From positions 12,090,001 to 12,154,000 of the forward strand of contig NC_135257.1 of assembly GCF_964204865.1 (NCBI RefSeq): a stretch of DNA of 64,000 nt. Direction: 5' to 3'. Under the pieces are notes generated by a model. The model had not been told where the DNA came from. It ran no database searches and was given only the letters and a program-made list of their open reading frames with translations. A program made the position numbers and the translations under genes. Source of the stretch: Styela clava. Lineage: Eukaryota. This document shows, one piece after another, positions 1 to 64,000 of this stretch (positions are counted from its first letter, which is position 1; each line of letters opens with the position of its first letter).

Positions 1-84
1 GTAACTACAGTTTTACACATTTAATGAAAACATATCAATGAAATACAATGAATGCCGTAAACATCCATTCAAAAATATACTCAC

Positions 85-707
85 TTGCAAAGCGACAGAA
101 CACATCTCCGGAGTTAAGATTTCATCTGTACCACATTGTAAACGAGAAAATGCCAGAAATGCTATAGAAATCGAATATATCCAACATATCATAAGACGAA
201 TAACAGTTGTTTCGAAGAGCGATGATGTATCCTGAAGATGTGTAAAACAAATCAGCGTTTAAATTATATTTAATTTATGCATGTGAGTAGATTATATATA
301 ATGAATTTGCATGATCAATATTACAACCTGGGTGAACTGGTACAATTGAGCGATCAATATACTCTCGAAAAAAAAACGACATGATAATGTTCATGCACCC
401 TATCGGTGTAATGTAATAAAACTGCGGTTTCAAATTCAGCAGCCCTAAGTTTCTAAATAATTAGCTCTTATTTTTTTAATTCTAATATAAATTAAAGGCC
501 AAATACAATCTTCCCATTCATTATGACAAGAACTCCACTCACCTCAAATTCATTTCCGAATCCGAAAGTTTGCTTGTTAAAACTGGCATGTTTGAATTGA
601 TTTGATAATATCAATATTGCCAATATGAGCACAGTCAGAACAAAATATATTGTAATTCCAACTAGAGATATGTCCTCCCAATTCAATTTATAAAAACTTA
701 TGATCAT
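85..707 (-). CDS. 5' part of a membrane-protein gene (exons 707-543 and 231-85), continuing off the left edge
   Basis: ATG at 707 preceded by an acceptor at 718; hydrophobic segment LVGITIYFVLTVLILAILIL; GAG|gtgagt donor; next exon (ttcag|DTSSLF...VALQ|gtgagt) is in phase 0 with a second hydrophobic segment. Family not recognised. Confidence 0.6.
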
Positions 708-3309
708 ATTTTCTTATTCTGAAAACCGATCAAAGAAGGCGTTATTTACTAATTGTTACTTCAGACCATTTATTTTGGATTCCCCTTAACATAAATACAA
801 TTAACTCATCAAATAATAATTAAAAAGACGTAACCTAATTGACTACAGAATTCTGTAGGCCAAAAAGTGGGTGTCTTGCTGCTTGCTCTGCGGGACTGCG
901 GCTGAAAATAATCGCTACGAACGCCAGTTGTCCAGTTCCATTTTTCGTGCTACATTTAACTTCACCCTTTTCAATAGTAATCACAATTCATTCTTGATTA
1001 TTATCCAATACTCATCTATTGACCGTTTTCAAATGTTCAGAGAACTTAAAACATTCACCCTAATCCAGTGACAAACTCAATAACCCTATTTGTGACTCGT
1101 TCTCGTCCCAAGTAAGACGTATTTCTCTATTGATGGAGGAATTCAATTTATACCTTTGGTTTACATCGTAAATACTTCTAACGTTACTTAGCTTCTTTTG
1201 TTTTTCTGTGTTTAGAATATTATTTCACCACTGTTAATAATACCCCGTGAAGTTATGTCGTATCTACCGGTATCTAACGCCTCGCGGACATCATTTAAAC
1301 AGCTTACATACAGCATTTATACCTTATATTTTTTAACACATGCCACAACTAGAAACATACATACTATATTAGTTTTGAATAAATGTACAAACTTCAGTTC
1401 TTAATTTCTTTGATACTATGGACGGCATAGATAAATAGATTGTTTATGAAACTTTATGTTTTAAAATCGTAATATCCAGAAGGAGCATCAAATAGGTATT
1501 GTGCGCTGACCCCCTATCCTCAGTTATCTCACACAGTAATAACCACAGCTAATTGAGATGTAGGTCTTCGTCGACATATTATACATCTGACACAATTTTT
1601 ACTAAACATAGGCTATTACTAAATAGTTTCACTGTACGTATATATAACGCCCAGGTGTTTTCAGTAAACCGATTTCAGTAGGTACATCGTTGTTTTCCAA
1701 AATACACTGCATGACGCTCAATGTTTTATTCATAATTCGAATTGATCGTCGTTTCGAAACGTTAGTAGAGGTATACATTCCCATTCAATTGGCATATGTA
1801 TGAGTCCAAATAATAATTTATGTCAACAACGAGAAAGCATATAGCCTACTGTATTCTATTAACTTCCAATTATATTCGTACCCGTAGCATCTCACCAAGC
1901 ATAAAAATGATTTTTGTATGTCGAAGCTTGCCAATTACCAACACTTTTCTGAACTTCTGTTTTTACAACCACCTGCACCGGAGTCTAAATTGATTATTCT
2001 CGTTCAGCCTGAGATTTTGCTCGAACAGTTACCATACCGCAAGTGGGTGTTGTATTATGGGAGACAATACGCCGGAGATTTGCTTGTTAGCCTTTAATGG
2101 GCAATTATATTCCATAGAATAGTAGAAAAATCGAATATCGACATTTGGATTATGACCCAGAATGAATTATGCGGGCTTAATGACAGGATTGTGTGCCGGG
2201 GGTTCAACGCAAGAATATTCGGATGACTAGTTTTTCAACTGAATATAATTTAGATTCCCCTTCATAGGCGTAAAAACGGCAAATTATGAAACACCTGATA
2301 GATTTTCATAAGAGCTTTTGCTATTATTTATATACTGTATGTGAGTTTTTTATATGCAAAGCTTACTTGTATAAGCTTCAAAGTTCTAAAAGATTCGCCA
2401 TTTTGAATACAAGCAAGTAGACAGACAGGAAGCAGAATTTAGTTGCCAAACATGTGGTTAGAATAATATATAGTACACATATATTTAGTATATATAGTAT
2501 AGTCCGCTTAGACTACTGAAAGAAAGTGAACGGATTGATCTTGAATCATACTAAGCACGGCAATGATTTAATAGCGCTTAGTAAATTTTAGAATATATAT
2601 CAAATGATAGCAAAAATGTAAAATAAAAGGTTTTCATGAAATTGCTAAAATGGAGCCTGATTATCACAAGGCGAAATAATTGTACTGAATCCAGCCCAAC
2701 CCCAGTGTATGTATGTCGGGGACAAAAATTACTGTTTTAAAATATACTCCGGATACACATAGCATGAACTCCTCACAAAGATAGCGAACTAATCATTGAG
2801 ACATGTTATGAATAATTGAAATATAAACAACTGGTAAAATTTGCTGGCTCTTGCAGACACCTAATTCTTCAATAAATATTTGATGAGCCTGTTGTATTCT
2901 ATGCACACCAACTGCAGTTCATAATTCATAAGCAAATAGGCAAACACAATTGCATGCACAATATTAATTTTTAAGATATTAATGAAGAAAACCAGAATCA
3001 CATCAAGAAATTAGGAACATTTAAATGGCATATCTAATCTGGTAAGGTTGGCATGTAATTAAAACAGAATGGGATATGGGACATATTGATCATAAGCAAC
3101 ACCAAAAAAGCATAACTTTGCACAGCTTGTAAAAAAATCAGTAGCATAAAATAAAACGCCTCATAAATGTAATATTTTTCAATATCATATTAACCATCTT
3201 ATCTGCCAATAAAACTAATTTCAACAATCTTAAATTTAAAGCATTTACAGAATTAATTTAGTATCTCTATGTTCGATTTGAAGCAATATACACAAATATT
3301 TAGGAAACA

Positions 3310-6300
3310 TTATAATCGTCCATTCCTTTCAAAATCTTCATCTTGCAAAGTATATGCTTGCCTATATTTAATTCTTGAATCTTCATCTATATACATCAAC
3401 TTTTCATTGCGTTTTGTGTTTTCTCTGCTTCCCAAACTAGTGTATCTATGAATAAAGTCACACATCAATAGTACTCCCAATATAGGATTTCGATTACTTA
3501 AGCTGGAAGTATGATGTAGCAATAAATCATACCCTTTTTGTGTGGTTAACATGCTGGGTCAGAATAAGTTACCTACCTTATTCTGTTCAACATTACCAAT
3601 GTATTAAGGTAGATGGCGGAGAAAGACCAACTGATTGACACTTGGCAAACCCAGCACTCCTTTACCATATGCTTATTCATTCGCCAGTCTTCATTCTTTA
3701 CAATGAGTCATAAGAGCCAAACATCAATGGAATAGGAATCTCCATATGATCTTTTATTTTATATAGTTGTAGTACTTGAAAATTCGTTTGATTTGTGTCT
3801 ACAAACGCCAGATTACAAATTACAGTACAAAATCAAGATTAATAATTCAAATTAAATTTTTTACCCTCTATCATATAATACACAGTAAGGAAGGTGTAAC
3901 GATCGTAAGAATTCCCAAACATCATGGTAGCTCCAATCCTGAAAAAAAACATTAGAAGAGATATAAATGGAACGGGAACACTATTCTACATTGGATATCC
4001 CAACTGGACAAGTTTTCAATAGATATACCCAGATTTCATAACATTGTCATGCAACAAATTAATAAATGAAAGTCCTTTTTCTAAAATCAATATTGTCGGA
4101 ATTAAAACATATTCCTAAATCTTCTTAAATCAACTATACTCGATAATTTATTGACATAATATGGGAGTATTTTTATATCATTTTCATTATCCATTCATAA
4201 AAAATGCATATCGATTTACCAACTAGAATACTATAAAATATTTTGAATACATTCAGTATTCAAATTTTCAAAGTCGCCCGTTTTGGCCACAAACTCCTCT
4301 CGTTTAACAACTCTTCTTGACTACAAAGTGAAAATACAAATCTTACAAAGGATTCAGTAAAGGAAATAATTATAATCAAATATCAAAAACGCAAATGATA
4401 AATAGACAGTCAATAAAAACCAACCAGCATTGGATTAACTCTCATGTATGATGGCCAGTCATCATCAGTTGGAGAAAATGCTGCTAAATTTCTTGAGTAT
4501 GGATCTGTATATCTTGTTCCCATTAATGTAGCTTTAACTTCAGGGTGTTCTAACTTCAACTTTTCAAGCGCTGGCTTAATTTTATCATCGATTGTGACTA
4601 ATTTCAATTTGTACCTAAAAAAAAACAAAAGGTGTACAACTCAAATCTAAGGTGAATATATAGCTGTAATGCAGATAACACTACAAGATAAATAAAGAAT
4701 ATATATTTATCCCAACTAACCAAAGAGTTGATCAGCCTGCTTAATCATATAATGAACCAAGGCTTTGTCAGGCAATCAATCGGTAAAATTCGGTATGGCT
4801 GAGATATTGTATAGGAACATCTAACCAACACTCCAGATGAATAGATATAATAGGTACAGGAAACCATATTCATCCAATAGATGATAAATGAACCACCCAC
4901 CCTGTGATAGGAAACCAGTAAATATTCCTACTTATAATTATCTTCCAAAGGATTCAAATATGTGGCCATGGCACACAGTCACAAGGAGTTTGATGTTGAG
5001 GGCAAGTGAGTGTGTGAACCCAACTGAATTTGTTGTAACTCCTAAAAATATTGTTGGATTCCTCCCTGCAACAGGGTAGTTTGCATATACGCTGCACCGC
5101 AAATAAGACCCTTGCATTTGGAGCACATAATTAGTTAGCTCTACACAGACTAGAGATACTCAATATCATACATATTGCTGTGTTCAATATCTGTGAATAA
5201 GCGTTTCAAGGATCTTTACCGTTTACATGATTCCTCCATGAATCTACGAACTTCATCAAAAGGATTCGGATCTTTAACATATAATGATAATATTGGTTCT
5301 TTGCCTTCTGGATATTTTCTGAAATTACCAAAAGATTATTGTTTTTCTTTATTCAAGTATAAAGAGTCTAACAATCCATATTACCGATTAAATATTATGT
5401 GAGGCTGTTAAAATACCTGCTCCATTTTTGCAATATTTACAGCCATTTGAAATCCATACCTCATAACAGGACTGATAGCAAAAATTTATGATTGATGATA
5501 TGATTACAACATCTAGGGAACTAACTACAAAAACAATTTGTTAGACACAACATACCTACACAGAACTGCATAAAATAAGTGAAGCAATGCAGTGCAATCT
5601 TTTCCACCATTAAAACCAATGCACAATTCATTGAATGAATATCGTCTTAGCGCTTCTTCTATAATTTGAACCTGGTGTAAATTATATTCGGATAAGAGGT
5701 ATATGGTGATAGTATGAAATAATATCTCGAACATTAAAAACAACAAAAGTAAGCAAAATTCAAAGTCCACATTATTATTCAATTACAAAATGTTTCAGTT
5801 TATTTAAAATATACTTCAAAATGGTGCAGTTGAATAATGCCAAGAAAAAATAAAAATATAATGCTTGAAAAAAATTGTAGGAAAAATACTTTTAATTTTA
5901 TTTACAGAATTTTGGATAGCAGTTTGCTAAATTGGCATATAGTATCATAGTGATCGAAGAGGTTCATTAATTATTATTGTATCCATGTAATACTTACTGC
6001 CTCATCAACTTTCTTGGACAACGACTGTGACGTAAATGTCTTCTTGAAAACATCTTTACCCTGTAGCTCAGTTGGATTTTCTACATAATCTGAACAATTA
6101 ATATTTTATATCAAACTTTTTACTGAAATAAATATGATGAACTAAAAAGGTCAAAAGTTTTCAAACATACATCGGCAGTGAGAAGAGCTAGGAATACGCT
6201 CGCCACCATATCTCTGATTACCGAGCGTGGGTTTGCAGATTCGAACCCAGTGGGGATAATTATGTGCGAGAGGATTGCTGGAATCCTTACCACCATGGGA

Positions 6301-9300
6301 TTTCACTTAACCACTGGTCGGGTACATCTTCCTCCAGCATCATATCCATGCATTTGGAACTAATAACTGGCTAACTAATCACATACCCAACAGAGTGGCA
6401 ACCAGACAAGAGGCTGAGGTTCGCCATATGATTAAGTCATCTTATCATCTTATCTCTCCCTTGGGATAAATATGTGAATCCTATCTTGTCATATGGTAAA
6501 TCTTCCAGTGTAATTGGCTCTTCTGCTATTGAGCAGAATTCAGATCACAAATCATTTAATTTTTTTTGCTAATTACAGCCATGTCTATGCATCAGAAACA
6601 TAAAAGAATGCAAAGTGACAAGAGAAAAGTCAACTAGTTTTGAAACTAACTGAACATGATGTAAAGCAATGAAAATAAATGATAAATAGTTGCACTGCTA
6701 TGACTACCATTAAAAAACTAAACCAAAAAGGAAAGCTTAGCACCTGGACATGATAGAAAAAGATAGATAGATAAAACCACTGACTGACCTTTAACAACTA
6801 GGTGCTGTGGAATTGAATCCATCAGATATTTTGTAGCTTCTTCTGTTGCTTGAGAATTGATAGATTCTACAACTACTTTCACCTTATAGTAATTGTTGAA
6901 AAGATCAGGATATGATCCAATAGCAACACCAGCGGAGTGATATCTAAATTGAATTTACTACATATTATTGAAAATTCACTAAGAGACATTAAATAAGATA
7001 TTTATATCTATTCAACTTTTCAATTTTTTTTTTCAGTTTGAATACTTTGCAAACACTATATCTGTATTTTACTTAATCATGAATCCTGAGAATAGATAAG
7101 GTTGATGTATAAAAATCAATAAGAATCATACTTTTCTTGGCAAGCCGACAAATATTTTGCTATTCCTGTTTCTAATTCATCAACCAAAATTTTATTTGTA
7201 TAAAACTGACCTGAAAAATTTCATTTTGTTAAATAAGAGGCAGAGGCAGTTACAAATGATATCATTATTGTTTTTGAGGTCTGGACAAGTGGTCGGCAAC
7301 TGCGGCCCCCGGGCTAAATGCGACACGCAAACAATTTTTTTGTGGCCCTCGAACAACTTCACTTTTATTGCATAAAACAAGAGTTGCTCATAAACTTATT
7401 ATTATCTGTGTTTGGATATATGTCGTAACAATTGCTGTCGCGCATGTTGTTCGTTTTGTAGTAATTATGCAAACGTACCTACTGTTAGTTGTAATTGCCA
7501 CAGGAATAGGGGTTACGGGTGCGGCATATCATGTTCAATGTATCGATTGTTTACAGGTGGCATTTAATGTGGTCCAACGCTATCAAAAATGTGTATGGTC
7601 CAGTTTTACATAAAGTTTACCAACACTAGTCCAGACTATTCCATCTTCTGTTGGTTAAACTTTACCAGAATCTATAAATAGCTTGACTTAATATGAAATA
7701 TAACGTGGTTTAAAGTTAATAGTCATGACAGATGACTACATTTTATTTAATTAATTTATTCAATTAAATTAATTTAATGTCCACAAGAATAAACTTTTTA
7801 TAATTAACCATCTCACCTTCTCCTTTAAATAAATGCTTCAAACTCACTGCGGACTTCTCAAGTAATGAAGGAATACCTGTGAAGTAATAAGGCTGAATTT
7901 AGTATTTATTGCCCCAGGATAAAACAAAATATATACAACAGGTTGTTTCATAAACATTTAGGAGAGTTATATAAACTATGGTTTTGTAAGCGTTAGAATG
8001 GTTATGATAGACAGGTCATATTAATGATGTATTTATTAATAAACTAAAAGCAATAAACTGAATTTAAAAGCAATTAAAACCAATGGGAATATGTAAAATG
8101 CCACCAAAAAACAATATGGGTTCGAATGTAGTAAGAAATATACAAAAGGTAGTTAGGTATATAGGAAAGGTAGTTTAGCTGGAAATGGCATTCATAGAAT
8201 TTTACATTTTTTTTCCTTTCAATATTCAAGGATGTAAAACACAAATGAACTACTGTAACTCTTTGCAGCGTTGCAATATACTGTGAGAAGGATTTACAGA
8301 AATAAACAAACTTACCTATTTGTACAATGATAATGTACTTTTAAAATTTTGCTTGAATGATATGGATATGCATCTACGCCAGGGGTTCCCAGGGGTTTTA
8401 TCTATTTTACATAATACCACCACATGACCAAACTCGAAAGTCCAGTGAAAGAAGCTCCGAAGTTTCATGAAAAAAATATATATTGGCCTGGGGTCGCACT
8501 TTAAAGTTGTCCTTGGGGTCGTCCTGAAAAAAGCTTTGGAAACCCTGATCTATAGTTTTAAAATACCTGGAAATAGAAAAACATTTTTGACTGCGATGAC
8601 TGGAAATCGAAATGAACGTCCTGTAGAAGCATCATGTCCAAAGTGAAGTACATCAGATTCTGGAATATGAGCCATTTTCATTTCTGGTGAATTCATTGGC
8701 TTATTACCAAAATACCTGCAAAAATGAAAAATAAAACTAAAAAATGTTTTAACTAAGCATTGGTATACATACAAAATACTGTGGATCAAAGTAATATTAA
8801 ACTAATATGTTGGACAACTAATCACAAGCTAGCCCAGGTTTGTAAAGAATATCAGCTGTTCATCTTCAAAGCATAATTGTCAGTTACAAATTCTTGTATG
8901 TCGCTGCTCACTCGATAAACTTATTACTGTGACCTGTCTTTCCATCCATGTTCTTTCAAAAACTTTGTAGACTCTTACACTTGAGATACACAAATAATTA
9001 ATTTTTCAACATTTTCGCTGGTTGCACATGAATATTTCACTGTGATTTTACTATATCAGTAGCCTTAATTTCTCACTTTATTCAATAGCACAAGCATTTT
9101 CAGAGTGAACATAAATCAAGATATATAATATATCCCAGACAAATGAATATTTGTGCCAGGAAAAGTCAATTTACTTTTTTAATGACCACAAAGATGCATA
9201 GAAAATAGATAAAGAAAGAGAAAAGTATGAGTCAAATTTGTCATTCCAAGAAGCCCAGCTTTCCCTACCTTGTACAGAGATCTACTAAAGTTTGGTTGGC

Positions 9301-10885
9301 CACAACTGATTCATTAAATGCATTGGCAACTCCATCAAAGGTTTTATCATCATGTGTGGGTCCGATTCCACCAGAAGTCAACACATAATCATATGCGTTT
9401 GAAAAAATGCGAACCTTTCAATGAATAAAAACTGTAACAATTAAATTTCAGTTTAAACAAAATTTATACAGAATCATGAAATATGAAAAAGACAGATACA
9501 AAATTAAGAAAAACAATGATATAGAAATATATTTTGAATTTTAAACTAAATTCTTGGAATACCTCATTAGAAATTTCTTGAATATCATCTCCAATCACAG
9601 TTATTCGCTTTAATGAAACTCCCAAAGAATGAAGAAGTTGACATAAAAAATTTGAGTTTGTGTCTTTTGTTTGCCCTTTCAAAATTTCGTCACCTTGAAA
9701 GGATAAGTTGTAAATTAAGAATATATCACTTCAATCTCGAAAATCAAGAAACATATATTGACAATATATATATATGTTTCAATGATTCTCAACAATGATA
9801 TTACAAATAGATTTTCAACAGTCAGACAGTACAGTAGGAATCATTCATTTTCATATGGGTGCTTGAATGGGAGGCGCAGTTCTTACCACTTCATGGCGGC
9901 TCCTGCCACGAACACACCCCGGCGTCTCTTGTATTTAATGGGGTATGCATCTAAAAATGAATACCTGGCTAACTAATCTCACTAGCAACTAATCCCAACA
10001 TGGACTGGTAACTGGACGAAAAGCCATGGTTTGTTATAGGATTAAGTTATTATATTCTTTTTCGGTAGTCCCGAAGTATGTTAGCCAAGATGGCGGACAC
10101 CGGAACGTAGTATGTGTACCAGGTTAGGGTTAGGCCATAATTGTATTCCATTTTACCTTATTTTAGTTCTATTACGAGTTCGGGGACAAGCCAAGTGACT
10201 CCCTTAGTATTTGTACCTGAAATTATGACCTAACCCCAACCTGGTACACATACTTCGGGAGTACCCCTTTTTCTCCACCCCGGGATGAATATGTAAATTC
10301 TATCCTAATATCAGAATATCTTCTTAAAATATTGAGAAAGAGATTTCAAATTGTCAAACAAAGTCAACAGACTCAACATTAACACAAATCTAAAACAAAG
10401 CGATAAATGGCTTAATATATTAATGATTAATTGAACATGTGTTTTGTATGTTAATATAAAAGACTGATATAATCCTAAGCTTCAAATTAATTTATACAGT
10501 TATATATAGTGGATAGGCAACTAATTTGCCGACAGTATTACAAATAAAATAAATAACATAAAATATGTATAAAAAAATTAGCAGTTGATATTATGGAAAG
10601 TCATGAAAGACTTCAATTTTTTTAAGACAAAGGTTAATTTAATTCAAATTCTATTTAATTTTCATCAAATAACATTTATACTACTATAACGGTACAATGA
10701 AATATTTCCAATCTAAGTTACAGCAAAAAGCAAACTGATGAAATGCCAAAATGGAGCCAATTATTCTAGGCATATTAAAAGTTCTCACCTATTACAATAA
10801 TTCCCGCAGACTTCGGCATTATGAAAGTACTGTTTTGTTTATGGAATGTTTTGAACGTACTCCTCACGCATAAACGAAGAGACAT
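3310..10885 (-). CDS. FLAD1: Bifunctional FAD synthase (molybdopterin-binding/CinA-like N-domain plus PAPS-reductase-like FADS domain), 13 exons, 507 aa
   Basis: Exons 10885-10789, 9693-9563, 9414-9269, 8715-8567, 7876-7817, 7210-7132, 6943-6789, 6089-5998, 5671-5556, 5318-5220, 4614-4425, 3938-3865, 3445-3310; all GT-AG, total 1524 nt in frame. Motifs [70 protein letters not shown]. Confidence 0.95.
6170..6484 (+). mobile_element. tRNA-derived SINE copy in a FLAD1 intron
   Basis: Similar along its length to 22608-22814 and 29188-29498; degenerate B box (gattcgaaccc); shared 3' end gggataaatatgt(g/a)aatcctatc. Confidence 0.7.
7287..7628. mobile_element. hAT (Charlie-like) MITE
   Basis: Termini aagtggtcggcaac ... 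tttaccaacacta with flanks GTCTGGAC/GTCCAGAC (degenerate 8-bp TSD); GCGGCCC subterminal motif. Confidence 0.55.
9868..9915 (-). repeat. Fragment of a dispersed repeat also at 29680-29742
   Basis: Reverse complement of gttcgtggcaggagctgccataaagtggtaatacctgcgcctc seen at about 29697-29740. Confidence 0.55.
10063..10266. mobile_element. MITE with GGGTACTCCCGAAGTATG-type termini and internal GGTTAGGGTTAGG; inserted in a SINE 3' fragment
   Basis: Inverted termini ggtagtcccgaagtatg ... catacttcgggagtaccc; related partial copies at about 12955-13170 and 29881-29990. Confidence 0.7.
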
Positions 10886-11825
10886 CGGTACCTACAGTAC
10901 ATTACCAGACGCTAAAGTCGAGGTTCAGAAGTTCGAGGGAGTTCGAAATAAACTTATGGACCTTTCCACGACCTTTAACCCCCAGAAAATTCTTCCTATA
11001 CTTTACCATTGCAAAATTTCCGGGGCTAGTTTAAGAGTGCTTTTGCGAGTTGGCGTCTGTAAAATGGGGTATATGTTTCAAACCATCATTATGATTTATT
11101 GCATACAACAATCTGTTTTTTAAAGGTACCGGTAAAGAATTTCAGGCTAGTCTATCACAGCTATTTCTACACTAATTTTTATTACTGCAATTAAATAAAA
11201 ACTCCTAGGAAGACCGAGTGATCATTGAATTATCTGATTTATATTTAAGTTTCCAAAACACAACTGAAAACTAACGAATAGAGTTCAAAAACGCGAAAAC
11301 GAGGTAATGTTTACAACCACGCTTGAAAATCTGTCTGAGTGAATAAAGTGTCTGAGCGGATGCGAAAAGGGGGCATTGTTACGTCACTTTTTGCATTTTG
11401 CTGATTGGCCAATGTCACGAAGTAAACAAGGAGGTCGATGCCCGGGGAAAGGTCCATACTTATGTAAACCTTACCATAAACTACCACAAACAATTTTGTG
11501 ATTGCGCAATGTTTATTGTTGCGATGGATGATTGATTTTAATGTCACCACAAGATGTCGATATAGAGCTGATTAAATTTTTAACGAAATTAACTGTGATT
11601 TTGACATTTTTCGTAGGTGGGGGAAACTACCGGTATGACGGGAATACTGGAGTGGGCATAGGAATCTTTCTTCAGAGTGAGATAGGAAAGATAATAATAG
11701 GGATAAGGAAAATTTATGTTAGCCTAGTGGTTATTTGTGCGCACCTCGTATTTCTGTGATTTGACCTGCATCATCATTGTTTTTCAGATTTGTCAATTTG
11801 TTTGAATCAACTTTTCTGTTTCAAA
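10886..11825. promoter_or_regulatory. Putative bidirectional promoter region FLAD1/ETFA
   Basis: Divergent start codons 940 bp apart; overlapping ATTGG/CCAAT (about 11404-11413) and TTACGTCA (CRE-like) motifs; acceptor ttttcag at 11787 upstream of the ETFA ATG. Confidence 0.5.
10957..11456. mobile_element. ~500-bp MITE between FLAD1 and ETFA
   Basis: TIR TGGACCTTTCC...GGAAAGGTCCA flanked by TA on both sides; a second diverged copy at about 23672-24157. Confidence 0.8.
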
Positions 11826-14709
11826 ATGTTATCTTCGATCGGCAGAACCAATTTATTTCGACAGGTGTGTTTGAATAGCAGCTATAGTGTAGGCCTATAC
11901 GATTTGTTTTGTAACCTCATTTTACATTCGCTTTGGGATTTATTGAATATTAATACAAGTCGATTTATTCTGGGGCTAAAAGTCTGTAAACCGACATCTT
12001 ATACAATACCGGTCAGCCGGTACGAATAAATAAATGATATCTTTTGAGATATTTTTTTTTATTTGTTGGCATAGTTGTATTATCGTACTGTATTAGTACC
12101 GGTAGCTATTGAACTTTTCCTATGACAACAAAGATGGGAAGACAAATAGTCAACATCTTCTAAATACAGAAATATAGTGGTATAAATATTTTTCTTCATT
12201 ATTCAGGTAGGAAATGTTGCGCAAAGATTTCAGAGTACCCTTGTGATTGCTGAACAAAATGGTGACACACTTTCTCCAATCACGCTGAACACTATTACTG
12301 CAGCCAGCAAGCTTGGCGGTGATGTCAATTGTCTATTGGCGGGAAAGTCTTGTGCAAAGGTAAAAATTGTGAATGATTCAAAACCTACCCAAAATTTTAG
12401 CCAAGTAAATGGAAATCATATTTTTGGGTTTGTCAATTTCATTTGGCTGTTTGAACAGGTTAAATTTTGACTATTTGGAAAGATTTTTAAAATTGTAATG
12501 AAATAGATAGCAATTACATAACATTTAGAGATGTTTCAAGTATATTTCAATAATTATTCTAGTGGATTCTGTAACTTTCTGTTTGACTTTGTGAAAACAA
12601 ATTTGTTACTGTTCATTTTTAAAGGCTGCAAAAGAACTAAGTGGAGTAAAGGGAGTTTCAAAAATCTTAGTTGCTGAAAATGATGCATTCAGTGGATTTC
12701 TTCCTGAGGCTCTTACTCCTTTAATTGTTGCTGCACAATCTCAGTTTTCATACTCTCATATATTGGCTGGTGCTAGTGCACTTGGAAAGAACTTGATGCC
12801 AAGAGTGGCTGCAAAGCTGGATGTAGCAGCGATTTCTGATATCATAGATATAAAAGCTCCTGACACTTTTGTGAGAACAATATATGCAGGTATAGTTTGT
12901 GATCCTTTTTCTTATCACAAGTTCATTAATTATCTGTAGATAGATTTCATCAGATGTACTCTCGTAGTGTGTGTACCAGGTTAGGCGATAACTTTACTCA
13001 GATTTTCCTTATTTTAGTTCTATTACGAGTTCGGGGACCTTCTGTGTTGGGCAAGTGAATATACCCCATTGCCCATAGACTTCAGCCCCTTTACGCAACT
13101 TGATGTGAGGTAGACGAACAAAATTAGTTACCTCCATATTGGTACACAACACACACTTCTGGAGCGTCGACCAATTATATTCTGATGCATTCTCAGTTCT
13201 AAACACAATTTGGCCAATTATATTTTGAGCTCTTTATTGTTTACATTACTATTAGCACATACTTTTTTTTTCAGGCAATGCAATTCAAACAGTTAAAGTA
13301 ACAGAATCAGTGAAAGTATTAACAGTACGAGGAACTTGCTTTGAAGCAGCAGAAGATGGTGGGAGCGCAACTCAAGAAGGTAGGTATTACTTGAAATGAA
13401 CCTAATATAAGAAATATTTTCCAATGTAATTCGTTAAACTTTTATCACATCACCTCTAGACCATGGGTTCGCAATTATTCGATGTTATGGACCCTTCTGA
13501 TGATATGCCTAAGATTTGTCAACCACTTCTAATAAATAATACGAGACAATAGTTGGTATGTGCAAGTTGTCATAGAGAACTGCCTTGAATTTATAAGGAT
13601 TATATTAAGTCCAAGATTTGCTCTGTCATAAACTCACATAGATAATTTACTGAACTTGAATAAAAAAGTCTGTCCATATGAGCGAGATCTTGTGGCACTC
13701 TGTAGCCTGGTGTATTGAGTTGCCCACGTGAGGAGACCCGAGTAGTTACATTTTTTCATTACGCAAGCAAAGCTCTTCAAGCCCTATAAACTTCCCTGAC
13801 CTCTCCAGACCAAGCCTGATACAACTGCTGTGCAATGCCCTCACTCCACGCACACAGATTATTTCTTACTACTTTTCAGCTTTCACGTCTGATGTTTCAA
13901 ATGACCAATCCAAATTTCTTGGACAAGAACTGAGCAAGAGTGACCGCCCAGAACTCACTGCAGCAAAAACTGTGATATCAGGAGGTAGACAAATCTGCAT
14001 TAGTATAAAATATGCTTACATCCCAGTGTAGTATAAATATAAACTATTCTTTTTATCTTAGTATATTGGTCTCAATTTTGAATAATTGCACATCTTTATT
14101 TTTAAAAGAATGCATATTCAGCCAACAACTTATGCATTGGTGAGAGAGATGATTGAATTTTTGACAAATTTTATTGGCACATAATATACCCTTGCAGATT
14201 TTGGTCTGCATTTTGAAAATGCTTATTATGAAAGTTTTCTGTATAGAGGTAAGTGAAGGGTATTACAAATTTTATTTCCAAATTCAGGCAGAGGAATGAA
14301 GAATGGAGAGAATTTTGAGCTACTCTATACTCTTGCTGACAAACTAAATGCCGCTGTTGGTGCATCAAGAGCTGCGGTTGATGCAGGTTTTGTTCCTAAT
14401 GATATGCAAGTTGGACAGACGGGAAAGATTGTTGCCCCGGTAAGTGCCATTCTGCTTACCGCTAACCGTGGCCCGTGACACCATTTTTTTTCTTTCTAAT
14501 AAATTTACATTGCACTCTTCTTGCAGGAATTGTACATTGCTGTGGGTATTTCCGGAGCTATTCAGCATCTTGCCGGAATGAAGGATAGTAAAACTATTGT
14601 AGCGATTAACAAAGATCCTGAAGCTCCCATATTTCAAGTTTCTGATTATGGATTAGTTGAAGATCTATTTAAAGCCGTTCCTGCGATGACAAAACTAGTC
14701 GAATCATGA
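11826..14709 (+). CDS. ETFA: Electron transfer flavoprotein subunit alpha, mitochondrial, 7 exons, 333 aa
   Basis: Exons 11826-11864, 12207-12359, 12625-12889, 13275-13379, 13880-13984, 14288-14439, 14527-14709; 1002 nt in frame. Motifs [66 protein letters not shown]. Confidence 0.97.
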
Positions 14710-14807
14710 CAGATTAAATGATACAAAGTGACTTTATTAATGCTTAATTCCTAATGAAAAAATTTAAAAAATATCTAATTTATGTCATGCAAGCCTGTTG
14801 TATGTTC

Positions 14808-16097
14808 TCAACTTAGGGCATCCATCTGTTCTTGAATAGTTTCCAGCTAAAAATAGAAGTTGTTAATTAGTTGCCTTACCAGATAGAGTTGGTGCTTTTG
14901 TTCTATTTTGTCTGTCCTACCTTATTATAAAATGCTAAAAGCTCTTCGTGATTAAATTCCATCAGAACATCATGACTGCCTTTCTCACTGGGATCGTTCA
15001 CATTTAGCTGCAAAACTACATTTGGTTCGGTGATTTTTGACTTTGATCCCTGTGCCACTTGCAGATTGAGATGCCAGTCCACTCTGTCAAGCTAGAGATA
15101 TAATAAGGCACATGGATGAGTGCTGAATTGTTTGGCAATCTTTACTATTATAAATCAATTAGTACCTGATTAGCTGTCAATGTCTTTTTCTTCAATCGGG
15201 ACACTATATCTCTTCCATATTTTTGCCAACCCTGTGACAGCATCCCACTACGTTCTTCATCCATACCAAGAGATGACAGTTGCTCTGATAAAATGGCTGG
15301 TTTCCAGCTATGGTATGCTGCCTGAAAATAACATTCTATGGTCATCCTTCAGACATGGGTGGTGGACAGTTTGTTCCAGAATTGCTCGTCTTACCCTCTC
15401 ATATATATGTTTTATTGCTTCAAGCATGTGGTTGACGCTATCTGTATTGATTTCAAGTACTTCAGATAACTTGTATTTCTCATCATCAGTAAAAGGTGTC
15501 TTGTTATCTGTCCCGATACTCTGAGCTACCCGACTAGCAAGTTTTGGAAGCTTAGATCCCTCGGTGGAATTCAGCACATCAATTCCCTTGGAAAATCTGA
15601 AAATAATTATACAGGGTGGAGAACTATTTTAATAATATCCAATATTGGAATAGCTAAGTTCTCGTATGACTTTCCAAGGGAAGTGCAATTGATTTGTTCA
15701 TTGGCAATATGTAGAATGAATGCATGGACATTGGAAGAGTTCGGAATAACAAACTTGATTCTCGTATGACTTTCCAAGGGAAGTGCAATTGATTTGTTCA
15801 TTGGCAATATGTAGAATGAATGCATGGACATTGGAAGAGTTCGGAATAACAAACTTGATTCTCGTATGACTTTCCAAGGGAAGTGCAATTGATTTGTTCA
15901 TTGGCAATATGTAGAATGAATGCATGGACATTGGAAGAGTTCGGAATAACAAACTTGATTTCCAAACTCTTTTTGGACCAAGATTTCAGCAAAATATGCC
16001 CTATTTTTTTTAAAGATCATTTGATTGCAATTCACTGTAGTTTATGGCCAATTCAACATGTATGAAATGGATACCTGATTGATTCCTCGAAGGCCAT
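14808..16097 (-). CDS. COMMD10: COMM domain-containing protein, best matching COMMD10, 5 exons, 196 aa
   Basis: Exons 16097-16075, 15596-15395, 15321-15166, 15091-14921, 14846-14808; 591 nt in frame. COMM domain LDRVDWHLNLQVA...MEFNHEELLAFYNKLETIQEQMDAL; AAYHSWKP segment typical of COMMD10. Confidence 0.88.
15661..15960. repeat. Three identical tandem copies of a 100-bp unit in COMMD10 intron 1
   Basis: ctcgtatgac...aaacttgatt starts at 15661, 15761 and 15861. Confidence 0.95.
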
Positions 16098-16394
16098 TAT
16101 TGAATGTTTCAGATTACAATTTTATTTTTAAATCTGTAAGTTAGAAAATACAATTGATTGGGCACTGGTATAAAAAAGTTTTCTGGGTCGCAGTGACCAC
16201 AACGAAAAAACATATCAACTATATACATTAACAGTTTATTAATCTGATTACCAAGGAGCATCTCCCAATATATAACACCACAGATATATAAAATTCATTT
16301 ACAGACACACTTGACAGATCTGGTGTATGTAACTGGAATAGGTATTATGCTGACTTGAGTTTTAAAGGTAGAAGATCATTTGATAATATAATGG

Positions 16395-17729
16395 TTAAAA
16401 CTGTGAGGAGTCTCTGCCAAAGAAAAACGTTTTCATCCAGTCAACAGGTACTTGCATTCTGAGTTTCCAGTTCCCAAGCCGAGTTAAGTAGGCCGAGCGC
16501 CATAGTATCCAAGAATGGAAACCTTTCAACTTTATATCTGCACCACCATGTGGAAGTTTCATATCAGTAAGTGCAGAATATCCTCCAACATAGGCGAGCA
16601 TGCCCATATTTTGAAATTTAAAAGGTTCCGTTTCTTCACCATTGAGGTATTTAGCTAGCCATCGACCTTTTCTCTCAGCAACTTGTGCTGTGCTAGGCAA
16701 AGGCTTGTCTTTTATTTCGGCGCAGTCACCAAGTGCAAATATTGTATCGTCTGGTGTATCAAGAACACTAAGATATTCATTTGTTATTAATTGATGTTGC
16801 TTGTTTTTCGGAAACTGTAACCTTCTTGTAAAGTTTCTAGGTGAAAGTCCTGTTGACCACACCACTAATCCACATGGTATTTCCTTCCCATCTGTTAATA
16901 CAACCCTATCCTTTTTTACTTCAGAGACTGTTGCTTGAAGGAGTTCAAATTGTTCCCTTTTTGCAATTTTGTTCTCTGCATAATCCCGTAAAAGTTTGTC
17001 GAAAGATGCAAGTATATGGTTAGCTTCTATTAATGTCACTCTAACTATTTTTTGCATATCGCCATATAGAAACGATACATCTTGTTTAAGAAAATCATAG
17101 ACCTCGGCACCAAATTCAACACCAGTTGGTCCACCACCAACTATTACAATATGAAGTAGCCTTTCTTGATCTTCTTGAGTGGATTTCGGTTGCACTGCCA
17201 ACTCAAAGTTGTTTATGATCCTGCTGCGGATCTCACGGGCGTCTTTAATTTCTTTAAGAAAACATGCATGTTCGAGCACTCCCGGTACTCCAAATGTGTT
17301 GCTGACAGCACCGACACCTATAACAAGCTTATCATAATGAAGTTCATATCTGACAGATTCATCCACCTCACTTTTACATAACAATACATTTCTTCTAGAG
17401 TCAACACTCACTGCACTGGAGAAGTGATAATCTTTGCTGTGGCGAAAATGGCTATTCCTCACAGGTTCAATGATGCTTCGAAATTCCAATGTACCAACAG
17501 TTGTTGAACACAGTAATGGAGTAAAAAGAAAATGATTTCTAGGGCTTACTACCGCAACATCGTATTGCTTTTTGTCAATATTTTTGAGAACACTATAACT
17601 TCCCCATCCAGTGCCTAAAATTATGAGTTTTTTTCTTCCCGAATTATTGCTCGATAAATTTCTAATGATAAAATGATTTGTAGACCAAATAGCAGATGGC
17701 CACATTAACGACATAACTTGCCTCAACAT
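16395..17729 (-). CDS. Type II (alternative, non-proton-pumping) NADH:ubiquinone oxidoreductase, NDH-2/NDX-like, intronless, about 444 aa
   Basis: Two Rossmann motifs (ILGTGWGS; IVGGGPTGVE), FLFTPLL, GTLEFRSIIEP, ALGDCA, AQVAER, C-terminal WRSAYLT...DW...FGRD; no EF-hand insert. The track ATG at 17795 lies inside an acceptor (ttttatgcag), so M23 (17729, MLRQVMS..., presequence-like) is the likely start. Confidence 0.93.
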   Translation of the reverse strand: MLRQVMSLMWPSAIWSTNHFIIRNLSSNNSGRKKLIILGTGWGSYSVLKNIDKKQYDVAVVSPRNHFLFTPLLCSTTVGTLEFRSIIEPVRNSHFRHSKDYHFSSAVSVDSRRNVLLCKSEVDESVRYELHYDKLVIGVGAVSNTFGVPGVLEHACFLKEIKDAREIRSRIINNFELAVQPKSTQEDQERLLHIVIVGGGPTGVEFGAEVYDFLKQDVSFLYGDMQKIVRVTLIEANHILASFDKLLRDYAENKIAKREQFELLQATVSEVKKDRVVLTDGKEIPCGLVVWSTGLSPRNFTRRLQFPKNKQHQLITNEYLSVLDTPDDTIFALGDCAEIKDKPLPSTAQVAERKGRWLAKYLNGEETEPFKFQNMGMLAYVGGYSALTDMKLPHGGADIKLKGFHSWILWRSAYLTRLGNWKLRMQVPVDWMKTFFFGRDSSQF

Positions 17730-20504
17730 GATAAATTGCAGTTTAAAGTATGACACACTGTAGTATACAAAGACATATGTCCAGTATGTCTGCATAAAAG
17801 ATTAGATATAGAAATATTAATAAAATATGACATTAATAATATAAAGAGGGCAGACAGCACCAAACATCTCTTTTTTTTGATTGGCTCACTCAATGAGTAA
17901 TTTCAATAAATATGCAATAAATGTATAAAATAAAGTCCATACTCCATTTTGCGTTCATAATCCATTTGTTGAAATTGAGTTTCATAGTTTTTCCAGTTTG
18001 TTTCAGCAGTGATAATTAGTCATAATCATAAAGTTATTTTGATAATTACAATGATATAATACAATAAAAAAAGAAAAAAAAATTAGTTGATGTATAAAAC
18101 TTATCATAAACCTGATTTACTATTTAAAATAATGCTTTACATAAATTCTGTTATTCCTTTTCAAAGGGTTTGTTACTCGGAACTTTCTATACTTTTTCTA
18201 TACATTCATTTTTTTCTGCTTTTTAATAAGGAGAGTATTATCAGGTATTTTATTTTCAAATATTATACGATTTCTGAACTATTGATAACAAAAGAATAAT
18301 TGCATTTAAATCTACTCTACTTATAAATATTAAGGACTTAATAAAGGATCATCAAAAGTCAATACTATACAAGAATCATAATTCATAACAAAATGTATTC
18401 TAATTATTTTAAAATTAAGTAAACAAAATCATCACAAATTTCCTGGGTAAACTCACACTGTCACAAGACAAAAAAAATGCGTGACACAAACCGGTCTTCA
18501 CTGCGTAATATTACAAACATATTTCATTTCCAGCCACTCTTTCAATACTGCAATATCTGGTTTTGTTTATCAAGGACAAAATATCGCCGCCCAACTGCCA
18601 ACGTCTTTTACTGGGTTAACTGTATGTGCAGAGTGCAGTGTAGCGCAGGTTTATCGTGTTTCCCGAAAATAAGACTCGGTCTTTTCTCAATTTTCGTTCG
18701 AAAAATATTTTGGGGGATGTCTTTTATCAAAAACAAAATTACAAAGTGGAGAATTACGAAATTTTAATTGATATTTTCAATATTTTGATCATGGCTAATT
18801 TTATTCGATAATATAGCAAACAACGGCCTCAGGTCCGGTTACCAGTTCATGTCGGATATGAAGAATGTAATTGATACCAGGGCATGTCTTTTTAACACTT
18901 GCAAACATATGGATTATACTCTTCCACCCAACAATGATTTCGCTTTAATTGTAAGTTTAAATAAATTTTATTGTATGATAAATGAGAACTACAAGCACAA
19001 AAGGAACTATTTAAAAACAAAAGAATTTTTAATTGTTACCACTACAGAATCGCGCGTAACATTTTGTAGGGGAGTGGGGAGACCGGGGATAGTCGGAACA
19101 TCTGACTACTTAATCGTAATTATTTCTGCAGTCATGTACCACATTACAACGTCTTTGGCGCACAACGTATCTATGTTATTGCTTCACCTAACAGTAACCT
19201 TTAGTTTCCCACAACGCATTTCGTCTGCAAGAAATTGGACCTCGAATGTGCGCGTGTAATTCGTTCCAACTTGCCCCGAGGACGGGGTAGCTTGGACCAG
19301 TCATGGGGCAAGTTGAAAAGTAAAAGAAAAATGACGAACAAGTTAACAAACTCTAAGAATTTTTTTAAATTCAACCACGGGACTTCACAAAGGATCATAT
19401 GGGGATATATCTACAGCAAAAGTTAGCTTTTCTGCACATCTTGCAGTGCCACCTATGCGCATCGGCGCAGGAAGCTTCTTCGTTATATGTCATCTTTCGG
19501 TGCAAATAGACGTCTTCTTCACGCGGGTACAAAAATGCCACGGCATTGGTTCTTCTCATATCCACTCGTCTTAAAAATCTTGTTTTCATCTCTACTACGG
19601 TTTCTGCGTCGCTCGTACCAGAAACTTCCGGAATTTTTCCGATATGGTGCGTGATGGATAGAAATCCTCGGAATCTCACCACAAAAAATCACCCTGCTCG
19701 AATGATTCGGCCTTTTCCTCTATATCTTCCTCGCTATCATCAGTGGTGTCGTGAATAGACATAACATTCCGCTCATCTGAGATCGATTCATCATTGACCA
19801 TCGAACTTTTCCTGGGGATCTTGCGTTGCATAGTTTTTGTACTGGATGCACTCTTTTTCAGATATCTAGCAAAGCCAGGTCTTTTTCAGAAGTTCGAGTT
19901 AAAATACAGGATTTTTTCTGTTTTCTTCTCACAACGATCTTTCGCACCTGTAGCTTGGGTTTTGTGATTGGTCGGACTATTTCTGGAGTCACTCCGGTTT
20001 CAGACTCGACCTGCGATGGCCCTCGGTTATCTACGTGAACTTCTTCTGGGGGCGGACGTTCAGTGGCCAGAGATGGGGAGAAGTCATCTTCGACAAAAAT
20101 ATTTCTATCCAAAGGGTAGATACCTGTTTTGGAAAACGACCTATAGAAGCTCTGGGCGTTCCCCCTTGTTCGAAATTAGTCGACTTTCTATCGCACCAGC
20201 GTAATATTTTTTGAAAGCAAAAAAGACTGATACATCCAAGAGTTGTAGCTTGTGTGAGCAATGCGGCGGGAACGACAGAAAAACAATCCCATGAGGTCAA
20301 TGGTGCAGCGCACATGGGCCTGGTAATGTGCCAAATATTGGACAAAATTTTCCATCTTCATCCATCCAGAACCGTTTTCCTCCCCGACAGAGCCTGCTGG
20401 GCAGCAATTAGGGAAATATGAGCAAAAATTAACTTTTGGAAATAAGATAATTGGTGGCACAGTGTTTTCAATAGCGTTTACAGCACAACAAACTGTTATC
20501 GTAC

Positions 20505-21136
20505 ATTTCCCAATATCTCTTTAAAAAGCTTATTTTCGTCGCTTCCCACTAAAACCCGCCTGAATTAAGTAGAGCAAACGCGTCCCGACCATACGCCGGT
20601 AAGAAGAGAGAATTTTCCAACAATTTTGAGAAAAAGTTTTTCACTTTTAACGCTGTGGTCAACACGTGATCGATATGCGAGAAAAAGAGTTCTCTTCTGG
20701 ACGAGCTTCACGTCACCTTCAAAACAAAACAAGAGTGGGCTTTTGAAGTGAAGTGATATTTGTTTTATCGAAGAGTATTTGATCGCGTGCTGTCTGGTAT
20801 CTTTGTTTGTTTATTATGAGCCGGAAAACGTTGCTCGCGCGTTTAAAATACTTCGTTTTCAACTAACAACAGATTCTTTGTTTATTTTTAAGCTTTGAAA
20901 TCCTCATACAAATAAGTTTGACCTTGTAGTAAAATGAAAATTATACATCAAAAAAATATGATGACGTCCCCATGGTTAAGAACACTCGGATCCAGCATGG
21001 ATTATAGTTGGATGCTTAAAATGATTACATTTGTTAGTGCCGACAAAATTGAAATACTGGATACAAATCATATCCAAAATTGATAAATTTTCCAAGATCT
21101 TGGGGTTTAGGAGAAAAAGGGTCTCATAGAGCTTAA
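20505..21136. mobile_element. Unclassified insertion within the pogo transposase
   Basis: Transposase similarity stops after EYHFK (about 21135) and resumes near 20500; TTAA-like ends. Class uncertain. Confidence 0.4.
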
Positions 21137-22607
21137 AATGGTACTCGTTCATGATTTCATACAAGTTGTCAAAAAATATTCCTACATTGTGTTCGTTGAA
21201 GGCAGACATCCGTGCTATCGATGTTGATTCAGGTGTTTATACCGATATGTTTTTATTTCTCCTCATAAAATCTGAGAACCAATCACTGCCAGCCTGCTTC
21301 TCTTTTTGCCAGGACTGAGGATATTGTATTTTCCTATCCTCGTGACTCTCTTCTATCGCCCTCGCAAAATCATACTAGTCCGCGAGCCGAGGCCATTTAT
21401 CTTTCAGTTTGGTGGCGCACATAAGGTAACTACCTGAAAATGATTTTAAAATGTTCCTTAAAAATTTAGTAACAAATATTGCCTTGTTCTCACTTCCAAA
21501 AGTTGCACGTTTTACAGAAAAGACTCATACACTACAATAAATATGTGTGACCATCTGTCCTATTTTCTCTGCTTTTTCGGTATCATGGGCCAATGAACGC
21601 AGACTGCTGCATGACGTAACAACCAAATTAGTCAGCTGTAGGTGGATCCCCAGTGGTCGGATGAATATCAGATGTACTACTACTGCTCGCTTTTGCGTTG
21701 AGTAGCCTTTCCATAGTTTTTTTTTCAGTTATTATTAGTTCAGTTATTCTAAGGAGGTGTTGAAAAGTATAAGTAAGATATTAAACACTTGTATAACCTT
21801 ACCATAAATAGCCATTTTAGTTGAGCACTAGCTCATAAGACGTTGTTGAATAGGTACGGTGCGGTAACTCCAAGGAAAGCTAGACCTAGAATAATATATC
21901 ACAAACAACGATATTTTCTGGCTTGCATGAAATGTTTATGATTAATTTAATGACTCTTCTTGACTATTCAGCAGACTTATAGACTATGGAGGACTTACAC
22001 GGGTCAAAACAAAAACGTCCATTTGGCTCCTGTCAGTTGCAAGTCGGATTATACGTTTCCGTTTTGTTTGGCTGTTGAAAATGGTTATTTCGTATTGTTC
22101 CGTTGGCTGTACGTATAGTATATAGACAACGAAATGGATCTTAAGGGGTATTCCACTGATTTCAAAAGATTCGGAACGTCGCGCAATGTGGATATCATCT
22201 ATTGCCTTATTTGCCTATTGACAGAACTGCTTGGTGTCAAGTCCAGAAGCCATCTCACTTGTGTTTCACTGTTTGCGGACAGCACTTCGTTGATGGTGAG
22301 TGATAATGTGGTGATAGTGTGCCGTTATCAATTTCTTTAAATATTCACAAGCTCCCTCATTTCAATGGAAAGCAGATGACAAACTACTGTTATTAGTAGG
22401 CCTAAGAGTGGGCTACTTGCAGTTGCAGACTTGACTTGTGTAAGACAGTAAGGAATTAATAATCAATTGCTATAAGCCTTATAGTATAAGGTATTGTTTC
22501 CCTAATTAGCAGGTAATCTATTACTAAGTGTGAAAGGTTGAATGGATAACTAAAGTTTAACACCACGGGGCCTGGAAAAAATAACGAGAATTCAATTGAA
22601 TTCGCCA

Positions 22608-22814
22608 TCTAGGAATACGCTCGCCACCGCATCTCTGATCACCCTGGTAGTTTCACAGGCTTCAATCCTATGCGGGGATGTGCGAGAGGATTGCAGCTCT
22701 ATTCCCACTGAGGGTGGTTCACATGACCGCTGATCGGTTACGACCATTCCCCACCATCCAAGTCCATGCTTCCGAAAACAAATAACTGGCTCCACCCCAG
22801 ATAAATCCTATCCT
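22608..22814 (+). mobile_element. SINE copy (internally deleted)
   Basis: Matches 6188-6484 and 29210-29498. Confidence 0.7.
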
Positions 22815-23383
22815 AATTAATGGTGCTTGTACAACTGATTCAAAAAGATATGCTACCCGGAATCAAATTCATTTACGACTAGTGGCTGTGGTGGGATATG
22901 GACATAACTTTCAGACTTCTTGATCGTTAAATTTTATGAAAACTCTATCTGTATCCATTATCTTACAGATATCCGTGCGACCAGATGGATGGCAAAGTAT
23001 AAGTTGCAACAAGACCACAGTGGCACAAGACCTCAGCTTGCGTGACTTGATAATACATCCTCAGTTTATGACAATTATTGATTAATACCTTACACGAGTC
23101 AAGTCTGCAAGTAGGCCTAGGCATACCAATTACAGTAGTTTGTCATCTGCTTTCCATTGAAATGAGGGAGCTTATGAATATTTAAAAAAATTGATAACGG
23201 CACATTATGATTCACCATCAACGAAGTGCTGCCCGCAAACAGTGAAACACAAGTGAGATGGCTTCTGGACTTGACACCAAGCAGTCCTGCAATTACAGCA
23301 ATAGATGATATCCACATTGCGCGACGTTCCGGATCTTTTGAAAACAGTGGAATATAACTGAAGATCCATTTCGTTGTCTATAC

Positions 23384-25147
23384 CAGTGATTCCCAAAGTG
23401 GGCGATATCGCCCCCCAGTGGGCGAAAACGATACAGAGGGGGGCGAAAAAGTTGAAGGGGGCGATAGGGGGGCGATTTCGCAAAACCTGTTGTATGTTCG
23501 GCGCACCTAATTCTGTAATCTGTGTGCATTCGCAGGCTTGAATCACGTGGGCGATTATCACACGCGAAAGGATTTCTGGACTCGTCTTCGCAGTAAGGTA
23601 CGGTAGTTGCGTATCCCAGTGGTCGGCAAAATACGGCCGGAGTAAAATAATGTGGCCCGGGACGATTCACTGAATGAACCTTCCCCGACCTTTGACCGCG
23701 GAAAATTCTTCCCATACTTTACCATTTTAAAATTTTCGGTGTTTATTTTAAGTGTGGTTTCGCGAGTTGTTGCCTGTAAAATGGGGTATTTGTTTCAAAC
23801 TATCATTCTAATACACACCATTCAACAATCTGTTTTTTAAAAGTACCGATAAAGAATTTGAGCCTAGTCTATCACAGCTATTTCTACACTAATTTTTGAT
23901 TCCTGTAATTTAACTGAAACTCATAAGAAGACAAAGTAATCATTGATTTATATTTAAATTTCCGAAAAACAACTAAAAACTAACGAACATAATTCAAAAT
24001 CGCGAAACTGAGGTAATGTTCACGACCACGCCTGAGAATCTGTCTGAGTGAGCGTGTCTGAGCGGATGTGAAAAGGGGCATTGTCACGTTTTTTGCATCT
24101 TGCTGATTGGCCAATGTTACGAAGTAAACAAGGAAGTCTATGTCCGGGTAAACATTCAAACGGCGGTTTTGACGATGAAATTTTTTTATTTATAATCTAC
24201 GCTCGAGGAGTAAATTACATTTTTTTACGTAACAGAATTTATCGTGAGACACGTTTGGACTAAATTTTATTATATCCTAAAGCAAAGAACTGGGATTAGT
24301 GATTCCCATTTAGAAAATATTCCAATCTTGGCGTCGTAAAGCTATCCAGCGTGATGCAGCAACAAGACAGTGCCACATTAAATGTCATTGTAATATTTTT
24401 TCAATAAGACGACTGAGTTGAGTTCACGAATTGTCGCAGTTTTCGCGCACTGTTCCTTTTTTAATTTCAAAAAATTATGGCAACCCTGAATTTTGTCCCG
24501 CGAGCGACATAAAATTTGCCGTCCCCTGGGCCGTAGCCGATAGTCGATCACGGCTTCTTCCACATCCGAGTCCATGAATCCAAAAACAAATGGCTGATTA
24601 ATTATGGACTGGTGATCGGACTGGAGGCCGTGGTAGGATGAGGAATCGAGGATGAATTTTACCAAAGTATTTTGGTGCATGTCATCATGCTGTACGAATA
24701 AATGAGATGTACAAAAATCATTATTATAAGTTTGGGAAAATTAACCTTGTTTTTATTATTTTAATGTGAAATAGAGTGAATTTAGGAAGTGAAATACTAT
24801 AAGGCAAGAGTACACGGCGGTGTTTGAGGAGGTAGAACCCTGGATTCTTTCATTTCCGACCTATTATATGGTGACAAAGGGGTTTTCAGCCGTGCTACTA
24901 TTGCTATCAAAACAACAAAATAGCCTTTCCACCAGTAAACGGGGTAATTTTAGACACAATAAAAAAGAAGCTAAAGAACACCAATCTCATCTATTTCATT
25001 AAAAAACACTATAAACTATGATTTGTCTTCTTATTTGGTCTGTAATATATTCGTTTCTGACATTTTTTTGTATTGCCGGGGGGGGGGCGATGAAGTTGTA
25101 TAAACTACTATAGGGGGGCGATTGTCAAAAAAGTTTGGGAACCACTG
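23384..25147. mobile_element. Non-autonomous hAT (Charlie-like) element carrying a MITE copy at about 23672-24157
   Basis: TIR CAGTGATTCCCAAA...TTTGGGAACCACTG; perfect 8-bp TSD GTCTATAC (23376-23383, 25148-25155); GGGGGCGA subterminal repeats. Confidence 0.9.
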
Positions 25148-28100
25148 GTCTATACTATACGTACAGCCAGCGGAACAATACGAAATAACCATTTTCAACA
25201 GCCAAACAAAACGGAAACGTATAATCCGACTTGCAATTGACAGCCAACTGGACGTTTTTGTTTTATTGCCGTCCAGTAAACAAGGTCACGTGACCCGTGC
25301 AAGTCCTCTATATATGCCACTTACAGACTATATAGGCCACAGAATATTTGGAAATAGAAATTAATGGCTGTTTCTGTAATGCACGGTTGTGTGAAAGAGA
25401 AGAATTTTACTAATGTCGGCTGGTCTAAATCTAAATTCATAGAGTCGACAAGAACCTGGGAAGCAATGATGAGTTATGCCGGAGTGGAAAGAAAGTAGTA
25501 CTGGAAACGATTGAGAGGTGAAAAATCAAGTTGTAGACAGACAGTTGATGTTTTAAAATAGTCCATAGTCCATACTCATACAGTCATAGGGCATTTCAGA
25601 CTGTGATATATCAAAATTTAGTGTAGATATAGTCTAGTAATGGTATGCAAACACTGCTGGACTGTAGTACATGCAATGAGCTATATACTTTCATTGAGTA
25701 CGTCAGATAAAATGCATTATGTATTCAAGGTATTAGTTAGTATTTATTTAGTGGTATTTTTACATTCATGCTGTTTCAAATAGGATTTTCTTCCTCATTT
25801 TAGATACTGTACTACAAAAGAAAACGGCAATGTTCCACCAATCCGACCTAACGCAGGCTCTCAGTCGTAAAGGTATATGAAAATCATAATAGTTGCAAAC
25901 AGCTTAGATGGGCTATTCATATTGAAATACTTTAGCACATTTCTGCAATTGGAACTGCTCATCAAACTCATGTTGGAGACTTCATTGAGGTTTTCAATTC
26001 ATTTTTTTCTCAACTATAAAGATCTTTTAAGGATAACGAGGCATTAATAAATAAAGCTGAGGAATTTGTTTGTTCACTGTATGAAGAGGATATAAAGAAT
26101 GTAAATGATACCAGGGCACGTCTATTTAACACTGGCAAACATAAGAATTTTACTCTCCCACCCAACAATAATTCACTGAAGAAGCATATGGCCCTCAAAT
26201 CAGTTATTGAGTTGGCAAACTGCAAGTGTAAGAAAAATAGTCAAAATAATTTATGCAAGTGTGCCAAAATCAACTCAAACTGCTTAAAGCTTCAAACTTA
26301 TAGAAGAAAAGTCGATTTTTGAGATAGTGGATTCCGAAAGCAATTCAGAAGAAAGTGAATTAGATATTGCAGTTGATTTAATAAGCATCATTTTTTTTTT
26401 GAACATTTGTTAGTGTCGTAGTCCTGTTTCTAGAAATAATATTGCCTTTTATCAGATACATAACCACATAAACTAAAAAAAGACCAATTGTAATATTTCT
26501 GTTCACTATGTTATGTACATATTGTACATTCATTTAATTTTCTTTACTTTTCCGGTAAATTTCTAAGTGAGAAATAACTGATTTATTTGTGTTTTCGTGC
26601 TCACGATGTTAATTTATAACCTCATTGCTTAAAAATGAATACGTTTGATAGCTTCTTTAAAATGGATGTAGCTTTTTATGCTGTTCTTGTTGTAAACTGC
26701 TTGTGGTTATTACATAAAATTTATTCGCTAATGTGAATCAACGTTGTTGGTGTCGCTGCTTTCGAGGTCACTCGCGACTCCTGTAACACAATTGAAGTAT
26801 TTTTTGTTGTTGGTTACATGTATGCCATATTTTTCGTAATCTACCTAATAAATTATGATTGAATGAGGAAGTCCGATTTTGGTCAGGCAAAACATTACAG
26901 GAATACATTTGTGTTAGTGTGCTGTAGGGCTCTCGAATTGCATAGTTCTTCTGTATGTGTTGTGAACTTATGGTTATTGAATTTCCGGGAACCTCTTATA
27001 TTCAATTTTGCATCAGGATTGTGGAACAAGATGTAATGCGTTCAGTATGTTCATTTTCACACAAAACTGAAAAATTTATTTAGTTACCAGATGTGCGCTA
27101 CAAAATTCATTTTCTGGGCGTTTTCAAGGCTTCGTCTCACGGCCCATATCCGTGGTAAAGATCTACAAGTGTTTAATAACTTACTTATACATTTTTCAAC
27201 AACGTCTTAAGATAACTTAACTAATAATAACTAAACAGGGCTATGGAAAGGTTGCCCAACTCAACGCAAGGTCGAGCAGTAATAACTAATATTCATCCGC
27301 TCGCTAACAGCTGATTCGATTCAATTGTTACGTCATGCAGAAGTCATTGTTCATTGCCGAAAATGTAGAGAATATAAGACAGATCGTAGCACATATTTCT
27401 TGTAGTAAAAGCGTTTTTTCCGTAAAACGTGCAACCTTTGGAAGTGGGAACAAGGCAATATTTGTTACTAAATTTTTTTAAGGAACATTTTAAAATCATT
27501 TTCAGGTAGTTACCTGATGTGCGCTACGTAACTCACTTTCTACGCGTTTTTCAGGGCCGCGCCTTGCGGCCTATACGCTACTCTCCGAAGTTCCAAGGGT
27601 GTAAGACCGAAGAACAATTTGGCAGCTCTGATTGCATACTCTGCTAATTCTTTTTCTTCACCTGCGGTAAAGACGAGTCTACTTTTCTTGTAGCCTACGT
27701 ATCGAACATCAGAATTCATCCTATACTTTTTAACATATCTATTGAGGGTCACATGGGGAATACCAAATTCTTTGCCGGCCTGTCTGATGGTTTTTTGATT
27801 ATCTACAACTTCCATTACCGCATGCAACATTTCTGTTTTTAAAGTTTGACCTTGTTCACTTCTGCGTTTGTATTTCCTCATTTCTCATTAAATTATTTTC
27901 ACTAAAAATGATAAAACTTCGATAAGCTAAGCCAGTAAATTCATAAAGTAATCACTTACAACTGTCCTAACTGGCACAGCACGGCGACCGGATGCTACCA
28001 ATAAGCTTAGGATAGCGGCCTAATCGATGGGTGAGGCACATGGGGCAAGTTGAAACGGTCATATTGCCCCTTGCAGCAAAGTTTCAACTGGCCCCGACGT

Positions 28101-29111
28101 GACTAGGCAAAAGAAAATGGCCGCCCTAGCCGGAACAGTTAGCGCCATGCAGCCGAATCTCTGCTAATGCCAGCCTCTCCTGCATATGGGTCTAGTGGCG
28201 CAATATCGGACGGATCGCCTATGGTACCTTACATACATGATCAAACATTTGAAAAAATTACCTTCCTGGTTTGACCAAAATTTCAATCCGATTTGGAATG
28301 ATATTGCTCTACAAATTACAAAACTAGCTCTAAGCCCTGCCCCATACCAGGGAAATGGCGATGTTGGTCGCGATTTGTTGCCAAAAGATGACGTGATTTA
28401 GGTGCGTCATGTCGCAGAAAATTCGACTGTTTCAACTAGCCCCTTATACCAACTGACCCCGGTCTTCCATACATTCCGTAGTACGTGATGAGAGAGGCTC
28501 TCACTAGGGGTTCAAGCTTTTTCTTGTGATAATTGTGAAAAGCTGATTTTACCTACATCAATAATATCCGAATAAAGACGAACATTGGCCTCCTCGTGAC
28601 GTTTTTTTGTCTGGAATGGAGAGCGCTAATAAACCCCATGGAGGTGGACAAATATTGTATAGCATACAATTTCTGAAATTTTCAGTGGTTGAAAATAAAT
28701 TTTTCCAATTTTTTTCAGAAGGCTATTCCATTTATTTATTTCTAAATTTGTATGAATTCCATGACATTTGATATTTTGTTCAAAATTTCGCTGTATTATT
28801 TTTATCCATGGGAACACGGATTTTAGTCCGCGTGATGACTGACTGTACGTTTTGATTCTGCAAAATTCTTGCTACTGGGAATCCGGAACTTTTTTGAGGG
28901 TACCAGTAGCGTCAAACAAGTGCAGTTTTAAGTATTCTGTGGCGTATGCAGCTGCCGCAAAACCATGGCGGTGTTTCCATGCCATTGCCGTTACGGCCAA
29001 ACCTATGGCGACCATTGAGGTGTATATAATACCTCAATGATGGCGACTGACTTTTTAGTTGCCACAAACCAATGACGAGCTGCCGTTACCGTACTGCTGG
29101 TGTAGTCGTAT

Positions 29112-29180
29112 GCACTGCTGGTGTAGAGGTATCATGCATATTCCCATTCTTGCGACCCGGTTCGATTCCCGGGCAGTGCA
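29112..29180 (+). pseudogene. tRNA-Gly(CCC) pseudogene
   Basis: Acceptor stem GCACTGC/GCAGTGC, TTCCCAT anticodon loop, GGTTCGATTCC B box, downstream TTTTT. Only 69 nt: one base missing in the anticodon stem and one in the T stem relative to the canonical 71-nt Gly-CCC. Confidence 0.75.
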
Positions 29181-29187
29181 AAGTTTT

Positions 29188-29498
29188 TAGGTTCGCAGGT
29201 TCGTTTTTAGGTTCGCAGGTTCGAATCCCATGCAGGGATGGTTATGTGTGAGAGGATTGCTGGACTCCTCGCCGTCGTTGGGTGGTTCACGTAACCGCTG
29301 GTCGGTTACGGCTTCCTCCACCACCAAGTCCATGCTTCCCCGAAAACGAACAATATAACTAATCCCATACCCGACTTGGTAACCGGAACTAATCCCATAC
29401 CCGCCCGGAATGGTAACCGGACGAGAGGCCGTGGTTCGCCATATGGATGAGCCGTCTTATCGGCTTTCCTCTCCCCCGGGATAAATATGTAAATCCTA
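29188..29498 (+). mobile_element. SINE copy, 5'-truncated at the B box, with internal short duplications
   Basis: GGTTCGAATCCC B box; body and 3' end match the other SINE copies. Confidence 0.75.
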
Positions 29499-30221
29499 AA
29501 GACAGGGCTGTCCCTTATGGTGACAAATATTGGGTAAGTTAAAACGATTTTCTTATGGATACAGTTTTGATGGATTTGTGGTTAGGGTTTAAGTAGATAT
29601 AATTCCGCATGATCTATTGAAATCTGGTACATTAATTTGTGAATATACCGTTAATACTGAATAACGCTATAAAACTATGACAAGAGCTACCGCGGTTCGT
29701 TCGTGGCAGGAGCTGCCATAAAGTGGTAATACCTGCGCCTCGCGTCAAAAGGTACCGGTAGGGACGGATTCGCTCTCGTCTACGTGTCCATAAATTTGAG
29801 CGTTGTTTTCATGCGCCTGTCACCCAAGTATAATTGTAATATCTTTTTCATTTACAGAATTATTTTCAAGTTCAATTTTTGGGTACTCCCGAAGTATTTG
29901 AACCAAGATGGCGGACACCGGAACGTAATATGTGTACCAGGTTAGGGTTAGGCCATACTTTCAGGTACAAACACTACGGGAGTCACTGATAAACACTGAA
30001 ACTTATTTATTGGACACGAAATGGGCTCATGAGTCGTTTTCTTAAATTGTTGTTGTTCATTCTTTCTAGTATTCATCTTGTTGCTGCATTTTTGTTTTAA
30101 AAAAATTTTTTTTCCCTTTCACAATTGGACCAATGAACTATTTACACTATGTGGCGGCTCCACGATCGCATTTCAACGATCTAGTGATCAGCGAAATCGT
30201 GAGTTTTTTGATAAGGTAGAC

Positions 30222-30884
30222 CAGGGTGGTCCAGACCCTGTCATGCTGATACATTCCCGAGATTCAAACCCTTTTTCTATCGCTTTGTGCTTTTATTTTA
30301 GTAAGACACTCCTCTATTTACAAACGCCGGCAATGTGACAGTAGTGACGAAACGCAGAGCCCACTTAACGCCGCGCAATCCATTTTTTTTTTAGCTTGGT
30401 CCCGAAATACCAACTTAGACGGACTTGGTTGGTATTTGACGATGTCACTAAGCTTGCTCACGCTGCAAGTTTTTAAATTACTCAATATAACAATTCGTAA
30501 TGAAATGAGTGTCGCAAGAAAGGTGACATAAGAACAACACGGCGGAAAGGTATTTCCTTGCCCATTGCTCAGTGTCTGGTTTGATTTCTGTAATATCTGT
30601 CACGAAAGAATATAACTTGAAGCGACATTAAACGCGAGATGCGCAAAATACAACGATAATTCTAGGGAATTAACTTTAAAATAACTGAAGGCTTTATATA
30701 TCTTCTTTAAAAGAACGCCACCCATGCAACATAATAATAGTCTGATTATAACGGTAAACTCTCGTTGTTTATTAAATTCAAAGAAAGTAAACTCGCAATA
30801 TTTCGATCACTTTGGGTTTTTTCCGACTTGCGGCCCGCGAGACCTTCTTAAGGTCCTTCAACCCAGCAACCTTGAACCACTCTG
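30222..30884. mobile_element. hAT MITE
   Basis: CAGGGTGGT...ACCACTCTG termini; perfect 8-bp TSD AGGTAGAC. Confidence 0.8.
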
Positions 30885-33800
30885 AGGTAGACTACTATAG
30901 GTACCGGTAAAATTTCAAACTACAGTTGTGACTTGTATCCTTTGGTATTTCGATTCCACGTTGAGAAAGGAAGCATGAATCTTTATTGTCACACTCCCTA
31001 AGGATTAGAGCTCAACCGATATATCGACCCGATGTTGCGTGTTTGCCGATATATCATATCAGCTATATATAACAGTTAAAAAACCTAAAAACGTTCGTAA
31101 AAGTTGTTTTATTTACTGTTGATTGTGATTATTTTTAATGGATAATACACTTAAATGTGGTTTATTGTTTTTATAAATAAATCACACATGAGGGGGCACC
31201 AAAGTCTTCAGTGCTTAGGGCACCAAAGAGGTTTAATCCGCCTCTGGTGTCAGTGTTTATGTTGTGTATATATTTTTATGTTAATGTGCTCACCTCTGTT
31301 CAATGTTAATCAAGTAGTAACATTCAAATTTGTATTCTAAGATTTCTATCGCCAATTACACGTGTGAGGAAATATATATCTCTTGCTTTCTTTTTGTCGA
31401 CAGAGGCTGAACGTCGGTCGCTTTTTAATTGTGAGTTGCCAGAGTCTAGTCCAGCAGTCCTCTCTCTCGCATTTAATTATCCACCACAGGAAGCAGAGTT
31501 GCCGTACAATAAACAACCAATCGTAAATCTTCTGACCTATGTACACACAGACGCAAAACCTAAAATTTGGCATTCCCTACATATCCGTTGCTAATTGCGC
31601 AGAGCCGTTACTGGTGTGATAACTTGAAAACGACGTCAAGCAAAATTAATAAAATGCTGGTAAAAAGGAAACAAGAGCAATAATAAAAATGAGAAATCGG
31701 AATTTCTGCGCATTTGTTCGAATGAAGAAATATTCACACGATTATTGTACATGTAACTATATTTATAGACCAAGATAGATTTGATTATAATGATTTTAAT
31801 CAAATTTGCCATAGATCTTGGTATTCTCCATAATACATTAAAAAATTATTGCAAGAAATAATGCGTAATAGGTGTGATGGCCAAGCTTAACGGTTTACGC
31901 CCGGGGTTCCCCCTAAGCGGCAACAGAGCGATTGGATGGCGTCAGGGGGGAGGGCACAATGGTAGGCCCAAAACTAATCAAATTTTTTATTTACGATAAA
32001 ACTTCTTGTTCTTCTTAGTTCCATTGCTTGATAAGATAATTCCGGAGGGTGTTTTAAATTTCTTGTGCATAAATGAATTGAACATAACGGGATTTAAAAT
32101 CTAGCAATCAAAATATCCCTACAAATAACACTCTAGCAATTTTTGAGAGGTTTGGCACACCTGAAAATGTTCCTGTAGCCCAGAAGGGAGCATGACTCAC
32201 TGATTCAGAACCGGTGCACTAGGGAGTATATCTGATACAGTATACCAAGGAATAAAACCACGAGATTCATGGAGCATCGTTTTTGTAGTGTTTATTTATT
32301 AACGATAATGATTGCACAAGAGAGCAATGCGCAAATAATTGAACGAGAAAACGATGCTCAAATATAGGTTTGCATACTAAGTAGGTATGCAATCTGCCAC
32401 AGTGGTCTACCAGTATCTTACCTCCTAAACCCCCTACGCAATAGAGGAATCGCCACAAGAAGCTCAATTTTCAAATTTGATGACGTGATCCAACACACAA
32501 ATTTCAAAGCGATGGGTCCAGTAGTTAAAAAAGGGGTTTTGTGGTAACAAGAAGAAAAAGAAAATACTAAAAACATGATCAACAACAACTTAATAAAAAG
32601 ACGATCCGTATGTACATTCCGTGCTCAATAATAATCCACACACGACCTAAATAAGAGTCTTTGGGGGCTTATCAGCGCAAGACAAATCGGTGTGACCTCG
32701 CCATCTAGCGGCGATTCACGAATACTACAGTCAGCAAACGGCGAGCGGAACTAATTTTCAAATCGCGGTCGGAGTTGTTATTGAGTTATGGCAAATTACC
32801 ATTCCAATGTCGCAGTGTTCAGATATCTTTAAATTTTGGATCATCAAAGTTGTTTGAAATTTTTTTGGTAAAAATGTATTTAGATGCTTGACAATCAGCA
32901 ATGTTTACCAATTCTAAGCAACAGATGTGTTGTTTAGCTATTACTAAGTTGATTCGTCAGTCCGAATATTCTAGAAGCCTGCTTTGAGTAATTGTCATGG
33001 TAATCAGCGCTTAGTCCGTGTCGATTTGAGTGGCATCACTCTGTCAGCAGTGTGTGCGTTGTCAACAGGTGCAAAAGTGTGCATGTTTACTTGTGGCAAT
33101 TTTAAGGCGGGTGTATGAATGTAAATAGCACGCTTTGAATACGGTCAAAAGCTGTGAAGATAGATCAGTTTTTCCATAGCAATATGTATTGCCGTAAATA
33201 TATACTACTACGGTATTACTAGTTCAGTGGCGAGGCATAAAAAATACGAAAAATTTATAGTTTTTATTCGGTATTTCCCTGTTATTTCTTCTTACCATGT
33301 GTATTTTTTACTTGCAAAGGAGTTTCCGTAATCGGAACGAAATTAATTTGGTCCAACCCCCTTCGTAAGTGGAAAATTCCGTACGGACGCATCAATGGAA
33401 AGGCATTGTTCCGTTCCAAGCCCCCACAAAACTCGGGACTTAATATTTGACTAGGACTAGGCTAAGCGAAGACCGCAGATAGTTGGAGGGCGGTGTCTGA
33501 AGTTGAAATCTGAAAGCGAACGTAATGTACGAAAATGAGCACACGTACATGAAATTCAAAATACAATTTACTCTTTTCATTTTGCAGTTTTATATATATA
33601 TTTTTTTATTTAGTTATAACTGTTACGCGTGTCATCGTCTTCTCAACTGAAACTGAGCGAGACTAATTGTACGTACCCGTGGGAAACAAACGGGACAATG
33701 GAATATTGCTCACGATACCATTCGTTGATTCAGAAAAACGAAATTGTATTACGCGATCATTGTCATTATCAAATGAGTGAACCTGATTCCCAAATTCCCA

Positions 33801-34425
33801 TCTGCCAACAAAAGAGAGTGAAGACCGGAAATCTTTTTATTTTTCGATTCTTCACTGATTTAAGTATTTTATGTCGGCTGTTATGATTTTATTTTCGAAT
33901 ATAAATTAATACCGTCTACTTAAACTGAACGATGTTGTCATTAACGACGCCGCGGTAAACACTAAATAAGATTTAAGAGCTATTTTATACGCTCTAAATT
34001 GCAAGTAATGAAAAAATTTGCCCTCATGTTCGGTCACTATCAAAATAAAAGGAATCAAAACAATTAATTACAACACAATTTGCTTTTAGATTTATTGCCG
34101 AGGCCGCTCAAACTACCTCGACAAAATTTAAATATACGATGAAATTTGTAAAATATTTTCAATCAAAAACATCCTCAAGGTGTAATAATCACTTCAAGAC
34201 AGCACTTATTGACTGCCACACACGAATGTCTCCGATCACCATAAAACATGAAATAATTGTAAAATGTTTTTTGGGAATATCCATAAGTACTTTTTTGATG
34301 ACGTAATATTTTCTGTTCGAATTTAAAAAAGTAAGCACTCCTCTTGAGTATCCACTCCGGTACCATAAGCATAATGGCGTTTGTCATTATCTGATGAATA
34401 ATAATTATAAAGAACACTTCAATAT

Positions 34426-35636
34426 TAGAGATGTACCGATGTATCGGTATCGGGTATCGGTATCTGCAATATCGGTCATTATTTCGGTATCGGCCATGTA
34501 TTGGTATCGGTTAGATTAAGGCCGATATTTCCGATATATTTACCTTTTTGATTTGGTCCAGAATGATTTAAAAGATAAGTTGGAATACTACTTTTCAATT
34601 TATTTTTTGTCTGGAGAGATCGTGGGCTATGAGCCATACTTGTTCCCATCCCCGCGAGGGAATAGGATTCACCTGTTTTTAGCTATTCATCAGTCAAACT
34701 AGCTTAACTAATTTGGCTATTTTTGCTGTCAAATTTTTATATTGACATTTTTGATATTACATAGTAATTATGGAGAAATATATCAACACAGCACATAACA
34801 AAAAGCAAGTAGGCGCCCAGTTTTAAATCATACAGTGGCATTTGGGTCCTGAATAACGGCACATGCACTTTTGGCACGGATATAAATTCTGACTGTTTGT
34901 CGTCAATTACGACTATCATTTATTATCATTTTAGTCCGTCGATATCGATAAACTAAATTCCGACACAATTATCAGTCTACGCAGGTATTAATTTTAATTT
35001 TGTTTAACTACACAATTTCTTTATAGATATTTTGACATGACCGCCTAGAGTTAGACTAGATTGTCTCAAAATATATGATAGCAATTGTAAAATATTATAA
35101 AATAGTAAAGTAAAAAAAAATCCTCGAAGGTTATGGGTAGGCCTTCTTCTTGTCGGTGCTGATTGATATTCTTTCATGTTGGCTTTGTTTTATTGCGGCG
35201 ATGATTACGATTAACCACAAAATAAAATATTTGTAAAATGCTTTTAATTTGAACGTAGGACGACGGCGCTAGAATGTGTGGGCGAATTCGAATTGGCGAA
35301 TTCGAATTGGACATCCCGGCTCAGGATTTTTCTAATTGAACACCGAGATTACTAGCGTGTATCTTAATCAGTTAAAGCATCTGGATGCCAAACATCAAAT
35401 TCATATTATGTGATAGATCTCTTTTTCGATCTAAAATAATGTGTGCTATGAACAACGCTCAAAGACCATTGTTTTAACCCGTCTGCCCTACACAGCACAC
35501 CTAATTAGGTAATAATTACATAGTATCGGTATCGGAATATCGGTAGTATCGGCCTTTTTGTAGTATCGGTGTATCGGTATCGGCGTTTTTAGCTGGTATC
35601 GGTATCGGCGAAAAAAGTGGTATCGGTACATCTCTA
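34426..35636. mobile_element. Non-autonomous hAT element with (GTATCG)n subterminal repeats
   Basis: TIR TAGAGATGTACCGAT...ATCGGTACATCTCTA; TSD TTCAATAT/TCCAATAT. Confidence 0.85.
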
Positions 35637-36244
35637 TCCAATATTTCACAAAAGCAAAAAAATCACTGAAACCAACGAACGAAAAGACCATACATGTGCC
35701 ATTTTTGTCACGATATACATGTGCCATCTTTGTCACGGTATCATCCATGCCATTACATGCACTACAAAAGATTTTGCTCAAGAACCTTGGCATCGACTCG
35801 GAACATGTAATCATTTTGAGAAAACGTTAATGCTCATTTTTTGTTTTGTTTATTTCGTTGTTTGAAGACTTAACTACGCGAACTATTGCTTTCAAGTTTG
35901 CAGTATATTTTTTCTATACGAAGTTCTAATCTCCTACTCATGTTTTCCTGCTCCCATATTAGATCATGCTTGATTTCAATAGAATTCTCCAGTCGCACAG
36001 TCTGGTTTACAGTATTTAGAGTAATTCGTTGTTGGTCGTGTATACTTTCAAGTGTAGTGGACTTCAGTGAAAGAATTTTCACCGATTGATCCATTTTTTT
36101 TGGAGGTGACGATGCCGACATGAAGTTGCTTGAAGTTCAAAATACTCTCGAATCACGTAAAAAAAACGTCTCCGTTTGTAGAAATATCTTCCATAGCTGT
36201 TTCTTTGGTCATATTGGTGACATGCTATCATCGCATTTGACCAC

Positions 36245-37830
36245 TATGGTGGCCCATCGTTGTCACGCGTAAAATTGAAAATAAAATAAAAAACCGAAAA
36301 TAAAAAAATAGTTGTGAAAAAACATAAAAATAATTGAAAAAAAAAATTAAAATTAAAAAAAACAAATTAAAAATAAAAACGAAAAAAAAAACAAAAAAAA
36401 AAATTAAAAAAAAAAAATTGAAAAAAAAAAAAAATTGAAAAAAAATAATAAAATAAAAATTGAATAAAAAGAAAATAAAAAGGTTGACAACGATGGTCCA
36501 CCTCGTGGCCCATGGTTGTCACGCGTTTTTATTTTTAGAAAATTTGCTTCTGCTTGGGACCAACGTTGTCAGGCATAATCCTACGCGCACAAATGTGTTC
36601 CCTGGGTTTCCAACTCACTACTGATTTTCTTGAGCAATATTCAATATGAAAATGTTCTATAAATTCTCCATGCTACAATGCTACAAGTTCAACAAGAAGT
36701 AATATATTTATAATAATGATAAGAGAATATAGAATTGAATACGAAAATTCGGAAAATTTGTTTTTACGTGTAGAAGGTAATTTAATTGGAGAATGCTGCT
36801 TAACTATTCAGTTGTCTGGACACTCGCGATGCCGGTAATGTACCGTCTTACCAAATACCGATAGTCGGTTCTAGTCGCTTTGCGTCTGACCGTACCGGTA
36901 GTCATGCAATCACTCATGAAAAAATGGGAGATACGGATAGTCTCGTAGAATATAGACTACTGAAACACTCTCTTTCCACCTGCCTCATATCATACATCCG
37001 TAACGTACCGATCCAGACAAATGATAAATCGCCCGTGCTCAACCATTTATTTCAATCCATACCTCGATTCTATGGTATGAATTGAAATAAATGGTTGAGC
37101 ACGGGCGATTCATCATTTGTCTGGATCTGTACGGTATGGGGCAGGCGCAGAGAGTGTTTCAGTAGTCTATATTCTACGAGATTATCCGTATCGCCCATTC
37201 TTTCATGAGTGATTGCATGGGTACCGGTACGGTCAGACGGTACCGTACCGGCATCGCACGATTGTCCAGACAACTGAGCAGTTAAGCAGCATTTTTCAAT
37301 TCAATTACCTTCTACACGTAAAAACAAATTTTCGTATACAATTCTATATTCTCTTATCATTATTATAAATATATTGCTTGTGGTTGAACTTGTAGCATGG
37401 AGAATTTATAGAACATTTTCTTTTTGAATTTATTGAATATTGCTCATGAAAATCAGTAGTGAGTTAGAAACCCAGGAAACACATTTGTGCGTGTAGGATT
37501 AAGCCTGACAACGTTGGTCCCAAGCAGCATCAAATTTTCTAAAAATAAAAACGCGTGACAACGATGGGCCACGAGGCGGACCATCGNNNNNNNNNNNNNN
37601 NNNNNNNNNNNNNNNNNNNNNNNNNNNNNNNNNNNNNNNNNNNNNNNNNNNNNNNNNNNNNNNNNNNNNNNNNNNNNNNNNNNNNNNNNNNNNNNNNNNN
37701 NNNNNNNNNNNNNNNNNNNNNNNNNNNNNNNNNNNNNNNNTTTTTTCACAACTATTTTTTTATTTTCGCTTTTTCATTTTATTTTTTCATTTTTTTAAAA
37801 TTTTACGCGTGACAACGATGGGCCACCATA
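36245..37830. mobile_element. Foldback/hairpin element with ~800-bp inverted arms and almost no spacer
   Basis: Termini TATGGTGGCCCATCGTTGTCACGCGTAAAA and its reverse complement; flanking direct repeat GACCAC; symmetry centre near 37065; A-rich tract in the left arm mirrors the N gap in the right arm. Confidence 0.85.
37587..37740. other. Assembly gap (N run)
   Basis: 154 N bases. Confidence 1.
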
Positions 37831-37850
37831 GACCACATGTTCGTCTCGTA

Positions 37851-38308
37851 CAGGGGTTCTCAACATTTTTTCTGTCAAGTACCCCTCGAGTCACGAAACA
37901 ATCAACGCGAACACCCTTAATCAGGCATCGAATAAAATTGTGATATATAGACTAACACTTTGTTGTAGCAACAATTTATTGACCATATGTAAACAAATTA
38001 AATCTTTGCGTTGATATTATTGCACCTAACTAACGAATTCTTAAAATCACTTTTTCCAATGCTCGCAGCACTCTGTTTTACAGATTTCCGTTTTCCTGTA
38101 AAGCCTTGAATTTGCACATTGTTGCGTCACAATCATAACAACGCAAGATCAGTGAAAATCTACGTTTCAATTGGCACGCACATTCATCTGATAGTAATAA
38201 AGGATATTGAAAACAGCAACACACATAAACTCGACTGCCTTCCAAGTACCCGTGGAAATCTTCTCGCGAATCCTTGGGGGTTTGCGAACCCCAGGTTGAG
38301 AACCCCTG
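37851..38308. mobile_element. hAT (Charlie-like) MITE inside the USP relic
   Basis: CAGGGGTTCTCAAC...GTTGAGAACCCCTG; TSD GTCTCGTA/GTCTAGTA. Confidence 0.85.
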
Positions 38309-39894
38309 GTCTAGTATGTTGTAAGTGATGTAGTGCCCCGAATGCAATGTTTTTGATCTTCTGACTACAACACTTATAAGATCACATGATTTTGCTTTCG
38401 TCTGATCTTTTACAGGAATATCCAAGGTCCAACTTGGCATTATTTTTTCGCGGAACTGATACCACTTTCTGATGTCCTTTGCTTTCATATTGTTCAATAA
38501 TTGTTTTTGGTACTTTATACGTTTTTGACCACTGCACGAAGAACAATTAAGGCCGGAATGATGATTTTTAAAATATTAACGTAATCCAAAATGCTTGAAT
38601 GGTCCGGAACTTCGTCAAACGTTGGAATAAAAAGCATATTTGATACGCTGCATAAACTCGAAGTTTCTTTATTGCATATACTGCACGTTTTTATCGCTTG
38701 AAGAGCCGATTCGTTATAATACCAGACTGGTGAAATACGGACATAATATCAGATACTGCTAAATACTCTTGAGCGTCATGTTGGAGGCCAAATTCCCAGC
38801 CGAGTTTTCTGCAACCGTCAGTTATTGCGTTTTCTAATAATTCGGGTTTTATTCGATGCAGATTTTACATTGATTAAAACATAATTTTTATATTTTGTAT
38901 GTCCCCCGAAAGTTCACTCCAAATTACTGAGGTACCATCCTTCGATTTGCAATAGTTTAACGCCTGCAGTACACTGTTGAATCAACACGTATTCCCAACG
39001 TTTTGCAGGCCCATGAAAATATGACCATGAAATATCTGCAAAATGCATCTTTCACTGGAACGTCACATTTATCACTCCAGAAGCAAAGAGCCAATAATAT
39101 CCAATGACGATAATTTTCCAAGCTATACTTCAAATTGCTACCAATTTATTGGAACCCGATTATAGCCAAGCATATACCACAGTGACCAGCATCCGGTTCA
39201 CCCGCTGAACACTCGATTTCATTGACAGCTCTATTCAATACGGAAGCTTTAGATACATCGTCGTCATCTTCTACAATCTACAACGTTGTCGAATTATATT
39301 TTTTTGGCGGCAGCATCCGTTGTATAAAAGCCTTTTCCAGAGCATTTTCTTGATTGGACTAACGGGCTATACTGTTTTTTCTTTCGTGTGTCGCTTTTGG
39401 AGATCGATTTGACTTTTTACCACCTTTGTGCAGAATTACGTCGGAGAATTGCTTTACGGATATTTTTATTTCTCTGCGATATTTTTCGTAAACTTGTATA
39501 AATTTGAAAACTGTGTCCCTTCAAAATATGTTCCTTTGAGTTGACCAAAATGCTGTTCAAGAATACCTTGCGTGAGATTGTCAGTATACATATTTTGTAA
39601 ATCCCTTTGTCGAAGCCTTGAAAATTGTTCCGAGAATTTTCGATACGCTTCGGTAACAGATGTTGCATTTGCGTGGCGGGATAAGTCTCCGATGAGAAGT
39701 TGAAGGTATTCTACTGATTTTTACTTTTAGAAATATTGAAAAAAACTTTTTGAGAAGTATTTTTTTTTTTTGTAATTTATTGGTTTCAAGATGAGTCATG
39801 TAATCCTCGGATTGGCAAAAGGTTTTGAATATGATGGTATATCTTGTATAAAATGGTGACTTTGTTTCGAAATTTCCGCCAACAAAATTGCTTT

Positions 39895-42085
39895 CTATAT
39901 TTTGAACTAATATGGATGCACATTGTTTTCTGCATTCCAAAAAAAAATAAATTTGATATACTTTAATCTACAATAAAAAAAAATTCTACTCCTAATGTAG
40001 GATTATTTAGAAAATCGCAGTTGGATTTGCTTATAACGCCCCCGTTCATATTTTTCGCTAAGTATCGACATTGTTTGGATTATATCTTCTGAACTAATAT
40101 GGATGCTACATTTTAAAAACAAGTAAATTTAATGTACTTCAATCTGCAATAAAATTATTTCTACTCCTAATGTGGGATATTTTAGAAAATCGCAGTAGAA
40201 TTGCTTCAAACGCCATTTTTTACATTTCTTTCTAATCATCGACATTGTTTGCTTTATATACTTTGAACTAATATGGATGCGTAATATTTTCTACATTCTG
40301 GAAATAAGTAAATTTGTTGTACCTCAATGTACAATTAAAATATTTCTACTCCTAATGTGGGATATTTTAAGCAAATCGCAATTGAATATCGTCGAAACGC
40401 CCTTTTTTACGTATTTCGCTAATTATCGACATTGTTTGCTTTATGTCTTTGGACCTAATATGAATGTGTATTATTTTCTAAATTCTAAAAATAAGTAAGT
40501 AATTTCTACTCCCAATGTGGGATATTTTAAAAAATCGCAATTGAATATCGTCGAAACGCCCTTTTTTACGTATTTCGCTAATTATCGAAATTGTTTGCTT
40601 TATATCTTTGGACCTAATATAGATGTGTATTATTTTCTACATTCTAAAAAAAAGTAAATTTAATGTACTTCAATGTACAAAAAAAAATTTCTTCTCCCAA
40701 TGTGGGATATTTTGAAAAATCGCAATTGAATATCGTCGAAACGCCCTTTTTTACGTATTTCGCTAATTATCGACATTGTTTTCTTTATATCTTTGGACCT
40801 AATATGGATGTGTATTATTTTCTACATTCTAAAAAAAAGTAAATTTAATGTACTTCAATGTACAAAAAAAAAATTTCTTCTCCCAATGTGGGATATTTTG
40901 AAAAATCGCAATTGAATATCGTCGAAACGCCCTTTTTTACGTATTTCGCTAATTATCGAAATTGTTTGCTTTATATCTTTGGACCTAATATAGATGTGTA
41001 TTAGTTTCTACATTCTAAAAAAAAGTAAATTTAATGTACTTCAATGTACAAAAAAAAATTTCTTCTCCCAATGCGGGACATTTTGAAAAATCGCAATTGA
41101 ATATCGTCGAAACGCCCTTTTTGACGTATTTCGCTAATTATCGACATTGTTTTCTTTATATCTTTGGACCTGATATGGATGTGTATTATTTTCTACATTC
41201 TGAAATTAGGAAATTTAATGTACTTTAATGTACAAAAAAAAAAAAAATTCTATTCCCAATGGGGGATATTTTAAAGAATCGCAATTGAATATCGCCGAAA
41301 CGCCCTTTTTTACGTATTTCGCTAATTATCGACATTGTTTGCATTTGCAACTGTAACTAAGATGTGGCTGGAGTCGCCTCCGATCTGGATATATGCGCCT
41401 AACATCGGCCTGGTGCCAAATTTTATTTTCTACTCTAAAAGTTTTATGTGGATGGTTGTACATTGAGTATGAATTGTGCCTTATAATTCGTACATAGAGG
41501 TTGCTTAATTTAATTTTTCTCATCAAATAAAATGATCGCTCAATTTAATGTTGCATATGACAATATATAAAAATTTAATCGCTGCAATTGTACAAAAGCC
41601 CAGCTGAATGATATGGTGATTTATTTTTATAATTACTGTATATCAATTGAATTTCCCCGACTTTTATTATTACTTTCTCTCCCAAATCATATATAATGAT
41701 TCATATCAACCTTGTTGGTTAATTTATGAATGGATAAGCTTTTCTTTGTGCATATTGCTTTCACTTATTTCAATTTTTTATTATTGACTCGTTTTTAATC
41801 TTGGTGTCGCAGACTTGTGATGACCATTCCTGGTCCTTCGCGACTTCCTGTCAATTGCGATGAAATCCGTTACTGTATTTGAAATGTACTGTAATACTGA
41901 ATTTGTATTGTGATTTCTTGCACGACGAAATAAACTTATTGTCTATTGTCTATTGTCTTTTGAACTAATATGGATGCATTTTGTTTTCTACATTCTAAAA
42001 ACAAGTAAATTTAATGTACTTCAATCTGCAATAAAAATATTTCCACTCATAGTGTGGGATATTTTATAATATCGCATCTGATTTG
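39895..42085. repeat. Tandem array of ~160-190-bp units (about 8 copies plus one beyond an insertion)
   Basis: Recurring ttct(a/t)ctcc(t/c)aatgtggga...aaatcgcaattgaatatcgtcgaaacgccc near 39985, 40160, 40345, 40505, 40690, 40877, 41060, 41250 and 42042. Confidence 0.9.
41342..41957 (+). mobile_element. Probable 3' fragment of a non-LTR retrotransposon inserted in the satellite array
   Basis: Interrupts a repeat unit; degenerate RLRSG...LCG segment; ends with AATAAA followed by (TATTGTC)3. Confidence 0.5.
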
Positions 42086-42281
42086 CTCAGATACAATCTG
42101 ATCCCCAGCAATGTACATTTCCATGTGTCGCGGTAATGGTCCTTCAATGTATGATTTTAAAAGTGAACACTGCTTGGAATTGTGGGCAAATATTTCGCCT
42201 TTAATTTTACGCGTGGGTATTTTCTGCGATTCCGTCAGTCACAATTTCGTGTTTTGCTACTAGCTTCACAGAGGTTATTGT

Positions 42282-45200
42282 GGGTCTCCCTAAAACCAGG
42301 CACTTGCGAATTCAGGCACTTTTTCAGGCACCATTTCAGGCACTTTGATATTTTTTATTTTTACCGTCGTCATTGGGATTTCCAATTTACCTGACAAGAT
42401 AATTAGACTTTAAATAATTTTTTGCATCCCTATATTGCAATAAAACAATATTATTTCCAATTTATTAGGGTATAAATAATTTTTCAATAGTAAAATGTGG
42501 CAACATTAATTACAAAATATAGAAATCAGGCACTTGTGAAATTTCAGGCACTTGGCCAAAACCTATTTTACAATGTATCTGATTACTCTAAAACAGAAAA
42601 TTAAATATATACACTTTGTATGGTTGAATTTGCAACGTTTTGGTAAAATACAATACCGTTTGTGACTGATGGAGACGTGTCATATTTCGCAAGTGCCTGA
42701 TTCATTTTTCTCGGTGACAGTTGCCATATTTTTTCGCAATTATTTTCTTGAATTATTTGCGTCAGCACTTGCTATTCTTTGCTTTCTAACGCAAATTCAT
42801 TGTTCCACAACAATTTGAGCGTTTTTAATATTTCAATGAGCAATACCATTTGACAACATATGGTCAACCATCGTACTTTCTGGATTTATTTGAAATTGAA
42901 TATGAATAATAAAATCTGGCAACCTCAAGCACAAAATACTAAAACCAGGCACTTGTGAAATTTCAGGCACTTCGTAAAAACCTATTTCTCGATGTTTTTA
43001 CTTACTTTGAAGCAGAAAACTAAAATATACACTCTTTTGTATGATTGAAATGACGTCTTTTTGGTAAAAAACAAGAACGATTGGAAATGGTGATGAGGGG
43101 TCAAATTTCGCAAGTGCCTGATTTTTCATTTTTTTCGATAACAGTTGCCATATATTTTCGCAACAATTTTTCTAGATTATTTGCGTCAACACTTACTATT
43201 CTTTGCTTTCTAACGCAAATTCATTGTTCCACATCAATTTGAGCGTTTTTAATATTGCAATGAGCAATACCATTTGACAACATATGGTCAACCATCGTAC
43301 TTTCTGGATTTATTTGAAATTGAATATGAATGATAAAATCTGGCAACCTCAAGCACAAAATACTAAAACCAGGCACTTGTGAAATTTCAGGCACTTCGTA
43401 AAAACCTATTTCTCGATGTTTATATTTACTTTGAAGCAGAAAACTAAAATATACACTTTTTTGTATGATTGAAATGACGTTTTTTTTGGTAAAAAAGAAA
43501 AACGATTGGGACTTGTGATGAGGGGTCAAATTTCGCAAGTGCCTGATTTTTCATTTTTTTCGATTACAGTTGCCACATATTTTTGCAATACTTTTCATAA
43601 AATCTTTTTCGTCAGAACTTACTAATCATTGCTTTTTAAAGGAAATTCCTAGTTCTACAACAATTTCAGCGTTTTTAATATTGCAATGAGCAATAGCATT
43701 TGACAACATATAGATAACCATCGTACTTTTTGGATTTATTTGAAATTGAATAGGAATGATAAAATCTGGCAACCGCAAGCACAAAATACTAAAATCAGGC
43801 ACTTGTGAAATTTCAGGCACTTTGTAAAAAACCATTTCCCGATGTTTTTGATTACTTTAAAGCCGAAAATCCAAATATACATATTTTGTATGACTGAATT
43901 TGGTATTTTTATTGTTCAAAACAAGAAGAACTGTCACTGGTAAAAATGTGGCAAATTTAGCAAGTGCCTGATTTTTTGGTTTTGTCAATGATAGTTGCCA
44001 TATCTCTATAATTTTTGTCTTTTTTTTATATGTTGTTTCCCTATTGCATTATTTTATAAAAGTCAATGTTTGTATGAGAGCTCCACTTAGCATAAATGGA
44101 ATTAAACTTTTAACATCAGTATCTACATCCGGAAATCGGTATTTAATTAAACCAATCACGCTTTTGCAAAACTATTTGAATATTGTAAAGTTTGAATGAC
44201 ATTGTGTTGTTTATTTTTTTTAAATTCAAAAGTATGACATATGTATTATTTAAATACGGGTTTAAATTTGACAGATCTGTAAAGAATATTAGTTATTCAG
44301 ACGACATCTTTATAGTAATGTTCGGAACCCTTGAAATTGGTTCAAAACTTCTACTAATTTGTTATAAACATTTCGACGTAATATATTACCCAGGTAGCAA
44401 CAATCGCATTGTTATAAAGAACCTAATTTGTCTTCTGGCAATATTAGTTCGAAATTCCAGTTTTAATTGTTATCGGACGACGATTTTAATAATGTAATTT
44501 TGGCCTATGACTTCATATAAACTACATAACAGAAACAATTGACTTATGTCGTATAGAATTTTTTATAATACGTATCCAAGTTACATTATCCCCTAATAGA
44601 ACATAATTTACCGTTCACAAAATGTATAAAAGCCTGTGCAAAATCCATATTGACAACCAGCGGTGTTCAACCACGGCTACAATAAAGATATTCAATCACT
44701 TGCTGTTGCTGTTGTATAATATTCTTTACAACCTGAAGATCTGACTGTAATATCTTTTCATGGATAGTTTATGGAATGGATTTCATGGATAGTTTACGTA
44801 GAATTATTTGTACATTATTTCATGCTGTAACAGCTAACTGTAAAACACGTAGTTCCTAAATAAGAAGAATGGCTACAGGATTGTAAATACGAGATGGCAA
44901 TGTCACCTAAACAAAATTCACTCGGCGAATGACATCAGGTAGCTGATATGCCCAAAGTTAGGCTTAAAAGCATCGTTAAACGAATGTTACAATAAAAATC
45001 CTTCAATATTCAACACGCCAGTAGTCAGTCAACGAATTTTTTTGCGTTATTCAAAAAGTTACAAATATATAAAAACGTAAAACAGTTTTTGTTTTTAATG
45101 TCACAGAAGCCGTATTAATCTCTCGATTATAGATCTTTCTTCATCAGTAATTGGGGATATAAATTTGAATTTAAATTTATTGAGGAGATAAAACATTAAA

Positions 45201-47531
45201 AACACAACTTCACAAAGGAAGTGTATGAGTGAACACTAATCGAAGCTTTCAGATTAAAAATTATTAGAAATATTGAGTATCCAATGAAAATCCTTACTAT
45301 TTGTTCTATTTTGACATGATATGATTTACGTATCTTGCAATTAGGTAAAACCACAGATCTAAGAATTGAAAAAAAAGAAAAAGAATTTTAAATGTCAGTT
45401 CTGAAATTGAACATGAAAAGGTTTTGTGTATATTTTGCTACTTTTATATGTCGGGCGTATAGTTTCTTCATGTCGCGAAAGAGCATCAGAACAGGTTGTG
45501 CAGAAAATGGTGCTGCCGTAGTATGTGCACAAAGTTGGCACATAACCCGAACATAGTATGTGTACCAAGATAGAGGTAATAGGTTGTGCGCCATCTTGGA
45601 GCACATAGGCTACTACGGGAGCGCCCTGAAAATACCCACATTTGCAACACCGACTTACCGAATACAAATTTTACACTTCCACAATTTCGCTTTTGATACT
45701 TTCTCACATGTATCATGATACCAACGCTTGCAAACGAAGCATTGATATTGTACGTGCTCCCGTATACATTTCGCACTTTAACAGACACTCCAATTATTAT
45801 TTTCCAGAAAGCAAAATTCATGCATCGGAATGTCAGAGTATATGAGTGGCGACGATGCAGTGCGACAACGTTCCAAATGTGATTGAATTTTTGTTGACTC
45901 CGACTTGTTCAATCTTCCATCTGGGCGTTTTGAAGAGGTATGTACTCACTTCCAATATAAATACTTGCACCACCTTCGGGCAGACGTCGAATTGAAATTA
46001 GCGATAAGAATAGCACTCAATATACATCGGATTGCCTAAAAAAACATTTTACCGAGAAAGCAAAGTATAGTAAGTACTAAGTTCTGACGAAAATGATTTT
46101 ATGAAATATATTGCAAAAATATATGGCAACTGTAATCGAAAAAAATGAAAAATCAGGCACTTGCGAAATTTGACCCCTCATCACAAGTCCCAATCGTTTT
46201 TCTTTTTTACCAAAAAAGACGTCATTTCAATCATACAAAAGAGTGTATATTTTAGTTTTCTGCTTCAAAGTAAGTATGAACATCGAGAAATAGGTTTTTA
46301 CAAAGTGCCTGAAATTTCACAAGTGCCTGGTTTTAGTATTTTGTGCTTGCTGTTGCCAGATTTTATCATTCCTATTCAATTTCAAATAAATCCAAAAAGT
46401 ACGATGTTTATCTATATGTTGTCAAATAATATTGCTCATTGTAAAAACGCTAAAATTGTTGTAGAACTAGGAATTTATTTTAAAAAGCAATGATTAGTAA
46501 GTTCTAACTCAAATAATTTAGAAAAATTGTTGCGAAAATATATGGCACCTGTTATCGAAAAAAATGAAAAATCAGGCACTTGCGAAATTTGACCCCTCAT
46601 CACCAGTCCCAATCGTTTTTGTTTTTTACCAAAAAGACGTCATTTCAATCATAAAAAAGAGTGTATATTTTAGTTTTCTGCTTCAAAGTGTATAAAAACA
46701 CCGAGAAATATGTTTTTACGAAGTGCCTGAAATTTCACAAGACCACTGTGAAGCTAGCAGCATTTTCAGCCAGAATATTTTTACATATTGAATATAGTTT
46801 CCACGCGCATATAATGTTCACTTATAGTTACATATAAAGATTGAAAGATTGCACAAGTGCCTGGTTTTAGTATTTTGTGCTTGAGGTTGCCAGATTTTAT
46901 TATTCATATTCAATTTCAAATAAATCCAGAAAGTGCGATGGTTGACCATATGTTGTCAAATGGTATTGCTCATTGCAATATTAAAAACGCTCAAATTGTT
47001 GTGGAACAGTGAATTTGCGTTAGAAAGCAAAGAATAGTAAGTGCTGACGCAAATAATTTAGGAAAATAATTGCGAAAAAATATGGCAACTGTCACCGAGA
47101 AAAATGAAAAATCAGGCACTTGCGAAATATGACACGCCTCCATCAGTCACAAACGGTATTGTATTTTACCAAGAAGTTGTAAATTCAACCATACAAAGTG
47201 TTTATATTCAATTTTCTGCTTTAGAGTAATCAGATACATTGTAAAATAGGTTTTGACCAAGTGCCTGAAATTTCACAAGTGCCTGATTTCTATATTTTGT
47301 AATCAATGTTGCCACATTTTACTATTGAAAAATTATTTATACCCTAATAAATTGGAAATAATATTGTTTTATTGCAATATAGGGATGCAAAAATTATTTA
47401 AAGTCCAATTATCTTGTCAGGTAAATTGGAAATCCCAATGACGTACGGTAAAAATAAAAAAATATCAAAGTGCCTAAAATGGTGCCTGAAAAAGTGCCTG
47501 AATTCGCGAGTGCCTGGTTTTAGGGAGACCC
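42282..47531 (-). mobile_element. Mutator-superfamily (Rehavkus/Foldback-like) element with long modular TIRs and relic PHD finger and Ulp1-like protease
   Basis: Termini GGGTCTCCCTAAAACCAGGCAC...GTGCCTGGTTTTAGGGAGACCC; perfect 9-bp TSD GGTTATTGT (42273-42281, 47532-47540); TIRs of about 1.5-1.7 kb built from ~420-bp units; minus-strand QCFVCKRWYHDTCEK...WKCKIC (about 45745-45662) and weaker Ulp1-like IFIVAVVEHRW and DC/ATWVIYYVEMF (about 44690-44365). Confidence 0.88.
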
Positions 47532-48857
47532 GGTTATTGTTTACCATCATCTAAAGCCCATGAATTTTATTGTTCAAATGAGTGGTCGTAATACTTACTA
47601 AATACAGCGCGAAACAGCGCAGAAGAGAGGGAAACATTTTTCTTTCATTATTTATAAGCGTCCGTAAAATTTTAAACAATTTGATGGGAAACAGTATACA
47701 GTTGTAGGGAATGATCCGAGTTTATATCAGTAATCTTCAATGTCTTTAAATAACCTAACAATACAGCAATGCGATTTTCTCTGAATTATATATTGAATTT
47801 GTTAAAGTACAGTACTCTCTATTTGGCAGACCAGCTTTTCTAATAATCATTTTCAATGCGAACGTTAATCACATCAGCAAATAGGATTGGAGTTGAGTTC
47901 GATGATCGCATGGTCGTGACTCGTATCACTCCCTCCCGTCCATATCAAAGCAATTTTTATTTTATTTTCGTTACATTTTTTTTCGTATTGATGACTGTTT
48001 GTATCTTGGTTGACAAAGTACCAAATATCTCTCTCTTTTTTATACGGAACCAGGTTCTGTGGATAAAAAAAGGGTTCTGTGGATGTGATCACCATTGTAC
48101 TTGATTAAAGTGTAGTAATACAATTTTACACATGCCCTATACAACTATACAATAAATCTGATGTAAAGTATTGAAGAGTAGAAATATTTTTTTATCAGCC
48201 GACTCATTTTATGTCTTTATTTTATAATTTCATATTTTTTTAATCCATACTGACAGTTCGACCACAGCGTAAAAAAAATGGTCGGAGCCTGCATACTGAC
48301 CAACACGAATCAATGTTTAAATATTCACTGTACTGTATTTCTATAAAAATCTGTACCTATTGTCCTTTCTTAACATTGTTTTGTGGAAATAAAATCTCTC
48401 TCTCTCTCTACCGTTATTATACCTAGTGAAAGAGGGGTTTGTACTGTTATAATTGTGTTTTAATGTGGGGGCTATTTTTGCAATGGGAAACGGTCCCTTC
48501 ACATGTTCTGTGTCAAATTTAGTATTTCAATTGGCATATTTTATGATAACAAATATAATGAAATAAACATATATAATCAATTGCACAGGGGTTGCTTAAG
48601 CTTCTGGAATGTTTCATTGGGTTCTGCCCCTACCAAGAGGTTGAAACCCAATGGTTTATCAGGTTGTATAATTATTATTCTGTAATATATTTGAAATAAT
48701 CTTTTCAAAGATGATGACCAACTTTTGATCGATATATTCATGATGATGCATGAGACAATCAGGTTAATCTTTAGTCTGTCAACCTCTTTAATATTTCGAT
48801 ATTGTTTGAACTAACATTAAATTTCATTTTTCCAGCTTTAAGTCATAAACAAGTAAA

Positions 48858-49541
48858 ATGAATATAAGTTTGCAAGGTGGCGATCACCAGATTCCTAGCT
48901 CCGGATTAGGTAGCCATCCTAATAATGATCGTATGAATTTTTCACATGATTTTTTCCAACAGCCTGCCACAATGGAGACACAGCAAATGAACATTGAAAA
49001 ATCTGAACCTCCTGTGTGCACTTCTACTGGGATATATTTATTAAAAGATCAGGTTGAGCCATCAGTTGTATCGGGAAGCACAAATCTTCTAGCACATTAC
49101 AATTTAGAAACAACATATAACAAATTTTGCGGCGGAAAGAAAGTAAAAGAAAATTTAAGTTCATTTCTTCCGGATTTGCCTGGGTTTATTGACACACTTG
49201 CAATACAAGACAATAGTAGTTTAAAAGCGTTGATCGATCGACCCCCTGTTGGTAATAAAGAAATTCAACCACTATCACAGCCTTTATTATCAAGTTTCCG
49301 TTTGCATCCTGGGCCTTTGCCTGATCATTATCGTTCCTTATATCAATCAATTGACTCAACACGACGAAAAAGCAAGCATCATAAAAAACGTAGGTCAGAC
49401 CCAATGCAAAATACTCATATTAATGAAGGAGAAGAATTTGAGCCCAGAAAGCATAAAAAGAAAAAACATGAAGATGGTGAAAAGAAAAAGAAGAAAAAAG
49501 AAAAGAAAAAGAAGAGGGAAAGAGATAAAGAAAGAACCTGA
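48858..49541 (+). CDS. MED19: Mediator complex subunit 19, intronless, 227 aa
   Basis: GSTNLLAHYNLE..YNKFCG.KKVKE.LSSFLPDLPG.ID, DNSSL..LI.RPP, FRLHPGPLP and Lys-rich C-terminus; acceptor tttttccag at 48835. Confidence 0.93.
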   Translation: MNISLQGGDHQIPSSGLGSHPNNDRMNFSHDFFQQPATMETQQMNIEKSEPPVCTSTGIYLLKDQVEPSVVSGSTNLLAHYNLETTYNKFCGGKKVKENLSSFLPDLPGFIDTLAIQDNSSLKALIDRPPVGNKEIQPLSQPLLSSFRLHPGPLPDHYRSLYQSIDSTRRKSKHHKKRRSDPMQNTHINEGEEFEPRKHKKKKHEDGEKKKKKKEKKKKRERDKERT

Positions 49542-50186
49542 TTTGCAGGACACACAAGAATATTTTTTGCCATCAAGTTCAATCATTCAAAAAAACTTGA
49601 GGGCGAAGTGAATCACCCATTTGGGACTAGCGATTCAAACCGGCAGATAGTTCTTGTTAAAATTGCAGATGGAATTTCAGGGCAATCAATCATATATTAT
49701 TTGAATAAAACTTGCTGTCCCATTGATTCATCTTCGTCAATAAACTTGAACAAGAAAGAGCTATTTATAATAAGATGCGAAATGATAATCTCTTCTCAAA
49801 TTATAGTCTTACTTTATGTTTGAATATCTTGGCCCTTTGATATTTCAATTGTACTGTTTTGGTCATAATTCTAGTCAAGAGGATTGTATGTACAGGTCTA
49901 TATGCATCAAATCATATGTCGCTAATGGATTATGACGGGGGCTCTTTCATCTTATCAGCAAATATGCTGTAAAAACGGAATTTACTGTGATAATATTGAT
50001 AACAGTTTTGCTGTAAATTTCATGTCATTTGCTTGAGATCCTGATTGATCAAATTTGGAATAGTATTTATATTCTATTTCAGAATATTACAGTTTATCTT
50101 TTCACTATATCTTAGGCCTTATTTTTAAATTATGTCCATCTTTTTTGTATTTTCTTTTTTAGATACTAAACAGCTCTATTGTTAGA

Positions 50187-51926
50187 ATGAATTATGATTC
50201 CTCCCATGATATCAGTCGTAGACTTTCTAAGGAATTATCAACAGACTTAAATAGGAATTCTCAAGCAATATTGGAAATACTGAAAGATCTTTTGAGAATG
50301 TGTGATGGTGAATTACTTGAGTCTACACGTGTGTTGAATTCGGTTATACAGCTGACTCAAGTTAAAGATGTACGGGTGAAAAAGATTGTATATTTGTACC
50401 TTTCATTTGTTGGGGAACATGATTCAGAAATTTGGTTGCACATCACAAACTCTATATCAAATGACTTGTTGGATCCTAATCCATTTGTCAGAAAAGCTGC
50501 TATTCTTATTCTGACTGATTCCCATTCAATATCGTCTTTACTTAATGAGACGAGAATGAATAGCATTACTAATTGCTTGAAAGATAATAATCCATCTGTT
50601 CGAAGATATGCTGTTGCAGGCATCGGAAAATTGTACAGACTTTTTAGTATTCAAAAAGTTGAATTTGATACTGCCACTGTTTTTGACAAACTTGTACAAA
50701 TGATATATGTGGATGAGGATCCAACTGTTATCGTAGAATGTATAAGGTGTTTGCAACTAGGGAAAAAGCATGAAGTTAAAACTGAACTTCTCATCTCGTT
50801 GTTGGAAAGGATGGATATGGTAGAAGAATGGACAAAAATGGAAATTGTAGTCCTGTTTACAAAATGTTCAAATCCTCTCAAAATGACACATGAAGAAATC
50901 TTCCAAGTTCTTAATATCTTGGATCCTCACTTAGATGACAAAAATCCAATTTTTTTCACTTTATCCTGTGCGACTGCAATGCTTCATGTATCAAAAAGAT
51001 TTGCTAAAATTTATTCTGATGTGAAGACAAGAATAGTAGATTTCTTAATTTCAAAACTCGCGCTCGTTACATTACCTATGCAAAGCCTTCATCTTATAAT
51101 GCTCAATGAACTTTTAGACAAATCTTCAAATTCAAAATTGTTTCCATATTGGAAAAAATTCCTTCTTCTTTCCACTGATGATGCATTTTTGAAAGTTCAA
51201 AAGTTGAAAATTCTTTCTAGGACTGCCACCACAGAAAACGTTTTAACAATTTTTCGTCACATAACTGGCATAATTATGACAGCAATAGAAAGTGAACTAA
51301 TTTTTGAAGCTGTAGATTCTTTAACAGTTATACATCAACATTTGCCATCAAATTGTGAAACCTTTCTTCAGAGTATTTTGAAGCATGATAACACCTCCAT
51401 TGTTGATTCAGCCCTGGTAGCCTTGTGGAAGATAAAATCTGACTTGAAAGATAAGGAGTTATCCATTGATTCTAATACTCTAATGGACGAGGTCGTCAAA
51501 ATTTACAGAAAACTTTCATGTGATTACTCAAAAGTTGCCTTTTTGTCACTTGTGTGTACCTTTTCAAGAAGCAAACCTCATATGAAAATAATAATGAAAA
51601 TTCTCAAACAAGAGATTGCTACATGGTCTCATATATCAGACTATTTATTCAAATTAGTGCTTCTTAGATCTGCATTTATATTCTATTTCAAATTTCCAAA
51701 AAGTTTTCAAACAATTCTGGGTGAAATAATGCACTTAATGTTTTCAGAAAATAATTTAATTTTAAACAGACATGCAATGATGTATTATACTTTACTGAAG
51801 ACAAATGTGCAAGCAGCAAATACGTTTGCCTCAGATTTGTCAAAAGAACTCAGCTATCAATTTCCTAAACATTTTACAAATCGCTCTGAGTGCGGTTTAC
51901 AAACACTGCAATTCCTCAAATTGTAA
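50187..51926 (+). CDS. AP4B1: Adaptin beta-type trunk protein, most like AP-4 beta; intronless, 579 aa, no appendage domain
   Basis: KKIVYLYL, NSISNDLLDPNPFVR, LKDNNPSVRRYAVAGIGKLY (Adaptin_N); YWKKF...LKVQKLKIL...ENV and KLVLL...LGEIM...YYTLL resemble AP4B1 more than AP1/2/3 beta. Divergent, so the symbol is tentative. Confidence 0.7.
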   Translation: MNYDSSHDISRRLSKELSTDLNRNSQAILEILKDLLRMCDGELLESTRVLNSVIQLTQVKDVRVKKIVYLYLSFVGEHDSEIWLHITNSISNDLLDPNPFVRKAAILILTDSHSISSLLNETRMNSITNCLKDNNPSVRRYAVAGIGKLYRLFSIQKVEFDTATVFDKLVQMIYVDEDPTVIVECIRCLQLGKKHEVKTELLISLLERMDMVEEWTKMEIVVLFTKCSNPLKMTHEEIFQVLNILDPHLDDKNPIFFTLSCATAMLHVSKRFAKIYSDVKTRIVDFLISKLALVTLPMQSLHLIMLNELLDKSSNSKLFPYWKKFLLLSTDDAFLKVQKLKILSRTATTENVLTIFRHITGIIMTAIESELIFEAVDSLTVIHQHLPSNCETFLQSILKHDNTSIVDSALVALWKIKSDLKDKELSIDSNTLMDEVVKIYRKLSCDYSKVAFLSLVCTFSRSKPHMKIIMKILKQEIATWSHISDYLFKLVLLRSAFIFYFKFPKSFQTILGEIMHLMFSENNLILNRHAMMYYTLLKTNVQAANTFASDLSKELSYQFPKHFTNRSECGLQTLQFLKL

Positions 51927-53599
51927 TTAACTATTACGAGTGTGTCTTTTGAAGTGATTTTGATGTTTCCACTCCCGCACCTTTATGGTTGTATATTTCA
52001 ACCTTTGTTGGAGATTCTTGATGTTCCACCTTAGGTCTTCAAAAGATGATGCCAGACATTTGTGTTTCAAACCCATATATGGTGTTGTACATGCCGTCAG
52101 CAACGATTGCCAGCTTATTTATATACATTATCATAAGATACATACATAAGTTTACTGCGAGATTTTTGGCGGATTTTTTAATTTATCTGAATTGAATTAA
52201 TCGCCTACCCAGAATCATGAATACTCCAGTTGTAGTCGTATACTGTATTCTATTGTCACTAAATTCTACTGTTTCATTTTAATACTTCTTTTACACACGA
52301 TTACTGTGTCAGCAAAGAAAAAATATATATCAGTTCGTTTTATTTAAATATGCAGTGTAGCCTACATGTAGATCGTTTTGCAAAATTGTTGGTGTTGTGA
52401 AAATCGCCTTTCTCTACAACCAATTGACTCATTTATTTCAAATATTCAGTATTTAAAGATGGAACAAGTCATAAAATAGCAATTTTTTTTTCGGGGTTTC
52501 TATGTGGCCTGGCAATTCTATCCATAAATTTTGCTATTTTCCACTATCTTTCGGACAAACTCGTGCACAGCAAAGGCTTCATCGGTGACGGCGTAAATTG
52601 CAACGTTGGTGAACATGCTTTGAATAATCGGATAGCGGGTTCTCTGTGATTCGTATCCATCTGCACTGAAGTCAAACCTTGTGTCCACGTATTCAATCAT
52701 TGTTCCCGTTTTTGTTTATTGCTCAGTTGATATATGTTTCTAATTTCTTTATATTGATATATATTTATTTAATAAATGTTACATTATGTGTGTGTGGTCT
52801 TATCACCGCCAAAGCTCTTGAATTTCTTGAACGCATATTTGACTGGCGGGGAACTGAGGAACAGCATGAAGACAGATTTACTGAATGCAATTTGGTTATT
52901 AAAGTTGGCCTGACTCAAAAATACCAATTTTGTACTTGCTGATTTGGTTGTCAAGAAAATAGGTACAGCGAAAACTTGTAAAAATCCCTCTGAAGAAACA
53001 ACATCAACAGGTGTTAGCTTCTTCGACATCTAATATTATGTAATATAATAAACTTTGTATGCTCTTGTTTCGTTGATTCTCATTAAATTCAATGATTTCA
53101 AATCTAGATGTATTTTCTAGATGCTTTATTTTTGAATCTAGACGTTTTTTGAAGTCAATCTAGATATTTTTAGTCAGAGAAAAGTGACAGCCCTGTAAGA
53201 GTACTTACTGAAGGTGAATGCGTTATTTTGTTTGTTTCGTTGTTTCCCGCTAACATTGTTAGCGAACGTATCACATGTAAAATCAATTCTAATTGGTCCT
53301 GTTCGGACGTTCGCGTGAATGTAGCATTGAACAACGTTTTTTGTAAGATGTTATTTATCTACAGAAAAGCATGCTTGGGCGAATAAGTAAATTCTCAATG
53401 CTTGAAAACGGCAGACTATTTCTTTATTCCTTTTGCTGTAAATAAAAAAATATAAATTCGGATCATTTGTATCGTTAGCGTCTATTTCTTTCTATTTTTC
53501 GAACTGAACTCGATATTCAGACAGAAAATATGTGCATGAACTCTCGATGACAATATGGTCAATGAAGACAGTCGGGATGGCTTAAATGTAGGCCTATGT

Positions 53600-53845
53600 A
53601 GTAAAATTGGAAACTGTAAAGTTACAAGAGGCGTCCCGCTTTGAGGTCAAAAAAATATGGTAACCCTAACCATAGGCACAGTCCATAATTCAAAACAATA
53701 TTTTTGTTCCAGAGAATGCTTCCTCCAGCTTGTGCCGAGTCGAGATCGAAGCACATTGGGAAGAGTTATTACTCGGCACATTTCTCCCGGATGTGAAACA
53801 TGGTCGAATGACTGGGCCGCCTACATCAATTTGCCTAATATTTAA
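53600..53845 (+). mobile_element. Merlin/IS1595 (ISXO2-like) transposase fragment
   Basis: ECFLQLVPSRDRSTLGRVITRHISPGCETWSNDWAAYINL fits the CF..V..R...TL...I...I.PG....SD.W.AY pattern. Confidence 0.75.
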
Positions 53846-54992
53846 TATTATGTTTCTTTTAATTAACCTAAATGGGGTTCTTTCTTTTTCTTAATCGGGT
53901 TAGCAACAAAATGGTTCATTGGTTAAAATTACCCTAGGTATTCAATAATTTTCTAGGAAAATCACATCAAACGATATCAAAAACGCATATTTTTATTAAA
54001 TTTTACGAAAATACCGCACTTCGTGAATATAGAATAAGATAATAGTCTTGACTATTGTAAAGAGCGTTCTCAATATTTATAAATTAACGAAAATCCATCC
54101 TAAATAAACCCCATACATATAAAAATCTCCAATTTAGTGTTTTATTATTTTTGTCCGGGTAGCTCAGTGCAGAGAATGAACGAGTATTCTCATAGTTTTG
54201 AGTATTCGCTTGTACAGAATTTAGCTTAGCTGTTTGGTTTTTATCCATTGTTTGTTCGTTTCAGGGCGAATGAAAATAAGATGGAAATTATAGTTATACA
54301 CGAGACTCTTTCGCACTCCCAATTTTTTCCCACCCAAGTTTATTAAAATTCGCTTCGAACAAGGTTGTATGCAGCCAGGAAATTGCTCTTGGAGCAGTGG
54401 TTCTTAACCGGGGGCCTGTGACTCTCACAGGAAAACTCTCCGTTCTTCCTAGTTTCATTGCTTTATAAAGGTATTTCACAGGGTTGAGCATGAATTGTTT
54501 AGGATTGGGAACTAGAAGAGGGCCACACTAATCTAAATTCTCCATAATTTGATTTCTTGCACTGCTTTTTGCAAAATTCTCATGTTTTGTGGTAATATTG
54601 TGGGCACTAACTGCTGTTTTCTCCATGGCCTCTATAGGTTGATATCGCAGTAACAATAGAAGCAGTGAGCATATCGTTCTTACCCTTTCGACTTCGTTTG
54701 ACATCGTCAAATTCCTTTTCATATTCGAAACGGAACTCGTGCTTACGCTAACTTATTGTCTAAATTATGGTTAATGCTTAAAAACAGTATCCCTAAAAAC
54801 TAACAGCAACTATTGTAAATGTGTCAGAGTTAGCCTGGAAATACTGAAAACCCTACCGTTAACAGAAACAGTTCACGATGAGAGCGAGTCCGAGATATGA
54901 GATTATGTTAGAATTGATCACAATACTAACACAGCAAAGCGTCACCCCTCGTTTTCACGGAAGCTTTATACGCAAAATACGAACGAGTCATC

Positions 54993-55127
54993 CATGCTTC
55001 TCAGACAAAATAAGCACGCAACTCAAAAATAAGCACTTTTCTTAGAAATAAGCACATTGTTATTTTATAGGACGCAGTCTAGAAAATAAGCACAAATCTT
55101 AGAAATAAGCACGATATGGCAACCATG
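54993..55127. repeat. Small MITE-like element with (AAATAAGCAC)n
   Basis: Five AAATAAGCAC copies bounded by CATGCTTCTCA...TGGCAACCATG. Confidence 0.5.
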
Positions 55128-55733
55128 ATTATATCCCAGCATTGTTCACTCGTTTATTTAATTTGGTTCAAATCAGGTATTTAATGATGTAAAGAGGATG
55201 ACGTGGCTGTTATATGTATTTATTGTCAAAATCTGGTAAGGCAATGTTTTTGACAACTGGATTCATCTCCACAACGATTGCCTTGGGCTATTTGCGGATT
55301 AAAACATTTCCGTATAACAACGCTATCATAAGTTGCATTAATGGAAATCTTATATTGTGATCGTAAAATTAAAGTGTGATTATTGGACAGTTGAATGCGT
55401 AGTGATTTAATTCCCGTATTCGATTGGACAGTGCGCCATAACTGAAGAGCGGTCAATTTCAGGGACACACGTAGCCTACAGTATAACATAGTTAGTTTGA
55501 TGATCAGATAGTTCCATTGTAATTGTCAGACAAAAAGATATGAGGTGGTTGGAATTTTTACCATTCACTGGTTCTTCAAGTATTTTGTTAGTAATCTGCG
55601 TGTCGCTAAAACTTATTTATTTGATTTTAGCATGCGCCTCGATATATCATCAATGCGTTGTTCATTTATGCATGTTTTATATAAAGCACCTATTTTGTAA
55701 TGTGTAACTTCTACATGGTTACAACGTTTTGTC

Positions 55734-58700
55734 ATGGGTGTTAATACTTGGAGAATATTGATAGTCCTCATAATAACATATGAAGTAGATCTAACAGTTG
55801 GAAAGAGTGAGTTTTTTTTTGTTGTAACAATAGTCCTGGATATAAAATACTTGTAAAAATGAAAAGGTTTCTTGCTCTCACCTATTGAGGCTATAGCTGA
55901 TTGCTGAAATATTTAGATATAGTCTGTTCAGGCATGGGTGCGTACTGAATCCTGTCACACGATTTAAAACTAGATGTCTGCGCCACGTTAGGGAATTTTT
56001 AAAATAAAATGGCGAAACAACATAGGTATGGAACATTTTCCTACTTTGATACAAGTGTACTATAGTGTAGGACAGGGGTCGGCAACCTTTTGTCGCTCGC
56101 GGGCCAAAATTAGAGGTTGCAAGTCATTGGCGGCCGAACATATTTTTAGAAAGTTGAAAACCAAACAAATGACACTTTTTATAAATAAAAATCAAGCAGT
56201 AATACATTTTTCGAATAAATATAGATTTATTTCCTCATTGCACTGCATCTCAAAAAATTTCATTTGAATATTTCCGGCGCTATTGAAACCTTTGCACTTA
56301 GCACCAACTTTTTTGCGTTTTGTTGCCATTTGTCTAATTATAATTAAATTATAGGCTCATTAAACCAGTAATTGTAAATTATATAATTGTTAGGTTATAA
56401 TATAATTTAGTCTACACGTGTCTCACAATAAATTCTGTTTCGTAAAAAGTATAATAGTCAAAACAGCCGTTTTGTTACTATAATTCAGTGAGGCGTCGCG
56501 GGCCGAATTGCATTACTCCGCTGGCCGTAGGTTGCCGACCCCTGGTGTAGGACTACGAATATTAACAAATCCTATTCCAGCTTCATTTTAAATTTTCTTC
56601 CAGTTGTGTAAGCATGAAATTTTGTATGCTTTTCAGGTTGCCACTACAACAACCTACATGCATTATATGGATGGACATTGGTGAAGAGTCCTGGATATCC
56701 AAGAAAATTTCCATCTCAGACACAGTGCTGGTGGAAGTATGATTTTTTTCCAAATTTTTCGTTTGCTATTTGATCGATTAGAACGGTGTTTGGCAATTAT
56801 TTTGAGTAGTCAGTGTATGTACGTATTATCATAGCGTATTGAAAAATAGCACAGGCAAGATATAAAAAGATTAATCGAAATTGTGTCGTGGTAGTAGAAA
56901 CATTTTCTTCTTTCCATTATTAGTTTGTGATTTAATTGGCCTAACAACAAGGCCTAATAATTCTTTTCATTCGTCCCTGTGCGGACGCACTATTGTAAGA
57001 TTCTCCCAAACCGAATATCAGATTATTCGAATTATGTTACTTGCACAAGACTATTATATAATAGTGAAATAGGCAATTATGGGACTTTTTAAATTTAATT
57101 TTCTCTGTTGAAAGCTATGAAAAACTGATACTAAAAAGTGCTTCGTCTACGTCGTTGCTAGCCACAGGAGTACTTGGTTGAGCTCTATGGGAACATTTTA
57201 CCCTTTATAGCTATTTTCGAAAATCCTGTTATAGGAAGTGCTAGAATAGATCATAGTGACCAAACGAAAGCTCATAGTTTGCAATATCATGCTGCCAAGT
57301 ATGTAAAATATTCAGAATATTTAAGTTGCCCAGTCTGATGACGCAAGTGAAGAATTTTGTTATTCAGCTGAATGGCACGGATTGATCAGATAAAATATGT
57401 AGCAACGAAAAGACATTTAACCTTAAAGGTAGTCAGACAAAAAAAAAGAGATCTTGCAGAGTGGCAACGTCGGCAGAGGTGCTCGAGTTCAGTCAGGAAT
57501 AGGGAAAGTGAAATCTTCTATATATATATATATATAAATATCTGAGTCGAAACGTTGGTTCCCACTCCGTATACTCCTGTACACAACCCCATGATAGTAT
57601 ATTCGAAAAAAAAAAATATGAAAGAGCAAAATTAAGTCCCGTCATAATATTGATGGAAAAGTGGCCTAAACACTATCATATTTATATGCATTGAATGAGC
57701 TCATGGAACGTGTTAGTGGAAATTTCCAAGATAAATCTGCTATCCGATAAACTAGAATTCAACGGATCTTTATAACGTTCAATATGGTTGAACGTCCAAA
57801 ACCACATACTCAGAACCAAAACTCTGGTCATTGTCAAAGTACGCCACTTCGACGATGGTACACAGATATGCAGATATATTCCGTAATGACTCCAAATTAG
57901 GAAACAATTTAGGACAGAGAAAAGGTCATGGGAATGGTAGAGAAGGACATATCTCAAAATGACCTAACTTTCTACGCTCGTGTCACTTTATGCTGTATTT
58001 GTGTTGTCACGATTTATGACTTCAAATTCTCCATTTTACAATTTAGAACCACATCCAGCTGTTTAGAGCAGGTGTTTATCCTAAGCTCCCGAATTAAATA
58101 ATTAAAAGTTTTATTATACCTAATTTAAATTCCGTTTAGCACGATTAATTTTTTATGCAAAGTTCCTGTCTTTTGCTTATTGTAAATGTTTTGTTATTTT
58201 CGGCTAGATCGCTAAAATAGATGATGATTTTTAGTTTTTGGCTAAGACGAAAGAATCGCAAAAAAATGATATACATATAATATATTATATATGTGGAGGA
58301 ATGTTTTTAAATGCCCTTTACTTATATAGAGCGCGTTTTTCAGACAATCTACTTGTGAATATTGCTTGGTCCTACACGAGATGGTAAAACAATGTTATCC
58401 AAGTTAACATTCTTTGTATTTCATTATATATAGCGTTAGAAAGTTTAGAAGAATAGCAAGATTATGTGACCTTGAAAATGTGCTTATGTTTAGTGTATAT
58501 TGATTTAGAATCACGGAGTTTTCATTCTAGTACGCCCTGTGTCTGAAAAGGCCGTCATCTTTTCGTTACAGCACAGACTACACAATTTGTTACATCCGGA
58601 TGAGTTGTTTATATTGAGTTAACTTAACCAGACTAGTAACCTTAGTACAATATTTGCGAGCGTGTTTTGTTACTGATATTGAAGTTGTCGAAATAGTTTC

Positions 58701-61700
58701 TGTGACAGGCAATAATTTAAGAGCGTAGCCTTAGGCTAAATTGAGGTAAAATCGTTTATAAAACCTGGTCAAGCCAGCTTGGCTAAACGTTCAGATGATA
58801 ATTAGCCGAGGCTGACAAAGTACCTGATTATTACGCTGATTTATATATAAAGAAGGTATTTGATCACAAATTTACGTAGTTTACTAGCGCGAGTTTAGCT
58901 TCATTGCAAAGTCAGGTTATAGGTTTAGTCAGTGTATGAAATTCTAAATAAATTTTACCATGGCAAAGTCAGTGGTCGTTCCTGTTTAGTATTAGCCGTA
59001 TAGTTATACTATATAGTTATATTAAAAACTAACTATTTCTCGATCTCCATCATTGTACGACGAAGATGATGTACGATATTTGATGTGCATTATTATGCAC
59101 TACTATTTTCATCTTCTTGTTAGGCAGATATTGACACCTCGCACAATAAAGTAACCTTATTTAATATTGCAAATGTTTGATTCATTCCAGAATATCTGCT
59201 CCGCCTCAATATAAAATCCAATTAGAGCTCACTGACTTTGCATTGGTGGAACCAAATTCACAAAATAGATGCATTTGGCAGTGGTTGAATGTTGTAGATG
59301 GAACAATTAAAGAAGGCGAAGATGAAACAGGACCAGGTCAACCGCCCATGTTAACTTTATGTGGAACTAATCGCCCAAGAATCGTCATATCGAGTGGTCA
59401 GTCATAGATATTTTAATTATTATGTAATGTCAAGGGGAATATATGACGGATCGTTGAAAAATCTGTTTTTTCAGTCAATAGCAATTGGAGGTGAGAGGGT
59501 CATATATGGTTAAATAGTGAACTTCTTTAAAGTTTTTATATATGAATTCTACAGTAACAGACTTTTAATAAAGATTTAAAATTAACTTGCAATATATGTG
59601 AGATTGTAATAACGTGTTTTTTATTGAAAACTTTCCTAGGTAATACTTTGAGATTAAATTTGCACTCTAACGCTGCTGCAGCATCATCTTCATACAGAGG
59701 ATTTTCAGCAAGATATAAATACACAACTGACGCCGCGTTTATGCCATGTAAGGTACTTTATATTTCATATTCAATTTCAACATCAATCAGACGAATGCCA
59801 CAGCGTTTGGTAATTTGGTGTAATAAGTTGTTGTAAACATACTATAACGAGCGTGTAAGCCCGAACGCACAACTGCAAGCGCTTACACGTTTTGATCGGC
59901 TTTGCTTATCAAGAGTGAATCACAAGCAATTATGAAAGCAAACAAAATATTTACAATAAAATAAATAAAAATTTAATTATACCTAAATATATCCACGATA
60001 TTTTGTTCTCTATTTATCGGAGTCTTGTCTAGATTTCTCGTTAACCCTTTTCCTTCCTTTTAAAATGCACCGGAGTGCAGTGGAGCGTAGTCGAGTCGAA
60101 TACCTTCTAGTCTAGAGCCTAGACAAGAGAACTCGAAAACCCTAAACTACAAACTTTGTGATGCTGAAACGGACTTTTGCTAAACTGCTATAACCCTTTA
60201 TTTTTAAAAATTTTCCCCTCAGTGAATAAGTGAATTTTAACCATTTAAATTGGTGATATAACCTACTTTTTTCAGCAAGCATGTCGAATCTTTTACCGAG
60301 TTCTGCTGCTTCTCCTGGCAAGCCCCCTGCCGCACCGGCATCATCTTCAGGAATTCGATCCATAGGAGATGTCATAGCACCATTTGCTAAATCAAGGCCT
60401 CTTCCACCCAACCCTAATGCCGTGTTGACGCTTAAGAATCGAAGAACCGAAGCTAAAAATCGAGCAAGGAACGAAGCTGAAAATAGCCATAATAATAACG
60501 GCCCAGTTTACTATAGTGGAGGTAGAAATCCATCGCAATATGAAAAACCGACAACAAGGATTATTCCAACATTGGGTGAGCAGTGTCCAATTTGACGTAC
60601 GGTCATTTCAGTAGATTTTCGTATATCACCATTCGTCCGTAATTTATCGAAAATGTGATCTTCCTTTACATCTCTGACTGTGCGTGGTCTTTCTTCGAGA
60701 AAATTGTCATGAAAAATCTTTCATGTAATACCGACATAATTCGAGATAGTCACAGTTAGCATTCCATTGACCGACCATTACCTTGTTCAGTGATGGATCT
60801 CCATTATTTCGGAATGAGTGCACGTGACAATGCTTCGAGAAAATGTTTTAAGCCTGTATATCAGCACCCATATAGATCTAATTCTAGAATAACGACCCAT
60901 GGATCGTGACCACCAGTGCTTTCAGTTTTCGTGCAATATCTAATAAAAAAATTAAAAACACAGAAAGTAAGTCATCGAAAATGGCATTGAACTCATCAAT
61001 CAATATCAAAATGACCGCGAGTACCAATAGTTGAATAAATATCATTTCTCCTCTTTTTCAGCAAATAATATTATACAACAAGATGAACTGCCATCTCGAA
61101 GAAGTAAACCGCTTCCTCACGAAATCAAAATTTTGTTGGCTGTTCTTGGAACTGTAGGTGCAATAGCCTTGGTGTTATATCTGCTGAAAAGAATTTTTTA
61201 TGATAAGGCTCATAAAAAAAGTTCCGGCAAAATAATGCACGCGTATGCTCACTTTCGACATTTCAAAAAGAAGAGAAAAAATAAAAAGGACGAAGAGGAA
61301 GGCGATAGAAAGGTAAATACAATCTCAGCTAGCATTGCTGAAAGTACTAGCGGAACATTGAGAACGAGAGATTCCGAAGTAGCAAGCTCCAATGAAAACT
61401 ATGGTAAAGACCAACATAACGTGATGCATCCGCGGCGGACCCATCCACAGCAATCGGAAATCACTGAAAATTCTAACAACGACAAATCAAGGAAAGATGT
61501 CGAGGCTGTACAAGTTGCAGTACCTACAACTAACGACAAACACCGTAAAAATGAGCACGAGCGCAAGTCGGGCAGTAGGCAGCAGCGTCACGAACGCGAC
61601 AACAGAGAGCGAGAAGAATCCAATTCTTCGTCTAACCATGGGTATCATGAGCAACACGAAAGAAGAAGGCGAAGAACACGTCGTCGTGAAGTACCGAACG

Positions 61701-61996
61701 ATACTGTTCCAACCGAAAATAACTCGAAACCAAAACAAAGTCGGTCTGGCCAAGGCAGAAGAGAACAGGGAAAGGAGAGTATAACAATAGAAAAAAATGA
61801 TAGGGGACAACAACGCCGGGCACAAACTGGAACGCGTGGATCCAGGAATCCCCACCCTGAAAAACGAAATAGAAAACATCATACTAAATCGTTTTCAGAT
61901 AAAAGTCAAAACCGACGCAATATTTCAGACTATTCCAGCGACGATAAACCAAACAGTTCTAATAAAAAATCATGGAGGGATAGAGCTTACTCGTGA
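55734..61996 (+). CDS. Type I membrane protein: signal peptide, single CUB domain, Ser/Pro-rich stalk, TM helix, long charged cytoplasmic tail; 6 exons, 573 aa
   Basis: Exons 55734-55806, 56637-56736, 59191-59396, 59640-59747, 60276-60575, 61062-61996; 1722 nt in frame. CUB motifs SPGYP..F...CWWKI, LTDFAL, LCG, LHSN...RGFSARY; TM ILLAVLGTVGAIALVLYLL followed by KR. Confidence 0.85.
56073..56544. mobile_element. hAT (Charlie-like) MITE in intron 1 of the CUB gene
   Basis: CAGGGGTCGGCAACC...GGTTGCCGACCCCTG; perfect TSD GTGTAGGA. Confidence 0.92.
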
Positions 61997-63689
61997 TCGC
62001 TCTCCAAATATTTGTATAAAACAGAAACTTGAATACAAGGTATATCATGCACGCACAATTTATTTTTTATTTTTTTGCGCTTGATGTATGCTGCAAAAAG
62101 TTGACAGTATGCTATTATCATTTTTTAGAAACATCCAAAGAGCAAAAACATGGAACTGACATAATGACAGTTTTTAATTATCTTCTACGTGCATACGTAC
62201 TATTTAAAATGTACAAATTTTAAAAAGCGATTTCCTTAAATCTGTCAATATGTATGAAATAATACTGAATGTCCCGTCAAGGTTTCTGTACGTAATAGTC
62301 GTGGTCGACATTAATAATTTTGAGAATACTTTCTGTCAAAGCACTCTAAGGGTACATTTCAAGGTTCATATAACACCAACAAAAAAATTGAGATTTCTTT
62401 GCAGATATCCTACTGCTTGGCATGGTATAAATATAATACAAAGGAACCATTTAGCTAGATTTATTCAAATTTGTTGAAAATGTAAAATCTTTTTTTTTTC
62501 CAAATTTAATAAAGCAAAGCATTCATAAACTGCATTTTTTTTAAATAGAGCATAAGTCACTGGATGTTCAGAATTCATACGATTGTTGCGAATCTCCTTT
62601 TTTAATCATAATAGGGTACCGATTACCGAGTATGTTCAGTCAGCTGTTTATCAGATTACAAACATTTTTCGTAATATCGTAAGTGACTTACCGAACTCTA
62701 TTTCCCAAATTTATCAAAATCATTCTACCCCGAAAAGTTTTCAATTGACCACTCTACTTGGTTGACCACTGCCCCTTATCCTTCTAAAATCACTAAAAAC
62801 CATTCTCAACGAAATTTCTACCAAAAAAGTTTTTTCAAATACTTCTGTCATGCAATGCAGTTGAGTTGCTGTTGATAATTACTGGAAAGAAGGAGAAGCA
62901 TTAGCTAAGTTTAGGACCCGAATAGTTTGACCACCCTGCCAAAAATCAAGCGCTATCCTGCATTAAAACTAGGAATATTGTATAAAGATTTGATACGACT
63001 AAGGAACTATTTGTAGGCATCACTACGATTGGAGTTCTAAAAATTGGACAATATTCGATTTCACTTATGAAATTGTGTCATATTCGTAACCAAGTGCTGC
63101 CCATATTCAGTCAACTTATATTCATGACCAACAACGTTTTGATGCCATTTCGAACGCATTGAAATTGAACCTTTCAGCTATATCGCACATATGAGATGTA
63201 TGTGTATGTAAGTATGTGAAAATGTTATATTATTTTTTTGAAAATAACTGAATTTAAGCAATAGATATATATTATATTTGTATACAAAATCGCTCCCGGA
63301 AAAAAGTTTATCGAATTTTTTACCAACAGTTAATTCAAAATATTGCAATAATTTTGAATGCTCAATTCTTTATGAGATCTCATATTCAAATATTATAATC
63401 AATTTCTTATCTATATATCAAAAATTCCACCCGCATAGGGACGGACAATTTATTTTTTGTTGAATCGTCCGTCAAATGCGGTTGGTGGTGCGAGAATCGA
63501 CTCTAGGAGACAAAGCCGCCTCCTTCGATATTATTTAAGTTGAGATGGTTCATGGACAATTATTTACAACCATGATATTAGTTTTATTAAGGCAACACTA
63601 AAGACATAAAAACATGTTGACCTATGTGGGCTGATATATATACTTTGCTGTTATTTATTGAATTTGTAAAAATAAAAAAAAAGACTAGT

Positions 63690-63929
63690 TCATATAGGCG
63701 AGCGTTCATCTTCCATAGAAAACGCCTGGTTTGTTTCGCCGTTTTCTTGCACTGCAACTCCCGGTAAGCTCCTCTCGGAATCTGAAAAATTGCTTTTTTG
63801 CGAAAATCCATTCGAATTCGGGTACGGTGGTGGATCAGGAGATGAAACGTCTCCATTTACTTTAGCTTCATCTACATTCAACGGGGAAATACTCTTCAGA
63901 CTAATGTCTTTTACTTTGACCGGCTTTTC
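63690..63929 (-). CDS. Last coding exon of a gene entering from the right edge (disordered tail with PPPY and NQAF motifs)
   Basis: Acceptor ataattccag| then 240-nt open frame EKPVKVKD...DPPPYP...TNQAFSMEDERSPI*. Confidence 0.6.
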   Translation of the reverse strand, partial: EKPVKVKDISLKSISPLNVDEAKVNGDVSSPDPPPYPNSNGFSQKSNFSDSERSLPGVAVQENGETNQAFSMEDERSPI

Positions 63930-64000
63930 CTGGAATTATAGTTTTATTTGTTAAGGAAAATAAAGGAAAAGGAATCGATTGTGAACTACTAAATAAATTT

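Follow-up and report, generated by a model that had tools for sequence, protein, structure and literature searches.

Gene models at the locus

The window analysed here, a 64,000-nucleotide stretch at 12.09 Mb on contig C9 of the Styela clava genome, carries four consecutive genes with none intervening: FLAD1 on the minus strand, ETFA on the plus strand, and COMMD10 and an intronless NDH-2, both on the minus strand. Borders read from the sequence leave CDS-to-CDS gaps of 940 bp (FLAD1/ETFA), 98 bp (ETFA/COMMD10) and 297 bp (COMMD10/NDH-2). These gaps agree exactly with an earlier sequence-only reading, which had placed FLAD1, ETFA and NDH-2 as three of four consecutive genes. The expected Pfam domains were found in nine of the ten ORF pieces scanned across the four genes. 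As RNA evidence we used contigs from three RNA-like runs (X1, X2 and X6), with the DNA-like run X10 for comparison, and the RNA contigs contained all four genes. The features of the locus are as follows.

3310-10885, minus strand: FLAD1 coding sequence, at least 11 exons (ATG 10885, stop 3310; from Pfam, a PDB match and open frames)
Exons between 3310 and 5782, minus strand: C-terminal PAPS-reductase-like FAD synthase part of FLAD1 (PAPS_reduct; FAD synthase in the PDB)
Exons near 9268-9730, minus strand: N-terminal molybdopterin-binding-like part of FLAD1 (MoCF_biosynth)
8805-8837, plus strand: 3' end of an upstream non-coding ETFA exon, antisense within FLAD1 (one X2 contig, one run)
10886-11825, no strand: FLAD1-ETFA spacer, 940 bp between divergent start codons
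10955-11458, no strand: high-copy element in the spacer, about 500 bp, with 29-nt imperfect terminal inverted repeats
11826-14709, plus strand: ETFA coding sequence, seven coding exons (ATG 11826, stop ends at 14709; from Pfam, PDB and RNA joints)
11862-12203, 12356-12620, 12887-13271, 13378-13877, 13983-14285 and 14439-14525, plus strand: ETFA introns (GT..AG RNA joints)
14808-16097, minus strand: COMMD10 coding sequence, five coding exons, 196 codons (ATG 16097, stop 14808; from Pfam, PDB and RNA joints)
14847-14920, 15092-15165, 15322-15394 and 15597-16074, minus strand: COMMD10 introns (CT..AC joints)
15659-15960: perfect 3 x 100-bp tandem repeat within COMMD10 intron 1
16133-16135, minus strand: COMMD10 trans-splice acceptor (cttacag|a), the leader being encoded outside the locus (one X1 contig)
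16395-17729, minus strand: NDH-2/NDX, type II (alternative) NADH dehydrogenase, intronless, 444 codons from the second ATG

Searched exon by exon, FLAD1 displayed its two-domain architecture, with an exon order that fits the minus strand. The minus-strand piece at 9464-9682 matched MoCF_biosynth (PF00994) over the cut-off (2.7e-8, 34.1 bits), and that at 4410-4628 matched PAPS_reduct (PF01507; 3.5e-4) with 21.1 bits, a score that falls slightly short of the cut-off of 22.5, as a lone exon piece would be expected to do. The best PDB match of exon 9 (4413-4640) was FAD synthase (2.2e-18). There is a further in-frame ATG at 10819. The joint from exon 1 to exon 2 (~10785 to 9689) was supported by an X1 RNA contig, the remaining borders being read from the sequence, and exon 1 was detected in all three RNA-like runs.

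For ETFA, plus-strand pieces between 12243 and 14709 matched Pfam ETF and ETF_alpha, with PF01012 on two exons followed by PF00766 on two exons, which is the domain order of ETF alpha. Exon 3 aligned to residues 62-149 of human ETF alpha (5e-34, PDB). All six introns had GT..AG joints in each of the three RNA-like runs, and none did in the DNA-like run. COMMD10 was recognized through pieces at 14903-15082 and 15308-15577, which yielded Pfam COMM_domain (PF07258; 3.4e-13, 50 bits) and COMM_HN (PF21672; 9e-4, 20.2 bits, below the cut-off). The two exons tested against the PDB had COMMD10 chains as their best matches (3.5e-12 and 1.7e-3), and the assignment to this paralogue rests on COMMD10 being every significant match in both searches. 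Each of the four COMMD10 introns was supported by one or two of the three RNA-like runs.

The open frame of NDH-2 reaches back to 17795, with its second in-frame ATG at 17729 and its stop at 16395. Over 16395-17795 it matched Pyr_redox_2 (PF07992; 1.3e-43, 150 bits) and NDH2_C (PF22366; 7e-14, 52.2 bits), both over the cut-off, and it is the single NDH2_C match in the S. clava genome. Its best PDB matches were yeast Ndi1 (2.2e-64) and Plasmodium NDH2 (1.1e-57), as against only 6.5e-12 for FSP1; these scores and a tree of animal NDH-2 proteins place it nearer to genuine NDH-2 than to the sister flavoenzymes AIF/FSP1. It falls in a tunicate clade with proteins of Ciona, Phallusia and Clavelina (support 100/99), and the residues of G-x-G-x-x-G type, G39/G41 and G198-G203, are invariant among the 17 sequences of this clade. 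The NDH2-type family is widespread among non-vertebrate animals, and an animal alternative NADH dehydrogenase has been published as NDX (PMC7056681, which cites Matus-Ortega et al. 2011).

Judged by family membership, FLAD1 would synthesize FAD, ETFA together with an unlinked ETFB would carry electrons from acyl-CoA dehydrogenases, and NDH-2 would oxidize NADH without pumping protons. COMMD10 would be a member of the Commander trafficking complex.

The FLAD1-ETFA spacer

FLAD1 and ETFA are divergent. A 2,052-nt ETFA contig in X2 carries extra letters before 11785 that have no match in the adjoining sequence. The last 30 of these letters correspond to 8805-8834 with two mismatches and to no second site in the genome, so that this one contig begins upstream of 8837, within FLAD1. 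It joins a donor, CAG|GTTTGT at 8837|8838, to the exon 1 acceptor at 11788. The acceptor (11787|11788) lies 38 nt 5' of the ETFA ATG.

Much of the spacer is occupied by the high-copy element, the inverted repeats of which (10955-10983 and 11430-11458) are 76% complementary. Summed contig depth in X10 was 61,000-112,000 in bins 10950-11549, compared with about 10-20 in adjoining bins. Subtracting the inserted repeat would bring the two start codons to within about 440 bp of each other.

Given the head-to-head layout and the ETFA contig that begins within FLAD1, the two genes could be coupled. One reading takes FLAD1 and ETFA alone as the functional unit, driven from a shared bidirectional promoter region, to which an alternative ETFA start in FLAD1 would add antisense coupling, with NDH-2 merely nearby. 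Promoters are shared head-to-head by the purine-pathway pair GPAT-AIRC and by the HSP60-HSP10 pair. Head-to-head pairs are a defined arrangement with a tendency to conservation and co-expression (PMC1487180, PMC2648788), and here about 500 bp of the 940 bp between the ATGs are inserted repeat, the upstream splice is canonical (GT..AG) and both genes were detected in all three RNA-like runs. However, the ETFA promoter may lie elsewhere, since exon 1 opens with a splice acceptor, and the upstream exon comes from a single contig of a single run. Co-expressed neighbours are moreover 'rarely functionally related' (PMC5572396), so a pairing of this kind needs no functional reason. We regard this reading as possible but unlikely.

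At its other end, ETFA converges with COMMD10. The ETFA contig of X2 extends 3' to 14848, and the ETFA 3' UTR overlaps the 3' end of COMMD10.

A spliced leader on COMMD10

An X1 contig of COMMD10 carried 21 loose letters behind 16135. The reverse complement of these letters followed by AG occurs in 634 copies in the genome, compared with 0 for a reversed control. The flanks of the copies are unrelated after AAG, with four different contexts among the six loci read, and one copy continues with GT. COMMD10 mRNA thus receives a spliced leader. NDH-2, upstream on the same strand, was represented in X1 by a 1,560-nt contig running from 16320 onward, which places its 3' end near 16320.

This arrangement brings to mind an operon resolved by the spliced leader, in which NDH-2 and COMMD10 would form one primary transcript, processed into separate NDH-2 and trans-spliced COMMD10 mRNAs, and NDH-2 would be tied to COMMD10, not to the flavin genes. 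Ciona has operons with trans-spliced downstream genes (PMC1488885), and here too the two genes share a strand, with a CDS gap of 297 bp and a leader on the downstream gene in one X1 contig. The acceptor lies about 186 nt beyond the end of the NDH-2 contig, a distance measured from 16320 to 16134 that is approximate because contigs cannot fix RNA ends. According to the same source, however, Ciona operons characteristically have no intercistronic DNA, and the search for candidates was limited to gaps below 100 nt. Among the RNA contigs we found none that spans both genes as a dicistronic precursor would: the NDH-2 contig in X1 ends at about 16320 and the leader is joined at about 16134. COMMD10 was also present without NDH-2 in X6. 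Since trans-splicing affects about half of all Ciona genes in any case (PMC1488885), a leader alone is no proof. An operon therefore seems to us quite unlikely.

Linkage in other tunicates

We examined synteny among ENA contigs of the tunicate clade. In four assemblies, the ETFA exon-3 ORF and NDH-2 came from contigs of identical size: 1,697,056 bp (P0162 and P0004), 858,404 bp (P0144 and P0007), 1,414,166 bp (P0128 and P0013) and 708,281 bp (P0160 and P0184). At the scale of contigs, ETFA and NDH-2 are thus linked on four of the eight NDH-2-bearing contigs, and on four of five when species-level lineages with contigs of more than 700 kb are considered. The four NDH-2 contigs lacking ETFA measured 765,142, 2,089,782, 26,477 and 9,165 bp. 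The NDH-2 proteins of the linked assemblies are 72-81% identical among themselves and 67-70% identical to that of the window. With the two genes on one contig in four further ascidian assemblies that are well diverged, their linkage appears to be old.

A different neighbourhood was found on an 8.9-kb metagenome contig, L002, which carries an NDH-2 of the tunicate clade (100% identical to P0008) with an intronless ATP synthase subunit c gene 170-190 bp upstream. The ATP synthase c gene of S. clava lies on contig C3. At E<=1e-3, none of 18 exon queries from ETFA, COMMD10 and FLAD1 matched any of 80 loci, L002 included, and the ten longest frames in the 2.4 kb downstream on L002 had no COMM or ETF domain. 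Synteny, which the sequence-only reading had named as a check, was borne out at contig scale for ETFA and NDH-2, two of the three flavin genes, in four other ascidian assemblies, and the immediate neighbours of NDH-2 differ in L002.

Flavin genes as a proposed cluster

The sequence-only reading went further and proposed a co-regulated module combining cofactor supply with a bypass of complex I. In its stronger form, FLAD1 as the source of FAD would share a regulatory domain with ETF and NDH-2, two FAD-dependent entries into the ubiquinone pool that avoid complex I, and all three would be induced jointly, hypoxia or sulfide being possible triggers. The confirmed adjacency of the three genes, with gaps of 940, 98 and 297 bp, speaks for such selection, as do the shared contigs of ETFA and NDH-2 in four of the five lineages and the head-to-head, overlapping arrangement of FLAD1 and ETFA. 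FLAD1, ETFA and synteny occurred together nowhere in the literature searched, so the cluster would be undescribed. A run of three flavin genes among four neighbours is expected by chance at about 0.012-0.018 per genome (100 flavin genes among 15,000), a nominal P that holds for a class declared in advance, whereas the flavin class was picked post hoc, after the genes had been seen. With about 1,000 mitochondrial genes, about 12-17 mitochondrial triples are expected by chance per genome.

Several observations on membership and transcription speak against the proposed module. The flavin genes lie in three orientations and transcription units with COMMD10, an unrelated Commander-complex gene, between them, and their partners in the pathway or complex map elsewhere in the S. 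clava genome: a second PF01012 (ETF) locus, presumed to be ETFB, at C4:363 kb, ETF-QO at C5:6.70 Mb, AOX at C17:6.67 Mb and the flavokinase RFK (riboflavin kinase) at C10:9.49 Mb. The different neighbours of NDH-2 in L002 also weigh against it. Although X6 contigs covered ETFA, COMMD10 and FLAD1 exon 1, depth was 0 in bins 15950-16749 and NDH-2 was absent. Counted as presence, since contigs give no levels, ETFA and FLAD1 exon 1 appeared in three of three RNA-like runs, and NDH-2 in full in X1, as a 114-nt piece in X2 and not at all in X6. The co-regulated reading is weakly backed, and we consider a selected flavin/ubiquinone-pool cluster very unlikely. A related version strikes us as highly improbable. 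In it, ETFA and NDH-2, both FAD enzymes feeding ubiquinone beside complex I, are an ancient ascidian block to which FLAD1 is attached head-to-head, overlapping ETFA, and selection keeps the whole as a rare chordate metabolic cluster so that flavin supply and non-pumping electron entry are regulated together.

Discussion

We favour, with moderate confidence, separately transcribed ordinary genes brought together by tight packing and an old ETFA/NDH-2 linkage over a selected, co-regulated module. On this account, four ordinary nuclear genes, each probably with an independent promoter, lie close together within 14.4 kb of an ascidian chromosome: the pair FLAD1 and ETFA is head-to-head and divergent, ETFA and COMMD10 are convergent with overlapping 3' ends, and NDH-2 is upstream of COMMD10. 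That three of the four are flavin-related would most likely be a by-product of this packing and linkage. The linkage of ETFA and NDH-2 was probably retained passively and survived in several ascidian lineages because the DNA between the genes offers so little room for breaks. One point against passive packing is that tunicate genome organization diverges rapidly and microsynteny is lost fast, as stated in the ANISEED 2017 article (PMC5753386). Selection as a co-regulated module is nevertheless probably not the explanation of the four-gene block, a compact and conserved set of ordinary genes that amounts to a modest curiosity.

Were selection holding the block together as a unit, the locus would count among the few animal cases of pathway-themed gene clustering and would offer a handle on the regulation of sea-squirt alternative respiratory enzymes; such enzymes are under trial as a means of countering complex I defects (PMC7056681). 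As it stands, the analysis provides checked models for four genes and an animal NDH-2 that is expressed and intronless here. The old ETFA/NDH-2 linkage can be quickly checked in public ascidian genome browsers, and the block serves as an example of how easily themed runs of neighbours arise after the fact.

Several known systems offer comparisons. Fungal and plant metabolic clusters and animal microsynteny blocks resemble the block in their adjacency, biochemical theme and linkage partly kept across species; unlike metabolic clusters, the S. clava block is incomplete as a pathway, being without ETFB and ETF-QO, has an unrelated gene, COMMD10, inside, and shows conservation at contig scale only. 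FLAD1 and ETFA are like vertebrate bidirectional pairs in being divergent housekeeping genes with less than 1 kb between start codons, and unlike them in that half of the spacer is a transposon-like insertion and that ETFA exon 1 sits at a splice acceptor, with one isoform starting about 3 kb upstream within FLAD1. As in Ciona spliced-leader operons, NDH-2 and COMMD10 are same-strand neighbours with a leader on the downstream gene; unlike those operons, which lack intercistronic DNA (PMC1488885), they are separated by about 186 nt and joined by no dicistronic contig. Finally, although the NDH-2 of the window is only 66% identical to Ciona intestinalis NDX, it belongs to the same family and has the same Pyr_redox_2/NDH2_C architecture.

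The four genes and their transcripts

The window (C9:12,090,001-12,154,000), from an assembly of 377 Mb and with a G+C content of 31-44%, groups with ascidians in protein matches. A sequence-only reading had proposed that FLAD1 (FAD synthase), ETFA (ETF alpha) and NDH-2 (an alternative NADH dehydrogenase) form a co-regulated flavin-respiration cluster here. Domains, structures and gene borders bore out its observation that the three genes are neighbours, and the gaps between coding sequences (940, 98 and 297 bp) were exactly as it gave them.

Genes of the block (window positions)
3310-17729, the four genes together
10885 (ATG; second ATG at 10819) to 3310 (stop), minus strand, FLAD1 coding sequence, at least 11 exons
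11826 (ATG) to 14709 (end of stop), plus strand, ETFA coding sequence, 7 exons
16097 (ATG) to 14808 (stop), minus strand, COMMD10 coding sequence, 5 exons, 196 codons
16395-17729, minus strand, NDH-2 coding sequence, intronless

All four are ordinary orthologues. In FLAD1, Pfam searches identified MoCF_biosynth on the exon piece at 9464-9682 and PAPS_reduct on the piece at 4410-4628, the latter also matching solved FAD synthase chains in the PDB (2.2e-18). ETFA carries its ETF and ETF_alpha domains (Pfam) in the correct order, and its exon 3 aligned with residues 62-149 of human ETF alpha (PDB, 5e-34). The closest solved relative of both COMMD10 exons tested was COMMD10 itself (PDB), which ruled out a hidden flavin or mitochondrial gene at this position. 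NDH-2 contains Pyr_redox_2 and NDH2_C domains, each above the Pfam cut-off, and a genome search returned it as the sole NDH2_C match in the assembly. Its closest solved relative was yeast Ndi1 (2.2e-64, versus 6.5e-12 for FSP1; PDB), ruling out an AIF or FSP1 identity for this oxidoreductase.

One search found 13 sequencing runs of one organism, nine containing 22-37% of sampled words (an exon-only pattern) and four containing 72-77% (a DNA pattern). We compared three RNA-like runs (X1, X2 and X6) and one DNA-like run (X10) with positions 10750-16749; all are Logan contigs, which give structure but no levels. GT..AG joints were found at all six ETFA introns in X1, X2 and X6 and at none in X10 contigs, and CT..AC joints at the four COMMD10 introns, each of them in one or two runs. 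In X1, a contig left FLAD1 exon 1 at approximately 10785 and resumed in exon 2 at 9660-9689. NDH-2 was spanned from 16320 onward by a 1560-nt X1 contig. X2 held only a 114-nt piece of NDH-2 and X6 none, despite containing ETFA, COMMD10 and FLAD1 exon 1; such a gap in contigs proves little.

Several other features of the window were observed. COMMD10 intron 1 (15659-15960) holds a perfect tandem repeat of 3.0 copies of 100 bp. At 48858-51926 on the plus strand, an intronless Med19 ORF (227 amino acids) precedes, at a distance of about 645 bp and on the same strand, a 579-residue open frame with an adaptin N-terminal region. An HTH_psq ORF at 27540-27881 on the minus strand is probably a remnant of a pogo/Tigger-like transposase.

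Linkage of ETFA and NDH-2 in other tunicates

Related proteins from protein searches were assigned to a common contig when the contigs bearing ETFA and NDH-2 had an identical size in base pairs. A search with the ETFA exon-3 frame returned 61 proteins, among which four exon-sized ETFA ORFs matched NDH-2 contigs in this way.

Contigs bearing NDH-2 (ENA), with ETFA where shared
1,697,056 bp, tunicate-clade NDH-2 P0004, ETFA P0162
858,404 bp, tunicate-clade NDH-2 P0007, ETFA P0144
1,414,166 bp, tunicate-clade NDH-2 P0013, ETFA P0128
708,281 bp, NDH-2 cluster member P0184, ETFA P0160
765,142 bp, tunicate-clade NDH-2 P0009
2,089,782 bp, tunicate-clade NDH-2 P0012
9,165 bp, tunicate-clade NDH-2 P0021
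26,477 bp, NDH-2 cluster member P0183

Thus four of the eight contigs carry both genes. With P0009 and P0184 counted as one lineage on account of their 99% identity, contigs longer than 700 kb represent five species-level lineages, and in four of these ETFA and NDH-2 lie together. The NDH-2 proteins of the sharing lineages are 72-81% identical to one another and 67-70% identical to that of the window, and are as distant from each other as each is from Ciona. Tunicate genome organization is described as diverging fast, with rapid loss of microsynteny (PMC5753386, ANISEED 2017), and the pair Ciona robusta and C. savignyi is cited as a known case of scrambling in a paper on scrambling in Oikopleura (PMC11067885). 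Because the two genes share contigs in many diverged lineages despite such rapid loss, the linkage, seen on common contigs of 0.7-1.7 Mb, looks old and probably tight. A word search with the FLAD1 piece at 4413-4640, covering proteins of 42-133 residues, gave 13 candidates, none of them significant.

We also scanned metagenomes with a 17-sequence NDH-2 alignment, which gave 354 relatives, and kept 80 loci. Only one of these, the 8.9-kb contig L002, was clearly tunicate; the rest mostly matched at 42-50% and seem to be of bacterial or other non-animal origin. The L002 NDH-2 is identical to P0008, which falls inside the tunicate clade (support 100/99) in a tree of 39 rows, comprising the window and 38 of 120 listed proteins (the other 82 being mostly from molluscs, spiders and nematodes). 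Directly upstream of NDH-2 in L002, on the same strand, lies ATP synthase subunit c, both genes being intronless; the subunit c gene of Styela clava is on another contig (C3). Eighteen queries made from exons of ETFA, COMMD10 and FLAD1 gave no match to L002 or to any other of the 80 loci, and the ten longest frames in the 2.4 kb downstream of NDH-2 in L002 contained no COMM or ETF domain. Over an equal distance the window would take in the whole of COMMD10 plus the final two ETFA exons, which are very conserved. With subunit c upstream and no ETFA or COMMD10 match where the window has these genes, the immediate neighbourhood of NDH-2 is different in the L002 tunicate. Synteny, which the sequence-only reading had put forward as a check, held at the scale of whole contigs for two of the three genes: ETFA and NDH-2 remain on common contigs in four other assemblies. 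The neighbours in L002 differ. As a separate observation, subunit c lies 170-190 bp upstream of NDH-2 (L002, 4571-6467), making a second close pair of respiratory genes and a possible operon.

Partners and chance expectation

If the block were a selected flavin gene cluster, the old linkage of ETFA and NDH-2 would speak in its favour. However, the partners that such a cluster would need lie elsewhere in the genome: the window is on C9, whereas ETF-QO is on C5, AOX on C17, flavokinase on C10 and ETFB presumably at the single further PF01012 locus, on C4. In addition, COMMD10, a Commander trafficking complex gene, interrupts the run of flavin genes, and FLAD1, ETFA and NDH-2 are three transcription units. 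We consider a selected cluster unlikely. The proposed module is partly supported, in the old linkage of two of its genes; its co-regulation found no support in contigs, which carry no levels. The ETF-QO match (C5, 6701920-6702237) lies within a continuous 611-codon open frame, and the gene of this respiratory flavoprotein may be intronless too.

The suggested permutation check on flavin neighbours was run by counting four-gene runs with at least three members among 15,000 genes, an assumed 100 of them flavin-related, a number drawn from the size of the human flavoproteome. Such runs were nominally rare (0.018 expected per genome; simulated chance of at least one, 0.012). The flavin theme, however, was picked after the genes were seen; a class as large as the mitochondrial proteome (about 1000 genes) would be expected to give 12-17 runs of this kind in a genome.

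A possible FLAD1/ETFA overlap and the overlapping 3' ends of ETFA and COMMD10

FLAD1 and ETFA are divergent. In the 940-bp spacer between them, a high-copy element bounded by 29-nt imperfect terminal inverted repeats takes up about 500 bp (10955-11458). A second very high-copy element was observed in ETFA intron 3 (12950-13149). Summed X10 contig depth was 61,000-284,000 at the two elements versus about 20 nearby.

A splice acceptor (11787/11788) opens ETFA exon 1, 38 nt 5' of the ATG. In one 2052-nt X2 contig, acceptor 11788 was joined to letters of which the last 30 match plus-strand positions 8805-8834 at all but 2 places; these letters had no further match genome-wide. The genomic letters that follow are CAG/GTTTGT, a donor that would end the exon at 8837. 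This upstream exon is antisense within FLAD1, and its splicing skips across FLAD1 exons 1-3. Because the contig letters match here and run into a donor, at least one ETFA RNA, seen in this single contig, seems to begin more than 3 kb upstream, inside FLAD1. A head-to-head overlap of FLAD1 and ETFA is thus possible, and it would be the most plausible site of true coupling within the block. Head-to-head pairs are described as an established arrangement that is often conserved (PMC1487180), but co-expressed neighbours as seldom functionally related (PMC5572396).

ETFA and COMMD10 are convergent and their 3' ends overlap, the X2 ETFA contig extending to 14848 and the COMMD10 stop lying at 14808. 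The overlapping 3' untranslated regions contain an indel-rich polymorphic spot (14772-14780), where X1 and X2 RNA contigs have 14 additional letters after 14780; the X10 contig shows a different variation.

COMMD10 is trans-spliced

The X1 COMMD10 contig stops at the acceptor cttacag/a (approximately 16134; 16133-16135, minus strand) and continues into 21 letters foreign to the locus, the leader ending in ...GGAGTATTTGGTTGTATTAAG. The reverse complement of these letters plus AG occurs in 634 copies in the assembly, versus none for a reversed control. Many copies form same-strand pairs 5-7 kb apart, which prompted us to consider an LTR, but their sharp borders and unrelated downstream contexts favour a spliced leader. 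In one copy, GT comes next. The motif fits an ascidian spliced leader. Because 21 non-locus letters sit at the acceptor and belong to a multi-copy motif with sharp borders, we conclude that COMMD10 is trans-spliced.

A probable compact block of housekeeping genes

The arrangement is most simply explained as housekeeping genes packed into a compact block. Overlapping 3' ends, the short distance from the upstream gene to the acceptor and divergent starts would leave little DNA between the genes that could be broken without damage, and such compactness alone could hold ETFA and NDH-2 together. No publication in the literature library searched treats FLAD1, ETFA and synteny jointly. Animal NDH-2 has already been published, and the examples include work that expressed the Ciona enzyme NDX in flies (PMC7056681).

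COMMD10 and NDH-2 share a strand, with NDH-2 upstream, and no contig bridging the two was seen in X1, X2, X6 or X10. Ciona operons are described as wholly lacking intercistronic DNA (PMC1488885), whereas here the COMMD10 acceptor lies approximately 186 nt past the end of the NDH-2 RNA contig. Given this gap, the bridging result and the gap-free operons of Ciona, an NDH-2/COMMD10 operon is possible but not indicated.

What the first reader, a model, noticed from the sequence alone, without database searches (positions are those of the whole stretch)
16395..17729. Intact, intronless type II NADH dehydrogenase in an animal genome
NDH-2 is absent from vertebrates and patchy in animals; the Ciona NDX is the studied case. 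This copy has no EF-hand, has an acidic residue after the second Rossmann strand (VTLIEA, suggesting NADH over NADPH preference) and an AQVAER quinone-site motif and FGRD C-terminus like plant NDA-type enzymes. It is intronless among intron-rich neighbours, compatible with retroposition or an old transfer. Flanking host genes argue against contamination. Such enzymes are of interest as complex I bypass tools.
Basis: partly seen in the sequence, partly recalled or inferred. Interest (0 to 1): 0.7.

Follow-up and report, generated by a model that had tools for sequence, protein, structure and literature searches.

The report
Sea-squirt NDX heading a trans-spliced operon
This is a sea squirt's ordinary, inherited copy of a known one-protein enzyme that likely bypasses respiratory complex I; it has no introns and likely shares one transcript with the next gene, a common layout in sea squirts and no sign of a gene transfer.

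Summary
The ORF is real: 444 aa, single copy, with all NDH-2 motifs, and closest in fold to yeast Ndi1. It is 65% identical to the Ciona intestinalis protein and falls in a 100/100 tunicate clade, inside animals (96/91) and with choanoflagellate and Capsaspora proteins (100/99). A clade of animals plus the nearest bacteria is rejected (p-AU 7e-6). So it is a vertically inherited NDX orthologue. Relatives occur in most invertebrate phyla, spiders included. AOX is present in the genome.

The missing introns need no transfer. Five of five RNA-like runs are colinear over the ORF. The same-strand downstream gene, COMMD10, starts about 260 nt after the stop and carries the published chordate spliced leader in one run. 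Three runs bridge the two genes. This fits a Ciona-type operon, where 60% of first genes are single-exon. Another tunicate's NDX is also intronless but follows ATP synthase subunit c. Activity and a single transcript are inferred. Verdict: a new member of a known family; low novelty.

The parts
16395..17729 (-). NDX / type II NADH:quinone oxidoreductase ORF, 444 aa, single exon
17631..17729 (-). N-terminal 33 aa, predicted mitochondrial presequence (4 K/R, 0 D/E, 7 S/T); inferred from composition only
17598..17615 (-). First Rossmann glycine motif (FAD), residues 39-44
   Evidence: criteria in PMC5299459
17115..17138 (-). Second Rossmann motif GxGxxGxE with E205 (equivalent of S. aureus E172), E in 120 of 120 hits
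17022..17039 (-). [quoted passage not shown]
16671..16688 (-). AQVAER quinone-site motif (AQxAxR variant, 15% of NDH-2s in PMC5299459)
16410..16604 (-). NDH2_C membrane-anchoring domain PF22366, residues 376-440
16136..16394 (-). NDX 3' UTR / intercistronic stretch (259 nt; AATAAA at 16240); RNA-like contigs stop at 16320 (X5) or 16167 (X7) or run across it (X6, X10, X12)
16134..16150 (-). Trans-splice acceptor of COMMD10 (pyrimidine tract, CTAAC, AG ending at 16134); a non-genomic 21-nt leader joins here in run X5
16075..16133 (-). COMMD10 exon 1 (ATG at 16097), spliced to exon 2 at 15596
14906..15596 (-). COMMD10 exons 2-4 (likely downstream operon gene; last exon not mapped)
17730..18018 (-). 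NDX 5' UTR or outron; RNA-like contigs end at 17867-18018; candidate acceptors at 17790 and 17758; no leader seen among the listed loose ends

Best explanation
This is the single-copy, intronless, vertically inherited tunicate orthologue of Ciona NDX, a flavoprotein predicted to pass electrons from NADH to ubiquinone at the inner mitochondrial membrane without pumping protons, and it is likely the first gene of a two-gene operon with COMMD10. Inferred enzyme steps: a short basic presequence imports it; FAD binds the first Rossmann fold; NADH binds the second (E235 disfavours NADPH); quinone is reduced at the AQVAER site; the C-terminal helices anchor it; no calcium control, as there is no EF-hand. 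With the genome's AOX it would form a fully non-pumping bypass of complexes I, III and IV. Gene steps: shown are colinear RNA over the ORF and a spliced leader on COMMD10; inferred is one promoter upstream of NDX, with leader trans-splicing at 16134 releasing the COMMD10 mRNA. The lack of introns is likely the usual state of tunicate NDX and of first genes of ascidian operons.
For: Pfam PF07992 and PF22366 over cut-off. PDB best hit yeast Ndi1 E 2e-64 against FSP1 6e-12; Foldseek top hits Ndi1, TM 0.72. 65% identity over 418 aa to the C. intestinalis protein. Tree of 72 rows: tunicates 100/100, animals 96/91, animals+Salpingoeca+Capsaspora+1 unnamed 100/99; animals+17 bacteria rejected, p-AU 7.07e-6. 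One copy in G000; the two weak hits are FSP1. 17 of 27 listed allele differences are silent, against 21% of possible changes. AOX in 4 matching segments on C17. Leader at 16135 in X5 equals the published Chordata-1 SL consensus. 3 of 5 RNA-like runs (2 studies) bridge NDX and spliced COMMD10; X7 ends about 33 nt from the acceptor; the intron bin has depth 0 in RNA-like runs while X1 covers it. 60% of 5'-most Ciona operon genes are single-exon (PMC2760879). L016, in the tunicate clade, is intronless.
Against: No activity, location or membrane side was measured. Contigs across two genes do not show one transcript (tool caveat): an NDX 3' UTR overlapping COMMD10, or a COMMD10 outron from its own promoter, would give the same bridges. 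The leader was seen in 1 of 5 RNA-like runs; X5's NDX contig stops at 16320, 186 nt before the acceptor, and an AATAAA lies at 16240. RNA status of the runs is the tool's guess, though splicing and the leader support it. The model is weak in the C-terminal helices (pLDDT 53-59). The tree lacks yeast Ndi1 and land-plant NDA/NDB, used LG+G4 without a mixture model, and its deep branches are unresolved. P0015 was not matched by accession to the studied NDX transgene. Intron status was seen on DNA-like records in only two tunicates.
Confidence: 0.8

Rival explanations
1. Same enzyme, but the gene reached this site as an old retrocopy that landed in front of the trans-spliced COMMD10 gene, and its parent was lost; tunicate NDX moves between operons this way.
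For: A cnidarian-like homologue has a 1160-nt GT-AG intron near residue 302 that both tunicate copies lack. In L016 NDX follows an intronless ATP synthase c gene by about 190 nt, with an acceptor-like AG 7 nt before the ATG, while G000's c-subunit gene is on C3 and split. No COMMD10 was found in L016's 2.4 kb downstream. Leader copies are common in this genome's retroelements.
Against: No parent or remnant in G000. Loss of one intron plus ordinary rearrangement explains the same data. I did not search for a poly(A) scar or target-site duplication.
Confidence: 0.25
2. NDX and COMMD10 are separate transcription units packed tightly; COMMD10 is trans-spliced from its own short outron.
For: AATAAA at 16240; X5's NDX contig ends at 16320 and X7's at 16167. 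Trans-splicing also acts on single genes with outrons (PMC3074122, passage).
Against: Only 259 nt lie between stop and acceptor, and RNA-like contigs cover all of it in 3 of 5 runs.
Confidence: 0.2
3. The gene came by horizontal transfer from bacteria, algae or fungi into tunicates or early animals, or is contamination.
For: Bacterial homologues of the FCB group and others are 40-49% identical; the gene is intronless.
Against: Tunicate and other animal hits score far higher; the holozoan clade is 100/99; the AU test rejects animals+bacteria; composition matches host genes; alleles from other studies of the same organism cover it. A transfer older than the holozoan ancestor was not tested.
Confidence: 0.03
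4. It is an AIFM2/FSP1- or SQOR-like flavoprotein, not a respiratory NDH-2.
For: Shared Pyr_redox_2 fold; weak FSP1 hits.
Against: NDH2_C present; the genome's two FSP1 genes are separate and form the outgroup; SQR ranks 46th in the fold search.
Confidence: 0.01

Closest known systems
Ciona intestinalis NDX (Gospodaryov et al.; PMC7056681, abstract, introduction and passages read)
   Same: 65% identity over 418 aa to the C. intestinalis hit P0015; same motifs including AQVAER; same tunicate clade; AOX in the same genome
   Different: Shorter N-terminus (37 against 67 residues before the first motif); a 4-residue insert near residue 392 shared with its three nearest relatives; different branch of the tunicate clade. 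Ciona's gene structure and neighbours were not checked.
Saccharomyces cerevisiae Ndi1 (PDB 4G9K, 4G6H)
   Same: Best solved sequence and fold match, about 33% identity, TM 0.72; acidic residue after the second strand
   Different: Quinone motif ends in R here and Q in Ndi1; shorter link before the C-terminal domain; matrix-facing location not shown here
Plant NDA-type NAD(P)H dehydrogenases (PMC5877776, passages read)
   Same: No EF-hand insert; E at the specificity position
   Different: No supported grouping with the green-algal proteins in the tree; land-plant NDA and NDB were not in the tree
Ciona-type SL-resolved operons (Satou et al. 2008, PMC2760879, section 10 and passages read)
   Same: Same-strand pair, single-exon first gene, leader on the downstream gene, transcript ends close to the acceptor
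   Different: Exact abutting of the 3' end and a single promoter not shown; partner gene differs from that in L016

Membership tests
Type II NADH:quinone oxidoreductase (criteria of PMC5299459) | Two GxGxxG-like dinucleotide motifs | tested here: met
   GTGWGS 39-44 (variant with S at the last position, as in 102 of 120 animal hits) and GGGPTGVE 198-205
Type II NADH:quinone oxidoreductase (criteria of PMC5299459) | Conserved glutamate (E172 equivalent) and aspartate (D302 equivalent) | tested here: met
   E205 and D335, each in 120 of 120 hits; equivalence read from motif context
Type II NADH:quinone oxidoreductase (criteria of PMC5299459) | Quinone motif AQxAxQ, AQxAxR or APxAxQ | tested here: met
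   AQVAER 348-353
Type II NADH:quinone oxidoreductase (criteria of PMC5299459) | C-terminal membrane domain and no fused extra domain | tested here: met
   PF22366 at 376-440, 51.9 bits against cut-off 27.7; no other domain; two helices in the model, low pLDDT
Type II NADH:quinone oxidoreductase (criteria of PMC5299459) | Rotenone-insensitive NAD(P)H:quinone activity at a membrane | not testable with these tools
   needs an assay
Animal NDX orthologues | Clade with the Ciona protein inside animals | tested here: met
   100/100 tunicate clade, 96/91 animal clade; single copy
Animal NDX orthologues | Mitochondrial import and membrane side | tested here: inconclusive
   N-terminal 33 aa basic with no acidic residue; no targeting predictor available
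Plant NDA subfamily | [quoted passage not shown] | tested here: met
Plant NDA subfamily | Phylogenetic membership | tested here: inconclusive
   Green-algal rows form their own 100/100 clade with an unresolved link to Holozoa; no land-plant rows. Not filed as NDA.
AIFM2/FSP1 | Clade with FSP1; no NDH2_C domain | tested here: not met
Ciona-type operon | Same-strand pair with under 100 bp between transcripts | tested here: inconclusive
   X7 ends 33 nt from the acceptor, X5 186 nt; X6, X10, X12 run across; contigs cannot show ends
Ciona-type operon | Downstream gene SL trans-spliced | tested here: met
   21-nt loose end at 16135 in X5, 1 of 5 RNA-like runs, matching Chordata-1 SL and absent from the window
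Ciona-type operon | One promoter and a polycistronic precursor | not testable with these tools
   no raw RNA or long reads listed

The most novel reading that the evidence does not exclude
Tunicate NDX is a single-exon passenger that has moved between trans-spliced operons: first gene before COMMD10 here, likely downstream gene after ATP synthase subunit c in another tunicate, where an uncoupled bypass enzyme would be co-transcribed with the coupling machinery. It would be a traceable case of how ascidian operons gain single-exon genes. The family itself dates to the holozoan ancestor and persists in land spiders and scorpions, against the printed view that arthropods lost it.
Probability: 0.3. 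Interest if true: 0.45.

Novelty: new member of a known kind. Interest (0 to 1): 0.22.

Why it matters
As an enzyme it adds little: Ciona NDX is already a fly transgene that extends lifespan and lowers NADH/NAD+ (PMC7056681; PMC12707817, passages), and one search lists over a hundred animal relatives. It is one more compact candidate for complex I bypass. Two smaller points are useful. The tree supports inheritance from the holozoan ancestor, with 8 named spider and scorpion proteins among the 120 hits, whereas PMC5496232 states loss in arthropods and retention only in marine invertebrates. And an intronless gene in an ascidian is weak evidence of transfer or recent retroposition, because first genes of operons are mostly single-exon.

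Tried and rejected
Upstream ATG at 17795 as the true start: two indels between it and 17729 are in frame (9 and 3 nt), but it sits in a predicted acceptor tract and relatives are no longer; left open. A leader on NDX itself: none among listed loose ends in 8 runs, but 60 and 5 rows were not shown; no conclusion. No RNA holder is on record as RNA, and no raw RNA reads were available. Runs of other organisms (X14, X15) gave only short pieces; synteny not testable that way. An upstream operon gene: 2 of 50 frames of 70 aa or more in 17800-36000 hit Pfam (a Psq HTH, and a sub-cut-off Secretogranin match); shorter exons would be missed. NCBIfam: 15 families, none over cut-off. Three more intronless cnidarian-like records (L017, L045, L069) may be RNA assemblies and were not used. 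Several full-length ENA hits on long contigs may be single-ORF genes, but their DNA could not be seen. L170 entered the first tree in a wrong frame and was dropped. The candidate SL RNA gene folds no better than shuffles (z 0.74). No complex prediction was run. Earlier-findings look-ups by sequence, words and nearby place returned nothing. Matus-Ortega 2011, Gospodaryov 2014 and 2025, and McDonald and Gospodaryov 2019 were seen only as citations; they may already cover distribution and gene structure. No supplements were opened.

Full report
Observation. The minus-strand ORF 17729-16395 encodes 444 aa with no stop; the frame is open from an ATG at 17795. Pfam gives Pyr_redox_2 (34-355) and NDH2_C (376-440), both over cut-off. 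The best solved relative is yeast Ndi1 (E 2e-64), then Plasmodium and bacterial NDH-2; FSP1 scores 6e-12 at best. An AlphaFold model from a 24-row alignment (mean pLDDT 72.9) matches Ndi1 first, TM 0.72. PMC5299459 (passages) lists AQxAxR as a normal variant. [quoted passage not shown] G000 holds one copy; the two weak hits are FSP1 genes. AOX matches in four segments on C17.

Relatives. The search found 5038 proteins at E 1e-30 or better among 7998 scored, and listed 120. The top named ones are tunicates: Clavelina 69%, Phallusia 68%, Ciona savignyi 67%, C. intestinalis 65%. Then come annelids, molluscs, echinoderms, hemichordates, a nemertean, a brachiopod, sea anemones, 7 spiders and 1 scorpion, tardigrades, nematodes, a flatworm, a sponge and Trichoplax at 55-64%. 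No vertebrate or insect name is among the 120, but many rows are unnamed and the list is cut, so this is not a test of absence. E235, E205 and D335 are invariant in 120 of 120, and R353 is in 111. The 'NDA-like' motifs are simply the animal state.

Origin. The tree held the query, 28 of the 120 hits, 24 other proteins from the representative search (11 named through; the Mesotaenium label is my reading of a source code), 17 of 80 GTDB loci (an 18th was dropped for a wrong frame) and the two FSP1 genes as outgroup. The query sits in a 100/100 clade with the named tunicates, in a 96/91 animal clade, in a 100/99 clade with Salpingoeca, Capsaspora and one unnamed row. The bacteria group elsewhere. 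Holding animals and bacteria together is rejected, p-AU 7.07e-6; I fixed that group after seeing quick trees. Yeast and land-plant rows were missing and deep branches are open, so the family's pre-holozoan origin is untested. Of 27 listed allele differences in the ORF (a best-supported subset), 17 are silent, against 21% of possible changes, which fits a functional gene.

Gene structure. Eight public runs were laid in two calls; five are RNA-like runs of this organism from three studies. All five give one colinear contig over the ORF. The downstream same-strand gene is COMMD10, with exon 1 at 16133-16075 spliced to 15596. In run X5 its contig ends at 16135 in a 21-nt loose end that is absent from the window and equals the Chordata-1 spliced-leader consensus of PMC3795323 Table 1 (passage; found). 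It joins at an acceptor AG 259 nt after the NDX stop. Runs X6, X10 and X12 run from NDX through this acceptor into spliced COMMD10; X7 stops at 16167 and X5 at 16320. The intron bin has zero depth in RNA-like runs while X1 covers it. The tool warns that a contig across two genes shows no single transcript, so the operon is inferred. In Ciona about 20% of genes are in operons and 60% of first genes are single-exon (PMC2760879 section 10). No clear host gene was found in 18 kb upstream.

Other genomes. A metagenome scan kept 80 of 562 matching stretches. L016 encodes P0009, which falls in the tunicate clade, as one ORF. It starts about 190 nt after an intronless ATP synthase c gene, with an acceptor-like AG 7 nt before the ATG. 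G000's c-subunit gene is on C3 and split, and COMMD10 was not found in L016's 2.4 kb downstream. L018, nearest to sea-anemone proteins, has one 1160-nt intron near residue 302. So the gene is intron-poor in one outgroup record and intronless in both tunicate DNA records seen, and its neighbours differ. These data do not separate intron loss with rearrangement from an old retro-relocation.

Mechanism. Shown: fold, motifs, orthology, single copy, colinear RNA, AOX, leader on COMMD10. Inferred from family knowledge: import by a basic 33-residue presequence, FAD-mediated NADH to ubiquinone transfer without proton pumping, no calcium control, and a full bypass together with AOX. Inferred from layout: one precursor RNA resolved by trans-splicing. 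The membrane side is unknown.

Literature. Ciona NDX is characterised in flies (PMC7056681: abstract, introduction, passages; PMC12707817 and PMC13267290: passages). NDH-2 is reported across jellyfish (PMC13679545, passages) and in 'a few metazoan organisms' (PMC5349180, passage). PMC5496232 (passages) says arthropods lost such enzymes, which the chelicerate hits question. My ten searches listed no paper title on NDX gene structure or operons, but key subscription papers were seen only as citations.

Verdict. The family call is right, the transfer idea is rejected, and the intronless state has an ordinary ascidian explanation. New member of a known kind; interest 0.22. The side lead on leader copies in LTRs is more unusual than the finding; earlier AI notes on this genome describe similar leader capture by LINEs (unchecked).

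Noticed in passing
G000 genome-wide; L096 (C1:13883000-13891500), L097, L011-L015: The 21-nt leader occurs 374 times exactly in G000 (control 0); only 7 copies are followed by a GGTAG donor (candidate SL RNA genes). 14 of 19 copies on C1 are same-strand pairs 5.0-7.1 kb apart. L096 is a Gypsy-like element (zinc knuckle, protease, RT, RNase H, integrase) with identical 754-nt TG..CA LTRs, a 4-nt target duplication and the leader at LTR position 572. Two copies differ by a 9-nt acceptor-like step after the leader. This suggests trans-spliced element RNA was copied into the LTRs. Searches listed no title on this; only PMC5240408 was opened.
   Followed up: partly
L016:4577-6467: In another tunicate-clade record an intronless ATP synthase c-subunit gene lies about 190 nt upstream of intronless NDX on the same strand, with an acceptor-like site before the NDX ATG: a possible operon pairing coupled and uncoupled respiration genes.
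   Followed up: partly
one search hits P0077, P0086, P0087, P0099, P0100, P0103, P0106, P0109: Seven spiders and a scorpion have 56-60% identical homologues; the two tested group inside animals. Land snails and freshwater molluscs also have it. PMC5496232 states loss in arthropods.
   Followed up: partly
window 9268-9730 (-), 11900-14709 (+), 16395-17729 (-): A MoCF-domain gene (FAD synthase-like by recall) lies head to head with ETF-alpha, near NDX: up to three FAD-related genes within 9 kb. May be chance.
   Followed up: no
window 48858-49541 and 50187-51926 (+): Med19 and a beta-adaptin-like gene are long single ORFs on the same strand, 645 nt apart: another possible operon.
   Followed up: no
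window 15659-15960: Three identical 100-nt tandem copies inside COMMD10 intron 1; recent duplication or assembly artefact.
   Followed up: no
L099 (G000 C5) and L100 (G000 C2): Two FSP1/AIFM2 paralogues, each a single ORF of 401 and 378 aa.
   Followed up: partly
L101-L180 (GTDB): A set of bacterial NDH-2, mostly FCB group, is 40-49% identical to the animal enzyme and groups with red-algal and glaucophyte proteins at 96/99: a possible separate transfer between eukaryotes and bacteria.
   Followed up: partly
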